Source: Candidatus Borrarchaeum weybense
GTDB lineage: Archaea > Asgardarchaeota > Sifarchaeia > Borrarchaeales > Borrarchaeaceae
Direction of reading: 5' to 3'
Length of the DNA: 64,000 nt
NCBI GenBank assembly: GCA_019057385.1
Contig: JAHQJS010000006.1
Coordinates: 709,038 to 773,037 of the forward strand
Below the pieces are notes generated by a model. It worked only from the letters and a program-made list of their open reading frames with translations, was not told where the DNA came from and ran no database searches. A program made the translations under genes and the position numbers. This document shows, one piece after another, positions 1 through 64,000 of this stretch; positions within the stretch are counted from its first letter, which is position 1; the number at the start of each line of letters is the position of its first letter.

Positions 1-925
1 CACCAGGTCTAGCTTGGGCTTTATCTGCTCCAATGACCATTGTATATTCATGTGTTTTACTTGTGAGTTCGTCATTAACTAGTGCTATTGCGTCTGGAAT
101 CGCATCAGTTGCAGCTTTACACGCAAATTCACGGTCACTGCCACCGACGTAAGGTATTGCGCCAATAGCTTCAGCAACAATAGTGGTTGTTGGTTTAACT
201 GCATAAGGCGGTGATTCAGAACCGACCCATATACGATCAATCTTTTGTGGATCAATTCCTGCGTGATTAAGTGCCCTTCGTGCTGATTCGACCGAATATG
301 TACCTGTATCCTCGTCCAAATTGCCAACACCTTTTTCCTCAAGTGCTAATCCTCTTTTATACGTCTCTGCATTGGTTCCAAAGGTGGTTGCTATCTGTTC
401 TACAGTAACTTTGTATTTTGGAAGATAAACGCCATACCCCACAAGCCCTGCTTTATGGGAGATTTTTCTCGGAACATATGTACTATATTCTTTGAATAGT
501 GATGATTGGAAAGGCCTGAATTTCATTCCGTACTCAATAACGCCATCGTCACCCTGTTCTGTGATTCTTCTGAAAACGGGTTCAACTGGCATTCCTATAA
601 TGTCATTGACGATGTCAATTTCATCGCTTGTGATCTCAAAATCCGTAATCATAGTGGGTATTTTATATCCATCCATTTCCACGACAGCTGATATATAAGG
701 TTCATATCCTGTGTGAGTTGTTGCAGGATGTCGAATAACAGTAGCAGAAAAAACATTGGCACTATGACCGTTTTCTATAAGGCTAATATCTTTTAATTGA
801 TTATTATTTCCACATTTTGGACAAATCTTACGCTTTGGGAAATATTTTCCATTGCAAGCGTCACAATAACTTGCAATAAGTCTATAACGTGCTGCAATGC
901 TCCTGTGGACGTACGGAACACTCAA
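1..925 (-). CDS. DUF35 (Zn-ribbon/OB-fold)::HMG-CoA synthase fusion, 3' end beyond the window
   Basis: Translated by hand from TTG at 925 (GGAGG 9 nt upstream) with no stop to base 1. DUF35 part: MSVPYVHR..CDAC..CPKC..GVIEYGMKFRP. Then a linker and archaeal HMGS motifs AGLVGYGVYLP..VGSESPPYAVKP..EFACKAAT. Absent from the ORF track because it runs off the edge. Confidence 0.9.
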   Translation of the reverse strand, partial: MSVPYVHRSIAARYRLIASYCDACNGKYFPKRKICPKCGNNNQLKDISLIENGHSANVFSATVIRHPATTHTGYEPYISAVVEMDGYKIPTMITDFEITSDEIDIVNDIIGMPVEPVFRRITEQGDDGVIEYGMKFRPFQSSLFKEYSTYVPRKISHKAGLVGYGVYLPKYKVTVEQIATTFGTNAETYKRGLALEEKGVGNLDEDTGTYSVESARRALNHAGIDPQKIDRIWVGSESPPYAVKPTTTIVAEAIGAIPYVGGSDREFACKAATDAIPDAIALVNDELTSKTHEYTMVIGADKAQARPG

Positions 926-964
926 TTTTCATAACCTCCAGATGCCTGTGCTGCTCGTTTCTTC

Positions 965-2179
965 TTAAATTTGTAGCACATGAACACTACCTACACCACC
1001 AGTGCCACCGATATTATGTGCTACGCCCGTTAAGAGATCGGTGTCTAAATCAACTTGTTTTTTGCCAGCAATACCTAGAAGCTGTTCCCAAATTTCACAG
1101 ATTTGTCTCGAACCTGTTGCACCAACTGGATGTCCATCTGCTTTTAGTCCACCACCGCAGTTTACAACGATCTCTCCAGATTCAGTTGGATATATGATAT
1201 GTTTACTTCCCTTGAACGAATCTACAGCTTCTCCAATAAATGGACCGCCTTCTCCTTTTTCAACAAATTTCAAATCTTCAAGGGCAGTGATCTCTTCAAT
1301 TGTGAAGCAATCATGAACTTCTAGAATATCAACATCTTTTTGTATAATTTTGGCTTCTTTGAATGCTTGTTGGGCCGAAAATCTTGTGGCAGCTAAACCT
1401 GTAAAATCGTTACGGCTAAAGAACGAAAGTGCATCTGTAGCTGCGCCAGCACCTGTAACATAAACTGGTGTTTCAGTATATTTTTTCGCTATCTCTGGTT
1501 TACACAAAATTATTGAGGAAGCCCCATCAGAAACTGGTGAACAATCCAGCAAACGAACAGGATCTGCAATTAAAGGAGACTTCAATACTGATTCAATTTT
1601 GATCGGAAAGGGATATTGTGCTTTATCATTATTAACTGCATGCTGATGATTTTTTACAGCAACCATGGCAAGTTGTTCGCGCGTAGTTCCATATTCGTAC
1701 ATATGACGTGCCATAAGTGTCGCATAAAGTCCTGGAAAGGTATTCCCATAAAATCTTTCCCAATCTGAGGCAGCAGAAGCTAAAGCATCTGTAACAATTT
1801 CACCGCGATCTGTCATTTTTTCAACGCCACAGACTGCTACAACATCAAATTTTCCAGATTTAATGCCCAAACATGCATTATAGAGAGCCAGTCCACTAGA
1901 AGCACAGGCACCCTCAAGACGGAATATGGGAATATGTGTTCCGAAGTTTTGCGCAAGTTCCCCAGCAACTAATCCTTGATCGACAATCTTTTCTGAAATA
2001 AAGTTGCCGACATACATCGACTCAATGTCTTTGAACTCAATGTTACCGTTTGTTGAATTAAGTGATTCAAGAAGTGATTCTAGCATTAGATCACTCATAG
2101 AATCTTCCCAGAGCTCTGAAAACTTAGTTCTGCCGCACGAAACAATTGCAGCATAAGCTCTATCCTGTATTTCTGTCAT
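965..2179 (-). CDS. Archaeal acetoacetyl-CoA thiolase (SCP2-type)
   Basis: EGACASSG, EVHDCF and GHPVGATG motifs; directly upstream of DUF35/HMGS, as in the archaeal mevalonate cluster. Confidence 0.93.
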   Translation of the reverse strand: MTEIQDRAYAAIVSCGRTKFSELWEDSMSDLMLESLLESLNSTNGNIEFKDIESMYVGNFISEKIVDQGLVAGELAQNFGTHIPIFRLEGACASSGLALYNACLGIKSGKFDVVAVCGVEKMTDRGEIVTDALASAASDWERFYGNTFPGLYATLMARHMYEYGTTREQLAMVAVKNHQHAVNNDKAQYPFPIKIESVLKSPLIADPVRLLDCSPVSDGASSIILCKPEIAKKYTETPVYVTGAGAATDALSFFSRNDFTGLAATRFSAQQAFKEAKIIQKDVDILEVHDCFTIEEITALEDLKFVEKGEGGPFIGEAVDSFKGSKHIIYPTESGEIVVNCGGGLKADGHPVGATGSRQICEIWEQLLGIAGKKQVDLDTDLLTGVAHNIGGTGGVGSVHVLQI

Positions 2180-2496
2180 TTTTTCAATTCACCTTGTTTT
2201 CAATTCTAGTTAACGTTTGGAATGAGATTTTGAGTCTTAGGAGTAACCTCAAAAACTGTTTATGAAGTCACATTTTTGTTGATTGAAACATCATTCATAT
2301 TTGAAATAAATCTCTATCAAAGATTATAGTTCAAAAATAGTTAAAATAAACGCAAATAGTTAGCATACCTATTTATTTTGATTCTTAATCAGTACCTCAA
2401 AAACCCTTTATAAATGTATATTTTCCGCAGCTGAAACATCAGTTATTTTTGAAAAAAAATTTTAATATTTTTTTTTGCTCGATAATGAAGTATTAC

Positions 2497-2815
2497 GAGT
2501 AGCTAAGCAAGAAAGCACCACCGCATCAGCGTGGTGATGAATGGCGGTAATGTGCGTTCACTTTCATCACGTGCTTCGAGGGGTCTCCCTCAAGTTATAT
2601 AGGTAGTATGAGGAGGTATCAATAACAATTGGAGGGATCATACGCACACTTGCCAACAAGGTACAGACTCCGATTCGATTGCCTCACCATCGTTAGCCGT
2701 ACCTACGGGGCGTAGGGATGTTAAGCCTGTGGAGATAAGACCTCCGTAACCCGCCAGGGGATCGAGTCTGTCGTAGAAGCAGGAAGCCTCGATGCTTTCG
2801 CATGAGGTAGCTCAC
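2497..2815 (+). mobile_element. Non-coding IS200/IS605-derived miniature element, copy 1
   Basis: Follows TTAC (2493-2496). AAAG precedes the left hairpin; GAAG precedes the right hairpin; ends in TCAC. Aligns end to end with 22991-23301. Confidence 0.85.
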
Positions 2816-2848
2816 TCAAAGATGTTTTTGATGAGGCAAACCTATTTC

Positions 2849-4288
2849 TTAAGATTTTAAAGTGTCAAAAGTCGAGTAAGCTCTTCTTGCCCCAAGATAT
2901 TGAACAGAATGTGAGGCATACCTCATCGCAAGCCGAACAGCATTATACAAATCATTATTTTCGAGCAATCCTTTGATGAGCGCTGCAGCAAATGCATCTC
3001 CCGCGCCAGTAGTGTCCACAGCATCTACTTTTTTAGCAGGAATATTAAATTTTTTCTCACGTTGATATACTGTACATCCATGTATGCCTTGAGTGATGAT
3101 GACTGTTGAGCAACCATAATCTAATAAATCGTTAGCGGTTCTGAGTTTTCCATTTGAGGATGATTCTAATAGTTCCCAACCCTTCTTATTCATAAGAAGG
3201 TAGTTTGTATTTTTTAAAATAGGTTCTAAGGACTCAACTCCCAGTTTCAAATATACTGTTGATGGGCGATAGACTACCAGCTTATGGTAATTTTGTCCAT
3301 AACTAGAAATCACGGCACTCACTTCCCGAAACATATCACCAATATAAAGACATCTTGCGCTTTTCAATAACCCCCAATCAATCTCCTCAGGAGAGTTGAT
3401 GGATAAAGCAATGTCTTCTCCATATGGAACAATTATCCGTTTTTCTCCGTTTAAATCAACAAAAACCAGTGGTTCAGGGGCTTTTTTATCAGGTTCTATT
3501 TTAAGATTAGAAATATCAACACCTTCACGAATAAACTCTTTGATGAGAAGTAAACTGTTGAAATCTCCTCCTAGTTTTCCTACAAAACTTGTTTGGATTC
3601 CAAGCTTGGATAAAGCTACAGACACATTTGCTGCAGAGCCTCCTGGCAATCTATATATCTCATCTGAGATGACTAATTCATCAACATCTGGAAATCCTGA
3701 TTTGATCAATATATCCATGGCTGCAGAACCGAAAACAACGACATCTGGAGCAATTTTTGGTGCTTGAATTAATTGAATACTAAGCTGTGCAACTATTTTG
3801 TGGAAAATATAATGAAGTTGTTCTAACTCAAATCCTTGCTCAAAGGACAATCGTAAAGCGCTGTCTAGGTACATTTGAAATAGGTCTTCAAATGCATTCT
3901 TAATTGAACTTCTTGACATTTCATGTCCTGTAAGGAGCAAAGATAGTGTTTTTCCCATTCTTGTAGGGACATAACAAAGCAATCGACGTCCATCGATTTC
4001 CCTGTATTCGGATTTTAAAAGTTGTGACATCTCAAAGAGTTTTAATTTTTGGATGATAGTTTTATTCGAATGACCCTTTTCTTCCGAATCTACCTTCTTC
4101 TTTAGGCGCTCAATAACATCTTTCTGAATTAGGCATACTTCATTTCCTAACTCTCTAAATAGTCTGATGCCGAGCTCAGAGCCAAATACATTTTTCAAAA
4201 TAGCGCTGAGTTCCTTAGAATCGATCGGTAGCAGCAAAATGTAGGGAAACACGTTTTTATGTGATTCATTCTCATTTTCTTCCCTCAT
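2849..4288 (-). CDS. N-terminal wHTH-like domain fused to a PfkB/ribokinase-family kinase
   Basis: PfkB signatures GGSAANVSVALSKLG and DTTGAGDAF; about 180-aa N-terminal extension with a helix/wing pattern (SNKTIIQKLKLFEMSQLL..YVPTRMGK). Confidence 0.8.
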   Translation of the reverse strand: MREENENESHKNVFPYILLLPIDSKELSAILKNVFGSELGIRLFRELGNEVCLIQKDVIERLKKKVDSEEKGHSNKTIIQKLKLFEMSQLLKSEYREIDGRRLLCYVPTRMGKTLSLLLTGHEMSRSSIKNAFEDLFQMYLDSALRLSFEQGFELEQLHYIFHKIVAQLSIQLIQAPKIAPDVVVFGSAAMDILIKSGFPDVDELVISDEIYRLPGGSAANVSVALSKLGIQTSFVGKLGGDFNSLLLIKEFIREGVDISNLKIEPDKKAPEPLVFVDLNGEKRIIVPYGEDIALSINSPEEIDWGLLKSARCLYIGDMFREVSAVISSYGQNYHKLVVYRPSTVYLKLGVESLEPILKNTNYLLMNKKGWELLESSSNGKLRTANDLLDYGCSTVIITQGIHGCTVYQREKKFNIPAKKVDAVDTTGAGDAFAAALIKGLLENNDLYNAVRLAMRYASHSVQYLGARRAYSTFDTLKS

Positions 4289-4420
4289 ACTAGTTTGCCT
4301 CCAAATATAGGAGCGGAAAAATGCACTCTGTTGTTCTTAATATGTTTTTAGAGTGTTGTAGCGCCTTTTTTTCTCAATCGAATGATAAAGATTATAAATG
4401 GATTATTAGAGACTATATTT

Positions 4421-4456
4421 GTGTTCTAAGTGAAACATAAGTGTTACTAAGGACAC
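4421..4456. promoter_or_regulatory. Candidate operator: inverted pair of 16-bp motifs
   Basis: GTGTTCTAAGTGAAAC (4421-4436) resembles the reverse complement of 4441-4456 (GTGTCCTTAGTAACAC); lies just downstream of TATA-like TTATAAA (4392-4398). Confidence 0.4.
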
Positions 4457-4513
4457 TCGTAGTGTTAATTATTACATAAATTAGACTATTTAAAATTTTG
4501 GTGGAACTAACCA

Positions 4514-5284
4514 ATGAAACGATCACAAGGACTTATTCCAAAAGATTCATTCAGCTGGGCACTTGTTGCAATCCTTGCAGCACTTCATATTATTCTATCC
4601 GTTGTTCCTATCTTTCCGATAATTACTCCGTTTGGTGCTGGGTCGATTGCGGCTTCTGCTATTACTGTTCCGCTTTTTGGAATCATCTTGGGACCCATCC
4701 TTGGTCCGATCGCAGCACTAATTGGCGGTATCATAGGTAGTTTTTTGAACCCTGGAGCAAGTGCTGTTTTTCTCGGCTTCGGTTTTATTCCTGGAGTTGT
4801 TGGTGCATTCATTGCTGGTTTACTAGCGAAAAAAAGATTATATCCCTATTCAGCGTACCTTGCCTGCGTTATTTACGCCGCTCTAGTACTTGGTTTTCTA
4901 TTCTTTCCTCCAAATAGACCTTTTGCTTTGTTTCTTACTTTCCTTTGGCTTCATCTCATTCTTTTATGTGTTTTGACTATAACTGTTCTTATACCACCAA
5001 TTCGGAGACGAATACTTGAGAGTGAGATCCCTTGGATATGGGTGTTTTTCATAGCTTTTAGTAGCACAATGAGCGACCAAATTACAGGTAGCTTTTTCGT
5101 TCAAGCTATAAGTGCACCAATTCTTTTTGGAGGGTATCTGCCAGCAGAAATATGGATCCTTGTCGCCTTTATCTATCCTATAGAACGAATAATCGTTGGA
5201 ATAGCTACTACAATAATTGGCGTTGTGGTTATACGGGCTCTCAGAGAGATCGGTTTTTCTACAGATCAACAATCGATAACTTAG
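4514..5284 (+). CDS. ECF transporter S-component-like membrane protein
   Basis: About 7 hydrophobic helices; PLFGIILGPILGPIAALIGGIIG pattern typical of S-components. Confidence 0.75.
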   Translation: MKRSQGLIPKDSFSWALVAILAALHIILSVVPIFPIITPFGAGSIAASAITVPLFGIILGPILGPIAALIGGIIGSFLNPGASAVFLGFGFIPGVVGAFIAGLLAKKRLYPYSAYLACVIYAALVLGFLFFPPNRPFALFLTFLWLHLILLCVLTITVLIPPIRRRILESEIPWIWVFFIAFSSTMSDQITGSFFVQAISAPILFGGYLPAEIWILVAFIYPIERIIVGIATTIIGVVVIRALREIGFSTDQQSIT

Positions 5285-5319
5285 TTCTTTACCCATTTTT
5301 TTAGGAGCAAATATAGGAA

Positions 5320-6375
5320 ATGAACTCAATTAAAGCGATTGAAGGGTATTTCGTTGAAACTAAAGAATCCCTAATTTTCGATGTGAAAGGTGTTTTACAT
5401 CCCATGGACCGTATCATTGCATTTGTCAGATATTATCCATCGCCAAAAGGAACACGAATAAGAAATGGTATTAGATTTTCGAAAATTTACAAACTTAATG
5501 ATCGGTTTGAGTTTTTAAAAAAACATTACCCACATTATCTCTTCCCAAATCATTATAATGGTAATTTCCTTCAAGGAATTTTTCATAAAGATATAAAAAA
5601 GATCTATAATCCTACTGAAACCGTACAACGTCTTTTAACCAAACCTACTCTTTCTAATCTAGAAAAAGAAAGTATGTCTTTTGTCGAGACTCTTAGCGAA
5701 GGTACATCAAACAATTCTATAGGAATCTCTGGTTCTTTAATGGTCGGATTACATACACGAAAATCTGATATGGATATCGTAGTTTATGGTATGGATGCTT
5801 CCTACAAAGTTCATAAGTGTTTAACTGAGCTAATGGATGAAAGAAAACACAATGTGCGTCCTATGACAATTGATGAGTTGCAGGATCTCCACTTTTTCAG
5901 AAATCAACAAACAGAGTCGGCTTTTTCAACTTTTGTACAGCTAGAAAAGAGAAAACATATTTCAGGTATGTACAACAATCGAGAGTTTTTTATGCGCTTT
6001 GTAAAAACTCCTTCTGAAATAGATGAGAAATACGAAGATTGTCGTTACAAAAAAGTTGGCTTTGCAGTGGTGAAAGGTAGAGTTGCTGATGATTCTGAAG
6101 CTATCTTCACACCATGCAAATACTTATTAGAAGACACAAAAACTATTGATGGCGTCCAGGTAAAAGATATTCGTGAGATAATTTCATTTAGAGGGCGATT
6201 TTGTGAGCAGGCCCAAAAAGGAGAGACAATTGTTGCCTGTGGAAAAATTGAAAAAGTAATAAGAAAAGATGGAACTGAATGGTATCAAATGGTACTTGGA
6301 GAACGTCGGGATGATTATTTCATGCCGATTAAGTTCTTTAAACCTAAGCCCAAGCCTATCGGTGTAATTTCATGA
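5320..6375 (+). CDS. Predicted archaeal nucleotidyltransferase (COG1665-like), paralog 1
   Basis: GISGS..SDMDIVVYG Pol-beta-type motif; C-terminal OB-like region. Confidence 0.8.
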   Translation: MNSIKAIEGYFVETKESLIFDVKGVLHPMDRIIAFVRYYPSPKGTRIRNGIRFSKIYKLNDRFEFLKKHYPHYLFPNHYNGNFLQGIFHKDIKKIYNPTETVQRLLTKPTLSNLEKESMSFVETLSEGTSNNSIGISGSLMVGLHTRKSDMDIVVYGMDASYKVHKCLTELMDERKHNVRPMTIDELQDLHFFRNQQTESAFSTFVQLEKRKHISGMYNNREFFMRFVKTPSEIDEKYEDCRYKKVGFAVVKGRVADDSEAIFTPCKYLLEDTKTIDGVQVKDIREIISFRGRFCEQAQKGETIVACGKIEKVIRKDGTEWYQMVLGERRDDYFMPIKFFKPKPKPIGVIS

Positions 6376-7445
6376 ACTTATTTTCAAATCGGGCCTATTT
6401 TGCTGACAGAGATTTTATTCGGACGAAAGAAGGTTTCTTTTGGGTTGTAGTAGGATATACACATCCACCAAATCGTATTATCGCTTACCTTAAATATATC
6501 CCTAGCTCAACTTCTGGAAAATGGAAGGACGGAACAACACCTCTAGAAAGAGTGCTTCCATATTATTCTGCAACAACCGTTGGTGATACATTTGGTTTTT
6601 TACGGCAAGAATATCCCGATTATCTCTTTTTCTGTCCAGTAAATCAGATTGAGATGTCTACTGTTCCTTATAATAAAATTGATAAGTATTATATCCCCGA
6701 GGAAAAACTCCAGAGTTTATTAAAGAAGAACTCTTTAGACAGTCTCCAAAAAAAGGCAGTAGACTTAATAAAACAGTTATCTCGCCGAAGTGGTGTCCCT
6801 TTAACATCATTTGGAATTATTGGTTCAATTCTTCTTGATATTCATAATCCTGCTTTTTCTGATATTGATGTTACTGTATATGGATCAAAGAATGCTCATA
6901 AGGTAAAAAATAAATTGCTAGAATTAACAAAAGCAGCTGGTCCTTTTTCAAAAATGTCAACTGAGTTTTTAAAAAACTGGTGCGAATCAAGAGCACAAGT
7001 ACTTCCATTAGATGCGAATGAATTAGAAAAAATCTTCCATAGAAGATGGAATATTGGCACATTTGAGCAAACTCGCTATTCTATTCATCCTATCAGAACC
7101 AAAGAAGAAATTCGTGAACAATATGGGGACGCAAAATACGAACCATATGGGTTTGTTAAGATTAAAGCACAAATAACAGATAATTCAGAGGCGGTATATC
7201 TTCCATGCAAATATAAACTCTCTAATGTAGAAATACTAGAAGGTTTAAAGACTTTAGAAGGCGACACCACTGTTGAAGAACTTGTTTCATATGAGGGGTT
7301 GTATTGTGACCTCGCGAAAAAAAACGAAAACGTTCTCGCTTTTGGAAAGCTAGAAAAAGTGACTTACAGAAATAAAGAAGCATTCAGGGTTTTGATCGGC
7401 TCAATAGATGCACACTCTAAAGATTACATAATTCCACTTGTTTAG
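6372..7445 (+). CDS. Predicted archaeal nucleotidyltransferase (COG1665-like), paralog 2
   Basis: GIIGS..SDIDVTVYG; colinear similarity to 5320-6375; ATGA overlap with it. Confidence 0.8.
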   Translation: MNLFSNRAYFADRDFIRTKEGFFWVVVGYTHPPNRIIAYLKYIPSSTSGKWKDGTTPLERVLPYYSATTVGDTFGFLRQEYPDYLFFCPVNQIEMSTVPYNKIDKYYIPEEKLQSLLKKNSLDSLQKKAVDLIKQLSRRSGVPLTSFGIIGSILLDIHNPAFSDIDVTVYGSKNAHKVKNKLLELTKAAGPFSKMSTEFLKNWCESRAQVLPLDANELEKIFHRRWNIGTFEQTRYSIHPIRTKEEIREQYGDAKYEPYGFVKIKAQITDNSEAVYLPCKYKLSNVEILEGLKTLEGDTTVEELVSYEGLYCDLAKKNENVLAFGKLEKVTYRNKEAFRVLIGSIDAHSKDYIIPLV

Positions 7446-7578
7446 AACATCAAAAAAAAGGCTTTCCATACCGAATTCTGTTTAAGAATTTCACCAAAAG
7501 ACTTTTCATTAGGTTTGAAAAAATTTTCATTAGGACTTACCATTTCTAATTTTAAGCTTATAACGGCTGGTAGAAACG

Positions 7579-8439
7579 ATGTTTGCGGATTGGACGAGTA
7601 GATGGGAAGCGCTTATTACTGATCAAAAGTCAAGAATGTATATCGTGAAGGAAGATGGAAGTTTAGCTGAAGCTGGTGTCAAACAAGAAAATCTGAGTTC
7701 AGGATCTGTAGTTTTGATTGTAGATATTGTTGCTCGTGCAATTTGGATATGGCATGGAAAAGATGTAGGCCCAAAAGACAAATTTATTGGTGCAAGAGCA
7801 GCCAGAGCTCTACGAAGTGTTGTGGGTCCTAAGTTTCGTACTATGTCCCCATTAAGTGAAGGCGAAGAAACTTCAGATTTGTTAAAAGTCTTTGAATCTA
7901 CTGGTGGGATAATGGAAGAACCTTCGGCGCCACCTGTTCAACTTGAAGATGTACCAGAAGACCCCATCATGCCACTTACTCAACTTAAGGAGGACGCTGA
8001 AGACCCTTCAACACCACCCATTCAACTTGAAGAAATATCTCCTCCCATAGAAGAAATTAATGAAGTGACAAATAGCACTCAGACCGATACATCTGTTCAA
8101 CGCGTGACAAAAACTACTGAATCGAAGACTGAGGAAAAGCCTGAGGTTTCTTTATCATCTTTGGATTCCGAAAAAGTACGTGATTTAGCGTCGTTAATTA
8201 TTTCGTATACTTTAAAGCAAATTTATCGAGTTGAACCAATTATAAGTAGAACTAAGACACATGACCTCTTTCGAGTTAGTCAAGAAGGCGTGCAATTGTG
8301 TAAAGTAAAAATACAAATACAAAATACCACTATTAGCGTTTTAGAAGCCGTTTTTGATGAAAAAGAAGAAAAAAACGCATTTTATGAGGATTTAAATGAG
8401 CAACTGCGTCTTATTCAAAAAATAGCTTTAAGTACATGA
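7579..8439 (+). CDS. Gelsolin-domain protein with Pro/Glu linker and unknown C-terminal domain
   Basis: LSSGSVVLIVD..IWIWHGKD..KFIGARAAR..EGEET matches the gelsolin repeat consensus; duplicated motif PS(A/T)PP(V/I)QLE. Confidence 0.75.
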   Translation: MFADWTSRWEALITDQKSRMYIVKEDGSLAEAGVKQENLSSGSVVLIVDIVARAIWIWHGKDVGPKDKFIGARAARALRSVVGPKFRTMSPLSEGEETSDLLKVFESTGGIMEEPSAPPVQLEDVPEDPIMPLTQLKEDAEDPSTPPIQLEEISPPIEEINEVTNSTQTDTSVQRVTKTTESKTEEKPEVSLSSLDSEKVRDLASLIISYTLKQIYRVEPIISRTKTHDLFRVSQEGVQLCKVKIQIQNTTISVLEAVFDEKEEKNAFYEDLNEQLRLIQKIALST

Positions 8440-8521
8440 AACTCCTTTTACCATTTAACCACTATGTACAAGACCATATTTCTTCACTAATTTTTATTCA
8501 TTGATATAAGGAGCATTTGAA

Positions 8522-10090
8522 ATGGAATTTAATGATCTAACAGGCCATAATCAACTATTAAATAGAGTAATTCCAATTATATTTCTACTAATTTTTATAG
8601 GACTTATGATTTTCACATTTCTCTTTGAGACCTATCTTCTTGCATTTTTGATTTTTGGTCCGATAGTTTTCGCATTGGCTTGGTTTTCGTATGGCTACTT
8701 AAGAGTAAGACCATTTCGTATCCCACTTAAACTAATGTTTCTCGTAGGTTACGGAGGAGTTTTTATCATATTCACGGCATTAATTCTCAACCAGCTTGGA
8801 GCCCTTAATGCGATAGTAGGAATTTTGCTCATCGGTACAATAATTGCTCCCGAATTATGGCTTACGGTACTTACTGTTGTAATAGTAGCACCTCTTGTTG
8901 AAGAATTTACTAAAGCGCTTCCTAATATGTTATTCTACTGGTCTAAAGAACAGAGTGTCTCAACTGTAATAAAAGGCGAAAGAAAAGGGCTACTTTATAG
9001 TGAATACAGAGGTTGGTTCTTCGGAATAATGACGGGTGCGATCTTTACAGTCCTGGAAACTTATCTTTATGTCTTTATCAATCTCCCCGCAGTTGGAGTA
9101 ACTGATCTCTTTCAATATTGGTTACAGGTGGTTCTTCGGGGTGGCGCTCCGGTACACATGGGTGGTGCCATGCTGACAGGTTATGCTCTCGGAAAAGCTG
9201 ATCGCTTACGAACAAAAACAAACTCGCGCTTCTCGGCGCTAAAAACGGTTTTCCTGTTCTATATACTAGCAGTCTTGTTACATCTTTCTTGGAATGGATC
9301 AAGCGTGTTGTTTTCCCTAGTACCTAGTGGATTTGTATTTGATATTGCTTCTCTCGTAGTTTTCGCAATTCTTGGTGTTATAGTTTACATTATTGGATTT
9401 AAACTCATGAAAAACAGTTTAGATATAGCCAAAGACTTTTCTAGTTGTGAGAGATGTGATCTAAATTTTCCCTCAGAGTTAGAAAGTTGTCCGCACTGCG
9501 TGAAAAACCTAAAAGTAGTTAAAAAGATGCCTTCTGAAATGGTCTCGTATAAGTTTTGCGAATCCTGCAATGAAAAGTATTCTATAACGGATGACTTTTG
9601 TAAAAAATGCGGTCAAAAACTTTCTTCTAAAAAAGACATAGACACACAATTTGTAGAAAAAAAGCCTCAATTACTAGCAATTTCGACGCTTTTAATGCTG
9701 ATGCTAAATATCTTGTTAGGGTTTGCCCTAGTTCTTGGAGGTTATCTCCTCGTATTATTGGCGGCAACAACAGGTGTTTCTGGGGCTGTTGTGTTGGCAA
9801 GCTTTGCTTTGCTTATCGGTATTCTCTCATTTGCAGGAGTATTGGGCGTATTTTTCCGATGGTATTCAGGTTGGTACATTTCAATACTGTTTGCAATTAC
9901 TATCGCGGCATCTGTTATACTCGTAGCAAGCTTCGGAGTAGGCTACTTAATCATTACAACAGGATTAACGCCTTTAGTTGGTCTTGCACTAGGACTTGGT
10001 GGTTTCGTTGTAGTAGCTATTCTCTTAATTCTCTTCTTCGTCTTCACAAAAGAAGAAGACTTCCTTACAATGCGTTTTAGAGCAATGTGA
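8522..10090 (+). CDS. PrsW-family intramembrane metalloprotease with double Zn-ribbon and extra TM helices
   Basis: APLVEEFTK, conserved H and HLSWNG motifs; four CxxC (CERC/CPHC/CESC/CKKC); four C-terminal TM helices. Confidence 0.8.
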   Translation: MEFNDLTGHNQLLNRVIPIIFLLIFIGLMIFTFLFETYLLAFLIFGPIVFALAWFSYGYLRVRPFRIPLKLMFLVGYGGVFIIFTALILNQLGALNAIVGILLIGTIIAPELWLTVLTVVIVAPLVEEFTKALPNMLFYWSKEQSVSTVIKGERKGLLYSEYRGWFFGIMTGAIFTVLETYLYVFINLPAVGVTDLFQYWLQVVLRGGAPVHMGGAMLTGYALGKADRLRTKTNSRFSALKTVFLFYILAVLLHLSWNGSSVLFSLVPSGFVFDIASLVVFAILGVIVYIIGFKLMKNSLDIAKDFSSCERCDLNFPSELESCPHCVKNLKVVKKMPSEMVSYKFCESCNEKYSITDDFCKKCGQKLSSKKDIDTQFVEKKPQLLAISTLLMLMLNILLGFALVLGGYLLVLLAATTGVSGAVVLASFALLIGILSFAGVLGVFFRWYSGWYISILFAITIAASVILVASFGVGYLIITTGLTPLVGLALGLGGFVVVAILLILFFVFTKEEDFLTMRFRAM

Positions 10091-10149
10091 GGCTTTACAG
10101 CATTTTTAAAGAGAATAGAACTTCCCTCTCAACAGTAGTTCCTAGTTAG

Positions 10150-10242
10150 TTAACTAGAAGGTGTGGTTACGCACACGTCATCCATTTTTCTTATGGATGA
10201 CGAAACGCCCTTCGAAGCCAACGAGTGCTCGCTTCTAGTGAA
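10150..10242. other. Multi-stem structured intergenic element
   Basis: Outer stem TTAACTAGAAG/CTTCTAGTGAA (10/11 pairs); perfect inner 10-bp stem CGTCATCCAT (10176-10185)/ATGGATGACG (10193-10202). Confidence 0.5.
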
Positions 10243-10606
10243 TTGTTAACAACAGCTGGGTCGTATAGTATAGCAATATACTTCAACCAAAGAAATACAA
10301 AAGCAAAAGCCCAAGGAAGAAGACTATTGGAACGAGCACAAGTACAATATACATCGTTGATTTTTTTGTTCTATTGCTCATATTCTTACCTCGCATATTC
10401 GTTTTTGAGGATATTATCCAATAATTATCACAAAACACTTTGTAAAAACTATCTCCTTTTCTAACTTAAACAAAGAACATTCTCAAAAACACCACATGTG
10501 TTTCAGAAACTAATGAATGTTTCTTTTTTATTGTGGCAAACTACACGAAAAATGAGATAATATTGGATGTCTTCTTTTTATCTTAGAATATTCGGGAGGT
10601 TTCAAA

Positions 10607-11164
10607 ATAACATGCGCTGAAATCAAGATTAAAGTAAATTTTCACACGTTAATTGGGTATTTTGGTCTTTTCTTCAATATAGTTGGAGTATTTTTGCCTT
10701 GGATGAATGTATTTTATTACGACTATTATTATTACTATTACTATGGCTGGGAATTCATTGGACTTTTCGGTATTGGGATATTATCTGTAATTGGTAGTTT
10801 TCTTGCATTGATTGGCTTACTCAAAAAAGCAAAAGTGCCTTTGGCTATTGGAGGATTGTTAAACATTTACAATGCGGGAGGTGTGATGGCTTTTTTGGCA
10901 TTTTGGTATCTCCCAGAAGTAATAGGCATTGGTGCAATTATTTGCTTGATCGCTGGATTAGTGCTATTAGTTTCTGCGTTCCTGCCGGATGTCACAAGCC
11001 ATCAAACGATGAACTATGAGAGTTATCAAATGTCATCCGTCAGCAACATCGTACCTGGATACAATCGCGTTGAAAACAACTCTACTTCCCTCATGCAGCA
11101 AAACGAATATTCATCATCGCCCCCTCTTATCCGGTACTGTAGGTTCTGTGGAAAGAAATTGTAA
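10607..11164 (+). CDS. Membrane protein with poly-Tyr loop and C-terminal CxxC; probable ATA start
   Basis: The frame of ORF 10694-11164 stays open upstream through a full TM helix to ATA at 10607, 7 nt after GGGAGG. Confidence 0.6.
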   Translation: MTCAEIKIKVNFHTLIGYFGLFFNIVGVFLPWMNVFYYDYYYYYYYGWEFIGLFGIGILSVIGSFLALIGLLKKAKVPLAIGGLLNIYNAGGVMAFLAFWYLPEVIGIGAIICLIAGLVLLVSAFLPDVTSHQTMNYESYQMSSVSNIVPGYNRVENNSTSLMQQNEYSSSPPLIRYCRFCGKKL

Positions 11165-11186
11165 GGTTAGTTGTCAGCTACTGGCC

Positions 11187-13280
11187 TTAACAAAAGTTCA
11201 TTGGTCGCCTATATAGGATATCTTCAATATATGCCCTTAGAGGTTCTGCGACACTCCATGCCTGAGAAATACAACCTCGTGCAAAATGGGGATACTCTCC
11301 GTCAAAGATTTCACTGATGCTACCAAGTCCAGCGTGTCCTATTTGGACAACATAAGGTTCCAAAAATGTCTCTAAGGCAAATTTTCTCCATTGGGGTTTA
11401 TATTTGTTCAATTTGACAAAGGAAGTTATGAATGGTCCCAATAACCAACCCCAGACCGTACCTTGATGATATGAGGAGTCTCTTTTCCATCTATCACCCT
11501 GATATGCTGCGACATATCTTGGATCTTCTGGAGAAAGGCTTCTTAAACCATATGGGGTAAGTAGTTTTTCCCATACCTTATCAAGGATAAGTTTTTGTTT
11601 CTGATAGTCTAAAAGTGGGAAGTCCAGAGAAATTACAAACAGTTGGTTAGGTCGAATAGAGGCATCCTTTTCATCTTTATTTACTACATCGTAAAGACAA
11701 TTAGTTTGTTCGTTCCAAAAAGTCTTCTCAAAATTATTCTTTACTCGATTCGAAAGGGCAGTATAATTGGTTAATGATACACTATCATCTAACCTGCGAG
11801 ATAAATTGTTCATTATTTGCAGAACATTATACCATAGCGCTTGAATTTCAACAGCTTTGCCCTCACGAGGCGTAACGTTCCAGTCGTCAATTCTTGCATC
11901 CATCCATGTTAATTGTGGTCCATGTGAAAGGAGTCCATCTGTTTTGTCCGTTTTTATGTTGAAATCCGCTCCGTCAATGTGAGCCTCCATTATCGACTTT
12001 AGAACTGGCCACAACTCGTTTACAAAATCAAAGTCATTTGTGTATTTTAAATATTGGTAGACTGCATAGATATACCACAGAGTACCATCGACTGTATTAT
12101 ATTCCTCTCCTGACATCACGGTAATTCCTAGATCTAAAAATCGATTTGGGATTAATCCATTTTTACAGTATTTTGCAAACGTAGATAAAATTAGTTGTGC
12201 TTCTTTATATTGCCCTGTGACAAGCAATAATCCAGGTAACGAAATAAACGTATCTCTCCCCCAATCTGAGAACCAATGATAGCCTGCAATAACTGTATTT
12301 CCATTCGTTCTCTTTACAACAAAAGATCTTGCCGCTCTAATCAGCCATTTTAACCAATCTGCTTTAGTCGCATCATCATGTAATTTATAAAATTCATTAA
12401 ATAGTTCTGTTATTTTATATTTTTCAAATTCAAGTAAGGCCTCCCAGTCTGTGTTTTTCTGTATGTTTAGTTGTTTCATAGCAGTTGCTTCAGACTGTGA
12501 AGTATCTGTGGCAAAAGCAATGATATGTACTGTTTCCCATGAGGCAGGTTCTACTTCTATGGAAAAACTTCCTGGAGAGTAATTATCTTCAAGAAAAACT
12601 TCGCCACGGCGTTCTTCAAGAGGATACTTCAGATTTGTGTACCATCTTTGTTTTTCAGGCAAATTACTTTCCTTATAACCACACCAATCTGAGAAAAGAG
12701 ACAAATAGGGTGCATCTTTGTATGTTGCAACAATATTTACATAATTTTCCTCTATTTCTTGTTGAAATTGCCAGTTAATTTCATCTAAACGCGTAATATG
12801 ATGAAAGGATCGTGAATTTATCAACGGATAAACTACAAAACGAAGTTTTTCGTCATCTAAATTCAGAATTCGGTATTGAATGATTGTAGCATTTTTTTGA
12901 TGTATCATGCTAATACTTTTTTGGATAGTTACTCTATTGTTACTAAAAAGACTGCAAGGAAAATGAGCTAGTACAAAATTCTTAAGATGCTTGTAACCTT
13001 CAGGATATATTGTATCTTTGTAAAAATTTGTTGAGAGTTTGAAAACCCTGTTAGCCTGAATTATTTCTTCCTCAAGTTTATTTAAGAGCACTGTCCTTTT
13101 TAATGGGGGTTTCATAGATGCAACAAGCAGTCCATGATATTTTCTAGTATTTGCACCAAGTATAGAAGATGAAGCGTATCCGCCAATAAAATTGGGGACA
13201 ATCCATTCAAAAGAAGAAGCAATTTGCAGAGGGGTCATATCAAATTGCGAGGGGTCATATCTTAACTCTAATCTAGACAT
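11187..13280 (-). CDS. Glycogen debranching enzyme (amylo-alpha-1,6-glucosidase, archaeal type)
   Basis: NTRKYHGLL, AGYHWFSDWGRDTFI, LTWMDA, SYHQGTVW and QAWSVAE motifs. Confidence 0.93.
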   Translation of the reverse strand: MSRLELRYDPSQFDMTPLQIASSFEWIVPNFIGGYASSSILGANTRKYHGLLVASMKPPLKRTVLLNKLEEEIIQANRVFKLSTNFYKDTIYPEGYKHLKNFVLAHFPCSLFSNNRVTIQKSISMIHQKNATIIQYRILNLDDEKLRFVVYPLINSRSFHHITRLDEINWQFQQEIEENYVNIVATYKDAPYLSLFSDWCGYKESNLPEKQRWYTNLKYPLEERRGEVFLEDNYSPGSFSIEVEPASWETVHIIAFATDTSQSEATAMKQLNIQKNTDWEALLEFEKYKITELFNEFYKLHDDATKADWLKWLIRAARSFVVKRTNGNTVIAGYHWFSDWGRDTFISLPGLLLVTGQYKEAQLILSTFAKYCKNGLIPNRFLDLGITVMSGEEYNTVDGTLWYIYAVYQYLKYTNDFDFVNELWPVLKSIMEAHIDGADFNIKTDKTDGLLSHGPQLTWMDARIDDWNVTPREGKAVEIQALWYNVLQIMNNLSRRLDDSVSLTNYTALSNRVKNNFEKTFWNEQTNCLYDVVNKDEKDASIRPNQLFVISLDFPLLDYQKQKLILDKVWEKLLTPYGLRSLSPEDPRYVAAYQGDRWKRDSSYHQGTVWGWLLGPFITSFVKLNKYKPQWRKFALETFLEPYVVQIGHAGLGSISEIFDGEYPHFARGCISQAWSVAEPLRAYIEDILYRRPMNFC

Positions 13281-13330
13281 GATCCGTTACTCTAATTATT
13301 CTCGCATAAATAACTATGCTTCAAGGTAGT

Positions 13331-14092
13331 CTATAAATCTGAAATCATCCACACAAAAAGATTCAGAATTAGCGTATGATTGTCCTCAACACGAAATACT
13401 TGATCATGAAAGAAATTTGGTGTTCCAATAGCTACAACCTTTCCAGTTTTAACCGTAGTGGTGGCGATAATTGGCACATGTGGGATACCTATATCTATCC
13501 AGTCCTCTTTGCCAAAAAATCCAGTCTTATCCGAAAACTCGCTCTTTGATGCATCTCTATTAATGGCTTCAACTGATGCATTATCATCTGAATAGGCTAT
13601 ATTCTTCATTCTTCTAGTTCTGGTGAGCAAACTACAGCCTACAGGATATATTAAGCGTTTCACTCCTAAAGTGACTTGATCTTCAATTATATCTGTGATA
13701 ATCGGCCATGTTACCTTTCCAACATTGTTTTGATCATCAATAACTCTGTCTGATTGGAAAATAATACCGAATTGTTTCCCTAACTCACTTAAATTATTAT
13801 TCCAGTTGAGATCTCCGCCATTTCCACTTATAATCCACAGACAGCCACCATCTTCTACATAATTGATGTATTCTATGATTTGATCAATCGAAAATGGCTT
13901 TTTTGGATGTCCTATTACAACTATGTCAAAATCAGTTAGTTCCATCTCCCCAGAACTTGAATAAAGCTCAAGAGGAAAGAAACTCATCCAAGGTACAGTT
14001 AATAAGTCTCTAAAGGCTGAATAAAAAGGTAATTCTATCTTCAAAGTCTCATAATGCTCTGAAGTGAATAAAACCTTTCGGAATTCGACCAT
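13331..14092 (-). CDS. GIFT (GldG/IFT52-like, DUF4350-like) domain protein without signal peptide
   Basis: DIVVIGHPKKPFS..YVEDGGCLWIISGNGGD..NNLSELGKQFGIIFQSDRVID and GKVVAIG pattern. Confidence 0.65.
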   Translation of the reverse strand: MVEFRKVLFTSEHYETLKIELPFYSAFRDLLTVPWMSFFPLELYSSSGEMELTDFDIVVIGHPKKPFSIDQIIEYINYVEDGGCLWIISGNGGDLNWNNNLSELGKQFGIIFQSDRVIDDQNNVGKVTWPIITDIIEDQVTLGVKRLIYPVGCSLLTRTRRMKNIAYSDDNASVEAINRDASKSEFSDKTGFFGKEDWIDIGIPHVPIIATTTVKTGKVVAIGTPNFFHDQVFRVEDNHTLILNLFVWMISDL

Positions 14093-14136
14093 GCTAGTAC
14101 TTCTCCTTTTCTATGCTAAAACATTTTCAAGATTCT

Positions 14137-14304
14137 TTAATCTGCTTTTCTTGTTTCCTGTCCAGCATCTTCAACTGATTTTACAAGCTCCTCACTTAAA
14201 AACTCCAGTATATCTTCAATAAAATCTTCTAAAGTCTCTTTAACAGTTTCAGATATTAGAATTCGTAATTCATCAGTAGTCAGATCTCTTATCTTCGTCC
14301 CCAT
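14137..14304 (-). CDS. Small antitoxin-like protein (55 aa), possibly frameshifted near its 3' end
   Basis: MGTKIRDLTTDELRILISETVKETLEDFIEDIL.. with AGGTG upstream; below the ORF-track cutoff; no toxin gene adjacent. Confidence 0.5.
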   Translation of the reverse strand: MGTKIRDLTTDELRILISETVKETLEDFIEDILEFLSEELVKSVEDAGQETRKAD

Positions 14305-14424
14305 AAGCGGCACCTTTCTTCTTTTTTTAGAGAAACTTTTCCAATAACGATATGCTTTTTAGTTTAATCAATATAAAAGCATAAACAAAGAAAAGATCAT
14401 TTAATTATTGAGGTTGAAATCATT

Positions 14425-15348
14425 ATGTATGCCGAGGGAGCGCTTGGTGGATTAGCAGAACTTTTACCTCAATTAGCGACTTTTATTATTAAAAAAGGAA
14501 AATCGGTAAACCTTGAAGAACGATCCGAGAAAGAACGCCACATTTTTACTTTCATAAGTCGCTATGATGAAGTTACACCACAAGATATTCTCAAACGTGA
14601 AGAACATGCAGAATTTGGAATTAGGCACGTACCTGCTGAACACATTAAATTCATGATCGATAATTCAGTCGTTTCTGCAATAGAACAGTTGTATAATGCG
14701 GGAACTATTTCTTCAGATTCTGAAGATTTCAAACCAAAACTCAAAGAATTTCGTGGTATTTCTCAGAAACTAGAATACCTTCGATTTTTACCACGTCTTG
14801 ACATGGATGTGTTACGAGAAGAAGGTCGATTAATGGAATTACGCGACAAATCATTAGAAGAAGTTAAACAGTTTAATTTAACTTATGATGGACCTAGTTT
14901 CACAATGGAAAACATACTTGAGTCCGTTTCGGAGTATACAAGTTGGATGCACCTCTTTAGGCTAATTCCTAAACTAGTTGCGAAAGGAGTATCCATCAAA
15001 GACATGATTGAAAAGACACATGAAGTTACTGATAAATCGGTAGATGCACAACCAATTGCCACGCCTGCTGAAAAACTCAAATCGATCGAAAATACTCTTG
15101 AAACAATCCTTCAGGGTTTTGATGAAGGTATTTTTGAATCAGATATTCCTACTGAGGATGTAACTAGATTAATTCAAGAGATCCTTGATATACTTAGAAT
15201 CCAAATGAGCAATCCGACCGATTATATGGAACTCTACGAGGTCTTAGGAAAAGGCGGTTTTCGACATTCTCCACGCTTTAAAAAACTCAATAGCCCAACG
15301 TACCTAGTCGTAAACACACAGTCCGCAAAAGAAGTTTTCTTTTCTTAA
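14425..15348 (+). CDS. Hypothetical protein
   Basis: 307-aa ORF with GAGG upstream; no recognised motif. Confidence 0.75.
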   Translation: MYAEGALGGLAELLPQLATFIIKKGKSVNLEERSEKERHIFTFISRYDEVTPQDILKREEHAEFGIRHVPAEHIKFMIDNSVVSAIEQLYNAGTISSDSEDFKPKLKEFRGISQKLEYLRFLPRLDMDVLREEGRLMELRDKSLEEVKQFNLTYDGPSFTMENILESVSEYTSWMHLFRLIPKLVAKGVSIKDMIEKTHEVTDKSVDAQPIATPAEKLKSIENTLETILQGFDEGIFESDIPTEDVTRLIQEILDILRIQMSNPTDYMELYEVLGKGGFRHSPRFKKLNSPTYLVVNTQSAKEVFFS

Positions 15349-15541
15349 TAACTTTTCTGAATACTAGTTCAAGATTCTAGTTGAAACGCTATTGACTTAG
15401 TAATTTACTTCTTTTGAATAGGGTTTTCATTCTTCCTGAAACTCTTTGAAAAATCTTATTTTCAAGTAGAATTAAGTATATGAACTGGTCTCTTCCGATT
15501 GACTATGATAAAGATATTATGAGTCATCCTCAAATTAAATG

Positions 15542-15742
15542 CTACTTCTCCACTTTCTCTATGAGAGAGGAACCTACTATGAGTGCGATTATCCCTACTG
15601 CCACAACAAACGCTGGATTGGTGCCTGCGAAGAATGGTGACACACCTGCGATATAGCTGACCACTCCTTCAGCCAGCATCAGAGCTCCTAACACGATGAC
15701 GATGATACCTTCCACTAGTCTACCTATACTTTTAATTTCCAT
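15542..15742 (-). CDS. Small 2-TM membrane protein
   Basis: Two hydrophobic segments; likely start MEIKSIG within ORF 15542-15844. Confidence 0.6.
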   Translation of the reverse strand: MEIKSIGRLVEGIIVIVLGALMLAEGVVSYIAGVSPFFAGTNPAFVVAVGIIALIVGSSLIEKVEK

Positions 15743-15885
15743 GAACTCAAAATGAGTCCTTTTGGCTTTATAAAATTGCGTGAAGTTTGTGTCAATAACG
15801 TTCGGTTCTGAGAACGTTTTCCTTAAAAATTCTAATCGAACCATGTTGGAGAATCAGAAAGCCTTACTGCTTTAGCGTGAGGTAG

Positions 15886-18639
15886 TCACTGGTTTTGAAT
15901 TGATAAATGCTTTTCAGGGGACCAAATAAATTTTCCTGCTTCCACAACCAAGATAACAGAAGCACTCACTGCTATGATTATAACCCATTCTGCTAAGGTT
16001 AGCGGTGAGGTGTTGAATAATGGCTGAAGAAAAGGTACATATATGACCGCTAACTGCATTACAATTGAAGAAGCAACTGCTAGAAGTAGCCATGCATTGG
16101 TAAAAGGACCCAGTTTTGTAATAGAATGTTTTTCTGAGCGGCAATTAAATGCATTAAACATTTCGAACATAACTAGCATTGTGAATGCAATTGTCTGAGC
16201 TTTTTGAATTGTTGCCCCGCTGTTTACAGCCCATGTATATACAGGAATGATGCCTATTGTGATTAAAATCGCAACTGAGGCAATTAGCCAAAGAATTCGC
16301 CTAGTAAATACACTTTCAAGTGGATCTCTCGGTGACCGGCGTAATACATCTGGATCTCGTGGATCTATACTTAGTGCCAATGCAGGAAGTCCATCAGTAG
16401 TCAAGTTTATCCACAGAAGTTGAATTGCAATTAAAGGAAGTGGAAGTCCCATTAAGCTAGCAACGAGTAGTAAAAGAATTTCCCCAGCATTGCAACTAAG
16501 TAAATAAGCCAAATATTTCTTAATATTATCAAAAATACCCCTTCCTTCTTCTACTGCAGCTACAATAGTGGCAAAGTTATCATCAGTAAGAATCATATCA
16601 CTAGCTTCTTTTGATACATCAGTGCCGGTAATACCCATTGCTACACCAATATCTGCCATTTTTAATGCAGGTGCATCATTTATTCCATCTCCTGTCATGG
16701 CAGTAATGTGTCCACCCTTCTGTAATGCACGTACTATACGCTGTTTATGTTCAGGTGAAACACGTGCATAAACCGATACTTCTTCTACCATATTTTCAAA
16801 CTCACTATCTGAAAGTTTATCCAGTTCTGAGCCTGTTAAAACAAGATCATTGGATTTTAAAAGATCAACTTCCTTAGCTACTGCCATTGCTGTAAGTTTA
16901 TGATCGCCAGTAATCATTGTCGTCTTGATACCTGCTTGATTGCACTCTTGGATCGCCTGTTTTACTTCCTCTCTTGGCGGGTCTATCATGCCTTCGAGAC
17001 CAATGAAGCAGAAGCCATTTTGTAAATTATCCTCAGAAATATCCTGACTTTTTGATAAATGCTTGTACGCTACCGCTAATACTCTTAAAGCCTCAGAAGC
17101 CATATTTTGATTGGTCTGTAAAATGTTTTTCCTATTTTCTTCATTTAAAGGTATGCTATGACCATTTCCATACACATCCGAACACATATCCAATACAATC
17201 TCGGGAGCACCCTTGAGAAATGCTAGTAAATCGCCATTGGCTTTTGAGTGAACAGTAATCATCCTTTTACTTTCTGAAGTAAAAGGTATTTCCCAAACGC
17301 GTGGATACTGCTTCTTGAGATCTTGTTGCCACAAACCCGCCTTTGCTGCAGCGACTATTAGTGCGATTTCCGTTGGATCACCGAATAATGAAAACTTATC
17401 TTGTGAGGCAGTATCTATTTCAAAGGACGAATTAGCACATAACGCTGCACTTTGAAGCAGAAGAGCAAGGGTCGACCCTTCATTAGGGTTAATTGCCTCG
17501 CCTTGAAACAGAAAGTCTCCTTGCGGATCAAACCCGACTCCCGTTACATCAATTATTTTTGAGTTTGTAAAAATCTTTGAAACGGTCATCTCATTTTTAG
17601 TAAGCGTCCCTGTTTTATCACTACAAATGACCGTAGTACAACCCAGCGTTTCAACGACTGGCAATTTTCGTACAATGGCATGTCTTCGCGCCATTCGCTG
17701 GACACCGACAGTCAAAGCTACTACTACCACTGCGGGGAGCGCTTCTGGAACTGCTGCTACCGCTAATGAAACTGACCAAATAAAAATCTCTACCAAAAGT
17801 GCTTGATTTAAGAGTGCAAACTTGAACCCAGTCTCGTGATAGACAAGTATCAAGGCAACAAAAACGACCACAACAATACAGAGGATTCCCAACCATTTAC
17901 CAATGTAATCAAGTCGTTGTTGAAGAGGCGTTTGCCCTTCTTCGGCGGTTTGGATGAGTTTTGCTATTTTACCAAACTCGGTTTCCATTCCCGTTGCTAC
18001 AACAAGTCCAGTTCCTCTTCCATATGCAACTGAAGTGCCAGAATATGCCATATTTGTCCGATCTGCTAGAGGCATATCCTTCTCAAGAGGTAGTATAGAC
18101 TTGTGGACCGAGACAGATTCACCAGTAAGCGATGCTTCGTCCATCTTGAGGTTAATTGCTTCGATCAGACGAATATCTGCAGGAATTTTGTTTCCCATTT
18201 CGAGAAGAACAATATCGCCAGGAACTACTTCCCTCGAAGGGATTTCTTGAATAATGCCATCACGTCTAACACGCGCAACAGGTGCTGCAATCTGTTTTAA
18301 CGCTTCGATTGCTTTTTCTGCTCTGAATTCTTGTATAAATCCAAGAACAGCTACTGCAATAATAATCGCGAAGATTACTGTTGCGTCAAGTAACTCTCCT
18401 AAAAAAGCAGAAATGGTAACAGCGGCTAGTAAAATAATAATCAAAAAACTCTTGAATTGTTCTGCAAATAGAAGAAAAACGTTTTTTTTCTTTCCTTCTT
18501 CAATTTCATTGTAACCTGTTTGTAGGAGACGTCTTTCTGCATCTTCGCAATCTAAACCATTCGGCTTAGAGTTTAAAACCTCTAAACATTCTTCGACTGA
18601 TGATACGCTGTGATTCACTTGAGACTCTTGTATTTTCAA
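15886..18639 (-). CDS. P-type cation-transporting ATPase (type IIA, Ca2+-like)
   Basis: TGES, VPEALP, DKTGT, KGAPE, GDGINDAP and WINLTTDG motifs. Confidence 0.95.
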   Translation of the reverse strand: MKIQESQVNHSVSSVEECLEVLNSKPNGLDCEDAERRLLQTGYNEIEEGKKKNVFLLFAEQFKSFLIIILLAAVTISAFLGELLDATVIFAIIIAVAVLGFIQEFRAEKAIEALKQIAAPVARVRRDGIIQEIPSREVVPGDIVLLEMGNKIPADIRLIEAINLKMDEASLTGESVSVHKSILPLEKDMPLADRTNMAYSGTSVAYGRGTGLVVATGMETEFGKIAKLIQTAEEGQTPLQQRLDYIGKWLGILCIVVVVFVALILVYHETGFKFALLNQALLVEIFIWSVSLAVAAVPEALPAVVVVALTVGVQRMARRHAIVRKLPVVETLGCTTVICSDKTGTLTKNEMTVSKIFTNSKIIDVTGVGFDPQGDFLFQGEAINPNEGSTLALLLQSAALCANSSFEIDTASQDKFSLFGDPTEIALIVAAAKAGLWQQDLKKQYPRVWEIPFTSESKRMITVHSKANGDLLAFLKGAPEIVLDMCSDVYGNGHSIPLNEENRKNILQTNQNMASEALRVLAVAYKHLSKSQDISEDNLQNGFCFIGLEGMIDPPREEVKQAIQECNQAGIKTTMITGDHKLTAMAVAKEVDLLKSNDLVLTGSELDKLSDSEFENMVEEVSVYARVSPEHKQRIVRALQKGGHITAMTGDGINDAPALKMADIGVAMGITGTDVSKEASDMILTDDNFATIVAAVEEGRGIFDNIKKYLAYLLSCNAGEILLLLVASLMGLPLPLIAIQLLWINLTTDGLPALALSIDPRDPDVLRRSPRDPLESVFTRRILWLIASVAILITIGIIPVYTWAVNSGATIQKAQTIAFTMLVMFEMFNAFNCRSEKHSITKLGPFTNAWLLLAVASSIVMQLAVIYVPFLQPLFNTSPLTLAEWVIIIAVSASVILVVEAGKFIWSPEKHLSIQNQ

Positions 18640-19221
18640 CGATATAGCACCAGAATATCATTATTACTTTCAAGTATTATATGAGAATAATAAATTAGCG
18701 CTTCTAATAAGATGAAACATGGCGCAAAAGAAGTTTGCCAAACTTATTAAAGTTTTTGGAAGCAGATTATCAATCTTCTTCGGATTGACTGTAGGGACTC
18801 TAAAATCACACTTCACGGCCAATTTAACAGCCTCATAGGTTACAAAATTTAATATTCATTTGCATAAATTGTGCAAAAAACACATGTTTCACAATATTTA
18901 TAAATTTTAGCCATCTCGGAGAAAGCTTTTTATATTTGATACCTCTACTATTATGTAGAGTCATCAATTAAATATTGCGGAGAAATTTATGGAAAGTTTT
19001 AAAAATAATGTCGAGACATCAATATTATTATAGAATTGATAATATATCAGAAAAAAAACTATAAAACTCGGACGTGAAAAATAATGAAACTTCCCTGCAA
19101 AAACGTTCCATTAATTTATTGTATCTATGGTATTTGCGATGCATGTACTTATTGTCATAAAACTAATTTAGCCCCCCCAGAACCGCAAACGCAAAGAGTA
19201 GCAACCGCCTAAAAAACTATT

Positions 19222-19242
19222 GGCACGGCTTTAAGCCGTGCC
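19222..19242. repeat. GC-rich perfect hairpin (REP-like)
   Basis: GGCACGGCTT-T-AAGCCGTGCC, 10-bp arms. Confidence 0.6.
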
Positions 19243-19364
19243 TCCTCCCCCTTTACTTCTCTTTTTTCTGCTCATCACTATGTTGAGCCAAACTTAATTT
19301 TGGAATAGTGATAGTATTAACTGTTTTTTCACAATGGATAAGTTTTTATACCGCTTTTATTATG

Positions 19365-19396
19365 TAGATGTCAATATATATAGATCTCAATATATA
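19365..19396 (+). promoter_or_regulatory. Tandem 16-bp direct repeat downstream of the TATA box of the ABC operon (candidate operator)
   Basis: TAGATGTCAATATATA/TAGATCTCAATATATA; TTTTTATA at about 19343-19350. Confidence 0.5.
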
Positions 19397-19473
19397 ACTG
19401 TATAGTGTACTGATTGATTTGGGCAAGACGACAAATATAGTTAAAAATCGTTAAAGTCTTCAATCTAAGTGGG

Positions 19474-20490
19474 ATGGAAATGGCGAAAAATGTTATTGAA
19501 GTGAGAAATCTTACAAAGGTATTTGACAAGACCATAAAGGCTGTAGATCACATAAATTTCGAAGTAGAACAGGGGGAAATTTTTGGATTTCTAGGTCCTA
19601 ACGGGGCTGGAAAGACAACAACAATTTCTATGTTAGCTACGATCCTTAAACCCACTGAAGGAAATGCTACAATTTGTGGTCACGATATTATTAAAGAACC
19701 AGATACCGTTCGGCGATGTATTGGTATTGTCTTTCAAGACCCCAGTCTGGACGATAGGCTTACGGGTCGGGAAAATCTCGACTTTCATGCTAGACTTTAT
19801 CGCATCCAACGGGATTTAAGAAAAAAGAGGATTACAGAAGTTCTTGAGTTAGTAAATTTAACAGAACAAGCTGATCGATTAGTAGAAACTTATTCAGGCG
19901 GAATGAAAAGGAGATTGGAAATCGCGAGGGGACTGATGCATTATCCCCATGTTTTATTTTTAGATGAGCCAACCATAGGCCTAGATCCGCAATCTAGGCG
20001 AGCGATATGGAGTCACATTGAAAGACTAAACAAAGAAGAAGATATTACAATTATGTTGTCGACTCACTACATGGAGGAAGCAGATCATCTCTGTGCCAGA
20101 ATTGCTATAATTGATCATGGACAGATTGTAGCTTGTAACAACCCTATGGCATTGAAAGATGAGCTTGGGGGGGACATCATTCTTTTAAGACCAGTTAATG
20201 GCACTTTAATGGAACATTTACTAGGTCCGTTTCAGGGATTAGAATGGATCAGAAAAATCTCGCCCACCGATGGTATATTTAACCTAGTAGTTGATCAGGG
20301 TGAAAAACGAATCCCGCAAGTATTAGCGATCGCTAAAAATGCAGGGGTTGAAATTGCATCTGTTGGTCTCAACAAACCGACCTTAGACGACGTCTTTTTG
20401 CACTTTACAGGTCGAAGAATCCGCGAAGAACGAGGAGACAGGGCTTCAATGTTTAAAACGATGATGAGGGCTCGTAACCGAAGGAGGTAA
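19474..20490 (+). CDS. ABC-2 exporter ATP-binding protein (DrrA-like)
   Basis: GPNGAGKTT, YSGGM, LFLDEPT and STHY motifs. Confidence 0.95.
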   Translation: MEMAKNVIEVRNLTKVFDKTIKAVDHINFEVEQGEIFGFLGPNGAGKTTTISMLATILKPTEGNATICGHDIIKEPDTVRRCIGIVFQDPSLDDRLTGRENLDFHARLYRIQRDLRKKRITEVLELVNLTEQADRLVETYSGGMKRRLEIARGLMHYPHVLFLDEPTIGLDPQSRRAIWSHIERLNKEEDITIMLSTHYMEEADHLCARIAIIDHGQIVACNNPMALKDELGGDIILLRPVNGTLMEHLLGPFQGLEWIRKISPTDGIFNLVVDQGEKRIPQVLAIAKNAGVEIASVGLNKPTLDDVFLHFTGRRIREERGDRASMFKTMMRARNRRR

Positions 20491-20496
20491 GCAAAA

Positions 20497-21258
20497 ATGA
20501 ATTTTGAGGCAATTTATATAATTTGGCTTCGTGAATTAAAAAGATATTTTCGTGCTAGATCGAATATTGTTGGTTCTTTGGCTCAGAACTTCTTCTGGTT
20601 GGCCATTTTCGGTTTTGGTTTAGGAGCGTCAGTAATGATTCCAGGTACCGGCAATTATATTATATTTTTGGCTCCAGGTATCGTAGGGATGACGTTACTC
20701 TTCTCATCTATATTTTCTGGAATTGGCGTAGTTTGGGATAAACAGTTCGGATTTTTAAAAGAGATCCTAGTAGCGCCTGTGCCGAGATCATCGATAATGC
20801 TCGGCAAGACACTTGGCGGCGCCACAACAGCTACACTACAAGCCTTTATTATGCTCTTGCTGGCGGGACTTCTTGGAGTACCAATATTCACAAATCCGGC
20901 GGGAATATTAATAGCGCTCGGACTTATGTTGATTACAGCATGTGGTTTCGTGGCTTTGGGAGTGGCTATCGCATCGACAATGAAGGATCCTCATGGCTTT
21001 CAACTAATAATGAATTTCATAGTGATGCCTCTTTTCCTCTTATCAGGCGCGTTCTTTCCAGTTACAAATTTACCAAACTGGCTACGTATTATAGTCCTCT
21101 TTGATCCCTTGACTTATGCCGTTGATGGTCTGAGAAATGCAGTGATTGGAAGTGCAGCAGCAGCCTTTCCTTTTACAATCACTGTACCTGTCTTAGTCGG
21201 ATTCATGGTGGCAACGGTGTTACTTGGAAGTCTTCTCTTCCGAAAAACGCAAATTTAA
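20497..21258 (+). CDS. ABC-2 exporter permease (DrrB-like)
   Basis: Six TM helices; FGFLKEILVAP and DPLTYAVDGLR. Confidence 0.93.
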   Translation: MNFEAIYIIWLRELKRYFRARSNIVGSLAQNFFWLAIFGFGLGASVMIPGTGNYIIFLAPGIVGMTLLFSSIFSGIGVVWDKQFGFLKEILVAPVPRSSIMLGKTLGGATTATLQAFIMLLLAGLLGVPIFTNPAGILIALGLMLITACGFVALGVAIASTMKDPHGFQLIMNFIVMPLFLLSGAFFPVTNLPNWLRIIVLFDPLTYAVDGLRNAVIGSAAAAFPFTITVPVLVGFMVATVLLGSLLFRKTQI

Positions 21259-21284
21259 TATACCTTCTGGAAAACTGGGAGGAC

Positions 21285-22154
21285 CTATTTTTCACTATCT
21301 ATTTTTTGGATTTCTTCCAAGTATAGATCTGGGCGGCGATCAAGTATAAAACTATGCGTTTCCATTCTGGGAAGTACTTGTTCTATTTCCTTCCACGTCG
21401 TAACATGATATAACGGACTATCTTTGCGTGTTTCACGTAACCAACCCAGATCAAGTTCGGCGGTTATAATCTGTTGATCTGGGCCGCATTCTACTATCAC
21501 GTCATTTTCAAATTTCGGTGCAACAATTAGTGATCCTATCCATTTCTGTTTAGCCATTCCCGCTGAGCACACAAACACGTTGTTCTCTAGAGCGCGAACA
21601 CGACATAACCGTTTCCAAAAGGTTAAAAATTGCGCTGGCATTCGAGATGGTACAAAAAGAATTTCTGCTCCTTTCAATACAAGAATTCTAGGGGTTTCAG
21701 GAATAGCGAGATCCTGACAAAGAAGCACACCGGCTTTTCCAAAATCAAGATCGAGTACTTTGAGTACATCGCCAGAGGTAGATTTTCTGAAGGTGGGTTC
21801 CCATGGAAATAAATTGACCTTTCTGTGATTGAAGATAATTTGTCCTTTTCTGTCAAATACTGGTGTTGAATTATACTTTATTTCACCCGCTTTTTCAAAA
21901 AGTCCGCCTGTTAAATACACCTTATTATCTCTTGCAAAATCTGATAAGACATCAGTTGTTGGACCAGGGATGGGTTCTGACAAGCCAGCACCTATGAATA
22001 ACTCTGGTAAACAAATGAAATCCGCTTCTAGCGCAACAGCTTCTTCCATTAAGGCTATTGCACGTTCAATATTCCCCTCCCTCCCACTCTTAAGTTCACT
22101 CTTAATCCATAACTGGACGGCAGCTACTTTTACGGTATCTTTCAAAATTATCAC
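21285..22154 (-). CDS. Carbon-nitrogen hydrolase (nitrilase family)
   Basis: E-K-C triad contexts LPELF, HRKVNLF, LLCQD; RALEN. Confidence 0.9.
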   Translation of the reverse strand: MIILKDTVKVAAVQLWIKSELKSGREGNIERAIALMEEAVALEADFICLPELFIGAGLSEPIPGPTTDVLSDFARDNKVYLTGGLFEKAGEIKYNSTPVFDRKGQIIFNHRKVNLFPWEPTFRKSTSGDVLKVLDLDFGKAGVLLCQDLAIPETPRILVLKGAEILFVPSRMPAQFLTFWKRLCRVRALENNVFVCSAGMAKQKWIGSLIVAPKFENDVIVECGPDQQIITAELDLGWLRETRKDSPLYHVTTWKEIEQVLPRMETHSFILDRRPDLYLEEIQKIDSEK

Positions 22155-22231
22155 TCCATTCTCAGTTTATATGAATGTTCATAACATAAAATAGCACAGC
22201 ATACAAAGTGATATTTAGCATATCTCGTCCT

Positions 22232-22280
22232 TTTAACTTATGTGGTGAGACGTGCCCATTCAACAGGTGGGACGGTTCAC
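22232..22280 (+). mobile_element. Degenerate ~50-nt single-hairpin IS200/IS605-type mini-element
   Basis: TTTAACTTATGTGG..CCCA-loop-TGGG..TTCAC, similar to 23344-23392 and 31414-31465. Confidence 0.55.
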
Positions 22281-22298
22281 AATCTAACTAAAAAAAAG

Positions 22299-22835
22299 CT
22301 ATTTGCTTAGTGTTTGTGTTGCGAGGATATCCTGTGTTAACTCTTGGAAAATACGACCAACATTATCTCCTGTTTTTGCACTTGTTGGGATGAATTTTTT
22401 TAATTTGTTCTTTGCAAGATAATCTTGAATAAATTTATTGTCGATTATTCCTGCAATATCTGATTTTGTTCCAACTAAAAAAATTGAGGGCTTTTTTGTA
22501 TTTTCCCTGATAATTGCCAACCATTCATCTAAATTAATTAATGTAGTAAAATCATTCATATCAAAAGCCAATATAACGCCATGAGCACCCTTGCAGTAAC
22601 TAGGGAGAATGAAGCGAAAACGCTTTTCCCCACCAAAGTCCCATAGTTGAAGAGTGACTATTCTATCTTCGGTTTCTATCACTTCACTGTAAAAACCTGC
22701 ACCGATCGTAATTTTCATCACTTCTAAAAATGTGTTTGACACATACCTATTAAGCAAGCTTGTTTTTCCAACCCCTCCGTCGCCCGCTACCACGACCTTG
22801 ACGTAATACTCCTCTTTTGATGCCACAGCTGCCAT
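22299..22835 (-). CDS. Rab/Ras-like small GTPase
   Basis: G1 GDGGVGKTS, G2 TIG, G3 WDFGG, G4 TKSD, G5 SAK; no C-terminal prenylation Cys. Confidence 0.92.
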   Translation of the reverse strand: MAAVASKEEYYVKVVVAGDGGVGKTSLLNRYVSNTFLEVMKITIGAGFYSEVIETEDRIVTLQLWDFGGEKRFRFILPSYCKGAHGVILAFDMNDFTTLINLDEWLAIIRENTKKPSIFLVGTKSDIAGIIDNKFIQDYLAKNKLKKFIPTSAKTGDNVGRIFQELTQDILATQTLSK

Positions 22836-22990
22836 TTAGGATCCTCTTTGATATCTTTTATATGTAGGTATCGTTAATGAAGAAATTGCAGTACTTCTAA
22901 AAAAGTATTTTGGACTTCTTAGAAAAAACTTCCAATTTGAAATTAATTTCCAAAAACAATTGCTTCTGTCTGTCTTACCGTTGATTTTAC

Positions 22991-23301
22991 GAGTAGCTAA
23001 GCAAGAAAGCACCAAAGCTTCAGCGTGGTGATGAATTGCGTGAGTGTTCACTTTCAACACTTGCATCGAGGGGTCTCCCTAATAGTTATAAGGTGGTATG
23101 ACGAAGATATCAACGGCTATTGGAGGGACAATACGCATACTTGTAGACAAGGTGCATACTCCGATTGCATCACGATCGTTAGCCGTACCTACGGGGCGTA
23201 GGGATGTTAAGCCTGTGGAGATAAGACCTCCGTAACCCGTAAGGGGATCGAGTCCGTCGTTGAAGCAGGAAGCCTCGATGCTTTAGCACGAGGTAGCTCA
23301 C
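22991..23301 (+). mobile_element. Non-coding IS200/IS605-derived miniature element, copy 2
   Basis: Follows TTAC (22987-22990) and ends in TCAC; aligns with 2497-2815. Confidence 0.85.
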
Positions 23302-23343
23302 AGGTTATAAGGGTAGAATTGCTGCCTTAAATTAGAAAATAAA

Positions 23344-23392
23344 TTTAACTTAATCGGCGGGAAGCCTCATCCGAAAGGATGGGGTAGTTCAC
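23344..23392 (+). mobile_element. ~50-nt single-hairpin IS200/IS605-type mini-element
   Basis: TTTAACTTAATCGGCGG-GAAG-CCTCATCC-GAAA-GGATGGGG-TAGT-TCAC. Confidence 0.7.
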
Positions 23393-23481
23393 GCATATAA
23401 GAAAATCAAGATAGCTGGATGGTCTTAAATATGACTGGATTTGAGTATAACCGACTTCTTAGTAAAAAAAGATGTCCGCAT

Positions 23482-24288
23482 CTATTTTGGTCTAATCTTA
23501 GAAGCGACATGTCCCATTTTCTTGAAACTTTCGATCTGTTCGAATAACTTTCCAGCAGTAGATTCAATGCCATGTGGACTTAATTCTTCTTTTAACTCAT
23601 TAATTGTATATCCTGCATCTTTGGAACTGCCAATGATTTCGAGAATTTTTTTATTTTCTTCTGAAAAATGATCTACTTTTTCTTGTAGCTCTGCCCACGG
23701 TTTTTTGAGCACATAAACACGTGTAAATGTTTCTGCCGAAATTTCTTCTGCCGTTTCTACTATTTCAGATATGTGCCCCATCTTCTTAAAAGACTCAAGC
23801 TGTTCGAAGGTTTTTCCAACGGACGCTTCAATTCCTTGTGCTTTCAATTTGTCGACAATTTCTGGTGCCATCATTCCTGCAGTAGCAGAATTATCAAGGA
23901 GTTCAAGAACATTCTTGTTTTCTTCTGAAAAGTGTTCTACGCGTGGTTTCAACTCTGCCCATGGTTTTTTCAGCATATATCGTTTATAAAATGCAGGTGA
24001 GAGTTCGGTTTCTTCTATTTTGTAGGCTTCACCTTCAATGATCGCAGTTTTGTGATCCTTTGAGATTTTGATGGCTTCATCCTTTGGAAAAACGTTCTCT
24101 CTTCGTACATTTCCATCAGTATCAAGATACAGAAGTAGTATATGAGTGCCGTGGTCAAGTGTTTTCGTAACTAACCCCATGGATTGGGATGCACGTTCAA
24201 TATCTTTTTCAGTAATTTCAAGAGCTTCTCTAGCACCACAATTCGGGCATGTTACTTGAATTATCTTAGAGGACAGCATAATTATCAA
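23482..24288 (-). CDS. Zn-binding (CxxC..HxxH) domain plus two tandem ~85-aa wHTH-like repeats
   Basis: CPNC..HGTH; repeats Y(M/V)LKKPWAEL..HFSEENK..GK(T/L)FEQ(L/I)ESFKKMGH. Confidence 0.7.
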   Translation of the reverse strand: MIIMLSSKIIQVTCPNCGAREALEITEKDIERASQSMGLVTKTLDHGTHILLLYLDTDGNVRRENVFPKDEAIKISKDHKTAIIEGEAYKIEETELSPAFYKRYMLKKPWAELKPRVEHFSEENKNVLELLDNSATAGMMAPEIVDKLKAQGIEASVGKTFEQLESFKKMGHISEIVETAEEISAETFTRVYVLKKPWAELQEKVDHFSEENKKILEIIGSSKDAGYTINELKEELSPHGIESTAGKLFEQIESFKKMGHVASKIRPK

Positions 24289-24662
24289 CCACAGAGATTA
24301 TATAATCAATTCAGACGGGAAAACGTGAGGATTATCACAATCCTTGCCCATACCAGATTTATAACTATCCTCTTTAATAAACATTACGTCCTCAAATATT
24401 TTGTGATGATTAAAGAAGTACGTGTTTTTTAACTTATTCGGCTGGAAGAAAGGGATTTTAAAGAATAAGGGATTCTCGAAATAAAGACGATCGAAAAGAG
24501 AAGTTATTTCAGGATGCGACTTTTAAGGTCGAAACGTTTTTTTACAAGGATGACATTAGAATCTTGAGGAACACGCCACTTATGTGATCTGTCAGAAAAG
24601 AAATATCTAATTAATTAGAGTTAAATAAATCTACGCAAAGCTTAAAATATTCTTTAAAAAGG

Positions 24663-25550
24663 ATGGAGGATATGATTCATCTCATTTTAGCAACGTTTGA
24701 GTCTGGGCTGGGCTCGGTATTGTATGATGACAAGGTTATTTCGGCAAAAAACTCACACTCAAACTTAGGAGAAGGATATGATAGTTCAGAATATTATCCT
24801 CGTTTTATTCGAGCACTTTATGATTTTGCGCAAGAAATTTCAAAGGAAAAGAAATTTCGAATTCATAAAGTGGATTTACTCAATTATAATCTTCTACTTT
24901 TTGATACTGGTGAAGTATTATGGGGTTTTTTTTGTGATTTCTGGGATAATATGCCCTATACCGAAGAAAAGATTACGAAAATTATCAAACTTTTGGATTC
25001 TACCGTCAGAAAGGCAGATAGAACGCAACCGCAATTTGAAATTGAAAATTCATTGCATCAAAAATTAGATCAAATATTGACTACTCAGGTGTTTCCTAAA
25101 GACAAATTGGAAGAAATCAATGAGATTATTGAAAAATTGGACAATACTGCTCCACCGCAAATTACAATAACTTCTGTTTACCTTTTTGATATTGATGGTG
25201 GAATTGTAAAAGCATGGGAGCCTGTTAAGGATTATGGAGGTAAAATTCGTCGAACTCTCTACAAGCTAGTATGTGAAATGCCATTTCATTTTCAAAGTAG
25301 ATTAGAACTAAATGTTGATCTAGGTTCAAATGAAAATGAAGGCTGGAAAATTGTACGCTTAGGAGACACAGAATTTGCCATGTGTTTTCGTGTAATGTAC
25401 GCGACAGAACACAGGGGTCTACTGAATGTCATAACAAAATCTACATGTGAAAAGGTCTTAGAAATCATTAAGAATGACATCCAAAATGTCAAAACAAAAG
25501 CATCCCATTATTCATATGAAATTCGAACAAAAGACTTCTTCGATTTTTAA
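24663..25550 (+). CDS. Putative longin-like plus roadblock-like two-domain protein
   Basis: FIRALYDFAQEI..IHKVDL..LWGFFCD (longin-like pattern); ITSVYLFDIDGGIV (roadblock/profilin-like). The fold call is by eye only. Confidence 0.45.
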   Translation: MEDMIHLILATFESGLGSVLYDDKVISAKNSHSNLGEGYDSSEYYPRFIRALYDFAQEISKEKKFRIHKVDLLNYNLLLFDTGEVLWGFFCDFWDNMPYTEEKITKIIKLLDSTVRKADRTQPQFEIENSLHQKLDQILTTQVFPKDKLEEINEIIEKLDNTAPPQITITSVYLFDIDGGIVKAWEPVKDYGGKIRRTLYKLVCEMPFHFQSRLELNVDLGSNENEGWKIVRLGDTEFAMCFRVMYATEHRGLLNVITKSTCEKVLEIIKNDIQNVKTKASHYSYEIRTKDFFDF

Positions 25551-25608
25551 TTGATAGACAGTTTCCTCCTTAAAAAACAGTAAAGAGTCTTAAAGACTAG
25601 ATATAAAC

Positions 25609-25643
25609 GAAAATAAAGTAGAAAATAAAGTAGAAAATAAAGT
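25609..25643 (+). repeat. 12-bp tandem repeat, about 3 copies
   Basis: GAAAATAAAGTA x2 + GAAAATAAAGT, just upstream of 25663. Confidence 0.85.
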
Positions 25644-25662
25644 CAAAGTTTCCCAAAGAAAA

Positions 25663-26004
25663 ATGGTGAGAAAAATGAAAATTCTTGAGGTTAACATTCC
25701 TTTTGACGAATTACCAGAAGACATTCAGAAAAAATGCCGGGATGGTATCAAAAAGGAAATCAAAACAACATTTGAAAGAGAAAGTGACGGAAGCGGATGG
25801 GTGATTCATTGCGAATTCCTAGGAGAACCTGTACAGCATAAGAATGTTAATAATACAGAATTGCAGGAAAATGAAATTATTGAACAGTTTTATGCTAAGG
25901 ACATTGAACCTGAACTCATTGATTTGCTGCTTTCAGGTCAACACTTGTTTCCACTGGATATAGTGATTCGAATAACTCAGAAGCAGTCAATTACCCCACC
26001 CTAA
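25663..26004 (+). CDS. Hypothetical protein; stop codon lies inside an IS-end hairpin
   Basis: 113-aa ORF; last codons overlap 25986-26043. Confidence 0.6.
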   Translation: MVRKMKILEVNIPFDELPEDIQKKCRDGIKKEIKTTFERESDGSGWVIHCEFLGEPVQHKNVNNTELQENEIIEQFYAKDIEPELIDLLLSGQHLFPLDIVIRITQKQSITPP

Positions 26005-26043
26005 AGGGTAGGGGCTTCCAGAGGCGGGAGTCGTGATAAGGTT
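25986..26043 (-). mobile_element. Isolated IS200/IS605-type end hairpin
   Basis: Minus strand reads GAAG-CCCCTACCC-TTTA-GGGTGGGG-TAAT-TGAC. Confidence 0.65.
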
Positions 26044-26162
26044 GATTTTTTCTTTTTTCATTTTGGGGATTTAGGTTCAACAGAACCCGAAATCAAGATT
26101 TAATATGTTGTTTTTTGAATGTAGAAATCCTATTTAGTAAAGAATTTAAGTAAAACAATAAA

Positions 26163-27098
26163 TTGTCAGACAATCGTTCTCATATAGCACTTGGAAGTGG
26201 ATTATTGAGTTTTGTGGAGCTCCAAGTTCAAATTGCAAATCTGTATACACTAGTTAATGAACATAGAAAGAAGAGAGATCAATATAATGAAAAAACACGT
26301 GAATTGATGAGAGAATCTAAACAACTTCGTGAAGAACGTGTGAAATTTATTGAACAGGCCAAGAACGAACAAAAAAAACGCGATGAGATGAACAGTAAAG
26401 TCCGTGAATATAAAGAACAGCGGAAGGAGCTAAATGAAGAAATAAAAAAGGCACGAGAAAGATTGAATGAATTAAAACAGGGACGAAATGAACTCGAGGA
26501 TAATAATCCTTCGAAGATTCCCACAAAAAGATTGATGAGAGAACTAAAAGATTCAGAATGGATAATTCAAACAACGGTAATGAGCTTAGATAAAGAAAGA
26601 GAATTGGTTAATAAGATAGCAAAATTGGAAGCGCAATTAGAAGAAAAAACGACCGCTCAAAATAAAATAAATGAGTTTCAATCAAAAATAATTGAAGAGG
26701 CTGCTTCCCTTGGGGCAATAAAGGCAAAACTGGACCAATCTCATCAAAAAGTTATAGATTATGCTAAAAAAGCACAAGAACATCATGATCAAATGGAAAA
26801 GCTGTTTTCGAAAGCTAAGGAATTTGAAAAAAGAGCAGATGAATTGTATAAGCAATTTCTTGAAGTTAAGAAACTAGCCGATGACGAACACCAAAAAGTC
26901 GTAAAGATTTATGAAAAAATTGACATATTAAAAAAGGAAATTAATGATTTGAAGAAATCGGAAGAGGAAGAAAAGCAAAGACGTATAGATGTAAAACTAG
27001 AGGAAAAAGAGAAAGTAGCAGTTCAGAAACTCAAGGAAAAGAGAAAGAAGTTAACAATGGAAGAGTTTAGGATTCTTGTGGAAAAAGGACTCATTTGA
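26163..27098 (+). CDS. Conserved archaeal coiled-coil protein (COG1340-like)
   Basis: Heptad-rich; EWIIQTTVMSLDKERELV and terminal KKLTMEEF motifs. Confidence 0.8.
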   Translation: MSDNRSHIALGSGLLSFVELQVQIANLYTLVNEHRKKRDQYNEKTRELMRESKQLREERVKFIEQAKNEQKKRDEMNSKVREYKEQRKELNEEIKKARERLNELKQGRNELEDNNPSKIPTKRLMRELKDSEWIIQTTVMSLDKERELVNKIAKLEAQLEEKTTAQNKINEFQSKIIEEAASLGAIKAKLDQSHQKVIDYAKKAQEHHDQMEKLFSKAKEFEKRADELYKQFLEVKKLADDEHQKVVKIYEKIDILKKEINDLKKSEEEEKQRRIDVKLEEKEKVAVQKLKEKRKKLTMEEFRILVEKGLI

Positions 27099-27140
27099 TC
27101 TTTTCATTTTAACTGAGATTTTTGAAGAATTAACTATTGG

Positions 27141-28550
27141 ATGGGGACTTTTATGGATGATCTTTTAGAAAAAGTATTGAATAAGGTAAATTTCCCTGAA
27201 ATTGATTTCATGGATATACGAGTTTTTCAAAAAAAAGCAACAACTGTCCGTGTTGAAACAGGGCGTATATCAAAATTAATAAATTCATCATACGGAGGCG
27301 CTGGTGTGCGTGTGTTTTCTTCTGATGGCTGTTGGAGTCATGCTTCCACCAACTCAGTTAGTGAAGAATCATTGTTGAAAACCTTAAATGTAGCTTATAA
27401 AGCCGCAAAAAGTCTTACTAACAAAACTTCCAATGAACAAATCAAATTGCCTTCAATTCAACCTGTTAAAAAGAACACAGTGATTAAAGCTAAAATACAT
27501 CCAAACGATGTATCTCTTGAAGAAAAAGCGAAAAGAGTCTTCGAATATGAAAAAATCGCTAGGACAGTCGATCCCCGAATAGTAAACACACATTTCAACT
27601 ATCAAGATTCAATTATCCATGAACTAGTTGTCAATTCCTTTGGAAGTAATGTTAGTAGTACTTGGATTTATACACAACTGAGAGGAAGAGTTACAGCCAA
27701 AGAAATGAGCTTGAGAGAAAAAGGTTTCTCCACGGTTGGAAAAACACAAGGTTTTGAAGTTATTGAACAAATTGACGCTGAAGAGTTCAGTATAAACGCT
27801 GCTAGAAAAGCATTATCGAAACTTACTGCAAAAACACCTACAGCAGGCAAATTTAACGTCATTCTAGATCCCCGTCTTACGGGATTATTTGCGCATGAAG
27901 CATTTGGACATTCAGCAGAAGCTGATTTAGTAATGGAGGGCGCTTCTGTCCTTGAGGGCATGCTTGGTAAGCAAATCGCATCACCAAATGTGACAATTAT
28001 TGATGATCCTACGATACCTGGAAGCTTTGGTTTTTTCCAGACGGATAGTGAGGGAGTAATCGCAAGACAAAAAGAACTACTTGCTGATGGGGTATTAATT
28101 GAGTATTTACACACGTTGGAGACTGCCTCAAAAATGAATATGTCACCAAATGGGAGTGCAAGGGCTAGTAATCATCACGTGACGCCTCTAGCACGGATGG
28201 GTAGTATCTATGTTCAACCTAAAGATTATTCATTTGAGGAATTGATTGAAGGGGTAACGGGCATTTACATGAAAGGAGCTGAATTCGGACATGTGGATCC
28301 TGCAACTGGCGAATTCCTATTTAAAGCAGAGCAAGGATGGAACGTTGAGAATGGAGAGATAAAAGAACAGTTACGAGATGTTGCTTTATCAGGGTCAACT
28401 TTAGAAACACTAAGGAACATAGAAACTATAGGCAAAGATTTAGTCCTTTTAGGACCTGGTCAATGCGGAAAAAGAGGCCAACTTGTTCCTGTTGATGATG
28501 GAGGACCACATATTCGCGTAAAAGACGTTATCGTAGGAGGACTACAATAA
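27141..28550 (+). CDS. tldD: TldD/PmbA-family metalloprotease, TldD subunit
   Basis: HEAFGHSAEAD and CGKRGQLVPVDDGGP motifs. Confidence 0.92.
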   Translation: MGTFMDDLLEKVLNKVNFPEIDFMDIRVFQKKATTVRVETGRISKLINSSYGGAGVRVFSSDGCWSHASTNSVSEESLLKTLNVAYKAAKSLTNKTSNEQIKLPSIQPVKKNTVIKAKIHPNDVSLEEKAKRVFEYEKIARTVDPRIVNTHFNYQDSIIHELVVNSFGSNVSSTWIYTQLRGRVTAKEMSLREKGFSTVGKTQGFEVIEQIDAEEFSINAARKALSKLTAKTPTAGKFNVILDPRLTGLFAHEAFGHSAEADLVMEGASVLEGMLGKQIASPNVTIIDDPTIPGSFGFFQTDSEGVIARQKELLADGVLIEYLHTLETASKMNMSPNGSARASNHHVTPLARMGSIYVQPKDYSFEELIEGVTGIYMKGAEFGHVDPATGEFLFKAEQGWNVENGEIKEQLRDVALSGSTLETLRNIETIGKDLVLLGPGQCGKRGQLVPVDDGGPHIRVKDVIVGGLQ

Positions 28551-28611
28551 TATTATCATATCCCTCGTCATTAACAACTAAAGAAATCCACTTTTATATA
28601 GATTAATTAAT

Positions 28612-29192
28612 ATGTTGTTTGAAGTTGGGATTATGGCATTAAAAATACTAGAATATCCAGAAAAACTGTCAGATTTTTTCGTTAAAGCGATAATCATTGG
28701 ATTTATATACGCAATTTGTATCTATGGTTTCCGATTCGTGTTTCAGTTCCTACAGGTCAGACCTATACCTGGTAATCCTTTGCTAGGCTTTGTTCTTGAA
28801 GTTATAGCTGGAGTAATTCTTGCCTTAGTTCTTGGCTTTGTTTCAATTAGATTAACCTTTCCGTTTGTTACACGATCCATATTTGTCTTTTCGATTTTAT
28901 TCATTATAGGCTACGCAAATAATATTGTGGAACTCCTCTTCTATTCAACAACACCAATCTATGTATTCTATCATGACTTTGCATTCACACTAGCAACGCA
29001 CATAGTAACGGCTGCGGTTATTGCTCTTCTCTTTCCACCACTGAACGACACAGATTCTGCGATAACTCAACTAAAGATTTTCTTCTCTGGACACTCAACG
29101 ACTTGGTGGATTTTCCGAGTGTTGATAGCCGGTGCATTATATTTCCCAATTTATTTTGCTTTTGGTTTGGTAGTCAGCCCGATAGTAGTACC
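28612..29192 (+). pseudogene. Multi-TM membrane protein, 5' part, interrupted by an IS
   Basis: Joining 29192 to 31079 restores ..SPIVVP-YYTDPVLGL.. in frame (about 300 aa in total). Confidence 0.85.
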
Positions 29193-31078
29193 GTTCCTTT
29201 CACAATAGACATCTATTACAATAATAGTGTCTATCCACTCACGCGCGAAAGGGGAGTGGAGTCCCCGCTAGGACGGTTGAGCGGGATACCTGTCGCCATA
29301 TAGGGGACAGGCTTTGCGGATTTTAACCTAAAACGTTTGTTCCGAAGTTCTTGATACACACGATAGATATTTATGGCGGCAATGTAATCGCGATCGGCTA
29401 GATAGCAACACGCGCTACATTGAAAGAATCTCCCTCGTTGTATGGCATGACGGGAGCGGGGATCGCTGATTTTCTCGCCTTTGGCACCACAGCGCGGACA
29501 ATAACTCGACGTCCACCTGGGATTTACTCGGACAATCCTAATTCCGAAGTGTTTTGCCTTGTACTTAAGGATGTCATACAACGCCCCTCGTAACCAATTC
29601 GACAGTTTACGGGAGAGTTTTCGCTTGTGTTTCGGCGGCTGGTAGGTGCGCAAGTCCTCCAACACGATGGTCTTGCACCCCCATTTAAGGGCAGTCTTTA
29701 GCAGTTGGTTGCTCGCTAGGTGCAAGATTTCCTCCCGATAGCGGTTCAGTTTACGGTAAAGCCGCTCTAGTTCTTGTTGGCGTTTGCCCTGCCCGTACCA
29801 ATTGACGAGGTAGCGGTCTAACTTGCGTTGCAGACGGGCAATATGGTGGTAGAGGGAGTCTATCTTTTGTAACACGGTGTGAGACGGCGACCAAAATAGT
29901 GGAGTGCTCAACTGCGACCCAGCTTCACAAATTACCGAGGTCGTCAGATTGATCACCCCTAGGTCCGTCGCCAGCACCCGATTTGCCTGTAACGCAGAAT
30001 ACTGTGTTTGAAGTTGAACGTTGTGCTGTGTGTCTGGATTAAAAGACCAGGCACATTCCAAAAAAGGCAGTGTTAAGCCGCTTTTCAGCGTCAGATAGCG
30101 TAAAGTCGGAGCACACAATTTACTAGTGGACGAGCTAATACGTTGGTGAATTTGGGCAGGTATCGACAGGATACACTCCTGCCAGGTCCAGTGGGACCGT
30201 TGTGAGGGCTGAGCACACTGTGGTACTTTCAGGCTGATACGGATGGTGAAAGGATCTTTTTCTGGCTGCCAGTCATACTGAATGACCTGTCCCTCATCAG
30301 GGCTGTAGGGAAGTATAAAAGAGCGAATTTGTGGTGTTACCACTGCCGTATAAGGAAACTGCTTCAAGACGCTGAGATCCAGGCCCAATTGATAGTAGTA
30401 GCGCCTAAAGGTGCGTAGCGTTTGACGGATTAGCGCCCATCGATAGTATTTGCCTTCAAAATTCGCTAAGGTGAAGGCTACGGTGCGCACTAAACTATCG
30501 AGGTTCTCCTCCACACCCGTGATTTGCACGATGCGCAACACGTCAAAATAACACTGCTTGCGGATGGCTTGGGAACGGAGTATGCGTCCTACCTGTTCGG
30601 CAATACAGCGTCTGATGCGTGAGGGGAGATACACTGGTTTCCCTTGAGAGGTAGTCAAAATGACGCGTTTTTCGTTGACGACTTTGTAGGCTTTGTTGTT
30701 ACGGTTGGAATCCAGCGCATCAATCCAGTGATCCGACCATAAGGCCTCTAATAACTGTTGAGCGGCTTGTAAAGCCAATTCCCGTAGCATATCCAGTTGG
30801 TGGCGTAAGGTAGTATGCTGTGGGAATTTGAGTGGATAACTTAGCGTCAGGGAGGTCATGACTGCCAGCATTCCCCTATGGTGAGGGTGATGTGTGAGCC
30901 GAGTTAGTTATCGGCACATATATTTTAAGGAGGCTGCTATAAAAAGGCAACGATTCCGTTAGTACTCACAACAGAACTCCATTCATCTGCCTCCACCACG
31001 AAATATGTGTCTCTAACACGAGATAGTTGACTACATGTGATAAAATTTGTCTATAAAATTATCAACAGTTGACCACCC
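29193..31078 (-). mobile_element. Non-autonomous tnpB-only IS, probably IS607 family (1,886 bp)
   Basis: CC (GG on the element strand) at both junctions, 29191-29192 and 31077-31078; no terminal IRs; short GTCAAC/ATAGAC repeats near the ends; visibly higher GC than the host; no tnpA. Confidence 0.8.
29231..30871 (-). CDS. tnpB: Long (546 aa) TnpB-family RNA-guided nuclease
   Basis: RuvC-I LATDLG, RuvC-II IVLEDL, Zn finger CPRC/CSAC, RuvC-III DRDYIAAINI; D-E-D triad intact. Confidence 0.92.
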   Translation of the reverse strand: MLAVMTSLTLSYPLKFPQHTTLRHQLDMLRELALQAAQQLLEALWSDHWIDALDSNRNNKAYKVVNEKRVILTTSQGKPVYLPSRIRRCIAEQVGRILRSQAIRKQCYFDVLRIVQITGVEENLDSLVRTVAFTLANFEGKYYRWALIRQTLRTFRRYYYQLGLDLSVLKQFPYTAVVTPQIRSFILPYSPDEGQVIQYDWQPEKDPFTIRISLKVPQCAQPSQRSHWTWQECILSIPAQIHQRISSSTSKLCAPTLRYLTLKSGLTLPFLECAWSFNPDTQHNVQLQTQYSALQANRVLATDLGVINLTTSVICEAGSQLSTPLFWSPSHTVLQKIDSLYHHIARLQRKLDRYLVNWYGQGKRQQELERLYRKLNRYREEILHLASNQLLKTALKWGCKTIVLEDLRTYQPPKHKRKLSRKLSNWLRGALYDILKYKAKHFGIRIVRVNPRWTSSYCPRCGAKGEKISDPRSRHAIQRGRFFQCSACCYLADRDYIAAINIYRVYQELRNKRFRLKSAKPVPYMATGIPLNRPSGDSTPLSRVSG

Positions 31079-31400
31079 CTACTATACTGACCCAGTCCTA
31101 GGACTTGAGCTTGCAATTCCCGGCTTTGAGGTAATGATCCCCTTAGGAATTGCAAGAGGAATAATCTACGTTCTTGTCCTCATCTTACCCATGGCAATGG
31201 CTAAACTTAAGAAATGGAAATTAGTCCTCTATTTAACTGCAATTCTAGCAGTTGTGGGTGCTATAGCCGGTTTTATTCCTCTCCAACTATGGCCAATAGC
31301 TCTTCGTGTGACACATGGCTTAGAAATAACTGCAGATTCCTTTTTTCATAGCCTCGTGATCGTTAAAGTGTTAGACAAGTTCTCAAAAGAGCAGATCTAA
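31077..31400 (+). pseudogene. Membrane protein, 3' part (continuation of 28612)
   Basis: In frame with the 5' part after IS removal; the first ~10 codons of ORF 31047 are IS sequence. Confidence 0.85.
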
Positions 31401-31413
31401 ATGCCTGTTCAAG

Positions 31414-31465
31414 TTTAACTTATGCGGCGGGAAGTCCCCATCCGAAAGGCTGGGGAGGATGTCAC
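31414..31465 (+). mobile_element. ~50-nt single-hairpin IS200/IS605-type mini-element
   Basis: TTTAACTTATGCGGCGG-GAAG-TCCCCATCC-GAAA-GGCTGGGGA-GGATG-TCAC. Confidence 0.7.
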
Positions 31466-31818
31466 ATGTGCAATTTTGTATCAAAAAAAAGCATTTGATC
31501 AATTCGTATTAATAAAACTCCATAATTTGAATTGCATTAAAGCATCATTTTACTAGCGAACTTTTACGTACCTAAATAAATTAGGTATCAGGAAACTGAA
31601 AAAAACACACCATATCGACTTGGAAAAGCACGATGAAAGCGATTTCCTAGAGAAAATGATATCTTTTCCTAAAACTTAAAAATTTTGTGCTGGATTATGC
31701 AACACGTTAGGGAATTACAATGATCCTTCCCATAAGTTCGAAGCGTTCGATCATTGATTTCAGCGCATTCATTACATCATTTATAAAAGAACGAAAAGAA
31801 CCGTTTACGGCTCTTGTC

Positions 31819-32388
31819 CTAATATTCGTGTTTTCTCGCCCAAACAGGTGATATGATTTCGCTAAGTTGAGGCATTGTAATGAGGCTTGTCAACATTTTC
31901 TTCTTTCGATCCATCGTAGCATAAATATTCCTTTCTGGCTTTCGAAAATCCCAAAATGTTCCGTGCTCTGTGAAGAATGTTAATCCTATATTACGAGCAA
32001 ATTTCTCACAAAATTCTTTGAGATCGTTCTTATAATCATTATCTTTTGGTTCAGGAATTACAACATAGGCATAATCTGCTCCTTGAAACAGTAAAACTAA
32101 TGCTTGCTCTATACCATGTCCAAATGACGGCTCATAGTATGTTTCGACTTTTTTAGTATAACCTTTTACCTCGTAGCCATGTAACCAAAGCTCAGTGGTG
32201 TGATCACGTTTTATTCTATGAAATCTGGCGATGTCGAACTCACGATAGAAAAATGATTTATCCCTCCCTTCGCTCGTTCGATAGGTCCAACCTTTCCAGT
32301 TCCTTGCAAAACAATCATCCCTGTGTAAATTTGTTAAATAATCCCATAATTTATCGTGAATATTCTTTTCGATGAATTGCTCATCCAT
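31819..32388 (-). CDS. PD-(D/E)XK-fold nuclease-like protein
   Basis: EFDIARF..GYEVKG..GIEQAL..GADYAYVVIP pattern; probable start MDEQF within ORF 31819-32454. Confidence 0.65.
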   Translation of the reverse strand: MDEQFIEKNIHDKLWDYLTNLHRDDCFARNWKGWTYRTSEGRDKSFFYREFDIARFHRIKRDHTTELWLHGYEVKGYTKKVETYYEPSFGHGIEQALVLLFQGADYAYVVIPEPKDNDYKNDLKEFCEKFARNIGLTFFTEHGTFWDFRKPERNIYATMDRKKKMLTSLITMPQLSEIISPVWARKHEY

Positions 32389-32404
32389 TTGACTCACACT
32401 TTTC

Positions 32405-33358
32405 CTAAAGTAAGTATGACAGTATTCCAACGAGAAATGGAATGACAGTAACAACCTTTACTAAAGGTTTAAAGGGATGCGAGGGTGTATACTCTAATCT
32501 GTTTAACAGTGCTTGCGCATTTGCGATTCTATGTTGAAACAATGAATCATTTGGATTTCTTTCAGCCTCTAAATATAGCTTGTTGATTTCAAGTTTCTGT
32601 GCGTAAATAAATTCTTTGAGCAACGATCTATATGAAATAAAATGGCGCAAGATTACAATTAGATAAACTACTGGAGTTATAAGGAAAAGTATTGCAATAA
32701 CTCCCATATAAAAACGAGGAGATGTCACTTCTAATGATCTAAGCAGTAAAAGTATTAAACATGCACCTGCTGTCAACCATATACAAATGGAAAATATCAG
32801 TGAGAGTTTCAAGGAACCCATTTTTGTAAAGCATTCCCATAATGTTTGAAAATCCCAGTTCAATTTTACTTTCTTTAATTCATATCGAACTTTTAATTCA
32901 TTTTCGTCCATATGAAATACTACGTAATCGTCGACGTTTTCACCACTTTCTGACAAGTCCTTAAAAATTTGCTGGAGATAAGTCTCAGAATCGGTCAAAC
33001 GCACTGGTTTGGCTTCGCTGTAACCATAATATATGAGAAAAATTCCAACTGCAGCCAACGTCGATAATGCTACCGAATAAAAATACAATCTAGTCGATGG
33101 CGTGTTTAAATCTACTTCAAAAATTACTGATTTTCCTTCGGCAATTGTGGAATTGACCTCATTTATCAGCAATACAAAAAACAAAATTCCTAAAATAAAA
33201 AAAATAATGCCTGCCTTGATATAGCGTTTTGTTCTCTTCGATCTCGTCTCCAGATACGAAAGAAAATTCATATTTTCTAGTTCATTAACATCGATATCAG
33301 CATATATGTCCAAATAGTAGGGAAGTGGCTTCTGTAGTTCAAAAGAAGACATAAGCAT
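32405..33358 (-). CDS. Membrane protein (4-5 TM)
   Basis: Two pairs of hydrophobic helices plus a hydrophobic C-terminus; 35 bp downstream of the TIR gene. Confidence 0.7.
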   Translation of the reverse strand: MLMSSFELQKPLPYYLDIYADIDVNELENMNFLSYLETRSKRTKRYIKAGIIFFILGILFFVLLINEVNSTIAEGKSVIFEVDLNTPSTRLYFYSVALSTLAAVGIFLIYYGYSEAKPVRLTDSETYLQQIFKDLSESGENVDDYVVFHMDENELKVRYELKKVKLNWDFQTLWECFTKMGSLKLSLIFSICIWLTAGACLILLLLRSLEVTSPRFYMGVIAILFLITPVVYLIVILRHFISYRSLLKEFIYAQKLEINKLYLEAERNPNDSLFQHRIANAQALLNRLEYTPSHPFKPLVKVVTVIPFLVGILSYLL

Positions 33359-33392
33359 CCTCCTTGCAAATACTTAGTTTTTATATTATAAG

Positions 33393-33875
33393 CTATTTAC
33401 CTGCCCGTTTAGCTTCTTTCTCTACCCAGTTACCAAAGTTAGTGTAGCCATCGTCAGACACCCAATCATATGTAGGGTATATTTCTGAAAGGTTCTTGCC
33501 ATCGCTCTTTCTTTTTAATTTGGTAAATGGATTTTTTCCTTTCTTATCAGTTTTCTTATTTTCGTTTTTGAGTTTGTGAATATAAACTCCTAAAAGACCG
33601 TTTCCTTTTTCAAAACTCTTTTTTATCTCATACTCGACCCATTCTCTTTCATATGTCTCTGTTCCTATCAATACAGCTGTAACAGACGTATTTCTTAATG
33701 CTTCGTCAATCAGTTTCATCAACGCTTTATCACCTTTCGTCTTAGCCTCCTCCCAGAGGGATGCGTCCCAAAAACCAGCGTCTTCCCTATCCTTAGTTAC
33801 CCAGCTATTTCTGACTCGATTCGCACGCCATATGTCTCTATCGTAGTGAAAGCTGAAAAATACTCTTCTTATCAC
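33393..33875 (-). CDS. TIR-domain protein (ThsB/MTH538, DUF1863-like)
   Basis: RRVFFSFHY..RANRVRNSW..TSVTAVLIG..WVEYEI (catalytic Glu context). Confidence 0.88.
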   Translation of the reverse strand: MIRRVFFSFHYDRDIWRANRVRNSWVTKDREDAGFWDASLWEEAKTKGDKALMKLIDEALRNTSVTAVLIGTETYEREWVEYEIKKSFEKGNGLLGVYIHKLKNENKKTDKKGKNPFTKLKRKSDGKNLSEIYPTYDWVSDDGYTNFGNWVEKEAKRAGK

Positions 33876-33894
33876 TTTAACACCTCCCTTCCTT

Positions 33895-34332
33895 CTATAC
33901 TAAGATTAGAATACTGAAGTATAATCCTAATACTATCAAAATCACTGTTATTATACCATAGAAACAGCCTAGAGTTATAGAACGCATAATTCTAAGTTGT
34001 GACTGGACTTCATCTTTAAATCTGTAAGCATTCATGTCAAATAAATATTCGTCTGTCTTCAGCCTATTTTTGATAACCCATTCATACAACTTTCTATACA
34101 TTCGTTCCTGCCTTAAGTAGTATGCATCTAAAAACCAAAAAAGAAACAAAGGAATGAATGCAATCAAAACTTGATACAGAGTCCCTTCAAGCAGTAAAAT
34201 CGCAACAACTAAAGTTATAGCCCATCCTTTTATTAAAAATGAATTAAAACCCATTCGCTTTATGATGTCTTGGATTATTTCGGCTTCCTTTAGCATACAT
34301 TCTAGTCTATCTTTAGGCTCCATACTCATCAT
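33895..34332 (-). CDS. Small 3-TM protein, candidate TIR-associated effector
   Basis: IQDIIKRMGFNSFLIKGWAITLV..FWFLDAYYLRQERMYRKLY; 20 bp upstream of the TIR gene. Confidence 0.75.
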   Translation of the reverse strand: MMSMEPKDRLECMLKEAEIIQDIIKRMGFNSFLIKGWAITLVVAILLLEGTLYQVLIAFIPLFLFWFLDAYYLRQERMYRKLYEWVIKNRLKTDEYLFDMNAYRFKDEVQSQLRIMRSITLGCFYGIITVILIVLGLYFSILILV

Positions 34333-34530
34333 CTTTTCATGACAAGGAAAGCATCCCTGTAAAATATCACTTTGTTTTCCTGATTATAATAAATGAAAAA
34401 ATATAAACCTTCTGTTACGAAAACGTATAGCCCGATCTCGCCAAAATTAATACACTAAAGAAATTTTTTATAATTATAGGACGATAAAAAATATAGTTTT
34501 ATCGGTTAAAAATTTATCGTGTCTATGATA

Positions 34531-35013
34531 TCAGCAATCTGAGATCATAAGATCTTCACCAACAACGAGACCAAAAAGAATAGCGACACCAATTAACAGC
34601 ACCCATAAGAATTCAGGATAATCGATTAGCACGAAAAGTTTCACTGGGAGAAACAATAAAACCCTAAAGATAAAAGAACGAACAAGTCGCGCCACCCTAT
34701 CCCAAAACCCTACATCTATGCAAGGATGGAACTTACGGAACTTAGGATCACGCAAAAAAGCATATTCAATTCTATCTATAGAAAATATGGTGAGTTCTCG
34801 ATAAAAAATGCCAAAAAGTGCGAAAACAAGAGCAAAGAAGTGTAACCCTAGACATTTGGAAGTGGTCAAAATCACAATGGAAGCTGATGATGCGACAGTA
34901 GCTATGACGAGTGTTGAGTTCTCCCGTGTCTGCGCTTTATCTCTTATGGTCTCATACTTAATTTTATCCTCATTGTTTTTAGACATCTGAATCCAAATTG
35001 GAATTATGTTCAC
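34531..35013 (-). CDS. Membrane protein
   Basis: About 4 hydrophobic segments. Confidence 0.6.
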   Translation of the reverse strand: MNIIPIWIQMSKNNEDKIKYETIRDKAQTRENSTLVIATVASSASIVILTTSKCLGLHFFALVFALFGIFYRELTIFSIDRIEYAFLRDPKFRKFHPCIDVGFWDRVARLVRSFIFRVLLFLPVKLFVLIDYPEFLWVLLIGVAILFGLVVGEDLMISDC

Positions 35014-35110
35014 CTTAGATATTTAAATCTGAATAAAAAATGTTCTTCAAATGATCACAGCACAAATTGGATTTTTTGTGCAGGATAGGTGAAATTATCA
35101 GCTTAAACTA

Positions 35111-35833
35111 TCAGGAAGTGATTTTTTCTAACCAATCAATTCGATTCTCTATTTCACTAATCTGTTGTTCAATTTTATTGATTGTTTTTTCTCCAAATCT
35201 TTTCAATTCTTCTATTTTAGCTTTTAAAGCTTGAAGAACCTCTTGATGTTGCGTTTTATGATCTAATTTATTATTTAATAATCTGAAAAACTCGTTTATA
35301 GCTTCAGAGCCATCTTCTCGGTCAAATTTGTCCCTTAGTCTTTTATGAATCATGATCTCTTTTTCCTCAAGCCAACTTTTTCTAACTTCTTTCCCTTCAA
35401 GAATCGGATGCGTCAAAACACGAGAAAAATCCTCCCACATTTCTGGATAATTAACAAATGTTTGAGGGAGATGCTGAGCTATTGAATACCAAATTGCGAG
35501 TCTTATGGTTTGTTTTCCTGCATACCACCAAACTCTACATTCCCATAGTTTATCACTAAAATCCTCTAAGTCGTTTCTTATTTCAGGCGAAATTGAATCA
35601 GGAAAATTTGACCATGTGTTACCATGAAATGTGAAATCTAACGTTTGTTCAATTTCGACCTCAATTCTCCTTTTCACGTTTTTGTAGTCTTCACGAAGCT
35701 CCGACTTTATTGCCTTTTCTAAATTACGTTTCTCTTCCTGTCCTTGAAGATATGGTCTAATGACATAATACCATAATCCAGTTCCAAAAGTCCCCAATGT
35801 TCCAAATGCAATGATTACGTAATACCATTCCAT
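35111..35833 (-). CDS. N-terminal TM anchor plus helical domain, hypothetical
   Basis: Hydrophobic residues 3-26, then charged helices. Confidence 0.75.
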   Translation of the reverse strand: MEWYYVIIAFGTLGTFGTGLWYYVIRPYLQGQEEKRNLEKAIKSELREDYKNVKRRIEVEIEQTLDFTFHGNTWSNFPDSISPEIRNDLEDFSDKLWECRVWWYAGKQTIRLAIWYSIAQHLPQTFVNYPEMWEDFSRVLTHPILEGKEVRKSWLEEKEIMIHKRLRDKFDREDGSEAINEFFRLLNNKLDHKTQHQEVLQALKAKIEELKRFGEKTINKIEQQISEIENRIDWLEKITS

Positions 35834-35839
35834 CCCGCT

Positions 35840-36517
35840 TCACCTATTTTCTTTATCCTTTTTAGCTTGTTCGAGTTGCTCTAATAACTGTTTATTTTCC
35901 TCTTCAATATCTTTGGGTGTGTAAGTTATTACTTTTATCTTTCGAAATCCAGAAGCAATTTTAGAGAGAGAATCTTGTAGCTTTTCAAGATTCTTAACAA
36001 TTTTGTACATAGGTGGCTCCCCAACTTGAGATAATCCGACTAATTCTGAAAAATCAATAGAATATGTTTCTTTAAAGTTCTTACCTATACTATTCTCGTA
36101 AATAACTTCAAATTCAAAGGGGCGGTCAATTTTCTCTTCAAACTTTTCAACCATACTTGTTAAAAAGAATCGTAGTCCTTGGTTAGGTGCTAGGTATGCC
36201 AAACCTTTTTTCATAAATCCTAAATCTGAGAGAAATTTACCGTCTCTATATTCAAAATCAGGATCAATCTTAAATTTTATATTATAGGCTGTATCAAATC
36301 CGATGTTTTGGATGATCATATCTACAAAATTGATCCATTCCTCTCTCGGTTGAGCAATTATGGAGATTTTTGGCTCTGTTTGAACCTCTCTCATTCTTTT
36401 GGTTTCTGAAACCAGTCTCCACGTCAAAAGAGCATACACTACTGTTGCAATAGCAACTATAGCAGAAAATATAATAACAAATGCTCCACTATTTTGGTTT
36501 AAAAACTCTAAACTCAT
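35840..36517 (-). CDS. N-terminal TM anchor plus beta-rich domain, hypothetical
   Basis: VAIATVVYALLTWRLVSET..P.ISI..IQNIG..AYNI pattern. Confidence 0.8.
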   Translation of the reverse strand: MSLEFLNQNSGAFVIIFSAIVAIATVVYALLTWRLVSETKRMREVQTEPKISIIAQPREEWINFVDMIIQNIGFDTAYNIKFKIDPDFEYRDGKFLSDLGFMKKGLAYLAPNQGLRFFLTSMVEKFEEKIDRPFEFEVIYENSIGKNFKETYSIDFSELVGLSQVGEPPMYKIVKNLEKLQDSLSKIASGFRKIKVITYTPKDIEEENKQLLEQLEQAKKDKENR

Positions 36518-36538
36518 CGTTTTCGCCTTAGATCTTTA

Positions 36539-37051
36539 TTATAAAAGAACTGGGCTTCTTAGTCGTTCTCTAACAAATTGCTCGACTTCTTTAAGCAGTT
36601 CTTCATATCTATCTTTATTCTCCTGATTTTCTTCTACAACATTCCTTGCAAACTCTTCATCTACAGAATGTAGATATTCTTCTTTACCAAATAAATATTC
36701 TTTAAAGACCTTAAACAGCCTTTTTAATTCCTCGAAATGATATCTTTCTATAATTACCCGTTCCTGATTAACCATACGCTCTGAATCTTTAAGTTGGTCA
36801 GCAAATGTCTTCAAATTGGACACATTCGGTTCTTCCCATAAAGCATCAGCGGTATTTTTTAAAGTGTCTAAAGATTTCCATAAATCTCTATAAACTTCAA
36901 ATTGAGTCCTTTGCATTCGATCCGCAACTTGACTTCTGAGAACTCTTCGGCTTTTGTACCATTCTAATGTTATGTTAGTTAGCAGTGCAATGAATGAACC
37001 AAAAACTGAAGAAATTATTATTATAATTAATGTTGCATCTATTACCTCCAT
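36539..37051 (-). CDS. N-terminal TM anchor plus helical domain, hypothetical
   Basis: GGAGG upstream; TM at residues 7-29. Confidence 0.75.
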   Translation of the reverse strand: MEVIDATLIIIIISSVFGSFIALLTNITLEWYKSRRVLRSQVADRMQRTQFEVYRDLWKSLDTLKNTADALWEEPNVSNLKTFADQLKDSERMVNQERVIIERYHFEELKRLFKVFKEYLFGKEEYLHSVDEEFARNVVEENQENKDRYEELLKEVEQFVRERLRSPVLL

Positions 37052-37121
37052 CTTTGTCCCTCCGTACTGTAGATTAAATCAAAAAATCTAAATAATGAAC
37101 TATTCTCTTGTTTTTATAATA

Positions 37122-37904
37122 TTAAAGTTTGGCTCCGTAAGGTTTCTTTATTCGTTCTTTGAGCATGTTTCTTAGTCTATTCAATTCGTGCAGTATTTGT
37201 TCTCTAAACCTTTCGAATTCAAGAATCTCAGGAAGAGAGGCTACTTCCTCTTTCAATGCTTGGAGTTCTCTAAGATACTCTTCCTCTGATAATGAATATA
37301 TTAAGCGATGTTCTAATTCTTGCCTAATATATCCTTCTGACTCGATCCTATTCAAGAAAATAAATTTGGAAATATGATTCCTTATAAGCTCTGTTAATGT
37401 GTTCTTTGCATCTTCGATATTTATGTTAAATTTGTTTCTATTTAGTTCACGTGTTGGTTCATTTGTGAATGTATGCCCATTTGCTTCTACTTTTACTTTT
37501 ATTTTCCTTTCAAACCATATGTCCGTAATTTTTCTGGTCGCATTCTGAAATTTATCGTTATGTGTTGAACAGTCGCTAAGATATAATTGATTCAGTTTAT
37601 TCCTAAGTACATCCTCAATGAAGAGGTCTCTATAATCGTTACGAATAGTATTCCACTGCGTATTTCCGATGCTATGAGGAAGTAAATCATATTTTTCTAC
37701 AAGAGCGAAATAAGAATGCATTTCCTTGTAAAGAGGCACAAATATCTCCTCAACATTCTTTAGAATGTATTCTCTCTTCCAAGCTCGATTCTGCCCCCAT
37801 CTTTGCACTAAATAAGTGCCAATGAAACCGAGAGCTGCACCGATAACTAAAAAGACAAGAGCACTAACAATGGAGGTATCTGGAGTGGCTTGCATTTCAA
37901 TCAC
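37122..37904 (-). CDS. N-terminal TM anchor plus helical domain, hypothetical
   Basis: TM at residues 12-33. Confidence 0.75.
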   Translation of the reverse strand: MIEMQATPDTSIVSALVFLVIGAALGFIGTYLVQRWGQNRAWKREYILKNVEEIFVPLYKEMHSYFALVEKYDLLPHSIGNTQWNTIRNDYRDLFIEDVLRNKLNQLYLSDCSTHNDKFQNATRKITDIWFERKIKVKVEANGHTFTNEPTRELNRNKFNINIEDAKNTLTELIRNHISKFIFLNRIESEGYIRQELEHRLIYSLSEEEYLRELQALKEEVASLPEILEFERFREQILHELNRLRNMLKERIKKPYGAKL

Positions 37905-37999
37905 AACGAAAAAAATATCATTAATGCGCGGTAGATTTCATATGCATTTTTGTACGTTTTGGATAAATTTTGGTACTATTTCAACATTAATTTATACAC

Positions 38000-38353
38000 C
38001 TATATATTATCTTCATCATCGAACTCAAATTCGCATTCACATTCGTGTTCATCTTCATCTTCGTATTCATCCTCATAATCTGTCCAATCAATATCATCTT
38101 TGTTTGTGTTTAATTTTTTGGCAACAGCTTCTTCGAGGTCATTTTCGGTAACGCATATCATTACTGTCTCTTGTGTACCTGCCTGAACTCCAATACCTCC
38201 GAAGGATACGCCTCCTGATTTTCCCTGTGTCCCTGGGAAGCATACCATTTTTGTCTGCTTTTCTTCCTCATCATTCAAATCAACGCACTCTATTTCGACT
38301 TTCTCATCAACTTTCTGTTTTTTACACGCATATTTCTTTTCTTTTTTACCCAT
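38000..38353 (-). CDS. Small Cys-containing protein with very acidic C-terminal tail
   Basis: GGAGGTGA upstream; tail DYEDEYEDEDEHECECEFEFDDED. Confidence 0.7.
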   Translation of the reverse strand: MGKKEKKYACKKQKVDEKVEIECVDLNDEEEKQTKMVCFPGTQGKSGGVSFGGIGVQAGTQETVMICVTENDLEEAVAKKLNTNKDDIDWTDYEDEYEDEDEHECECEFEFDDEDNI

Positions 38354-38941
38354 ACACTCACCTCCTAACCAGTTATTGACCAGAAAAGGTTAATATTGAA
38401 CATCTGAAAAGGTAAGTTAACACAAGAACAAGTATGATGGCTAAAATTAACTTTACACTATTCCCTTCCGCATAATGATTTGACTTCATTCATTTTATTT
38501 TATTCTTCTTGTCTATTGGTCTTTTTTCTAATGAAATACGTATGTAATTGCATCTTCCATGAAGATAAGACTTCTAAAAATATAAATCTTCCGCATTAAA
38601 AACATACAAAGGGTTAGTCACTACAAGAGAGACGTCGTACAGAAAAAAGTGGTTAGATTTCGACAAAATTAATTAGGTATTTATTAAAAACAACAAAACA
38701 CCAAAGTTCTATCAGTAAAATTCAGAGTGAAGAATGATACTGATAGCCTTTTCCACCAACAAAATGACAATGATGTTTTTCATGCCTCAAAAATCGTTTA
38801 ATGACCTATACTGGTGCCAGAAACTGCTATTTCACGATCATACTGGACATGAAAATAAGTTTAATCCTTGGATAGATACTGTCCCAAAATGACAATAAAT
38901 GAAAAATAGAGGGAATTTAAGTCACCAAAAAATCCCTGTTT

Positions 38942-39187
38942 TTAGAGATTGAAAAATCTGTGTAGTGCTCGTATTATTTTCTGTTTCAGTTCTCTTTCTT
39001 CTTCTTTTTCTTCATGGACTATCCCTGTTTGTAGAAAGATTTTAATTGCATCTTTTATCCTAACTACCTGACTTGGCTTCCTTTTTATCTCAATTGCGAT
39101 TTGATCATCTGGAGTTTCTTTACTGAGTAATTCCAAGATCAGATCTAACTCTTCGTCAGTGTAAGGCTTGTGTGCTTTTTCACTCAT
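38942..39187 (-). CDS. Small HTH/Myb-like DNA-binding protein
   Basis: YTDEELDLILEL..DDQIAIEIKRKPSQV; likely start MSEKA after GGAGG. Confidence 0.55.
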   Translation of the reverse strand: MSEKAHKPYTDEELDLILELLSKETPDDQIAIEIKRKPSQVVRIKDAIKIFLQTGIVHEEKEEERELKQKIIRALHRFFNL

Positions 39188-39290
39188 TGATTTATCCCTC
39201 CCTTTCAAAATATTGAGTACAAAACTTTTCGGTAATATCTTTTAGTTCTTTGCTATAAAAAGTTTACAAAGAAAAAAGTAAAAGAGGAAG

Positions 39291-40289
39291 TTATTCGAGT
39301 TTTTTGTATCCAAGTTTGGCAATCCCCACCACAATGATCACCGCTGTAACCATAACTGTTCCCAGACACATTCCTCCAACAACTCCTCCAGACTCAATTG
39401 TAACTGTTGTCGATGTTCCACCGCTTCCTGCGTTTGTTGAATCGAATTCGACATATAACTTCACTGAATCCTCAGACGTGCCAAAGGGCAGATCCTCTGC
39501 ACCCATGTTGAATGTGGCTATTTCTGTTGTTCCTGCCTTTATTGTTCCGATGTAGTCTGTATCCCCTCCACTGCTCAACATGGACTCGTCATATGATATT
39601 TCTACGCTCACACCAGTCGCATCTATGGCACCAACATTCTCTAATGTAACCTGTAGTTTGAAATCCTCATTTTCACTTACCCTGTTTGGACAGTCCACCT
39701 CTACTATCTTGACCTTTGCGTATTCTTCAGTTGGAGGTGGAGTCTCCTCTGGCGGTGGTGTTGTCTCATCAGGAGTCTCGTCGGGCGTCTCGTCAGGTGG
39801 TGGCGACGGTGATGTTGTTTCCTCACCTGGAATCTTAACAGTTCCATATGATTGCCAGCCAGTGGCTGATTCTGGGTCGGTAGCTAAGGGCACATCCTCC
39901 TTAAATGATGCACTGTAATAGACTGTGCCTGTTTGTCCTTCATCCACGTCAGATGAATACACATAAATTCCAAAGGTGTATGATATGCTTTCTCCTGCTG
40001 AATCGATCGTCCAATAGCCTGCTGTGTCCTCGTAAGTCTTATCAGGAAACTTCACTCTTGCACCAAGCTCAATATCGTGAACATCCCTCACATCCTCACC
40101 AAATGAATTGACTTTGAACTGCACTTTTACATCATTGTTTGAATCCAGCGACCATTCGCTATCGAAAGACATGGTGATTGTTGTCTGCGTTCCTTTATTT
40201 GTTTCCCAGTTGTCAGCTATGACTGTGCCTGTAAGTAGTAATAAGCCCAATAAAACCATCATTGAGAGTGTTGTTATTTTCCTCCCCAT
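39291..40289 (-). CDS. Secreted cell-surface protein: signal peptide, Ig-like domains, P/E/T linker, C-terminal TM anchor
   Basis: Signal MGRKITTLSMMVLLGLLLLTGTVIA; PPDETPDETPDETTPPPEETPPP linker; CARDB-like V.LENVG..A.GV; MCLGT-TM-KK tail. Confidence 0.85.
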   Translation of the reverse strand: MGRKITTLSMMVLLGLLLLTGTVIADNWETNKGTQTTITMSFDSEWSLDSNNDVKVQFKVNSFGEDVRDVHDIELGARVKFPDKTYEDTAGYWTIDSAGESISYTFGIYVYSSDVDEGQTGTVYYSASFKEDVPLATDPESATGWQSYGTVKIPGEETTSPSPPPDETPDETPDETTPPPEETPPPTEEYAKVKIVEVDCPNRVSENEDFKLQVTLENVGAIDATGVSVEISYDESMLSSGGDTDYIGTIKAGTTEIATFNMGAEDLPFGTSEDSVKLYVEFDSTNAGSGGTSTTVTIESGGVVGGMCLGTVMVTAVIIVVGIAKLGYKKLE

Positions 40290-40912
40290 TGTATCACCTC
40301 CCCATCTATCGTTTCTTTCTATTTGTAAAAGGTAAAACCTACTATAAAAGTCCTAAAGCCCCATTATATAACTACTACCTTAAAAATATTACTTCAATAA
40401 GTTCGAAACACCACAGCAAAAACAGAGAGCTGGATTCAATTCAACATAGAAGTTGGGAGCTGGAATAAGTGGAAGAAACAGCTGGAGAGCTGCAAACAGA
40501 CAGTTTCAGCCATATGAATGTATTTTTGGAAGAATATATGAATGATCGTAGATTGAATTTTTCTACTACCGTAAACGTAACCCATCACAAAAAATGATGT
40601 GAAAAATCCAGGGTTAGTCTATTCAACTATCACATGGACATTCGTGTTTTGGACGACTTTTACTTCGTTTAATGACGATTCTGTTGTGATCTATATAATT
40701 AAAAAGAGGAAAAACCAGATTAAAACTTTAGAAAAATAGAAGGAGGTGTGATTTTGATGCTTCTATCCATAACATGTCATATTGTTCAATTAGTAGTCAC
40801 ATATGGCATTATCATTGCATTTAAGGTTTAGTTTGTTTGCAGTCCTTGAGCGACAACGGAATCCATGATTTTCGCCTATAAGGTGATCCTTATACAAGGT
40901 TATTGAGAAATA

Positions 40913-41389
40913 TTAGATTTTTAATTTCTTTTTAATTTTAGCCGTTATTTCATTACCTAAATCCCGTATATCTACCTGCAATTCTTCTAGTATTTGACTT
41001 TGGACACCAAGAAGAATGCCACCTTCACTTAATGATTGTTCTTTTTTACGCATATCCAGTGTCATTTCAAACTCGCGTACCTTAAGAAAAAATTCGTCTA
41101 TTCGTTGATACAAGGCTGGGTCGTCCAACTCTAATAGTGCTCCGACTACTGCGTCGCTTTTTTCTATCCATTGTTTTGCGGTGATTTTTCCCAGTACTTT
41201 TTCGCGTGCCACTGCATATATTTCGTTTAATAGTGGTTCATATACTCGTTCTGAAAGATATCGACGTCGTTTATCACGCTGTCCTAAAAGAAATTGAATA
41301 ACATTAACAGATCCGCTAATGCCAGCTATAACTAATGAAAATATCGTAATCCACAGCCCAAGAGGAATCCCATTATTTGCTTGAAACAT
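40913..41389 (-). CDS. N-terminal TM anchor plus helical domain, hypothetical
   Basis: TM at residues 8-35; BRE/TATA-like CGGAAAGGTTAAG upstream. Confidence 0.7.
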   Translation of the reverse strand: MFQANNGIPLGLWITIFSLVIAGISGSVNVIQFLLGQRDKRRRYLSERVYEPLLNEIYAVAREKVLGKITAKQWIEKSDAVVGALLELDDPALYQRIDEFFLKVREFEMTLDMRKKEQSLSEGGILLGVQSQILEELQVDIRDLGNEITAKIKKKLKI

Positions 41390-41494
41390 GCTTCATTATT
41401 AAAGCTACAACAACTTAACCTTTCCGTTTGCCAAATCTTGACAAAATCTTTTTTATTCCTTAGTAACATTTAGTGAAATTCAGGAGGGATAAAA

Positions 41495-41725
41495 ATGGTA
41501 AAAGCAGTAGAGATTTTCAAATGCCCTGAATGTCAGAATGAGGACAATGAACAATTTCTTTTTACAGTGGACAAAGAAGGACAACTAAACATATTGTGCC
41601 GCAATTGTAACTGGAAAAAAGGATTTAGACCTATAATAGATTGTTCTAATTGCGGTAGAGAGGTATCCCAGCTCGCCTACAAGTTTTGTCCTTGATGTGG
41701 CTCACAATTACCAGATGAAAGGTAA
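41495..41725 (+). pseudogene. Double Zn-ribbon protein with an in-frame TGA inside the fourth CxxC
   Basis: CPEC..CRNC..CSNC..FCP*CGSQLPDER*; GGAGG upstream. Confidence 0.6.
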
Positions 41726-42075
41726 TTTATGAAGAGGTATTCACCTAGAATAAAATCTAGTTTATTTAATCTATTATAGAATGCCGAAAATTAGAGTTTA
41801 AAGCTTAAGACTAAAATATCTTTAAAGTTTATCCTACCTAAGTGAAAAGGATGGATTTCACGAGGCGTGCTAAACGGGGCGGATTGATTTCAGCCTCATT
41901 TTTTATTTACTTGAAGATAAGTGGCAAATAAAGTGACCTTTGATGCAACCGAAAGAATATCATTTGAACCGTTTCGCAACTACGTCCATTGTTTGTTTTT
42001 GCTAGTATCACATTAAAGGGGGGATGCCCCCCTAAAAAAAGCTTTATTTGTTAAAAAAGCCAATTGTACAAATAG

Positions 42076-42357
42076 GTGAAAAAAATGGTAAAAATTAAGC
42101 CAATAGAAACATGGGTTGAGAATTATGTTGTTAGTACTATTCCAGGTATGTTGAAACAAACAAGATATTGGCTACAGAAAGGCTTTCCAATGGATCACGC
42201 AATAGAAAACGCAATAAAATATGGACGAGGGCAATTACACGCTGGAATCGGAACGACAGTAACTCCAGAACGGGCAGAAACGCTATTTAGAATGTTAGCA
42301 TCCATTGCTAATGCGATGGCTGATTATTGTAGCACTCTCAAGAATGAGAATATATAG
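42076..42357 (+). CDS. Hypothetical protein
   Basis: 93-aa ORF; AGGTGA motif before the internal ATG at 42085. Confidence 0.6.
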   Translation: MKKMVKIKPIETWVENYVVSTIPGMLKQTRYWLQKGFPMDHAIENAIKYGRGQLHAGIGTTVTPERAETLFRMLASIANAMADYCSTLKNENI

Positions 42358-42472
42358 AAAATCCATGAAGAGGAAACAGATTTGACTGACTTTTTCGGCT
42401 ATCCTTATTAAGAGGGGTCTGCCTCTCCAGAACGTAATTTTCCAACACCGCACTGTTCCTTCGGGGCAGACT

Positions 42473-42712
42473 CTATTTTGTTCGACCTAAGATCTTTCGC
42501 CTTAGGATTTTAGGAGAGGCTGGCAAGACCTCTCCTTCTGAAGTGATGTAAGGTACTTCAGCATAAATTATCGGCACCCATAAACTCACTTTTGTTTCTT
42601 TTTTCGTCTTGGATTTCAAGCCTTCTGGCATCATCCTACCATGCTTATCATATCGATGGTATATTACTTTTGCACCACTCTTTTTAAAGCACTCAATTAC
42701 CATAAATATCAA
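42473..42712 (-). pseudogene. Probable chimeric/truncated ORF (DUF3303-like N-terminus)
   Basis: MIFMVIECFK..YHRYDKHGRMMPEGLK resembles the start of a small widespread family, then the sequence character changes abruptly; a GC-rich stem follows the stop. Confidence 0.35.
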
Positions 42713-42796
42713 ATGATTACCTCAAGGAGACTCTTATCTTATAGGGGGAGCACTCTGGCTCGTTATCTGCAAATATTTAAAGAATAGAGTAAATAT

Positions 42797-43117
42797 TTGT
42801 TGGAGGGTATTTTCATTTCAACTAAAAATCCTTGTGTTCGAGAAGCCTGTCTTTATGAAGAATTACCAAACAAGAAAGTACGCTGTGGCGTATGTGAACG
42901 AAGATGTGTAATCCTCAACGGAGAGCGAGGATTTTGTAAAACACGTGAAAATATGGATGGCAAATTGTTTACATTGATTTATGGCGATATTTCATCAATT
43001 TCTGCCAATCCTATTGAAAAAAAACCATTATTTCATTTCTGGCCAGGAAGCCATGCACTAACTGTAGGCTCATGGAGCTGTAATTTTACCTGTCCATGGT
43101 GTCAGAATTGTGGAATT
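42797..43117 (+). pseudogene. AmmeMemoRadiSam-type (PflA-like) radical SAM enzyme, 5' part
   Basis: CGVCERRC..GFCKTREN..NPIEKKPLFHFWPG..SCNFTCPWCQNCGI, then the element; the 8 remaining codons come from the element. Confidence 0.92.
43103..43117 (+). repeat. attL core, 15-bp direct repeat CAGAATTGTGGAATT
   Basis: Identical to 51214-51228; encodes Q-N-C-G-I of the host gene. Confidence 0.93.
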
Positions 43118-43193
43118 GATCATAAAGGTATTACCCTATGTTAATACAAATCAATACCTTATTATAATACTTTCAACACAAATCTTTCCTATT

Positions 43194-43484
43194 ATGACTG
43201 AATCTATTTGGCATGAAAAAATTAAAGAGAAACTAGAACAAGAATACCTAAGAAGAGGATATTCCAAACATTCTATTTTTCCAGAATTTACGGTTATTGG
43301 TTCAAATTATAGAGTTGATTTTGCAATTATAACCGATAAAAAACGAATCTGCTATGAAATAGGTTCTGTTAATACTACCAAAGACCGAATGGATAGAATC
43401 TTTGACTTTTTTGATGAAATCAGACATATCCCTTTTCATGCTGATATTTACGATTATTATTTCATAAAAAATAAAAATGACTAA
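43194..43484 (+). CDS. Small PD-(D/E)XK-like nuclease-fold protein
   Basis: WHEKIK..PEF..YRVDFAI..ICYEIG; likely ATG at 43194 within ORF 43110-43484. Confidence 0.6.
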   Translation: MTESIWHEKIKEKLEQEYLRRGYSKHSIFPEFTVIGSNYRVDFAIITDKKRICYEIGSVNTTKDRMDRIFDFFDEIRHIPFHADIYDYYFIKNKND

Positions 43485-43590
43485 CTCAAAGGAATTATCT
43501 CAATATTATTAATATTTTCATTAAACATTATCCTTTAATAATTTAGATGTGATATAAAATTAGACACAAATAAAAAAATGGGGGATAGAA

Positions 43591-44709
43591 ATACCTATTA
43601 ATCAAATTTTTGAATTTAAATCTGACTGGTTTCAATTTTATCAGGCTGTTCTTAGAAATGAGATAGAGGACGAATCCTTTACAAAAAAATATTTAAAGGC
43701 ATATATAGTCGAATCTAATTTCGAATCTATTGATCAACTTAAAGCATATCACCCAGAGTTAAAGAACAAGATCATTGAATCAAAAGAACAATCTTTTTAT
43801 AATATCAAATATGGAACGCATAAATTCTTATATCTCGATACAGAGAACGATCGTTTTTGGGTTATTCATAGTCTAGAAAGACAAGAGGACATTCACCCTA
43901 AAATTGTTGAACTATTCTGTAATAGTTATCTCCAAGATAAAATATATGTTCCAAATCAAATGATGGAGGATTATCGGAAAAATTATAGTAAACAATCATT
44001 AGGAGCGAGCTTAAACTTTAAACAATTGATTGCAGAGAAAGAACCTAAAGACCAACGATTAAGTACAGATGTTTCAGAAGATCTAGAAGGAGAAATTGAT
44101 AATTACGCATTAAGAATATGGCTTAACAGATCAGAAAAAATGGATTATGTACTTAAAAGTTTCAAACAAATTGGATTGCCAATTAATTATAATTATCTTA
44201 ATTATGCCTTTTATAATGAAGATAATGAACTTATTATGAAAGAGAACTTTCATAGAGATGGTAAATTTACGATTAATAAAGGGATAGAACTTATCCAGCA
44301 TATTAATTTTGTTCACAAAGTTAGAGACGACTATAGTTCAAAATTGAATTTAATTGAAGATTACCGTATTGATTGGACGAAAAAAAAGGGTGATTTAATA
44401 AAAATTCTATTTACAAAGAAAGATATAGACCCCAAAAAACTATATCAGAGTTTCAAGTCCTATAAGTCAACCTTTCGAATGATAATTATCCCATTATTCA
44501 AAGAAAAAGACTATTATTTTTTTGATTGTTTAGATACACACACAGGAGGGCGTTTTTCTTTACAAATATCTAAAAGACAAATTCTTGTTAATCTAAAACC
44601 AGATTCATGCGGTAATGTTGTTTTTCGCTTACTCTCCAATTTACAAAAACATATTTCTTCAGAAATTTCAATTGAAATAGATAATCAAGATTTAAAAATT
44701 CTAAATTAA
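43591..44709 (+). CDS. Hypothetical protein of about 372 aa with probable non-AUG start
   Basis: The frame of ORF 43960 is open from 43564 with protein-like sequence (KAYIVESN..YLDTENDRFWVIHS); only ATA/ATT candidates after GGGGG (43580-43584); C-terminal DTHTGG..SCGNVVFRLLSNLQ. Confidence 0.7.
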   Translation: MPINQIFEFKSDWFQFYQAVLRNEIEDESFTKKYLKAYIVESNFESIDQLKAYHPELKNKIIESKEQSFYNIKYGTHKFLYLDTENDRFWVIHSLERQEDIHPKIVELFCNSYLQDKIYVPNQMMEDYRKNYSKQSLGASLNFKQLIAEKEPKDQRLSTDVSEDLEGEIDNYALRIWLNRSEKMDYVLKSFKQIGLPINYNYLNYAFYNEDNELIMKENFHRDGKFTINKGIELIQHINFVHKVRDDYSSKLNLIEDYRIDWTKKKGDLIKILFTKKDIDPKKLYQSFKSYKSTFRMIIIPLFKEKDYYFFDCLDTHTGGRFSLQISKRQILVNLKPDSCGNVVFRLLSNLQKHISSEISIEIDNQDLKILN

Positions 44710-44728
44710 AAGGAGCTGAAATTCTCCT

Positions 44729-45697
44729 TTGATAAATTTAATACAAGTTTTTAAAATTTCTAGTATAACTAAAACACTTAATTTTTTATTAGCATGTTTT
44801 AAGAAAATGCAAAATCATAGAAGAATAATATATGAACTAGATATTTCTCTACAAAATGATTCAAATTGCAAGCCTGATCTATTTTGTCTTTTAGTTGAGG
44901 AAGGTGAGTTTTATTATAGTCTTTTTGAGATTAAAGCACGAACTGTATTTTCAGAAGAGGATATTAATGAGAAGATAAAACCACAATATTTATCATATCA
45001 AAATATAACCGTTAATGATTTAGATGATTATCTCATTCCAAGAATCCAAAATACAACTATCTATATTAATTATTTATTTTATGACTCAGAGCGACAAATA
45101 ATTGATCAAATAATCAACAGTGTACCAATTCAATCGAACGTATATCATTTAAACTTAAATGAACGCCAAATTATTGCCATTCAATCAAATTCAGGAAATC
45201 TTAATGACCAATTAATGGAGAAGATTATAGAGTTATCCCAAGAGACAAGTCTTTGGAATAAAATATATGTTCCTTTTACCTTTAAGGATATCCAAGATTT
45301 TCGAGGAAAAGGGGGAAAGGAAGTAGATATTCATAACAGATCAGGTATAATTCTTGCTGTTAATTTTATGATGTTTGTTCTTTCGAGAAAAATTAGAAAA
45401 GAAGATACACTTTTCCTAGTGGATGATTTCATAAATTATGTATTCCAAAATAATTTTGAGAACTTAAATGTAGGTTGGGAACAAAGAAAAACATTTAAGA
45501 AAAAATTTAGATTATTTTTACAGTTTATTTGTAATGAATTACCAAAAAAAATTGACATTGATCCGATTATTGAGAAAACTGATGGATATTACAGAATTTT
45601 ATTAAGACACACAGCTACATTAGAAAGGAGAATAAGTGAAATCACGCAAGAATTAATCAAATTTTTAAAACAAAAAAGACTACCTGAGTTTTATTGA
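44729..45697 (+). CDS. PD-(D/E)XK-motif nuclease-like protein
   Basis: KPDLFCLL..SLFEIKAR..Q motif; 19 bp after the preceding gene. Confidence 0.65.
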   Translation: MINLIQVFKISSITKTLNFLLACFKKMQNHRRIIYELDISLQNDSNCKPDLFCLLVEEGEFYYSLFEIKARTVFSEEDINEKIKPQYLSYQNITVNDLDDYLIPRIQNTTIYINYLFYDSERQIIDQIINSVPIQSNVYHLNLNERQIIAIQSNSGNLNDQLMEKIIELSQETSLWNKIYVPFTFKDIQDFRGKGGKEVDIHNRSGIILAVNFMMFVLSRKIRKEDTLFLVDDFINYVFQNNFENLNVGWEQRKTFKKKFRLFLQFICNELPKKIDIDPIIEKTDGYYRILLRHTATLERRISEITQELIKFLKQKRLPEFY

Positions 45698-45925
45698 ATA
45701 ATAGATTTTTACAAGCAGTTTCTGGGCATTTTCCTTGAAGATAGAACTTTATGTACCGTATCTAAAAAAAGAATGAATTTTATACCTTAATTATCTAGTA
45801 AAATATCACTTGATTTTAAATACCCATTTTAAATACCTTTTTTCATAACAGGTTACTTTTCCTTATCAAAACAAGTAAATAGTATGTCAATTACCTATCA
45901 TACTAAGATATATCAAAATTATAAT

Positions 45926-46480
45926 CTACTGTTCTACTGAAAACCTCGCAAGTGATTGTTGATGTTGGTAAATATCTTCTGTATATCTTGAAATAAAATC
46001 AGTATTTACTCCTTTTTTTCTATCCTGAGTATATTTTGCATTTAACTGGCAGTCTAAATTATTATTCGGTAATGCTACATCAAATTCATATTGTAATGAG
46101 ATATTATCTTTTATATCCTCCATTTCTATTCTCAATGGAAATACCTGTTCCTGTTCCCATTCGCCTTTCCAATTCCTTCCCTCACATCTCCCCTCTATTT
46201 CTCTATCATTATCAAATATCTTTAGGGTAGGTGCTTCAACGGTTGTGTTTTTTCCACCAGCATTGATAATTCTAATTTTAACCCATAATCTATGTGTATG
46301 GTGTTCACTTTCCATTATCTCAACACTAAATTTTTGTCGTTCTGTAATAAATCGAATAACTTGTATTATCGTTCCACTTGTACCTATTGCACCTAATACT
46401 AAAGCTATTATTGTAGTCAAATCTGTTGTTGATACTGTTGTTGCTGTTTGTGTTGCATTTTGTAACATCATTTCTATCAC
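45926..46480 (-). CDS. TM-anchored beta-rich hypothetical protein
   Basis: TM IIALVLGAIGTSGTIIQVI followed by VKIRIINAGGKNTTV. Confidence 0.7.
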   Translation of the reverse strand: MIEMMLQNATQTATTVSTTDLTTIIALVLGAIGTSGTIIQVIRFITERQKFSVEIMESEHHTHRLWVKIRIINAGGKNTTVEAPTLKIFDNDREIEGRCEGRNWKGEWEQEQVFPLRIEMEDIKDNISLQYEFDVALPNNNLDCQLNAKYTQDRKKGVNTDFISRYTEDIYQHQQSLARFSVEQ

Positions 46481-46759
46481 TACTAATTACCCTTTCAATA
46501 TTATTAGATTTCTGTCCTGCTATCTATTTCTTCTAATAAGGTATCTAAATCTTCTATCCAATTACCTAACATCCTATCATTTTTTATACCTCATTTAACA
46601 TTCTACCTATTATTTCTCTATAACTAAAAATTGAGAAAAAACTGAGAGATAGTTTTAGAAAACAAAAAGAGGATTCTTACTTTGGATGCAAAATAATTAA
46701 GTTTAAGATATGTAGAATAAACTCTTTTTTATCCTATTATAGAAAATTAGATCTTGTTT

Positions 46760-47252
46760 TTATATACTTAAGTTCCGTAAATTATCTAATATATCATCTA
46801 TCTTTTGTTTTAATCTCTCTAACTTATTCTTATTCTCTGTAATAAAATCAGTACTGCTCTCTACGTTTATTATCAGATCACGATCAAAAATAGCATTTAT
46901 CTTTTCAACATCAACCTCAATATCAGCATCCACATAAATTTTTCCTAACTGAGATAGAAATGGATCTGTAAGCAAATATAAAATTCCACTGGATCGGATA
47001 AAAATCCAAGCGTTATCATCTAAATTTATAGGCGGAATGGCAAAATCCCTAATGTTCTGATTCTAAAATTTTTATATGTCCTTCAATTTTTAATTTATTT
47101 TGAGTTAATTCAATGATAAGATTCTTTTTGACCTTATCCAATTCTTGATTTCTTCTATCCTTTTCTTTCTTAACATCCCACGCTAAGCCTAATAGAAAAC
47201 CAATAATAACTCCTATTAAACCTGAAATTGTTGGATCTATTTTTAACATCAT
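46760..47252 (-). pseudogene. TM-anchored protein split by one frameshift near 47060
   Basis: ORFs 47049-47252 and 46760-46975 join through an open shifted frame (NQNIRDFAIPPINLDDNAWIFIRSSGILYLL); span is 3n+1. Confidence 0.7.
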
Positions 47253-47272
47253 ATTCTCGATCCTTAGAGATA

Positions 47273-47615
47273 TTATTCACTACGTTTCATCTGCTCAGTC
47301 ATAATATCTTTAACCTTTTCTTCATCAACAACTTCTACTTTTACCCCATTTATTCTTACTTCTGCAATTTTTTTATCCTTTAACTTTTCTTTCAACCAAA
47401 AAGCAAATTTGATAATATTTCCGATATTACTAATTATTGTTGTTATTAGAACAATATCTGGAATACCAATTGCTTTTCTAATGTATGTACTCCCATTCTA
47501 CTGTTACATCCTCAGAAATAGATTTTCTTGTTTCTCCTACTGAGAGTTCCTTTGTTTCAAATAACTCAAACTCTAAGGATTTCTCAAATGTTTCAATCTC
47601 TATATCAAATCTCAT
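47273..47615 (-). pseudogene. Small protein split by one frameshift near 47490
   Basis: MRFDIEIETFE..VTVEW, then shifted frame ..IRKAIGIPDIVLIT..WLKEKLK..RINGVKVEV..*; span is 3n+1. Confidence 0.6.
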
Positions 47616-47730
47616 GGAAAAAGTCTATGTTTTCTTCTTCTTATTAAAATTATATGGCAAATTTCTAAAAAATTGAAAAATCCCCATTTCACTAATTTTA
47701 TTATATTCAGAAATTCTATATCTTTAAAAC

Positions 47731-48522
47731 ATGTCAATTTTCAAAGACTTAAAAAAATATAAAGAACACATACTCCGCATTGTTGTCCTCATAGTTATAG
47801 TAATAATCGTACCGCTAATTATTAGGTTACTTTTCCCCGAGTTTTTTAATATGTTTGTAATCCCCATAGTTGTCGGATTGATCACATCTGCTATTTGGTA
47901 TTATATAGTTTGGACTCTCTTTATTTATCCAACACAAAAAAGGGCAGAAGTTGTAAAGAAAGCAGTCTTTAAACTATTACTTAACTCTGAGATCCATTAT
48001 CCCCTTGGTGTAATAATTTTTAATCTTCTTCTTAAAGAGGATAAAACACCCGAAAACTTTTATAGGAATATCAAAAGCTATGTAGAGGCAAACCCTCAAA
48101 TATTTCAAGATTCAAATCTCTTAATCAATTATTTGAAAGCCATTTCTTTGGATGAATTTCACCAAGGCTTAATTGAGAAAATGACTCACTTAGATGATCA
48201 CACATGGAACAAAATAATAGATGCTACAATTAACTTAAAAAAAATTCTTAGTGATTTTCACACTCGTTATCCTCTTCATTACTCCAACGCTTGTAACATC
48301 TATCATAACGATCATCGCCATTACCTTCATGTTTCTTGTATCTATATTCTACATCGTTTATTTCCACACATCCAAATTTTTTATTCGCTATTTCTTTTCT
48401 CTTCTTACGTTTCTTCCTTCTCTTCTTATCTCTACTTAGTTCTATCAATTCACGCTTTGCATCTCTTGATATTTTTTCAAGATCAATCTTACTCATTTTC
48501 TTCACTTAAATACTCTGTCTAA
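47731..48522 (+). CDS. 2-TM membrane protein; the last ~90 codons probably reflect run-on through a lost stop
   Basis: Two N-terminal TMs; after the A-run at about 48238-48244 the ORF is the antisense of 48248-48505. Confidence 0.5.
   Translation: MSIFKDLKKYKEHILRIVVLIVIVIIVPLIIRLLFPEFFNMFVIPIVVGLITSAIWYYIVWTLFIYPTQKRAEVVKKAVFKLLLNSEIHYPLGVIIFNLLLKEDKTPENFYRNIKSYVEANPQIFQDSNLLINYLKAISLDEFHQGLIEKMTHLDDHTWNKIIDATINLKKILSDFHTRYPLHYSNACNIYHNDHRHYLHVSCIYILHRLFPHIQIFYSLFLFSSYVSSFSSYLYLVLSIHALHLLIFFQDQSYSFSSLKYSV
48248..48505 (-). CDS. Small basic protein (uncertain)
   Basis: K/R-rich 85 aa; co-oriented with 48618-48803. Confidence 0.4.
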   Translation of the reverse strand: MKKMSKIDLEKISRDAKRELIELSRDKKRRKKRKKRKEIANKKFGCVEINDVEYRYKKHEGNGDDRYDRCYKRWSNEEDNECENH

Positions 48523-48617
48523 CTCAGTTTTACTCAATTTATGGTTCATAATGTTCAATTTAGGTATCCTATGATACCCCCCTACCTTAACATGGTTTTT
48601 AGAAATCAGATAAAACA

Positions 48618-48803
48618 CTACACTTGACTCATTTTTATTAAATTAGCATTAATGATCTTATCTTTCTTCTTATGACCATTACCATTATTATTGCCAAATG
48701 TATCAATCATTTCCCTTTTTTCCCATATTCTGGTTTTTTTGTCGTACTCTCTACTCGCGTCTGAACAACATCCTATATGCAGGCTATAGCCCCATATATT
48801 CAT
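48618..48803 (-). CDS. Small hypothetical protein (uncertain)
   Basis: Preceded by a strong BRE-TATA CCGAAAGGTTTATATAG (minus strand, about 48852-48868). Confidence 0.35.
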   Translation of the reverse strand: MNIWGYSLHIGCCSDASREYDKKTRIWEKREMIDTFGNNNGNGHKKKDKIINANLIKMSQV

Positions 48804-48945
48804 CTCGGTTCAGGAGATTCAGTATCTCCCAATTAACTATTACCTCAGCACCTATATAAACCTTTCGGTTGATATTAGAGCATATTTCCTTATTTTGAAC
48901 AATTTTATGGTATATCTCAATCTTATAGTATATCTAATAATTTAG

Positions 48946-49089
48946 TTATACCAAAAACCGAATAAAATTATACTTTATAGAATATTGTTATACGTTATTT
49001 TGATTTTGTTATACTTTTCAAAAATAGCAGAATAAAAACCTTTTAATCTATAATTAATAAAAAAAGAAAGTGATACAATAATTGTATCA
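48946..49089. repeat. Phased TTATAC repeats plus a perfect palindrome
   Basis: TTATAC at 48946, 48968, 48988 and 49009 (20-22 bp spacing); TGATACAAT-A-ATTGTATCA at 49071-49089. Confidence 0.7.
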
Positions 49090-49147
49090 AAATAGGGATT
49101 AGGGAAGGAACTTTGCGTTACCAATTCGCTTTTCCTTCTCTTTTTTC

Positions 49148-50497
49148 CTACCAGTATTTATTTTGATTATTACCTAGCACATTCTCTACTCGTTCCTCTA
49201 ATTCTTCTATGCCACTTCTCAGATATAATGATGTTACTCTCAAATTGGCATGACCTAACATCTTTTGTATATCTGATAATAACATCCGTTCACCGTGTTC
49301 ATTCTGGGCTTTTTCCCATATCTTAGCTGCGGTATATCTAACATCATGCGGAGTTACCCTGAATCCTACCTTCTTTGAAATTTCCTTGTAATATTTCCAG
49401 ATAGCATTTCTATATGGTCTTTTTCCTTGCCTTGTAGTTATTAGGTAATCATGGTTCGGTCTAAATAACATTCTTTGTTTCATCTGTCTATTCAAATATC
49501 GTACTTGTTCATCGGTCAATGTCAATATTCGTTCCTTTGGAATATTACCCTTTGACTTGCCGTATATCTTTATTCTTTTACTTTCTAAGTCTATATGTTC
49601 TCTTTTTATCCGTGTATACTCTTCTCTTCTCAATCCAAAGTTCAATCCTAACCAAAAAACAAATCTTAGTATCGGATGTCTTACTGTTTTAAATATTGTT
49701 TTTACTTGTGATTCTGTTAATGATACTCTTGTCGTTTCTGTCCTGTGTTCATTACTATAGTTATTTCTGATCCATTTTCTTATCTTTTTTCTAGTCTTTT
49801 TAGATATACATACATCATTTTCTTCATCCCACGTCAAAAAACCAGCTATAGTATATGCCTTGTTCACTAGCGTATTTACTGAATTAGCTTTCTGATCTCG
49901 TTTTGCATCATAAACACCTTTCGTTTCTAAATGATTGAAATATTCTATCATATCACTTAATTCTAACTCTTGAAATCCCTGTTTATTCCTTACTTCAATG
50001 AGATAACTTTCAAAGTCTACTAGAATGGGTATATTGGTTACTAGACTTGAACGCGCAAACTCACCAGAATAATAATAATCTCTTAATATATCACTTAAAT
50101 TTTCTACATCTGTTTTATTATTATTTTCTGGTATCTCTAAGCCAGCTAATTCTATAGCTGTTATCAATGATCCAAATCGTCTTTTGTAAGTAGCTCCATC
50201 TGGTAACTCTTTTCTTCGCAAATCTGGATATTTCGGTACTCTTCCATGTTCTTCAAAGAATTTTACTAAAACATTCAATAATTCTTTATCAGAATACACA
50301 TAGTTTCTAGGTAAATATCCAGCTAGTCTTACTGCTTTTGACCAGCTACCAAAATGCCTTGTATATGTCATCGGTGAAGGATTCAAAGGATTACCTTTGA
50401 AATCCAATGCTTGAGGAACTTTACCATGCTGTTCATGCAAATCTCTTATGTATTGTAATAAAGATTCATCGGTGTATTTATTGTACTTATTCCCCAT
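49148..50497 (-). CDS. Tyrosine recombinase with two N-terminal homing-endonuclease-associated repeats
   Basis: Catalytic set GLRREE (R), YGK (K), HDVR, LGH, LY; repeats YTDESLL..HGKVP..YTRHFGSW..AVRLAG and YSDKELL..HGRVP..YKRRFGSL..AIELAG. Confidence 0.92.
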   Translation of the reverse strand: MGNKYNKYTDESLLQYIRDLHEQHGKVPQALDFKGNPLNPSPMTYTRHFGSWSKAVRLAGYLPRNYVYSDKELLNVLVKFFEEHGRVPKYPDLRRKELPDGATYKRRFGSLITAIELAGLEIPENNNKTDVENLSDILRDYYYSGEFARSSLVTNIPILVDFESYLIEVRNKQGFQELELSDMIEYFNHLETKGVYDAKRDQKANSVNTLVNKAYTIAGFLTWDEENDVCISKKTRKKIRKWIRNNYSNEHRTETTRVSLTESQVKTIFKTVRHPILRFVFWLGLNFGLRREEYTRIKREHIDLESKRIKIYGKSKGNIPKERILTLTDEQVRYLNRQMKQRMLFRPNHDYLITTRQGKRPYRNAIWKYYKEISKKVGFRVTPHDVRYTAAKIWEKAQNEHGERMLLSDIQKMLGHANLRVTSLYLRSGIEELEERVENVLGNNQNKYW

Positions 50498-51072
50498 TAG
50501 ATCAACGCCTTAACTCCTTTACTGAAATCCCATTTAATTCTACCTATTCCATTTAGATCAAACAAGACATCAGCTAGAATATTCTTGTCAGGATACTCTT
50601 CCAATGGAATATTTTCTTGTTCCCAGTCAAAATACTGAGCTATTCCTTCATCCTCATTTCTGATTGCCTTTTCTAATTCATCAAGACTGATCCAATCTTG
50701 TAGATATTTCTCTTTGAATTTCTCTTGTTGTAATAGTCTCCTTAATCTATTGATAGCTATTTCTCGATTCTTTGTTTCATTCATTTCTTCCAATTGGAGA
50801 TCGGATAATGTTATTGATCTTTTCACTGCCTTTATCTCGTTTCTCAAGTTCTTTTGAATATCTTTAAGTAAATCCATTACTGGATTGATGTTTACTGAAC
50901 TTTGGATAGCCAGCTCTGAATCTGGATAAAATAATATTCCCCTAGAAATAAAGAACTCACAGGCATATCTGACAAACTCTGAAGTATCCATTTCGTTGTC
51001 TTCTGCAAACTTCTTGATTCTTTCCTTTTGTATGGATGATGCTTTCACTACGATATGTTCATTCTTTACCAA
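50497..51072 (-). CDS. Ribbon-helix-helix protein translationally coupled to the integrase
   Basis: HIVVKAS..KERIKKFAEDNEMDTSEFVRYAC (RHH pattern); TAATG overlap with the integrase start. Confidence 0.75.
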   Translation of the reverse strand: MVKNEHIVVKASSIQKERIKKFAEDNEMDTSEFVRYACEFFISRGILFYPDSELAIQSSVNINPVMDLLKDIQKNLRNEIKAVKRSITLSDLQLEEMNETKNREIAINRLRRLLQQEKFKEKYLQDWISLDELEKAIRNEDEGIAQYFDWEQENIPLEEYPDKNILADVLFDLNGIGRIKWDFSKGVKALI

Positions 51073-51176
51073 TTATTCACACGCCCTTGTTTTAGTTCTC
51101 TAAAAAGTCGTATGGTTATCCAGTACGCGGGATTTTACCCCGTACTTTCATCTCTAATACTCTTTATACCCTAGTA

Positions 51177-51196
51177 CCTATAAATACTTTACGGTT
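51177..51196 (-). promoter_or_regulatory. BRE-TATA promoter of the RHH-integrase operon, next to attR
   Basis: Minus strand AACCGTAAAGTATTTATAGG, similar to the promoter near 48860; hairpin at 51122-51146 in the leader. Confidence 0.55.
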
Positions 51197-51213
51197 ATTA
51201 ATACTTTTATAGC

Positions 51214-51228
51214 CAGAATTGTGGAATT
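51214..51228 (+). repeat. attR core CAGAATTGTGGAATT
   Basis: Identical to 43103-43117. Confidence 0.93.
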
Positions 51229-52026
51229 AGCAAAACCGAACCAAATTCACGTCGAACAAACTATATGAGTCCAGAAGTATTCGAAAAAACTATGAAAGCG
51301 AATGATTGCATTGGATCATCGATTAGCTTTAATGAACCTACCCTGCTTTTGGAATACTCTCTTGATGTATTTGATACTGTGAAAGAATCTGGTCTATATT
51401 ATAATACATATATAACAAATATGTACATGACAGAAGAGGCTTTGAAATTACTCACAGAACATAAATGCGATGCGTTTGCCGCTAATATGAAGGGCGATGC
51501 AGAAGTTGTCAAAAAGCACTGTGGTGCTGATATAGAACTCATATGGAGAAACCTAAAGTTAGCAAAGGAAATGGGTGCACATATCGAAGTAATCACACTC
51601 GTCATACCCACAATCAATGATGATGTGCAAACCCTAAAAGAGATTGCCACTCGTATCTATGATGAGTTAGGAAAGGACACACCTTGGCATTGCACTCAGT
51701 TTTTTCCTGCATATAAATCTAGGGAAATAGGACTCAAAAAGAGAACACCAATCGAGACACTGGAAAAAGCCTACGAACTTGGAAAAGACGCTGGTTTGCG
51801 ATTTGTGTATTTGGGAAATGTCCCAAATCACCCTTATGAAAACACATATTGTCCTTCCTGCAATGCGTTATTGATTAAACGGTTTATTTTTGACTCACAG
51901 ATCTTTTTTAATGTTAAAAAAAGAATAGATGATAGAATTGATTTTGAAAAAAGGTGTCCTAACTGTGGAGAACATATTGAAATATTTGGTGAGTTCATTA
52001 GAAAAGAAAAAGGGGTTTTTAGCTAA
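51229..52026 (+). pseudogene. AmmeMemoRadiSam-type radical SAM enzyme, 3' part
   Basis: SKTEPNSRRTNY-MSPE..SFNEPT..PWHCTQFFP..FVYLGNVP..ENTYCPSC; in frame with the 5' part across the att core. Confidence 0.92.
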
Positions 52027-52047
52027 GTCTTTATGAAGAAGGCTTCG

Positions 52048-53577
52048 TTAATGGACCATAACTAACTCGGGATGACGTCGCTCATAATAGCGGATATATG
52101 CTTTTAGAACTTCGATCATTGCACGGATTCCCATCTTAACTATAGCCTTATGACCTATTTCGCTGGCAACCACTCTATAATTTCTGTCCATGTGTTTAAT
52201 GTTGTGTCTCCAGCAGTCCAATAGAATACGAGCATGGTATGGTGTCATATTGTCTGCTATGAACGCTCTGGAGTTTTTCATACTTGTAACCTGCATCGGG
52301 ACGAAGAAAAGTGGTATATACAAGTGAGGAAATGCGTCAAGTCTTTTTATTAGTTCAATAGTATCTTTCATTTCATCTGGTCCTTCACTGGGAAGTCCTG
52401 ATACTAATGTACAGACATTCGTCCAACCCAAATTGGCACAAGTTCGTAGAGCGTCGTATATCATGTCTGGATATTCTTCTGATGAGAAAGGAAGGGCTTT
52501 ACCATGCATTATTTCTTCAATTGTTTTAGAGCATCCTGTTTCGATTCCTGGTTGACATCCATAATACCTATGTCCTTTGCTTCGGAGGTATTTAGTTAAT
52601 CGTTCAAAAAAGTCTGGGTCGAAAGCCATTGGTGCTAAAGTCGAATGGGTTACAAACACCCGACTTATGCCAACATCCTCAAAGAGTGTTTTGTAAAGAT
52701 TCATTATAGCATCTTCGTCCGGGTAGAAGTGCTTTGAGTTGGAACCATATAAGAACACATCCTCTGACTGTAGACACATAGAATTATCACGGCTTCCCTT
52801 AGCATTTATTTTTGCATCATGCAATATTTTTTCAAGAGGGAAATCTCGCATCTTTCCAGCAGTGTTCGGGGCACAGAATTTACATCCTCTCCCGCATCCT
52901 CGTGAAATCTCCGTATAAGTGCCAAGCGCTGGACCCTGTATTAGAGGCACATCTTTTGGTTTTACTTGTCTTCCATAAAACACTCTTCTGTCAAGGCTTC
53001 CATTATTTTCCGGGCTTGCAAGTTGGCTAAAGAGTTCTGGAATTACATATTCTCCTTCGCCGATTACTAAATGATCTATACCAAATTTATCCATGTGAGC
53101 TTCGACTTCCCATGCACCTGGGCCGCCCATAACAACTTTAAATCCATATTTATTCTTTAGTTCCTTAACTTTTCTCATTAATCTAAAATATTCGATTCGG
53201 TTATGTGGAATGCCCTTAAAAATGGTGCTCCACGTTGATGTAGCAGGACCGATGCCCAATGGGTCTTCTGCTGAAATACCAACGATTTTTGTATTCTTGT
53301 TTATCAACTTATCCAAATAAAGCGAATGTGTAACTTTTACTTGTTCTCTGGAAAAACCACTCTGTATACATGTTGCTTCAATGGTCCTAAGACCGAGAGT
53401 TGCCCGAACTAAAGTTCCATCAGGGTAAGCTGGTTCGAGTGGGCAAAAGAACTTGAAGTAAATCCAGTGTGGACATATATTTTGTGGTAAACAAGCGCCA
53501 AATCCGACGTATGGGATCCCATTGTAATCGCTTGTTAGTGATAGATCTGAGGTTAATACGATTTCTGCACGTGCCAT
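52048..53577 (-). CDS. B12-binding-domain radical SAM protein
   Basis: EISRGCGRGCKFC; VVMGGPGAW..IGEGE. Confidence 0.88.
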   Translation of the reverse strand: MARAEIVLTSDLSLTSDYNGIPYVGFGACLPQNICPHWIYFKFFCPLEPAYPDGTLVRATLGLRTIEATCIQSGFSREQVKVTHSLYLDKLINKNTKIVGISAEDPLGIGPATSTWSTIFKGIPHNRIEYFRLMRKVKELKNKYGFKVVMGGPGAWEVEAHMDKFGIDHLVIGEGEYVIPELFSQLASPENNGSLDRRVFYGRQVKPKDVPLIQGPALGTYTEISRGCGRGCKFCAPNTAGKMRDFPLEKILHDAKINAKGSRDNSMCLQSEDVFLYGSNSKHFYPDEDAIMNLYKTLFEDVGISRVFVTHSTLAPMAFDPDFFERLTKYLRSKGHRYYGCQPGIETGCSKTIEEIMHGKALPFSSEEYPDMIYDALRTCANLGWTNVCTLVSGLPSEGPDEMKDTIELIKRLDAFPHLYIPLFFVPMQVTSMKNSRAFIADNMTPYHARILLDCWRHNIKHMDRNYRVVASEIGHKAIVKMGIRAMIEVLKAYIRYYERRHPELVMVH

Positions 53578-54028
53578 GTAAATTCACCTGCCCCTTAAGA
53601 CAAGAAAGTTTCGTCATAGTTCTGAATAAATAGATAGGATTCTATACAATAGTTAACGATCATTTTTAGTACACAATTACATTTTCTAATTTGTATTAAT
53701 TTTACGTGAGTACTATCGAGGTCTAAAACACGTTAACCGATATTTTAGCAGTTGTATCATTAACTTGTATTTAAGAATCTTTTCTATTTCATACACTTAA
53801 AAGTATATAAATAGTGCGATTTTGGAGTATATAGTGCTATATAGCGCTGCGATATTGGAAAAAACGTCAATAAGTATAATAGTCTTATCATTTGGGTAGA
53901 AATCTTTCACATCAATTACGAGTAAAAGTCGTTGTTTATCTCTACCATAGAGTAACAACCACCATTTAATTTTTATATTAAAACTTATGACTATAACTCT
54001 CCTTGAAAAAAATTGAGGGATAGAGTTA

Positions 54029-56956
54029 ATGCAAATTAGCGCAAATCTGGCTCAGTATACAAGTTTATTCGTTATTATTTTAGTGATACTTGCTGTGATC
54101 ATTGTTTGGAAGGAAAAATGGATTATTGGAATGGCATTTAGAAATTTCAAACGAAAAAAAGTCAGAAATACGCTGACTGTTATAGGTGTGCTCTTTAGTG
54201 TTGCTATGTTGGTAGGGTTTAATATAGCAAGACAAAATGTGACAAGTACATTTTACAATACTATTGAACTTGCTGCGGGTAAATTAGATCTTGAGGTTAC
54301 GAGAGCTGATGGTGAGCCATTTCCAGAGGACCTAATGCATCTTCTTGACGATATAGATGGCATTGAAGCGTATGCCCCAAGAATTCAGCGTTACTGTGTG
54401 ATTTACGTTCATGATAGCTGGAATTCTACGATGGCTACAGTTATTGGAATAGATCCAACATTGGACCAAGCTTTTGGAGACATCTTTGACATTAATGGAT
54501 CTCAACCAATCAATCACCTAGTAACTGATGGTAATGCAATTGTTTCGGAATCATTAAAGGATGGTATTTCTGGAGAACAAGATGAAAAAATTGTGAATGC
54601 ATCAATAGGAAATAAACTTAACATTAAATACTATCATGATCCACCACGTTCCCGATCCAAAGGATTTAATATTGCTGCTTTTGCGGAAGGTAAGGGAAAA
54701 ATCGCTCAAGTTGGCTATGGGCGTGTTGTCATCGTAACTTTAGATAGTGCTAGACAATTTACCAAAACTTGGCGTAAGATTGACAAAATAATAGTAAATC
54801 TTGAAGAAGAAAGTAGAAAAGATTACAAAGCCGTTATAGCTGATATAGAAGTTAAACTCGGTAAAGATTTCAGAGTTGACGCAGTTAGAGAAAGTTTACT
54901 GGCGGTTGCAGAAGGCGCGGTATCGGGTTTTGACACTGCTTTGAATTGGGCTGGATTAATTACCTTATTGGCGTCTGTATTTCTAGTATTTAATAGCATC
55001 GTGATGACAGTAACAGAAAGGCGTTACGAGTTAGGCATAATGCGTGCTATCGGCATGTCAAAATTTCAGGTGTTTCGTCTAATTTTATATGAGGTAATTA
55101 TTTTAGGTGGAATAGGATCTATTATAGGTTCATTTGGAGGAGTCTTAGTTGCTCATGGAATAACTACTTACGTTTCAAATACAACTGTTTATGGCTTTCG
55201 AGTCATAATAGAGTCTGTTGAGCTAGATCCTTCAATTATTTTTAGTGGTTTTATCATGGGCTTTCTTTTTGCAGTTGGAGGTGCCCTTTTCCCGCTAGGA
55301 TCCGTAGTCACTATGAAAGTCGTTACAGCTTTACATGGTGATTCCCACGAAGCCGGAAAGAGGAAAATTTCCCGTGGATTATTAGTTGGCGGCATTATAT
55401 TAGCTATAGTAGGATTCGGATTACTCTTTATAGCCCCATCGATTCCTGCAGCTAACTTATCTGATTTCTTGTCTATAACGCTCTTATTATGTATCTCTGG
55501 GGTCTCAATAGCGGTCTCAAAATACAATAGAAAAGCAGCCAGTCTTGTCGCAGGGATCGGTCTTACTGCCACTGGAGCACTCATTACAATAACCGCGGTT
55601 TCCTATTTGAGTGAGATCGTTTTACTTGTTGGAAGCATAATTCTCTGCGGATCACTTCTTAGCATTGTATCGCGAGGCTTTTATCGATTATTGAATAGTA
55701 TACCTGCCTTTCGAACAGTTGCTAAAATTGCTAGTAGAAACCTAACACGCCGTCCTCTTCGATCAACTCTTACATTTGGAATTTTCACGATCGCGATCTC
55801 TCTCTCGATCTTATTTGCATCAATTAACTCAGCTGTTGATATAGGTATAACTCATTACATTGAGGAAGGACTCAATATGGACTTAATAGTGACAACAAAT
55901 ACTGGTGCTCCACCAACTCTAGCAGGGAATCTATCACGAATTGAAGGTGTTCATTGGACGAATGACACGCCTACAGAAGAATGGAGACCTGGTGTAAGCG
56001 TAGCTGAACTATCTGGGGCAAAATTTGAAATCTGGGATGAAGGAGAGACCTCTTTATTAGTGGCTGTGAATTCTTCAACCTTTCCTCTTGCTATTGAACA
56101 GGATTTAATCGAGCCTAATCCGAATACGACAGATATCGTTGCCCTCTTTGACCAATTAGGAGGAACAGGAGATAATAAGTGCATCATAAGTGATAGACTT
56201 GCAGAGGAACTTCATGTGAAAGTTGGTCAAAAAACCAAACTTGAAATATCTGCCCATGGAAATTCTACAGAATTTAAAATCATTGGTATTGTACACAATG
56301 ACTTGATTGGTTACCCGAAGGGTGGATATTTCTGCATTATTGATATAGAAAAATACTATGATTTCGGTTTTGATGATGATGTGCATGTTTTTTACGTTAA
56401 ACTTCGAAATCACCATTGGAATGGAACGGTCGTTGATCAAGATAAAGTTGCACAACAGATTCTTGATTTATATGGCGATGAGTATAATCTAAGTATTATA
56501 AAGACAAAAGACATCGTAGAAGAATGGCGGGTGAACGTGACAGAAACTACGCAATTTATGGCTGTTCTTTCATCGTCATCTATCATAATAGCTTTACTTT
56601 GTTTAGCTACAACAATGATACGAATTGTCCAGGAAAGACAACGTGAAATCGGATTGCTTCGCTCTGTTGGATACTACAGATCCGAGATAGTCAAACTCCT
56701 TCTTGGCGAATCATTACTCTTAGCTGTTCTAGGACTATCAGTTGGGATCATAAACGGCTATATTCTGGCTGCAAGCTATCTCCCACATTTCAAGGAAATC
56801 GGTTTCACGCCGTATGAAGTGACATTCGTGTTTCCAGCTCTTCAAACTATTATAGTGGCCATTCTCGGGATAGTCGTTGCGACAGTAGGTACCGCTTTTC
56901 CAGCATACAAAGCACTTCGGATGAGTCCTGCACAAGCTGTACGATATACGGGCTGA
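54029..56956 (+). CDS. ABC transporter permease with two MacB/FtsX halves
   Basis: ERRYELGIMRAIG and ERQREIGLLRSVG; large extracellular domains; no ATPase gene adjacent. Confidence 0.9.
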   Translation: MQISANLAQYTSLFVIILVILAVIIVWKEKWIIGMAFRNFKRKKVRNTLTVIGVLFSVAMLVGFNIARQNVTSTFYNTIELAAGKLDLEVTRADGEPFPEDLMHLLDDIDGIEAYAPRIQRYCVIYVHDSWNSTMATVIGIDPTLDQAFGDIFDINGSQPINHLVTDGNAIVSESLKDGISGEQDEKIVNASIGNKLNIKYYHDPPRSRSKGFNIAAFAEGKGKIAQVGYGRVVIVTLDSARQFTKTWRKIDKIIVNLEEESRKDYKAVIADIEVKLGKDFRVDAVRESLLAVAEGAVSGFDTALNWAGLITLLASVFLVFNSIVMTVTERRYELGIMRAIGMSKFQVFRLILYEVIILGGIGSIIGSFGGVLVAHGITTYVSNTTVYGFRVIIESVELDPSIIFSGFIMGFLFAVGGALFPLGSVVTMKVVTALHGDSHEAGKRKISRGLLVGGIILAIVGFGLLFIAPSIPAANLSDFLSITLLLCISGVSIAVSKYNRKAASLVAGIGLTATGALITITAVSYLSEIVLLVGSIILCGSLLSIVSRGFYRLLNSIPAFRTVAKIASRNLTRRPLRSTLTFGIFTIAISLSILFASINSAVDIGITHYIEEGLNMDLIVTTNTGAPPTLAGNLSRIEGVHWTNDTPTEEWRPGVSVAELSGAKFEIWDEGETSLLVAVNSSTFPLAIEQDLIEPNPNTTDIVALFDQLGGTGDNKCIISDRLAEELHVKVGQKTKLEISAHGNSTEFKIIGIVHNDLIGYPKGGYFCIIDIEKYYDFGFDDDVHVFYVKLRNHHWNGTVVDQDKVAQQILDLYGDEYNLSIIKTKDIVEEWRVNVTETTQFMAVLSSSSIIIALLCLATTMIRIVQERQREIGLLRSVGYYRSEIVKLLLGESLLLAVLGLSVGIINGYILAASYLPHFKEIGFTPYEVTFVFPALQTIIVAILGIVVATVGTAFPAYKALRMSPAQAVRYTG

Positions 56957-57087
56957 ACCTCTCCTTTTCATAATTATCTTAAACATCCTCAAAGATTTCA
57001 AGCAACCCTTTTTTCCTTTTTCTTGAAATTCTTTTCGAAAACAAAGACTAATAAAAAATAGTTCGTATTTTGGTTTGGTGAAAAAAT

Positions 57088-57579
57088 TTGAATGTCACTT
57101 GTCCAATGTGTGGAGCACAATTCAACTCTCCTGAGGAATTAATAGCTCATGTTAAGAGCGAACATGGCATTGAAATAGATCAAGACTTTATGAAAAACTT
57201 AATGGAAGGAATAGGTACCCTTTTCGCTGATATGTTTAGCGGAAAAAGTGATATGTCTTCTGATGAAGAAGAAGATAATAAAGAGGCCGATCCTAGTTTA
57301 TTTTTTGGAAACATGATGGAGCAGTTGATGAAGACTGTAACTGAAAGCTTACAAAATATTAATACTGATGACACGAACCAAGGCCTACCAAATCCTTTTG
57401 CGATGATGATGAAAAACATGTTTGACCAGGCAATTCAGACTGAACCCGAGTCTAAAGATGAGCCTCCCTCTTCTAGTACAAATGAAGATGATGCTATATT
57501 CAAAGAAAATTCTATAGAAATACCTTTCTCGTCCGATGATGACGAAAAAAAGAAAGATAAAAAAGAAAGTAATGAATGA
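57088..57579 (+). CDS. C2H2 zinc-finger protein with Met-rich and acidic low-complexity tail
   Basis: CPMCGAQFNSPEELIAHVKSEH = C-x2-C-x3-F-x5-L-x2-H-x4-H; segments such as NPFAMMMKNMF. Confidence 0.8.
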   Translation: MNVTCPMCGAQFNSPEELIAHVKSEHGIEIDQDFMKNLMEGIGTLFADMFSGKSDMSSDEEEDNKEADPSLFFGNMMEQLMKTVTESLQNINTDDTNQGLPNPFAMMMKNMFDQAIQTEPESKDEPPSSSTNEDDAIFKENSIEIPFSSDDDEKKKDKKESNE

Positions 57580-57638
57580 TATCTATAAGGGTATCTTGAT
57601 TTCTATTTTAATTCTGATCAACTTTTGAGGATTTTATC

Positions 57639-59285
57639 ATGTCTGACGATTATGAGTTGTGGTTTAATGAAGCCTTCGACAAAGGAGAACTTGGGAATTA
57701 TCGCGGTGCTATTGAACTCTATAAAAAGGTCGTTGAAGCAAAGCCAGATTATCAGGCGGCTTGGTTTAACATGGGGCTCATGTACAGCAATATCGAAGTT
57801 TACGACGAATCAATTGAATGCTACAAGAAGGCGATTGAATTAGATCCAACGGACGGTGCAGCATGGGATAATCTTGGATACGTCTACAACAAGACAGGTG
57901 AGTATGAAGAATCGATCCGTTGTCACAAGGAAGCCATTGAAAAACGACTCCCAAATGCAGCTAATGCTTGGAATAATTTAGGGATAGCGTATCATAACGT
58001 TAACGATTTCAAGAACGCCGAAGATGCTTATAAAAAGGCAATCGAGTTAGACCCTGGTTTTAACTTTCCATATCGTAACATTGCTGACGTTTACATCGAC
58101 AATTCTGAATATCAACTTGCTGAACAGTATTATAAAAAAGCACTAGAAATTGATGAGGAATATGTCTCCGCATGGAATGGTTTGGGAAATGCCTATTGGA
58201 ACCAGAATAATTATGAAGACGCAAAAAAGGCGTATAGAAAAGCAATAGACCTCGATCCAACTTTTAAATTTGCATGGAAGAACATGGGTGATTTACTCGT
58301 CGAACTTGGCGAGAATGATGAAGCAGTTGAGCATTACTTGAAGACTTTGGATTTGGATACGGGTTATATCTCAGCTTTAAATGGGTTAGGCAATGCTTAC
58401 TACAATCATGGAGATTTTGAAAATGCTAAAAAAGCTTACGAGAAAGCATTGGACATAGATCCGAATTATAAGTTCGCGTTACGAAACCTTGGCGATCTCT
58501 TATATGATGAGATAAAGTATCAAGAAGCAATCAGTTATTATGACAAAGCATTAGCCATCGACCCAGATAATGTCGTTATACTGAATTCTTTAGCTAACTG
58601 TTACTATGGCTTAGATCAATTCGCGAAAGCGAGAGAAATCTATGAAAAAGCGTTGGAAATAGATCCAGATTACAAATTTGCGATGGCTAACATTGGTAAT
58701 CTCCTTTACGCACAAGGTAACTACACTGAAGCCTTAGAATACTTCAAGAACGCTATAGAGATAGACCCTGACTACGTATTTGCAATTAATGGCTTAGGAA
58801 ACACTTATCTTGAACTTGGTGAGTATAAAAAGGCTAGTGAAAGTTATCAGAGACTCCTCGACAACAATCCAGAAGATGAAGACGGACTCATTAATATGGG
58901 AGTCGTTCATAGTCGTTTGGGAGAGTATTCTAAATCAATTGAATATTATTCAAAACTTATCGATCTCAAAGAAGCTAAAGAAAGGAGTCCTCCCAGATTA
59001 GTCATAAAAAATCTGGCTCTTTCCTATGAAAGTCTTGGAGAATTGAATAAGGCAGCAGAGTCTTACCAAAAAATAATCTATCTTTGGCCATCAGACGCGG
59101 AGGGCCATTATGATCTTGGAATGATCTATAAAAAAATGGGTGAGGATAAGAAAGCAGAAGATGCCTTCACTAATGCCTTAGAGTTTGACCCGGAAACATA
59201 TGAATCGAAAATACGAAATGAAGGTTTAAGTCCAGAAGAAATTCTAGGCAGACAATTGTTGATGAACTTCCAAACTAAAAAATAG
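57639..59285 (+). CDS. TPR-repeat protein (about 14 repeats)
   Basis: 34-aa periodic W/L..LG..Y..A..Y.KAIE.DP. Confidence 0.95.
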   Translation: MSDDYELWFNEAFDKGELGNYRGAIELYKKVVEAKPDYQAAWFNMGLMYSNIEVYDESIECYKKAIELDPTDGAAWDNLGYVYNKTGEYEESIRCHKEAIEKRLPNAANAWNNLGIAYHNVNDFKNAEDAYKKAIELDPGFNFPYRNIADVYIDNSEYQLAEQYYKKALEIDEEYVSAWNGLGNAYWNQNNYEDAKKAYRKAIDLDPTFKFAWKNMGDLLVELGENDEAVEHYLKTLDLDTGYISALNGLGNAYYNHGDFENAKKAYEKALDIDPNYKFALRNLGDLLYDEIKYQEAISYYDKALAIDPDNVVILNSLANCYYGLDQFAKAREIYEKALEIDPDYKFAMANIGNLLYAQGNYTEALEYFKNAIEIDPDYVFAINGLGNTYLELGEYKKASESYQRLLDNNPEDEDGLINMGVVHSRLGEYSKSIEYYSKLIDLKEAKERSPPRLVIKNLALSYESLGELNKAAESYQKIIYLWPSDAEGHYDLGMIYKKMGEDKKAEDAFTNALEFDPETYESKIRNEGLSPEEILGRQLLMNFQTKK

Positions 59286-59429
59286 CGATATAAGTAAATA
59301 ACGTTTAGAAACAAATGATTTTCAAGGACACATTGCGTTAATTTTCACAAGTCATTTTTCAATCATTTTAATGGAAATTAAAAAAAGAACGTTTATTGCT
59401 TTTGCGAATTGTACTTCACATTAACCCAT

Positions 59430-59591
59430 TTACTCTTCAATAATCTCCATTATCACAGAAACATGCACTTTCGCTGTCTCTTTTGCCTGTGTAGTCTTTT
59501 TAAAATCCTCAATAATTTGCAAAAATGGAGGCGCTATCGATGAAAGAGCACCTTCAATTTCATAGTTTACACTATAGACCTTCCTTGACAT
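59430..59591 (-). CDS. Small hypothetical protein (53 aa)
   Basis: GGTGAT SD before ATG; MSRKVYSVNYEIEG..VHVSVIMEIIEE; below the ORF-track cutoff. Confidence 0.5.
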   Translation of the reverse strand: MSRKVYSVNYEIEGALSSIAPPFLQIIEDFKKTTQAKETAKVHVSVIMEIIEE

Positions 59592-59851
59592 AATATCACC
59601 AGTAGATAGATATATCTAAAAATTCACAAATTTCATAAGGTAAAATGAACGTTAGCTATCAAGGACAAAGAGCATTAGATTAGTATAAAACAATTAGTTT
59701 AGTTACATATTTCCTCTAAACTAAGATATTTGCAATATCATGATAAAAGTAGAATATTTATCTGATTGTAGTGGCTAAAAGTGAATTTCTGAATTGAAAA
59801 CCGAAAGAAGAAGACAATCCTAAAAAACCTTATTTCAAGAGTTGCAGAAAG

Positions 59852-60601
59852 ATGGGTAAAATCGATGGATGCGAACTGTGTGATGCCTATGATGATTGCC
59901 TCCATGATAAGGTAGTTAATAATGTTGTTAATCATAAAATCTTTCAGGATGAATGGAAAACAGTTTATAAGTCAATGATGCCATCAAAAGTGTTGAGTTT
60001 TTTAAGAGCTCAGGAGAAAGCACTACGGAAAAAAAATGAGGATGAATTTGGCAAATTTGACTCCCATAAGTTACGTGTGTGTATTTTTATCAATGCGCTA
60101 GGTGCATGGCCAGGAAAGAAGATAAGCAATACCCTCAGAAACTCTTTGATAAAGGAAGTACAAAAAGCAGTAGACTTTATCCCAACACTTGAAACTCAAT
60201 TAGATGATTCAACCGTAAAAACCCTCGTAGACTTGAAAAATCATCAGAAAAAACAAGAGTTATATCAACAAGAAGAAACTGTACAACGTCTTTTACAAAC
60301 TTCTAAAACCCTTAGAGAAAATTCTAAAACAAATCTTGGTGCGAGGTATGAGATTAACCGAGAAATCTCAGAATATTTAAAAGAAGTGCAATATGCAAGT
60401 CCACAAGTAGCAGAATATTTTCTTGAGGAAGGAAATGATTGGTACAATTTAGCTCAAACCTCTGAGGCAAAATGGGTTGAAGCATCAATGGAATGGATTG
60501 AAATAGCGAAACTTATTTTTAATCGACTGGAATGGACTCAAGAAGTTGAAAAATGTGAAAAAATAATCTATCATCTCAAAAATTTGCCCAGTAGTGGTTG
60601 A
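59852..60601 (+). CDS. Helical hypothetical protein with N-terminal Cys cluster and TPR-like C-terminus
   Basis: CELC..C; AEYFLEEGNDWY..IEIAKLIFNRL..EVEKCEKII. Confidence 0.7.
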   Translation: MGKIDGCELCDAYDDCLHDKVVNNVVNHKIFQDEWKTVYKSMMPSKVLSFLRAQEKALRKKNEDEFGKFDSHKLRVCIFINALGAWPGKKISNTLRNSLIKEVQKAVDFIPTLETQLDDSTVKTLVDLKNHQKKQELYQQEETVQRLLQTSKTLRENSKTNLGARYEINREISEYLKEVQYASPQVAEYFLEEGNDWYNLAQTSEAKWVEASMEWIEIAKLIFNRLEWTQEVEKCEKIIYHLKNLPSSG

Positions 60602-60651
60602 GGCATAGATTTATTTATGTTTAACAGAATTTTAATCTTAAAAAATACAAG

Positions 60652-60891
60652 ATGAAAGAGATGTCAGAAAAACAGATTCTGGAAGAGAAGATAAAACGTC
60701 TACTTAAATTATCACGAGAAGCTATGAGTCTTAGTTCAGAAATATTTAGGGATGTTGTCGCCCCTAAGAATGTTCTTCAAAAGTTTACTGAAGTAGTAAA
60801 CGGAATAGGACTTGCCACTAAAATTCTAACAGGTCAAAAAATCGAACTTCCAAAAGAATTTCTTGAAAAGAAGAAAATTGAGGTGGAATAA
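60652..60891 (+). CDS. Small helical protein, paralog A
   Basis: MSEKQILEEKIKRLLKLSREAMSLSSEI. Confidence 0.7.
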   Translation: MKEMSEKQILEEKIKRLLKLSREAMSLSSEIFRDVVAPKNVLQKFTEVVNGIGLATKILTGQKIELPKEFLEKKKIEVE

Positions 60892-61092
60892 TTGTCTGAG
60901 CAAGAGTTGAACGAAAAACTCAAGAAGTTAATGGGCCTCTCCAAAGAAATCGTGGGGCTCACTGGAGAAATAGCAAAAGATTTAGCAGATGTAGCTCGTA
61001 AAGAAGCAGCAAAAACGCTGGAAGAGATTATGGTTGGCATTAAAAAGACAATGGATACTCTAAGTAAAAAGCCCGATAAACCTCCAGGCTAA
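60892..61092 (+). CDS. Small helical protein, paralog B
   Basis: MSEQELNEKLKKLMGLSKEIVGLTGEI; GAGGTG SD; abuts paralog A. Confidence 0.7.
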   Translation: MSEQELNEKLKKLMGLSKEIVGLTGEIAKDLADVARKEAAKTLEEIMVGIKKTMDTLSKKPDKPPG

Positions 61093-61227
61093 TCTAAATT
61101 CCCCTTATTTTTTTAAATTTAGTTAATTCATTTGCTTTTGAATCCATTAAAAGAACTTTTTTTAAGCATGTGTAGACTACATCTAATAGTGTAGAGCATA
61201 GACATTATAATTTTTTGAGGATTAAAA

Positions 61228-64000
61228 ATGGGAGTAGACGAAAGAAGCGCAAGTTTTGAATCCGCGCAATGTGTTCATTTACAAGACAAACCTTACATTA
61301 ATGAAGATTTTTTCAAGTGTGGAGTTATTCACGAGCTGTTACCTTCAGAGAGGGTTGATGGACTTTGCCAAACGAAGATTTGGAGAAAATGTGAGTATAT
61401 TTATGATCCTACGCGAGCTTGGAAAGAAGGGAAATGGCGTGACGTAGTTGGGCTTGATGTTGTAAAGCGAGAACTTGTTCAAAAAGTTCAGCACCCGCTC
61501 TTGTTTTATAAAAAATATTCAACTACTGGCGTATTACCCCAAAAGGTTATACTGCTTTTTGGGCCAGATGGTTGTGGTAAAGCTCGTTTATCCAAGGTTT
61601 TAGCTCATGAAAGTGGAGCCCATTTAGAAACACTTATTCCAAGAGAAATAGATCGATTAAAAACACTTGTTGAAGAAGCTAAAGAGCCTACGATAATATT
61701 CCTTGATGAAGTTGACATGGTTGCACAACCAGTCGAATACTTCCAACAGAGATCCTTGCCACTAGCACGCGATCCTGTATTGGTCCTGATGGACAGTATA
61801 GAAACATTAGACGAAACTAATAACCCTGTCGCACTAATTATGGCGACAGACCACCCAAAGTTAATCTTACGAACTTTACTTAAACAAGATTACATACCGG
61901 AGATTATGTATGTTCCACCACCTACTCTTCAAGAACGTGAGGAAATCATAAGGAAGTTTCTAAAGAGTCGTCCTCTTAAAGACGTTGATTTTAGCCGATT
62001 AGCTGAACTTACCAGAGATTTTTCAATTTTAGATATTAAGAAGTTCATTAGAAACTTAGAGCTTGAATGGCTAGAACGATCATTTAAAGAGCCGCAACCT
62101 GTCGAAATAACGATGTCGCAACTTCTACGACAGATCAAAGACGTCGTCCCCTCGCTGTCAAACGCCCTAATATCCCAATATGAGCAAGCAGCAAAACGTT
62201 GGGGTGCCATGGAAGAAGAATTACGGAGAAAACGTGAGAAAAAACTGACTTGGGAAGATGTCGGAGGTTATATTGAAGTCAAAGAACAATTAAAAGATAT
62301 TGTTGCTGTATTAGAGGAAGCTAACGAAACTGTTTCTCAATATAATTTGAAACCCCCTTCTGGAATCATTCTTTATGGGCCTCCTGGTTGCGGAAAAACG
62401 TATATAGCTAACGTATTAGCATCTGTCACAAAGGCGAACTTTCATACTGTAACTGCGGGCTCACTTTTGTCTAAATGGTATGGAGAAGCAGAACAAAATA
62501 TTACTGAGTTATTTGCGACAGCAAAAGTTGATCCACCAAGCATTATTTTCTTTGATGAATTGGAGGGATTATTTCAAACTAGGGGTGAAGCATCCCCAGT
62601 TCACAGTAGAATCGTTTCTGTGTTCCTTCAAGAACTCTCGAACTTAACCCCAGAAGATAGAGTCATTGTGATTGGCGCTACAAATAGACCACAAGACGTG
62701 GACATGGCATTTTTACGTCCTAGACGATTTGATGAATTAATTGGCATAGGACTTCCAGATCTTGAAGCGAGGAAGGCGATTTTCAAAGTTCATACGAAGG
62801 ATATGCCATTAACTGATGACATTGACCTCAACTTGTTAGCAGAGAAAACAGAGATGTTTACAGGAGCCGAAATTGCATTTATTTGTGATACGGCACGAAA
62901 AGCTGTTGCTAAAGAAGCTTTGAAGTCAGGATTTAGAAAAATAAAGATGGAAGACTTCGTCCAGCAGATCATTCAAGCCAAGCCGGGATTAACTGAAGAC
63001 GATGTGAGGCTGTTTAATGAAGCACAAGAAAGGTTCGGTAGGCGAAAATATGCTCCAAAGAAGAAAATAATTGAGAAGGAAAAAGAACTGAGTTGGAAAG
63101 ATGTTGGCGGTTACGCAGACGTAAAAGATTATATGAAAAACCTTGTGAAGATCCTAGAGTCAGAAGAATTGTTTGAAAAGTACGGACTCAAGCCCCCGAA
63201 AGGTTTACTCTTATATGGTCCTCCTGGCTGCGGTAAAAGTTACCTTTCAAAAGTTTTAGCTGCTGAAACTGATGCCAATTTTAAAGTTATTTCAGCAGGT
63301 ATAATGATGAGCAAGTTTTATGGTGAAACAGAGAAACAAATCCATGACTTATTCGTCCAGGCACGAAGAAACCCACCAACAATTCTGTTTTTTGACGAGT
63401 TAGAAGGTCTTTTTGTGCGAAGAGAAGCCATAGGAACAGGTTTTTCAGGTCATAAAACAGCAGTCTCTACATTACTAACCGAACTGAGCGAATTAAAAGC
63501 AGAAGATCGTGTATTAGTTATAGGCGCAACTAACAGACCTCAAGATATAGACCCTGCCTTTCTAAGACCAGGACGCTTTGATGAAAGGATTGGTATAGGA
63601 CCGCCTGACTTAACAGCACGGAAAGCAATCTTTGAAGTCCATGTAAGAGGTATGCCTTTGGCTAAAGATGTAGATTTCGATTTTTTAGCATTAAAGACCG
63701 AAAAATACACGGGAGCGGAAATTGAGTATATTTGCAATCAAACCAGAAGAAAGGTTGCTATAGAAGCTCTAAAATCAGGATTTCGAGAAGTAAAGATGGA
63801 AGATTTTCTTAATCAGCTTGAAGTTACAAAATCAGGCTTGTCACAAGAAGACATTCGACTATATGAAGAAGCACAGGAACGATTTGAAAGACAATTAATA
63901 TCTATAAGCAAGCAGAAGGTCTGGGAAGATGTCACTTTTGAGCAAATAGGCGGTTTATCAGAAGTTAAGGAGTTTCTGAAGAATTATGTAGGTTTTTTGG
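61228..64000 (+). CDS. CDC48-clade AAA+ ATPase with three complete AAA modules and the start of a fourth (3' end beyond the window)
   Basis: Hand-translated 924 codons with no stop from ATG 61228. Walker A at 61561 (GPDGCGKA), 62377 (GPPGCGKT) and 63217 (GPPGCGKS). A fourth module opens with VTFEQIGGL at 63931. Confidence 0.92.
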   Translation, partial: MGVDERSASFESAQCVHLQDKPYINEDFFKCGVIHELLPSERVDGLCQTKIWRKCEYIYDPTRAWKEGKWRDVVGLDVVKRELVQKVQHPLLFYKKYSTTGVLPQKVILLFGPDGCGKARLSKVLAHESGAHLETLIPREIDRLKTLVEEAKEPTIIFLDEVDMVAQPVEYFQQRSLPLARDPVLVLMDSIETLDETNNPVALIMATDHPKLILRTLLKQDYIPEIMYVPPPTLQEREEIIRKFLKSRPLKDVDFSRLAELTRDFSILDIKKFIRNLELEWLERSFKEPQPVEITMSQLLRQIKDVVPSLSNALISQYEQAAKRWGAMEEELRRKREKKLTWEDVGGYIEVKEQLKDIVAVLEEANETVSQYNLKPPSGIILYGPPGCGKTYIANVLASVTKANFHTVTAGSLLSKWYGEAEQNITELFATAKVDPPSIIFFDELEGLFQTRGEASPVHSRIVSVFLQELSNLTPEDRVIVIGATNRPQDVDMAFLRPRRFDELIGIGLPDLEARKAIFKVHTKDMPLTDDIDLNLLAEKTEMFTGAEIAFICDTARKAVAKEALKSGFRKIKMEDFVQQIIQAKPGLTEDDVRLFNEAQERFGRRKYAPKKKIIEKEKELSWKDVGGYADVKDYMKNLVKILESEELFEKYGLKPPKGLLLYGPPGCGKSYLSKVLAAETDANFKVISAGIMMSKFYGETEKQIHDLFVQARRNPPTILFFDELEGLFVRREAIGTGFSGHKTAVSTLLTELSELKAEDRVLVIGATNRPQDIDPAFLRPGRFDERIGIGPPDLTARKAIFEVHVRGMPLAKDVDFDFLALKTEKYTGAEIEYICNQTRRKVAIEALKSGFREVKMEDFLNQLEVTKSGLSQEDIRLYEEAQERFERQLISISKQKVWEDVTFEQIGGLSEVKEFLKNYVGFL

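Follow-up and report, generated by a model that had tools for sequence, protein, structure and literature searches.

An integrase-bearing element splits a radical SAM gene of Candidatus Borrarchaeum weybense beside codons that carry inteins and candidate introns in other archaea

Results

The window analyzed here, a stretch of 64,000 nucleotides from Candidatus Borrarchaeum weybense (GCA_019057385.1 JAHQJS010000006.1:709038-773037), contains a radical SAM gene in two pieces, both on the plus strand. The 5' fragment (42797..43102, codons 1-102) matches positions 4-90 of TIGR04337 at 83.6 bits and ends with the CxxxCxxC motif, CNFTCPWC, at codons 95-102 (encoded at 43079-43102), while the 3' fragment (51229..52026, codons 108-372 plus the stop) matches positions 101-330 of the same model at 131.2 bits, as well as PF04055. 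The pieces are separated by DNA bounded by an exact 15-bp direct repeat, CAGAATTGTGGAATT, with one copy at 43103-43117 (attL, plus strand, encoding codons Q103-I107) and the other at 51214-51228 (attR, plus strand, delimited by the repeat match and the joined ORF), and these are the only two copies across the 4.18-Mb genome. The element body between them (43118..51213, unstranded) measures 8,096 bp, or 8,111 bp with one core, and forms a trough in GC content (0.27-0.33 in the element vs. approximately 0.37 in the flanks); its DNA and its cargo genes are single-copy in the genome.

When 42797-43117 was fused in silico to 51229-52026, the resulting 1,119 nt encoded 372 codons and a stop, giving one uninterrupted AmmeMemoRadiSam-type ORF that reads ..CNFTCPWC-QNCGI-SKTEPNSRRTNYMSPE.. 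across the junction. In its present state, the frame of the 5' fragment is ended by a stop 9 codons inside the element, and that of the 3' fragment opens just 4 codons 5' of the core, with its earliest start codon at the ATG at 51265. An earlier sequence-only reading of this DNA had described identical cores bracketing 8,111 bp, a 372-codon ORF regained by recombining them, and an element that brings no replacement gene half, all of which agree with the boundaries and frames found here. A 15-bp repeat is by itself not above chance, with dozens of 13-15-mers at similar spacings in the AT-rich flanks, and we accept this one as real because five facts coincide: the in-frame break of the gene, the drop in GC, the adjoining integrase, the empty site in relatives, and a matching Logan contig (see Discussion).

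The empty site is preserved in relatives. In Ca. Borrarchaeum yapensis L037, positions 771-1272 correspond to 42616-43117 of the window (86% nucleotide identity, covering the 5' part of the split gene) and positions 1258-7002 to 51214-56956, and the two alignments overlap by exactly the 15-bp core; L038 gave a near-identical result, with a 16-bp overlap around the core, which is likewise present there in one copy. The uninterrupted gene, with a single core precisely at the junction and no element, was found in two same-genus genomes (G004, to which the 3' fragment is 88% identical at the amino acid level, and G001), whereas the contig of G003 begins at codon 141, short of the insertion site, and G002 has no ortholog. 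An intact gene in related genomes, which the sequence-only reading had proposed to look for, is thus present, and its guess of a probable Asgard host was right.

Orthologs of the split gene were detected in 157 of the 400 Asgard genomes searched (36 of the 90 high-quality ones), and uninterrupted orthologs score narrowly above the TIGR04337 cut-off of 220 bits (L014, 230.5 bits; L018, 247.3 bits). The second intact copy that the earlier reading had suggested seeking also exists: an AmmeMemoRadiSam paralog at C4:917859-918836, scoring 367.9 bits in the genome search and 368.3 bits as a translated ORF. At 38% identity to the split gene, it may not serve the same function. AMMECR1 and Memo are each encoded once in the genome (C8:149279-149803 and C7:29795-30625, respectively), and neither gene adjoins either radical SAM paralog. 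Both halves of the split gene are free of stops, frameshifts and any excess of non-synonymous change, the codon changes numbering 31 synonymous to 9 non-synonymous on the G000 branch, compared with 20 to 9 on that of G004, i.e. no relaxation of constraint. The codons of the 15-bp core (QNCGI) are confined to the genus; QNW(D/E)I stands in their place in other Asgard orthologs, so that the att core adjoins the deeply conserved cysteine codons without covering them. Of the earlier suggestion that a conserved coding motif serves as attB, the coding target beside CxxxCxxC therefore stands, and the conservation of the core itself does not.

The most recognizable gene of the element encodes a 449-aa tyrosine recombinase (49148..50497, minus strand) with two N-terminal HNH_repeat modules (PF18780, 92.2 bits over two stretches) and an intact catalytic domain (PF00589, residues 260-428, 79.3 bits vs. 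a cut-off of 27.1), which is also a phrog_1 integrase in PHROGs (E 1.4e-26). The residues R..HxxR..(H/W)..Y can be read by eye from the translation in GLRREE, PHDVR, LGHAN and SLYL. Assignment to the XerA chromosome-dimer resolvases was rejected (NF040815, 89.3 bits, below the cut-off of 220; the gene sits in a low-GC insert rather than at a dif-type locus), as was an SSV-type "suicidal" integrase (here the ORF is uninterrupted, at distances of 700 bp and 6 kb from the cores). The complete architecture is common to just a few 50%-identity clusters, and we know of no characterized member of this HNH_repeat-bearing family. The integrase start codon overlaps, at base 50497, the stop of a 191-aa ORF with an RHH-like N-terminus (50497..51072, minus strand; NikA-like RHH match at E 0.005, below the Pfam cut-off), an arrangement that suggests translational coupling of the two and makes the RHH-like protein a candidate directionality factor or regulator. 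Candidate arm-type sites flank both cores: three AATACYTT boxes beside attL (43125..43173; minus strand at 43125, plus strand at 43153 and 43166) and two AATACTTT boxes beside attR (51183..51207, plus strand). Of the 19 AATACYTT matches in the window, five lie no more than 70 bp from an end of the element, where the density across the window predicts approximately 0.04 for the 140 bp.

The remaining genes are largely of unassigned role. Next to attL, a 96-aa ORF (43194..43484, plus strand) has no Pfam match at threshold (SfsA, E 0.13) and none in PADLOC; on metagenome contig L133 a 75%-identical homologue lies beside an integrase fragment that is 66% identical. It is followed by a cargo gene of the MJECL33 family (43564..44709, plus strand, open frame of 381 codons; Atlas score 0.96, 227 shared features), for which 17 homologues, all annotated PF25924, were retrieved, the 249-aa form in the window itself (P0183) among them. 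Full-length homologues are 348-371 aa long, cover 92-98% of the frame, and most begin with a methionine approximately 8-13 codons inside it, yet ATG, GTG and TTG are all missing from this frame before 43960; AF2 gave a poor model (pLDDT 55.7). A 322-aa cargo gene (44729..45697, plus strand) had zero matches in local Pfam, PHROGs and PADLOC, and its Atlas match (rank 7, score 0.94, PF27326) gives a lead towards an MJECL32-like protein; in L138 and L139, the neighbor of the MJECL33 homologue bears a weak PF27326 match. Further on, a 184-aa ORF (45926..46480, minus strand; no Pfam match at threshold, DUF726 at E 0.006 being below its cut-off, and none in PHROGs or PADLOC) looks, from its translation, like an N-terminally anchored membrane protein, and a hydrophobic 263-aa ORF (47731..48522, plus strand) has zero family matches in Pfam, PHROGs and PADLOC. 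Profile searches recognized no replication, capsid or conjugation genes in the element, in agreement with the sequence-only reading.

Inserts of other kinds occur at these few codons in other archaea. Bulge-helix-bulge (BHB)-type inserts of 29-53 nt occur in the Asgard genomes G012, G026 and G036, 5 nt ahead of the att core. In the orthologs in L017, L019 and L021, the inserts are 29, 52 and 53 nt long, none of these lengths being divisible by 3, and every insert introduces an in-frame stop, a TAG across the 5' junction; removal at the bulges yields ORFs of 361, 365 and 399 aa with CPWC, CPYC and CPWC, respectively. The shape is that of a helix, a 3-nt bulge, a 4-bp helix, a 3-nt bulge and a helix, with symmetric cleavage predicted in the bulges. 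Paired by hand, L017 and L021 form an hBHBh' structure (h ACAU:GUGU, bulge AU|A, H GCCC:GGGU or GGGC, 3' bulge AG|G or AA|G, h' of 8-10 bp), their MFE folds being near-equivalent (3-bp CAC:GUG helix, 5-bp central helix, 2-nt 3' bulge), and in L019 the outer helix is relaxed. These inserts are candidate mRNA introns of Asgard archaea. An intein lies in the ortholog L033 of the Asgard genome G032 at CPW|C, 3 nt ahead of the att core (PF14890, 48.3 bits vs. a cut-off of 35.8), with the junctions ..CPW|CVSPDT...FLVSN|CQNW.., i.e. an N-terminal Cys, a C-terminal (S/H)N and Cys+1. Inteins at CPW|C..(S/H)N|CQN(W/F/Y) were found in at least 10 other archaeal protein clusters; apart from L033, both junctions are visible in nine clusters and one junction in several more.

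Discussion

We consider it likely that the insert is a small, site-specific selfish integrative element of Ca. Borrarchaeum that its integrase placed at the 15-bp core, knocking out the host gene. On this reading, the integrase would have joined attP, a 15-bp core on a circular form of the element, to an attB with the same 15 bp, which make up codons 103-107 in an amrS-like radical SAM gene, leaving the core doubled as attL and attR and the gene severed right after the CxxxCxxC cluster motif. The catalytic domain probably works on the core, and the two HNH_repeat modules probably contact the AATACYTT boxes at both ends in the manner of arm-type binding, an assignment that is pure inference, while the RHH-like protein, if coupled in translation, would be a likely directionality factor or regulator. 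The insertion would amount to a knock-out, because the element brings no substitute gene half, and would be tolerated because the gene is apparently a dispensable second paralog; in principle, it could be reversed by integrase-mediated recombination of attL with attR. The insertion is not fixed within the genus and would be recent, and the element would be a selfish passenger for which coding sequence offers a reliable address, as it may for the inteins and BHB introns at neighboring codons.

Several other explanations have to be weighed against this one. The source genome is a metagenome assembly with an estimated contamination of 7%, and an assembly or binning artefact could have fused an unrelated element to two gene halves. 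A 34.6-kb Logan contig from run X1, which may be the source sample, shows zero differences over 40500-54500 and spans both junctions, and in a separate study a contig (X4, record 21) runs across attL, with 36 nt that are host-specific and approximately 95% identity. Since a chimera would not place the boundaries on a 15-bp duplication that lies in frame and has one copy in relatives, we regard an artefact as extremely improbable. The two fragments might instead associate as a 115-aa N-terminal piece carrying CxxxCxxC and a 253-aa C-terminal piece started from the ATG at 51265, and so remain a functional enzyme. Split genes do work as associating pieces in some archaea, both fragments are open and conserved, and TATA-like AT-rich sequence 50-60 nt 5' of that ATG could be a putative outward promoter. 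Residues 108-119 would, however, be missing from the expressed pieces unless the start is non-canonical, and such a two-gene arrangement occurs in 0 other genomes among the 157, which makes a two-piece enzyme highly unlikely.

The excision-controlled switch that the sequence-only reading had offered as one of two possibilities would be a domesticated, host-serving element ("active lysogeny"), the radical SAM gene being restored by regulated excision. It could draw on the precise ORF restoration obtained in silico, the undecayed gene halves, the intact integrase and cores, and the lack of recognized genes for autonomous replication or structure, but the element is not conserved across the lineage, as G004 and G001 have the uninterrupted gene without it; the stronger AmmeMemoRadiSam paralog is intact; the ortholog is patchy among Asgard genomes; and neighboring codons elsewhere host plainly selfish inteins and introns. 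Neither an excised attB nor a circular attP junction was seen among the contigs, in which rare forms would be missed. The switch is thus unsupported, and we judge it improbable; of the two observations that the earlier reading had named as jointly fatal to it, i.e. an intact paralog covering the function and a failure ever to see excised forms, the paralog half is represented by the intact C4 copy. Somewhat less improbable, though still unlikely, is a stranded remnant that integrated in the same way but is now immobile, with the gene permanently inactive and both expected to decay. The MJECL33-like gene, which unlike most full-length homologues has no canonical start, and the failure of profile searches to find replication or transfer genes speak for it, and the startless gene may mean that the element is already decaying and stranded. 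Against it stand the integrase with its frame and catalytic residues, the identical cores, the intact RHH gene, the absence of stops, frameshifts or non-synonymous excess in the gene halves, and the variant in another study's sample. A selfish integrative element, the earlier reading's other possibility, is supported by its absence from G004 and G001 and by the BHB introns and inteins that lie within 8 nt of the site elsewhere.

Among known systems, the closest likeness is to the pNOB8-like elements with non-suicidal integrases, some of which use a coding gene as attB, e.g. Halorubrum virus BJ1 (HMG-CoA reductase gene), Msmi-Pro1, and NitGar-E6 (AsnC-family gene) (PMC8371274). As in these, the integrase gene stays whole, a short identical core is doubled at the ends, the target is coding sequence instead of a tRNA gene, and the element is small and cryptic, its cargo largely of unassigned role; it differs in the two N-terminal HNH_repeat modules of its integrase, in its Asgard host, and in cutting mid-gene, right after the catalytic motif, without replacing the lost part. 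Gene-splitting switches are known from bacteria, e.g. the sigK skin element of B. subtilis, the nifD, fdxN and hupL elements of Anabaena, and the comK prophage of Listeria. Within a lineage, such elements stay fixed at their site, with excision coupled to a host program. The present insert resembles them in that it bears a recombinase, breaks an ORF, and would restore it by precise excision at short direct repeats, but, unlike them, it is missing from congeners. Inteins with homing endonucleases share with it both the gene family and the position within the gene, where a conserved coding site is a safe address; they are, however, removed at the protein level and leave the host gene functional, whereas insertion of the integrase element leaves the gene disabled until excision takes place in the DNA.

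Because introns and an intein interrupt the same few codons in other archaea, we read the site as a landing pad rather than a switch. Archaeal BHB pre-mRNA introns have been described in cbf5 of Desulfurococcales and Sulfolobales (PMC2738675). The Asgard inserts likewise fold as BHB, with symmetric bulge cleavage restoring the frame, but they lie in a radical SAM gene of another phylum, their splicing is predicted from sequence, and they are related to the Borrarchaeum element by position only. Whether the end of the CxxxCxxC codons is a common landing pad for selfish elements at the DNA, RNA and protein levels, with the Asgard inserts being genuine endonuclease-spliced introns, is in our estimation evenly balanced. 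If so, the inserts of 29-53 nt, found in Atabeyarchaeia-like Asgard archaea and in one further Asgard lineage, would be the first pre-mRNA introns outside crenarchaeal cbf5, and a hotspot at several levels together with candidate Asgard mRNA introns is of more interest than the element alone. Integrase-only relatives of the recombinase were also seen on contig C7; the taste of the integrase for coding targets may be owed to its homing-endonuclease-type HNH_repeat modules, and the C7 relatives may represent putative minimal self-mobile genes.

Insertion of the element into a radical SAM gene

The element between 43103 and 51228 is a genuine site-specific insertion, and probably a recent one. 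The 15-mer CAGAATTGTGGAATT at 43103-43117 is repeated at 51214-51228, and a genome search returned these two copies in total across 4.18 Mb. When 42797-43117 is fused with 51229-52026, the product is 372 codons and a stop, with ..SWSCNFTCPWC-QNCGI-SKTEPN.. read across the junction. The 5' gene fragment continues for nine codons inside the insert before a stop, while the 3' frame is open from four codons ahead of the core and has ATG 51265 as its earliest start codon, and therefore no replacement gene half is supplied by the element. Exact 15-bp repeats are not rare in this AT-rich DNA (dozens of 13-15-mers occur at similar spacings around each integrase locus), and the case therefore rests on the coincidence of the core with independent features. 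GC content is 0.27-0.31 across the insert versus ~0.37 outside it, and an integrase gene lies 700 bp from the right core. The strongest support for an insertion comes from empty sites in relatives. At locus L037 of Ca. Borrarchaeum yapensis, window positions 42616-43117 align to 771-1272 and 51214-56956 to 1258-7002, the overlap of the two alignments being exactly the core, and a second Borrarchaeota genome (L038) gives nearly the same picture, with a 16-bp overlap around the core.

Sequencing runs X1-X4 were compared with the window as assembled contigs only. A 34.6-kb contig from an independent re-assembly of X1 is identical to the window across 40500-54500, and a contig from X4 (another study, record 21, ~95% identical) spans attL with 36 nt of host-specific sequence; X1 is perhaps the source sample, and the X4 contig is therefore the only independent support from a sequencing run. 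The split gene with 15-bp cores, first proposed in a sequence-only reading, is thus real, on the combined strength of the joined ORF, the GC trough, the integrase, both empty sites and the contigs. An RNA gene search of the window returned no tRNA gene or Rfam family, which excludes a tRNA gene as the target. Synteny with Ca. B. yapensis stops ~180 bp ahead of the start codon of the radical SAM gene (L037:1-770 against window ~41850-42615), and leftward of that break the DNA differs between the two genomes.

The interrupted gene, and parasite versus switch

The two gene halves match the AmmeMemoRadiSam radical SAM enzyme profile TIGR04337 at positions 4-90 (5' half) and 101-330 (3' half), and uninterrupted orthologs score 230.5 and 247.3 bits, narrowly over the 220-bit cut-off. 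A second gene in the same genome, at C4:917859-918836, reaches 368 bits and is 38% identical to the split gene; the insertion knocks out a probably redundant radical SAM paralog. The genome holds one AMMECR1 and one Memo gene, neither adjoining either paralog, and the genes beside the split one, which encode a B12-binding-like radical SAM protein, a MacB/FtsX permease and a TPR protein, are not related to it. Its orthologs were found in 157 of 400 Asgard genomes (36 of the 90 high-quality ones), and the gene is therefore widespread yet dispensable. With congener G001 as outgroup, the branch leading to the window's genome carries 31 synonymous and 9 non-synonymous codon changes and its sister branch 20 and 9; this comparison gave no sign of decay, and either the insertion is therefore recent or the gene is intermittently restored. 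Two further orthologs have defects of their own. That of G040 (L028:2180-2310, minus strand) has an extra T in a T-run within CNFxC that shifts the frame, probably a homopolymer sequencing error in this single-contig genome, and that of G184 (L119:729-1599) apparently lacks codons 70-117, the entire Fe-S motif included.

Regulatory excision elements of the skin and nifD type are expected to be fixed at their site. Unlike these, the Borrarchaeum element is not fixed: the gene is uninterrupted and the element absent in congeners G004 and G001, and a fourth congener is without the ortholog entirely (the contig of G003 begins at codon 141 and is hence uninformative on the site). Its absence from G004 and G001, together with an intact and stronger radical SAM paralog, leaves the excision-controlled switch envisaged by the sequence-only reading unsupported and highly improbable; that reading had named two findings that would jointly speak against a switch, a lack of any excised form and an intact paralog covering the function, and the intact paralog is present. 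The X1-X4 contigs contain neither a 43117->51229 joint nor a circle junction, a result that does not count as absence of excision. Joints among the X4 contigs were rejected as evidence of excision, as their sides span 21-29 nt at 90% likeness and they probably derive from relatives or repeats; one of them, 43035->51327, may be the uninterrupted ortholog of a relative and is too weak to use. We consider a selfish insertion likely. A variant in which that insertion has become a stranded remnant is kept alive by a start-less cargo gene of the MJECL33 family, and we regard it as rather unlikely.

Candidate introns and inteins at the same site

The unexpected value of the locus is its site, where other archaea have inteins and what look like mRNA introns spliced at bulge-helix-bulge (BHB) motifs. 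Orthologs in G012 (L017:2225-2310, minus strand), G036 (L019:1405-1510, plus strand) and G026 (L021:2235-2345, minus strand) carry inserts of 29, 52 and 53 nt, respectively; L132:7119-7167 is an identical copy of the L017 insert region, and G036 and G026 are members of the family that includes the complete Atabeyarchaeia genomes. All three inserts fall within the Trp codon of CPWC, in the context ..UGC CCA U^AG...CGGGYAR^GG UGU CAG.. (carets mark boundaries; AU UGC in L019), and each adds an in-frame stop, TAG across the 5' junction, as well as a frame shift. The boundaries in L017 and L021 form a textbook succession of helix, 3-nt bulge, 4-bp helix, 3-nt bulge and helix, with an outer helix ACAU:GUGU, a first bulge AU^A, a second bulge AG^G or AA^G, a central helix GCCC:GGGU or GGGC (a compensatory difference) and a distal hairpin of 8-10 bp; MFE folds agree with this pairing. 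In L019 the central helix and first bulge are alike and the outer helix is shifted. If both strands are cut after the second nucleotide of the bulge, uninterrupted ORFs of 361, 365 and 399 aa result, in which removal of the insert restores CPWC, CPYC and CPWC.

The best account of the short inserts is that they are BHB introns within a protein-coding gene, and they are candidates for endonuclease-spliced mRNA introns. Translational bypassing and TAG read-through were both rejected: no matching landing codon exists, the frame changes, and only removal of the insert rebuilds the W (or Y) codon. The insert is absent from G016, a genome congeneric with G036, and a search of metagenome contigs with the strict boundary pattern re-found the G012 sequence only. 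The classical archaeal case of a BHB intron in a protein-coding gene is crenarchaeal cbf5 (PMC2738675). An exceptional richness in tRNA introns has been reported for Atabeyarchaeia in a study that does not discuss mRNA introns (bioRxiv 10.64898/2026.10.13.758758), and the paper on Atabeyarchaeia mobile elements mentions neither introns nor inteins. If confirmed in RNA, the introns would mean that endonuclease-dependent mRNA splicing reaches the archaeal lineage closest to eukaryotes, and would serve as a warning that such Asgard genes get mis-annotated as pseudogenes or split genes.

The ortholog in G032 is an 882-codon ORF (L033:4361-7009, on G032:C17) with an intein of ~510 aa between W101 and C102 (CPW^CVSPDT...FLVSN^CQNW), which has an Intein_splicing match of 48 bits and a LAGLIDADG-like LGFLFGDGY inside. 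CPW is followed by an intein N-terminus in 10 further protein clusters, both junctions being visible in nine; the named clusters come from Thermoproteota, Bathyarchaeia and Brockarchaeota, and several more, one of them from MSBL1, show the C-terminal (S/H)N^CQN junction only. The proteins concerned are P0004-P0014, P0021 and P0023, and one of the clusters with both junctions holds a mini-intein. The insertion points of the introns (T^GG), the inteins (TGG^TGT) and the att core (TGT^CAG..) all fall within 8 nt, which supports the earlier proposal that a conserved coding motif serves as the address. One point of it is to be corrected: the 15-bp core itself encodes the Borrarchaeum-specific QNCGI where other Asgard orthologs have QNW(D/E)I. 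One short stretch of a gene thus hosts an integrase element, candidate BHB introns and inteins in different archaea, and provides a natural setting in which to study the convergence of selfish elements on the codons of catalytic motifs.

Genes and sequences of the element

To our knowledge, very little of the mobile-element repertoire of Asgard archaea has been charted. The type of element is itself already known, that of archaeal integrase elements in coding genes. Integration into archaeal protein-coding genes is documented by only a few cases, all of them untested (PMC8371274). The locus adds a clean, checkable example with exact attL, attR and attB, an uncharacterised integrase architecture and candidate arm sites, all of which could be used directly in a recombination assay.

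The minus-strand module on the right encodes a 191-aa RHH-like protein, whose NikA-like N-terminus (E 0.005) is below cut-off, and a 449-aa tyrosine recombinase predicted to be translationally coupled to it. The recombinase carries two HNH_repeat matches (PF18780, 92 bits) and then Phage_integrase (79 bits), and the translation shows its catalytic R, HxxR, H and Y; identity as XerA (89 bits versus 220) was rejected, as was an SSV-type identity, given that the recombinase has an unbroken reading frame. Within 70 bp of the element ends lie five of the 19 AATACYTT octamers in the window, against ~0.04 expected there, and these boxes are candidate arm-type sites, possibly bound by the HNH_repeat domains. 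The two 250-bp ends share no exact inverted match of at least 8 nt; apart from the direct AATACYTT boxes, a single 12-mer direct repeat is all that stands out in them. A GC-rich hairpin at 51119-51150 (GTACGCGGG-ATTTTA-CCCCGTAC), ~50-75 bp ahead of the point where the RHH-integrase operon starts, may serve as operator or terminator.

The plus-strand module on the left comprises a 96-aa ORF, an MJECL33-family frame that is open for 381 codons (43564-44709, PF25924) and a 322-aa ORF with an MJECL32 lead; two membrane-protein-like ORFs lie between the modules. All 17 matches of the MJECL33-family frame are annotated with PF25924, and those of full length (348-371 aa) span nearly the entire frame. 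The window's copy lacks any canonical start codon ahead of 43960: the 132 open codons upstream of the first ATG (43564-43959) align with full-length homologues, and ATG, GTG and TTG are all absent at the homologues' start position, which points to either a non-canonical start or the loss of a start codon. An AF2 model of the protein was poor (pLDDT 55.7), its top PDB matches (Z <=8.1) being common alpha/beta domains, and a literature search returned no mention of MJECL32 or MJECL33. Searches of Pfam, PHROGs and PADLOC recognised no replication, capsid, conjugation or defence function in the element, and defence cargo was rejected on zero PADLOC matches among its proteins.

Elsewhere in the genome the element is resembled only by three integrase paralogs on contig C7, and queries of IMG/VR with the integrase and with the 322-aa ORF brought up no relatives. 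A 74%-identical MJECL33 gene with a 323-aa neighbour and a 374-aa ORF was seen at L136:5994-10892 (GCA_019058355.1 JAHPZG010000092.1) and at L137; in L136, from another Asgard-like assembly, this MJECL33/32 module is flanked by two fragments of a POR-gamma (PF01558) gene and has no annotated integrase, an arrangement that suggests another gene-splitting insertion with the same cargo module.

A family of integrases

HNH_repeat joined to a tyrosine recombinase is an uncharacterised integrase architecture. Among 1.8 billion representatives, full-length proteins of this kind make up only a few clusters at 50% identity; a word-indexed search with the integrase returned only proteins sharing HNH_repeat, and an exhaustive search mostly HNH_repeat matches and a few full-length relatives. 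Compared with congeners, each of the three C7 paralogs sits within an insertion of 1.5-2.2 kb that holds little besides the integrase gene (~572236-573731, ~592720-594402 and 670414-672586; loci L125, L126 and L128), and these inserts may be minimal self-mobile integrase genes. The cleanest, C7:670414-672586, falls ~12 codons short of the stop in an MFS-like transporter gene, and sequence from the insert completes that reading frame; the only repeat visible there is the 6-bp CTTTAG. ORFs restored across repeat pairs at these three loci proved to be chance open frames only, and congener synteny served better there than repeat pairs.

Metagenome contig L133 carries an integrase fragment (66% identical) and a homologue of the 96-aa ORF (75% identical), and a search of the contig found neither the att core nor a radical SAM fragment. 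Together with the C7 inserts and L136, it provides leads towards a family of integrase elements that target coding sequences and are possibly minimal. An HNH_repeat integrase also adjoins a radical SAM gene in L134, which was rejected as a case of the same target, the gene being no relative of amrS. The window also holds a MITE-like dispersed repeat of ~310 bp, with 86%-identical copies at window positions 2493-2815 and 22987-23301; it has 53 genome BLAST matches at 74-98% identity, about half of them full-length and the rest 43-100-nt pieces, and many copies are found in congeners too.

Follow-up and report, generated by a model that had tools for sequence, protein, structure and literature searches.

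A gene for a 449-aa integrase (49148..50497, minus strand) lies within the stretch of DNA analyzed here, which spans 64 kb and will be referred to as the window. Its product combines two HNH_repeat units with the core-binding and catalytic domains of a tyrosine recombinase. We are highly confident that the fusion is genuine and that the protein is the integrase of an 8.1-kb element. The explanation that best accommodates the whole arrangement, to which we assign a probability of about one half, is a site-specific integrase in which the repeats would act as an arm-binding module and an RHH-like protein, encoded by the adjacent gene, as a regulator. The host is an Asgard archaeon of the class Sifarchaeia, a small class with six species genomes; genes for actin (455 bits) and ESCRT-II establish the phylum.

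The N-terminus of the integrase matches the Pfam family HNH_repeat (PF18780) in two stretches, with an E-value of 2.6e-26 and a score of 92.2 bits (cut-off 26). A profile scan of the genome located unit 1, made of four helices, at residues 8–61 (50315..50476, minus strand; 52.2 bits) and unit 2 at residues 68–121 (50135..50296, minus strand; 47.7 bits). The two units share 42% identity (E 3e-13) when residues 8–60 are aligned with residues 68–119. An initial annotation, made from the sequence, had recognized a two-copy repeat of this kind, and the Pfam check that we ran agrees with it. The repeats are followed by a helical core-binding (SAM-like) domain at residues ~130–250 (49748..50110, minus strand), delimited by AF2 helices at 136–246 and by Foldseek; in relatives of the protein, the core-binding region matches Phage_int_SAM families. 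The catalytic domain comprises residues 260–449 (49148..49720, minus strand), as judged from Pfam and from the family alignment, and matches Phage_integrase (PF00589) over residues 260–428 (E 3.8e-22, 79.3 bits, cut-off 27.1). The initial annotation had also described a complete R-K-HxxR-H-Y set; these residues are R290, K316, H384, R387, H416 and Y425, and all are invariant across an alignment of 13 family members.

An AlphaFold model of the integrase was built from the same 13-member alignment (mean pLDDT 79.5). In Foldseek, residues ~130–449 of the model align to two-domain tyrosine recombinases over 310–340 columns. The matches include XerA (5hxy, E 1.6e-10), XerH, Tn1549 Int (82–397), lambda Int (75–356) and Cre, and the probability is 1.00 for the last three. 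Because residues ~130–449 thus make a complete core-binding and catalytic enzyme, the first ~125 residues constitute an extra N-terminal module. Integrases of the lambda type carry an arm-binding domain ahead of the core-binding domain, and this is the position occupied by the repeats, as had been proposed at the outset. None of the Pfam arm-binding families (Arm-DNA-bind, AP2, DUF4102) matches the integrase.

Over residues ~130–449 the best match, both in sequence and in fold, is to archaeal XerA and Xer-like integrases (5hxy, 4a8e). XerA is also the nearest NCBIfam family (NF040815); identity with XerA was nevertheless ruled out because the score is 89.3 bits and the equivalog cut-off is 220. 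XerA differs, furthermore, in that it lacks any extension at the N-terminus and in that the sites it resolves are dif sites and not the att sites of an element. A separate, ordinary Xer-like gene is found in the same genome (142.9 bits). Judged by its sequence, the window protein is a tyrosine recombinase with a Xer-like catalytic domain, and recombination activity is predicted.

The integrase gene and its RHH-like neighbor are located at the right end of an island of low GC content (27–33%, compared with 35–40% in the surroundings). Both ends of the element carry a perfect 15-bp direct repeat, CAGAATTGTGGAATT, one copy being at attL (43103..43117) and the other at attR (51214..51228). The element is inserted in an AmmeMemoRadiSam radical SAM gene, within the region of the Fe-S motif. 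The 5′ fragment (42797..43117, or 42797..43144 in a longer delimitation; plus strand) includes the CxxxCxxC motif, with which the shorter version ends, and the 3′ part continues in frame across the core (51214..52026, plus strand). An empty site is available in a sister species from the same genus (G004), where the identical core lies within an intact 372-aa ORF whose flanks correspond to attL on the left side and to attR on the right side. Against the profile of the AmmeMemoRadiSam radical SAM enzyme (TIGR04337), this uninterrupted gene reaches 230.5 bits. In a second sister species (G002) the radical SAM gene is uninterrupted too, and the core has one base different. The perfect 15-bp repeat and the uninterrupted gene in sister species are the traces left by site-specific integration of the ~8.1-kb element.

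Examination of the cargo, most of which has no assigned function, did not reveal virus hallmarks, and a single PHROG of unknown function was matched. The match corresponds to an ORF at 43960–44709 (E 9.5e-14), in a frame that is open from 43564. The left-end cargo (43110–45697) has no Pfam match, and Rfam matched nothing anywhere in the 64-kb window. Elsewhere in the window, a GC-rich patch is found at 29000–31000 (48–49%, versus ~37%), and most of it is occupied by a 546-aa ORF (29231–30871, minus strand).

Candidate arm-type sites can be recognized next to both cores. On the right side, the segment 51157..51207 (plus strand) contains TAATACTCTT, followed by two copies of TAT(A/T)AATACTTT in tandem at a distance of 17 bp. 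On the left side, the segment 43125..43173 contains AATACCTT on the minus strand at 43125, TAATAC at 43142, AATACCTT on the plus strand at 43153 and AATACTTT on the plus strand at 43166. Five of the 19 AATACYTT sites of the window lie at 60 bp or less from the cores, all of them on the element side. The AATACYTT/TAATAC motif had first been chosen by eye. In an unbiased test of the highest k-mer counts in the two 80-bp subterminal segments, TAATAC appeared five times and one 8-mer three times, counts that are reached by 1–3% of random window pairs and indicate a modest enrichment. In addition, a GC-rich imperfect palindrome, AGTACGCGG-N7-CCCCGTACT, is found at 51122..51146, 50–75 bp upstream of the start of the RHH-like ORF, and is a candidate operator. 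The same order (a tandem repeat, in this case of 13 bp, then a palindrome, then an RHH gene) is found at the locus of a relative, L046, with different sequences. These observations are suggestive only: the boxes would fit arm-type sites for the repeat pair, and the palindrome an operator for the RHH-like protein.

No TAATAC or AATACYTT box was found on the host side of either junction. This observation bears on a different use of the repeats, namely that they extend recognition of the attB target in the radical SAM gene, as a targeting module of a homing nuclease would do, instead of reading the arms. Modules of this kind are assumed to assist target binding in homing nucleases, and the target is in fact a conserved coding sequence, with its core identical in one sister species and a single base off in another. 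However, recognition of the core is normally the task of the core-binding and catalytic domains, both complete in this protein, and the paralogs of the family are not found beside split radical SAM genes. Recognition of attB by the repeats seems to us, on balance, quite improbable.

The RHH-like ORF encodes 191 aa, with a coiled C-terminal part (50497..51072, minus strand), and its stop overlaps the start of the integrase gene: the last A of its TAA is the first base of the integrase ATG (TAATG). The overlap had been pointed out in the initial annotation. It stands as described, the two genes being translationally coupled, and the pairing recurs in relatives. At three other loci (L046, L043 and L055) an RHH-like ORF is found directly upstream of the integrase gene, the two genes overlapping by up to 10 nt or being at most 4 nt apart. 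The proposed RHH identity is a weak assignment. A 45-aa N-terminus with a putative beta-alpha-alpha pattern is conserved in the four integrase-linked ORFs, and the best, albeit weak, PDB sequence match is SvtR (2kel, E 0.043), an RHH repressor of an archaeal virus. The Pfam scores, however, fall below the cut-offs: 15.5–18.7 bits versus 27 for NikA-like families, and 21.4 bits versus 27 for DUF6290 in the ORF of a relative. Because the four loci with an RHH-like gene are scattered over the phylogenetic tree, the pairing is probably ancestral and was later lost from solo copies. A 194-aa ORF upstream of a split relative (L064) was considered as an additional RHH homologue and discarded as unrelated to the RHH protein. 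Prediction of a complex between the integrase and the RHH-like protein gave a score of 0.00, which is not evidence either way. We are inclined, by a small margin, to view the RHH-like protein as a regulator or directionality factor.

In the one paper of the searched literature that mentions it, HNH_repeat is listed among the repeat families without known structure. When the N-domain was modeled alone with AF2 on 43 sequences (pLDDT 89.6), each unit consisted of one long and three short helices. Foldseek comparison of this model with the PDB gave nothing at E ≤ 0.001, and a profile search of PDB sequences returned only designed helical repeats (E ~0.05). The best match found by VIA-align was a four-helix segment of the SauUSI coupler, its first subdomain (618–669; Z 6.4, rmsd 1.9 Å, 53 residues), followed by the HTH region of DsrC (Z 5.3) and by many TetR DNA-binding domains (Z 4–5); all these Z values are below the reliability level for helical matches and may reflect a common arrangement only. 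The SauUSI subdomain is treated as a connector, not as a DNA reader, in the SauUSI paper.

Among 92 related proteins, the partners of the repeat were SF2 helicases (8–9 cases), LAGLIDADG enzymes (5), integrases (4), Vsr-like nucleases (2) and HNH (1), and many short proteins made of HNH plus the repeat were found by word searches. The initial annotation had viewed the N-terminus as a homing-nuclease module co-opted by the integrase, a description that we consider overstated, since helicases, LAGLIDADG proteins and other enzymes carry the repeat as well as HNH nucleases. The window protein resembles the PF18780 proteins that contain HNH or HNH_5, SF2 helicase or LAGLIDADG domains in that it has the same repeat, at 30–42% identity and in tandem arrays, and departs from them in that the repeat is joined to a tyrosine recombinase. 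Cross-hits to LexA_DNA_bind, Sigma70_r3 and HTH_38 were obtained with other HNH_repeat proteins. The best reading of these comparisons and of the model is that the repeat may be a nucleic-acid-associated, HTH-like module.

The same data can be interpreted in a different way: the repeats might be a structural or protein-protein module that couples or oligomerizes protomers, or recruits a host factor, and does not read DNA in a sequence-specific manner. The top structural match is, as indicated above, a coupler subdomain, and the repeat follows the SF2 helicase domains in those 8–9 of the 92 related proteins. Yet every fusion partner is an enzyme that acts on DNA (HNH, LAGLIDADG and Vsr-like nucleases, helicases and integrases), and the cross-hits are with HTH families. 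Besides, the module occupies the position of an arm-binding domain, and repeated boxes flank the core. We regard a purely structural role as unlikely and consider it probable that the repeats bind DNA. That they bind these particular arm boxes is a more tentative proposal, for which we would not claim even odds. In broader terms, the role in arm-site or target recognition that the initial annotation had suggested is plausible.

In the explanation that we favor, with the repeats as arm-binding module, the core-binding and catalytic domains would act on the 15-bp core, as is usual for tyrosine recombinases, while the N-terminal repeat pair would fill the role of the arm-binding domain of lambda Int. 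The pair would bind TAATAC(T/C)TT boxes located at ~60 bp or less from the core on both arms, and this binding would help to assemble an attP intasome of compact form. The RHH-like protein, translated together with the integrase, would bind the palindrome that lies near attR in the promoter of its gene, and would set either integrase expression or the direction of recombination.

Several known systems can be compared with this scheme. Like lambda Int, the Tn916 and Tn1549 integrases and the P4-type integrases, the window protein is built in three tiers, its core-binding and catalytic domains being preceded by an additional module at the N-terminus. As in systems of the lambda Int type, the integrase is encoded by the element, a short identical core is present at both junctions, repeated boxes lie near the core, and a small accessory gene, here RHH-like and predicted to encode a DNA-binding protein, is found beside int. 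There are also two differences: the N-terminal module is made of two all-helical HNH_repeat units, not of a beta-sheet arm-binding fold, and the candidate arms, with ~60 bp per side, are very short. SSV-type and SNJ2-type integrases are comparable in that they belong to archaeal integrative elements. According to PMC5861418, SNJ2 Int also requires small accessory proteins. Identity with the SSV type was ruled out: integration leaves the int gene whole, because the core belongs to the radical SAM gene of the host. The feature is, on this comparison, a lineage-restricted variant of the heterobivalent style of tyrosine integrase, with putative arm binding.

The architecture is not confined to one gene. 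Four HNH_repeat integrases of 449, 450, 440 and 609 aa, the last with four repeats, are encoded in the genome of the window, and all the HNH_repeat matches of that genome fall within these four genes. Two other genomes, G001 and G004, contain two HNH_repeat integrases each. Five more full-length fused proteins, all from metagenomes (P0050, P0071, P0100, P0113 and P0132), were recovered with HMMER among 1.84 billion cluster representatives. The number of repeats in the family varies from 1 to 4. Among 400 Asgard genomes, matches that include the repeats occur in only three, all from the genus of the window, and the fusion was not found in the other 397. The remaining Asgard matches align with the C-terminal part only and are almost all open frames of ~190–350 aa, the exceptions being one 135-aa fragment and one 428-aa frame. 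Neither among 50,697 phage records nor among 72,556 plasmid records were both halves of the protein covered together. Word-based homologue searches returned none of the other fused relatives. Scanning a genome collection with the window protein alone gave no matches, and scanning it with an alignment of the crown group gave only three loci, all from one genus.

In a maximum-likelihood tree of the core-binding and catalytic part, the 13 fused proteins and one additional protein, P0151, form a single clade (support 99/98). At the locus of P0151 (L064:819-2172, on a sediment metagenome contig), a separate 130-aa ORF with two HNH_repeats precedes, by 28 nt and in another frame, the 310-aa integrase; this arrangement could be either a real split or a frameshift. 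Because all members of the clade carry the HNH_repeat module, the fusion has a single origin. The sources of the clade are one Sifarchaeia genus (Asgard) and metagenome contigs, and the members whose source is known come from marine sediment. The window integrase is the most divergent member. Its closest relative, with 66% identity, is a C-terminal stub of ~224 codons without repeats upstream (L063:1161-1835, on a metagenome contig), which is a decayed copy. The nearest non-fused relatives are integrases of ~290–330 aa from other Asgard genomes.

Neither a review on archaeal tyrosine recombinases nor two papers on Asgard mobile elements describe an integrase fused to HNH_repeat, and HNH or homing modules are not mentioned in the review. 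No description of the fusion was found in the searchable literature, in agreement with the initial annotation, which likewise pointed to no characterized integrase of this architecture. The architecture is rare, lineage-restricted and previously undescribed. It is not, however, a one-off, as it defines a family, small and monophyletic, of which the genome of the window alone has four members.

Three intact paralogs (G000, contig C7: 572276-573637, 592896-594221 and 670587-672425) are found among housekeeping-type genes, and neither an RHH partner nor a low-GC island nor convincing flanking repeats were found around them. Most paralogs are in the same situation: they stand alone, with no RHH partner, no recognizable element and no split radical SAM gene. 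On the evidence so far, therefore, insertion into coding genes is not characteristic of the family. At L041, a 17-bp flanking repeat was considered as a pair of element ends and rejected as a chance occurrence; the element would enclose carbamoyl-phosphate synthase genes. Two other loci deserve mention as separate observations. At L036:7510-9645, on the metagenome contig that encodes P0050, the integrase gene converges with a radical SAM gene of another type, and the two overlap at their 3′ ends. At L043:13531-14739 (contig C27 of G004), a 402-aa IscB-like ORF (RRXRR, 200 bits, plus HNH) lies ~2.6 kb from the paralogous RHH-integrase pair, and a patch of 49–54% GC around this ORF may hold its guide RNA.

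A further possible reading is that the integrase and its solo paralogs are immobile relics, or were domesticated for some other DNA rearrangement. In contigs from four sediment runs, belonging to two studies, only the integrated form was detected, and a circular junction was not seen; such contigs drop rare variants. In one run, with sediment from a different study, a variant with ~95–97% identity was found at the same left (attL) junction. Run X4 yielded a weak joint from 43035 to 51327 (side 29), below the tool's own reliability mark, that may be the empty site of a diverged relative. The detection of the integrated form only, the variant at the same attL junction, the lack of identifiable elements, flanking repeats or RHH partners in most paralogs and the truncated stub among the close relatives are in line with this reading. 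On the other hand, intact ORFs and complete catalytic sets are found throughout the clade, and the 15-bp repeats are perfect; moreover, because contigs lose rare variants, rare excised forms may exist. We consider it rather unlikely that the integrase and its paralogs are relics or domesticated enzymes.

Tyrosine integrases derive their choice of site and their directionality from accessory DNA-binding domains, of which, to our knowledge, only a few types have been characterized. The element described here is a natural example of an all-helical repeat attached to an otherwise ordinary integrase, with precise att sites, an empty site known from a sister species, and candidate arm boxes. As HNH_repeat has no known structure or function, the integrase system offers a simple assay for the role of the repeat. 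A speculative extension, to which we attribute a low probability, is that HNH_repeat arrays are modular DNA-reading devices with one unit per box. If true, the copy number of the repeat (1–4), together with the residues of the recognition helix, would set the sites that are engaged by a recombinase, a nuclease or a helicase, and the integrase clade would be a natural series for reading out the code and for retargeting integrases. The finding leaves the understanding of tyrosine recombination itself unchanged; what it adds is an integrase family, specific to one lineage, among the few mobile elements catalogued so far for Asgard archaea.

Follow-up and report, generated by a model that had tools for sequence, protein, structure and literature searches.

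The question raised by this locus is how many AAA modules are carried by the ATPase gene at its downstream end, how they arose, and what kind of machine such a chain would build. The window, by which we mean the whole 64,000-nucleotide stretch of Candidatus Borrarchaeum weybense DNA that was analysed (contig JAHQJS010000006.1, positions 709,038 to 773,037), ends within the gene: the ATG lies at position 61228 of the forward strand and the frame is uninterrupted to the window end at 64000. Retrieval of the adjacent genome sequence adds 734 bases and carries the ORF through the fourth Walker A to a stop codon at 64732–64734, giving a protein of 1168 residues in which the fourth AAA module is whole. 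A preliminary description, made from the letters of the window, had proposed at least four tandem modules; the completed chain contains exactly four PF00004 modules and none further. The motifs which it had placed at the module starts, WRDVVG (residue 70, nt 61435), WEDVGG (residue 342, nt 62251), WKDVGG (residue 623, nt 63094) and FEQIGG (residue 904, nt 63937), agree with the translation to the base, and the spacing of the last three is exactly 281 residues as described. Pfam resolves PF00004 into four distinct stretches and AAA_lid_3 into three, which is far beyond chance, and the PF00004 score of the protein, 342.6 bits (cut-off 21.2), places it in the classic AAA clade; matches to AAA_5 cover P-loop stretches only.

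Judged by its motifs, the chain is laid out as a four-cysteine N-terminal segment, an inactive D1, active D2 and D3 modules, an inactive D4 and a flexible tail. The N-terminal segment (residues 1–69, 61228–61434, forward strand as for all features below) has no match to a known family in Pfam, its Atlas feature score of 0.82 is below the noise mark, and AlphaFold2 (AF2) models it with low confidence (pLDDT 33–59). Its cysteines Cys15, Cys31, Cys47 and Cys55 are conserved without exception across 19 sequences whose overall identity is just 37–45%, and metal binding by the segment is plausible. Neither PF02359 nor PF02933, the double-psi barrel and β-clam of the CDC48 N-domain, is matched at E ≤ 0.01, in line with the earlier view that a short four-Cys segment stands in place of a double-psi N-domain. 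D1 (residues 70–341, 61435–62250) is degenerate, as had been noticed: its Walker A reads GPDGCGKA, with Ala for Thr, pore loop 1 is deleted, leaving no K-[WFY]-x-G, Asp stands at the position of the sensor-1 Asn, and neither Arg finger remains, nor does the R-x-x-R-F-D motif, while the Walker B DE is retained.

Complete motif sets are found in D2 (residues 342–622, 62251–63093; GPPGCGKT, SKWYG, FFDELE, GATNRP and RPRRFD, with key residues K390, pore-loop W417-Y418, D443-E444, N486 and R497/R500) and D3 (residues 623–903, 63094–63936; GPPGCGKS, SKFYG, FFDELE, GATNRP and RPGRFD, with K670, F697-Y698, D723-E724, N769 and R780/R783). The second region of homology, with its sensor-1 Asn and two Arg fingers, and the aromatic pore-1 loop occur in these two modules only, which accordingly look active, as first proposed. 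Degeneracy is not limited to D1, the one module to which it had been ascribed. D4 (residues 904–1168), which begins at 63937, leaves the window at 64000 and ends at 64731, keeps an intact Walker A (GPPGCGKT) and has LDDLE at Walker B; the catalytic Glu, sensor-1 Asn, Arg fingers and a canonical pore loop are all absent, so that by its motifs D4 should at most bind nucleotide. In an AF2 whole-chain model, calculated from a 19-row alignment, the modules fold with pLDDT 70–90 at an overall pTM of 0.37, and the tail of D4 is unstructured.

Origin of the second active module

D2 and D3 share 56.5% of residues and 60% of nucleotides, with synonymous sites saturated, compared to 26–31% residue identity for the other module pairs. 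Three further assemblies from the genus carry orthologues of the whole gene at 86–93% identity; the same four-module frame occurs in G004 (93%) and G003 (87%), and likewise in the ENA, JGI and NCBI metagenome clusters P0003–P0007. These independent assemblies, and the mere 60% DNA identity of the repeat, exclude the assembly error that the preliminary description had already thought unlikely. Selection is purifying throughout (dN/dS 0.03–0.17 in every part; 0.03–0.07 in D1, 0.06–0.08 in D2) and acts on both D2 and D3, leaving practically no chance that the extra module is an artefact of repeat collapse or expansion, or of a false fusion in gene calling.

Other Asgard lineages have a three-module family, 873–890 residues long with a dead-active-dead arrangement. 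It shares with the window protein the Cys4 segment, a dead D1, an active middle and a hydrolysis-dead last module, as well as the C-terminal Hb-Tyr-X tail and the adjoining X and TPR genes discussed below, and is collinear with it over the whole length at 37–54% identity. The window protein differs in having four modules where the family has exactly three, the extra one being a second active module of 281 residues, and in a D1 Walker A without Ser/Thr. A profile of the N-terminal segment and D1 scores members at 324–524 bits and the best non-member at 161 bits; with 473 bits, the window's gene falls among the proteins defined by a Cys4 segment and degenerate D1. Such proteins were present in 8 of the 400 Asgard genomes searched. 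The four-module form was confined there to the window's genus (four of its five genomes), unlike the three-module form, found in three other genera of the same set and in several metagenomic lineages.

Aligning the chain with 14 three-module relatives leaves a single clean gap of 281 residues, equal to one module. In module trees the four-module D1 groups with the three-module D1 (100% support), D4 with the three-module D3 (99%), and D2 and D3 with the three-module D2 in one clade (100%). The internal duplication of D2 and D3, first suspected from their close similarity, is thus borne out by their identity, by the gap in the relatives and by the per-domain phylogeny, and from these sequence comparisons the four-module form appears to derive from the three-module Asgard family by tandem duplication of its one active 281-residue module. 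If instead the four-module form were ancestral and the three-module proteins had lost an active module, one of D2 and D3 might be expected to pair with the three-module D2, and approximately unbiased (AU) tests do retain trees that join D3 (p 0.26) or D2 (p 0.16) to it. The best trees nevertheless make D2 and D3 sisters (support 92 in a quick tree, 80/74 in a careful one) and the three-module D2 a group of its own (88 and 90/93, respectively), D2 and D3 are closer to each other (56%) than either is to the three-module D2 (51–52%), and the four-module form occupies one genus against at least three genera and metagenomic lineages for the shorter one. We therefore consider the reversed direction improbable.

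Relation to characterised AAA proteins

The chain had been called CDC48-like, a term that holds for the clade and fails for the family. Its score against the CDC48 model TIGR01243 is 648.2 bits, below the cut-off of 802.65, compared to 1083.5 and 1112 bits for the two true CDC48 proteins of the same genome. In the module tree the CDC48 modules fall into two clades, one of D1 (99%) and one of D2 (85). The active modules of the present family lie outside both in a separate clade with 100% support, which a weak node (84) links to a Vps4-like protein and a further multi-AAA protein. The four-module protein is therefore outside the CDC48 family. Archaeal Cdc48/VAT and eukaryotic p97/Cdc48 (PDB: 5g4f, 5vc7, 5c18 and 7lmy, among others) are still its best sequence and fold matches, sharing the classic-clade h-W-x-D-h-G-G start, the two-Arg second region of homology, the aromatic pore loop and the inter-module spacing, with archaeal Cdc48 also sharing the Hb-Tyr-X C-terminus; they differ in their double-psi barrel and β-clam and in having two modules rather than four.

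NSF with α-SNAP, and PEX1/PEX6, resemble the proposed machine in pairing a motor ring with an assembly ring that is hydrolysis-dead, and in having an N-terminally placed adaptor of TPR-like helical repeats; they have two modules, other N-domains and no Hb-Tyr-X tail. PAN, AMA and other proteasomal ATPases of the Hb-Tyr-X type have in common a flexible [hydrophobic]-Tyr-X tail, classic AAA modules and a host organism with a 20S proteasome, and are set apart by a single AAA module and by coiled-coil/OB (PAN) or other N-domains. Identity with PAN was considered and rejected: the TIGR01242 and NF003069 scores of 553–567 bits exceed 500 only by summing four to five stretches over four modules, the Pfam matches include no OB or coiled-coil N-domain, and the genome has a real PAN elsewhere (L009). 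Dynein, midasin/Rea1 and RNF213 likewise carry several AAA modules per chain, some degenerate. They belong to a different AAA+ clade, however, with six modules forming one planar single-chain ring and no pore-loop translocation of polypeptides, and membership of the dynein/midasin type was rejected because there are four modules, not six, and the neighbours of the active modules have no Arg fingers.

The statement that CDC48/p97, NSF and PEX1/6 have two modules is correct for the proteins that have been studied; metagenomes, by contrast, hold classic-type AAA proteins with three to six modules, as found in our database search. In a limited full-text search of the literature, no publication describing three or four AAA modules in a classic-clade protein came up. 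The three-module Asgard family is uncharacterised and is annotated in databases merely as 'AAA family ATPase'. An interest for eukaryogenesis, raised in the preliminary description, found no backing: with 8 of 400 Asgard genomes the family is rare and lineage-restricted, neither database searches nor module trees revealed a specific affinity to eukaryotic families, and it has no bearing on how eukaryotic Cdc48, NSF or 19S arose.

Ring geometry

Two arrangements of the chain had been suggested, a ring of four or more tiers and a covalently linked pseudo-hexamer. As nothing follows the fourth module, the "or more" of the first falls away, and a stack of four rings is the arrangement that we favour. 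Our working model, the likeliest reading as a whole and a little more probable than not, is an unfoldase built as a hexameric stack in which two structural rings enclose two motor rings, with X/TPR as its cofactor and the 20S proteasome as its docking partner. Six chains would assemble as a homohexamer whose four rings are stacked along a single axial channel. The N-terminal segment, together with the dead D1 ring, would provide the surface on which the X/TPR cofactor docks and hands over substrates, and D2 and D3 would act as consecutive motor rings whose aromatic pore loops pull the polypeptide through, their sites completed by Arg fingers of the neighbouring chain in the same ring. D4 would be a hydrolysis-dead ring holding the hexamer together, comparable to NSF-D2 or p97-D1, and its C-terminal tails would insert into the α-ring pockets of the 20S proteasome, so that the unfolded substrate is degraded. 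The additional motor ring may provide more pulling force or grip than that of a one-motor ancestor.

Arg fingers act in trans in AAA+ proteins. Since the catalytic elements and the Arg fingers are confined to the same module type, active sites could be completed only in homotypic rings. Residues 338–898 align unbroken to p97 residues 199–754, so that module spacing and linker length match those of p97 D1-D2. Were the modules of one chain instead to lie side by side in a plane, as those of dynein and midasin do, a pseudo-hexamer would take two chains of the three-module form, and three chains of the four-module form would give twelve positions. The arithmetic of three modules in two chains suits six positions, and the AF2 monomer model, with its pTM of 0.37 and a Foldseek match to p97 that spans two modules at 35 Å rmsd, speaks neither for nor against stacking. 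In such a ring an active D2 would nonetheless depend on D1 or the last module for its Arg fingers, which both of these lack in all 19 sequences, and D2's own fingers would point into dead sites; four modules cannot tile a six-fold ring, the spacing is collinear with p97 D1-D2, and the solved multi-module members of the classic clade, as far as is known, all stack. The distribution of motifs over the modules thus disfavours the covalent pseudo-hexamer, and we regard any planar arrangement as very improbable.

Partner genes and the C-terminal tail

Upstream of the ATPase lies gene X (59852–60601, 249 residues), single copy in the genome and all-helical, with 13 helices in its AF2 model. At all eight multi-AAA loci an X profile matches a neighbour of the multi-AAA gene, the X domain being free-standing or, in three of the eight, fused behind TPRs. 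X belongs to no Pfam family; nine X members compared leniently with Pfam gave neither SNAP nor any common family, and hence no sequence relation to SNAP, and Foldseek against the PDB returned nothing at E ≤ 0.001. Residues 111–249 adopt a TPR-like fold in the model, matched by generic TPR or designed helical repeats at Z ≤ 11.7, a maximum below the Z of about 13 that helical repeats reach unspecifically. Sec17/α-SNAP is among these look-alikes at an unspecific Z of 9.2, and the best Atlas score for X is 0.79, the SNAP/TPR cluster at 0.77 being a lead only. X is a family-specific helical-repeat partner of the multi-AAA gene. All loci examined also have TPR genes adjoining the ATPase gene. In the window the TPR gene (57639–59285, 548 residues with 14 TPR_1 stretches) lies two genes upstream of the ATPase, and its product is likely to belong to the same gene module. 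That link is drawn from adjacency and the TPR-X fusions because no sequence orthology was found among the TPR genes: the best matches of the G148 and G150 TPR proteins in the window's genome are other TPR genes, not the ATPase's neighbour.

A predicted complex of the N-terminal segment and D1 with X scored 0.33, compared to 0.00 for the best of three controls. Of the 80 solved complexes used for calibration 58 pass the mark, and of the 110 mismatched pairs 2 do; passes at scores of 0.60 or below account for 7 of the 80 and for both mismatches, so that by this calibration such a pass is likelier to be false than true where the guess was not already probable. At least 51% of contacts recur between the runs, the partner pLDDT is at least 70, and the prediction weakly suggests that X may bind the segment and D1.

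The C-terminus, L-Y-S, matches the Hb-Tyr-X pattern [LVIMGAPFYW][FY]x (Forouzan et al. 2012, PMC3493965). Among full-length members, elsewhere just 37–45% identical, 17 of 18 close in this way behind a tail of variable sequence, as do the copies in G005, G148 and G150; one family member ends YIG. Only 1.3% of ORFs in the window's genome end in this way, among them, of its AAA proteins, PAN (FYA) and one CDC48 (FYR), and the genome has six proteasome subunit genes. In M. mazei each AAA protein with an Hb-Tyr-X end activated 20S and those without did not (PMC3493965).

Having PAN and an Hb-Tyr-X CDC48 already, the proteasome of this genome would not need a further cap. The tail, ending QDLYS, we take to be close to the p97 C-terminus, and eukaryotic p97 uses its C-terminal LYG to bind cofactor domains, such as PUB and PUL, and not 20S. 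TPR domains, for their part, clamp the C-terminal peptides of Hsp70, Hsp90 and Hsp104, and by analogy the TPR partner could equally bind the Hb-Tyr-X tail. The same ring stack might therefore work as a free-standing segregase or disaggregase, the tail being a ligand of the TPR/X cofactor and no 20S cap. The TPR genes and TPR-like X that flank the gene in all loci would fit such a role; against it, the Hb-Tyr-X end predicted 20S activation in archaeal AAA proteins wherever tested (PMC3493965), and the predicted complex tentatively put X at the other end of the chain, on the N-terminal segment and D1. We rate this reading as rather unlikely.

In its fullest form the stacked model is a four-tier AAA+ machine of 24 modules per hexamer (∼790 kDa, 6 × 1168 residues), loaded by X as a dedicated TPR-like cofactor of a new family, feeding 20S directly and, as a proteasome cap, of separate Asgard origin from PAN, Cdc48 and eukaryotic 19S, a combination that we put forward tentatively, its chances being somewhat short of even. 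If it holds, a motor gained a ring through a single module duplication. To our knowledge, the classic-clade AAA unfoldases studied so far all have one or two rings; the present family would offer natural three- and four-ring versions whose sole difference in module content is one active module. Evolution would thereby have run a clean experiment on how an extra motor ring and dead rings affect unfolding force, processivity and assembly. Should the tail dock on 20S, it would represent a further type of Asgard proteasome cap with an adaptor of its own (X/TPR), and the network of archaeal proteasomal ATPases would be wider than known.

Between gene X and the ATPase lies a 79-residue ORF (60652–60891), which has no Pfam match, is absent from the loci of other genera and occurs within the genus, where its counterpart in assembly G004 is 86% identical.

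Anatomy of the four-module ATPase

The ATPase reading frame opens with an ATG at window position 61228, meets no stop before the window ends and, read onward in the source genome (4.18 Mb, 8 contigs; locus L005), closes at window coordinate 64734 to give a protein of 1168 residues. Pfam assigns it four PF00004 and three AAA_lid_3 stretches, so the chain holds exactly four modules (D1–D4): the preliminary description, which had proposed at least four, was right about these and none lies beyond. Translation places the module starts and the motifs quoted for them precisely where that description had put them (residues 70, 342, 623 and 904, the last three spaced by 281 aa). A 336-nt gap (60892–61227) separates a 79-aa ORF from the start codon, and the gene therefore probably has its own promoter.

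D2 and D3, said to look active, contain all Walker, sensor, pore-loop and Arg-finger residues (K390, W417-Y418, E444, N486 and R497/R500 in D2; K670, F697-Y698, E724, N769 and R780/R783 in D3). D1 is degenerate, as had been noted, with GPDGCGKA, LDEVD, an eight-residue deletion at the site of pore loop 1, TDHP in place of TNRP and no Arg fingers. D4, which had been out of view, has also lost hydrolysis motifs: its P-loop GPPGCGKT is intact, Walker B is LDDLE, and the sensor-1 Asn, Arg fingers and canonical pore loop are missing. Judged by these motifs, the layout is dead-active-active-dead. In the window's genome only, D4 carries GMEYIMPVIEYILPV at L005:4395-4440 (aa 1044-1051, past the window end), whereas the orthologues from two other assemblies of the genus, G004 and G003, have GIPEVLKNLNRIEYILPV at that place. 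The altered stretch lies in frame at the site of the lost Arg-finger region, shows a net loss of 9 nt relative to those orthologues and is a near-copy of the 21 nt that come after it (GAGTATATCATGCCTGT / GAATATATCTTGCCTGT).

The first 69 residues contain Cys15, Cys31, Cys47 and Cys55, and Pfam finds no CDC48 N-domain family in the protein, in agreement with the proposed replacement of that domain by a four-Cys segment. The ATPase reaches 648 bits on the CDC48 model, below the cut-off of 802.65; the two real CDC48 genes of the genome score 1083 and 1112. In the module tree the active modules of the ATPase fall in neither the CDC48 D1 nor the D2 clade. The label 'CDC48-like' is therefore valid for the classic clade only, not for the family. 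Among proteins of solved structure, the nearest in sequence are p97, VAT, Cdc48, Afg2/SPATA5 and NVL/Rix7; the genome also has a true PAN gene and a Vps4/CdvC-like one.

Relatives and origin of the extra module

D2 and D3 are 56.5% identical, against 26–31% for every other module pair. An assembly artefact, already thought improbable, is ruled out by recurrence of the four-module frame in independent assemblies (G004, 93%; G003, 87%), and the two modules share only 60% of nucleotides, with synonymous sites saturated. Between orthologues dN/dS is 0.03–0.17 in the N-terminal segment (N), all four modules and the tail, so the 'dead' modules are kept by selection.

A search of 5.8 billion proteins returned four-module homologues of 1172–1178 aa (83–92% identity; ENA, JGI and NCBI metagenomes; best label 'Promethearchaeota archaeon'), followed by proteins of 873–890 aa (37–43% identity) in MAGs of Helarchaeota, Lokiarchaeota and Promethearchaeota, with the layout Cys4-dead-active-dead. 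Long and short proteins align collinearly from end to end apart from one active 281-aa unit, missing from the shorter ones. The whole family amounts to two entries among 1.84 billion 50%-identity representatives, and an N+D1 profile (members 324–524 bits, non-members at most 161) detects it in 8 of 400 Asgard genomes, the four-module form in 4 of the 5 genomes of the window's genus and the three-module form in three other genera. A tree of 89 modules, including those of four-module (Q) and three-module (T) proteins, groups Q-D1 with T-D1 (100%), Q-D4 with T-D3 (99%), and Q-D2, Q-D3 and T-D2 together (100%), with Q-D2 and Q-D3 as sisters (92), bearing out the suggested internal duplication. The sister relation persists in a more careful phylogeny of the active modules (80/74); AU tests on these modules did not reject alternative groupings. 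Most parsimoniously, the active module would have been duplicated in tandem on the stem of a single genus; the opposite order, with the four-module form first, is unlikely. This four-module layout of a classic AAA unfoldase, unstudied so far, originates from the three-module family, and the two forms, one active module apart, provide a natural, experimentally testable comparison. The suggested link to eukaryogenesis is not supported.

More than two classic-type modules also occur outside this family in metagenome matches; none such was found in the searchable literature. Among the best 150 representatives, 17 have three modules, five have four, six have five and two have six. Other multi-module hits were two complete CDC48 units fused head-to-tail (P0022, 1685 aa), a CDC48 of 1000 aa that has its N-domain and two copies of D1 (P0023), a protein of 1249 aa whose three modules resemble one another (P0025) and FtsH-like proteins of ~1150–1210 aa with three AAA modules then an M41 peptidase (P0027 and P0034, one labelled Acidimicrobiales). 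Seven proteins of 1563–2124 aa (P0141, P0146, P0149, P0157, P0175, P0193, P0204) carry five or six AAA-type modules each; Walker A and B are present in most, and a crude pattern search found the Arg-finger motif in none.

A conserved partner and its neighbourhood

Upstream of the ATPase gene lies X (59852–60601), an all-helical 249-aa protein of no family, present in one copy in the genome, whose C-terminal half resembles a TPR-type solenoid, though no specific match emerged. In each of the eight loci examined, an X profile places the domain next to the multi-AAA gene. It stands alone in the window's genome, in G004, in the further Asgard genomes G005 and G150 and in a Lokiarchaeota contig, and is fused behind TPRs at both loci within the Asgard genome G148 and in a Helarchaeota contig. 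TPR genes adjoin all loci; their orthology is not demonstrable from sequence. Complex prediction of N+D1 with X scored 0.33, weakly supporting contact (at least 51% of contacts agreeing between runs, partner pLDDT at least 70), against 0.00 for the best of three controls; of 80 solved complexes 58 attained the score mark, as did 2 of 110 mismatched pairs, and with scores at or below 0.60 only 7 of the 80 did so, along with both mismatches.

The two G148 cassettes, each a TPR-X fusion with a three-module AAA gene (L054:1230-5587, L055:6332-10727), are paralogous (ATPases 70% and TPR-X proteins 50% identical), each followed by a related 188–206 aa gene of no known family. On the Lokiarchaeota contig (GCA_011365055.1; L058:4053-4982, 7638-9407) X and the three-module AAA gene are separated by a gene for a 309-aa Arf/Rag-family small GTPase, which lies 19 nt upstream of the AAA gene. 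Genes for a 276-aa TPR protein and a 305-aa HEAT-repeat protein converge on the 3' end of the AAA gene. In the window, a 163-aa protein (57088–57579, + strand), 77% conserved in G004, directly precedes the TPR gene, its N-terminus giving one weak C2H2-type zinc-finger match (E 8e-5, under the Pfam cut-off); positions 54029–56956 (+ strand) encode an FtsX/MacB-type permease (975 aa; two FtsX and two MacB_PCD stretches), and the G004 contig starts inside the homologue of this gene.

Putative ring assembly and proteasome docking

Arg fingers work in trans, and in 19 of 19 sequences they are restricted to modules with complete Walker and sensor motifs, so an active site could be completed only by the equivalent module of a neighbouring chain. 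This distribution, together with module spacing collinear with p97 D1-D2, points to a homohexamer of four stacked rings, one of the two arrangements first considered; the other, a planar pseudo-hexamer, is at odds with the motif pattern and highly improbable. The AF2 monomer model (pTM 0.37; 35 Å rmsd to p97 over two modules) speaks neither for nor against stacking. In the stacked hexamer, N+D1 would be a platform for a cofactor, D2 and D3 two motors in series, and D4 an assembly ring carrying docking tails.

The tail, predicted to be unstructured, ends in hydrophobic-Tyr-X in 17 of 18 full-length members (LYS, FYS, FYG, YYG, YYA, LYG, IYS, PYS), an ending that additional genome copies share, while the sequence ahead of it varies in length and composition. 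Only 1.3% of ORFs in the genome end this way, PAN and one CDC48 among its AAA proteins. In M. mazei the 20S proteasome is activated by exactly those AAA proteins that bear this motif (Forouzan et al., PMC3493965), from which we infer that the ATPase tail may likewise dock on 20S. In the main rival, which is less likely, the stack is the same and the ligand of the tail is the TPR/X cofactor rather than the 20S. A proteasome cap with its own adaptor is possible and would be new, adding to the interest of the system. Six proteasome subunit genes (PF00227) are present in the genome, to our knowledge more than is usual for archaea; three are open frames of 250–254 aa (L014, L015, L017) and three of 206–233 aa (L016, L018, L019), lengths that may correspond to three alpha paralogues and three beta ones.
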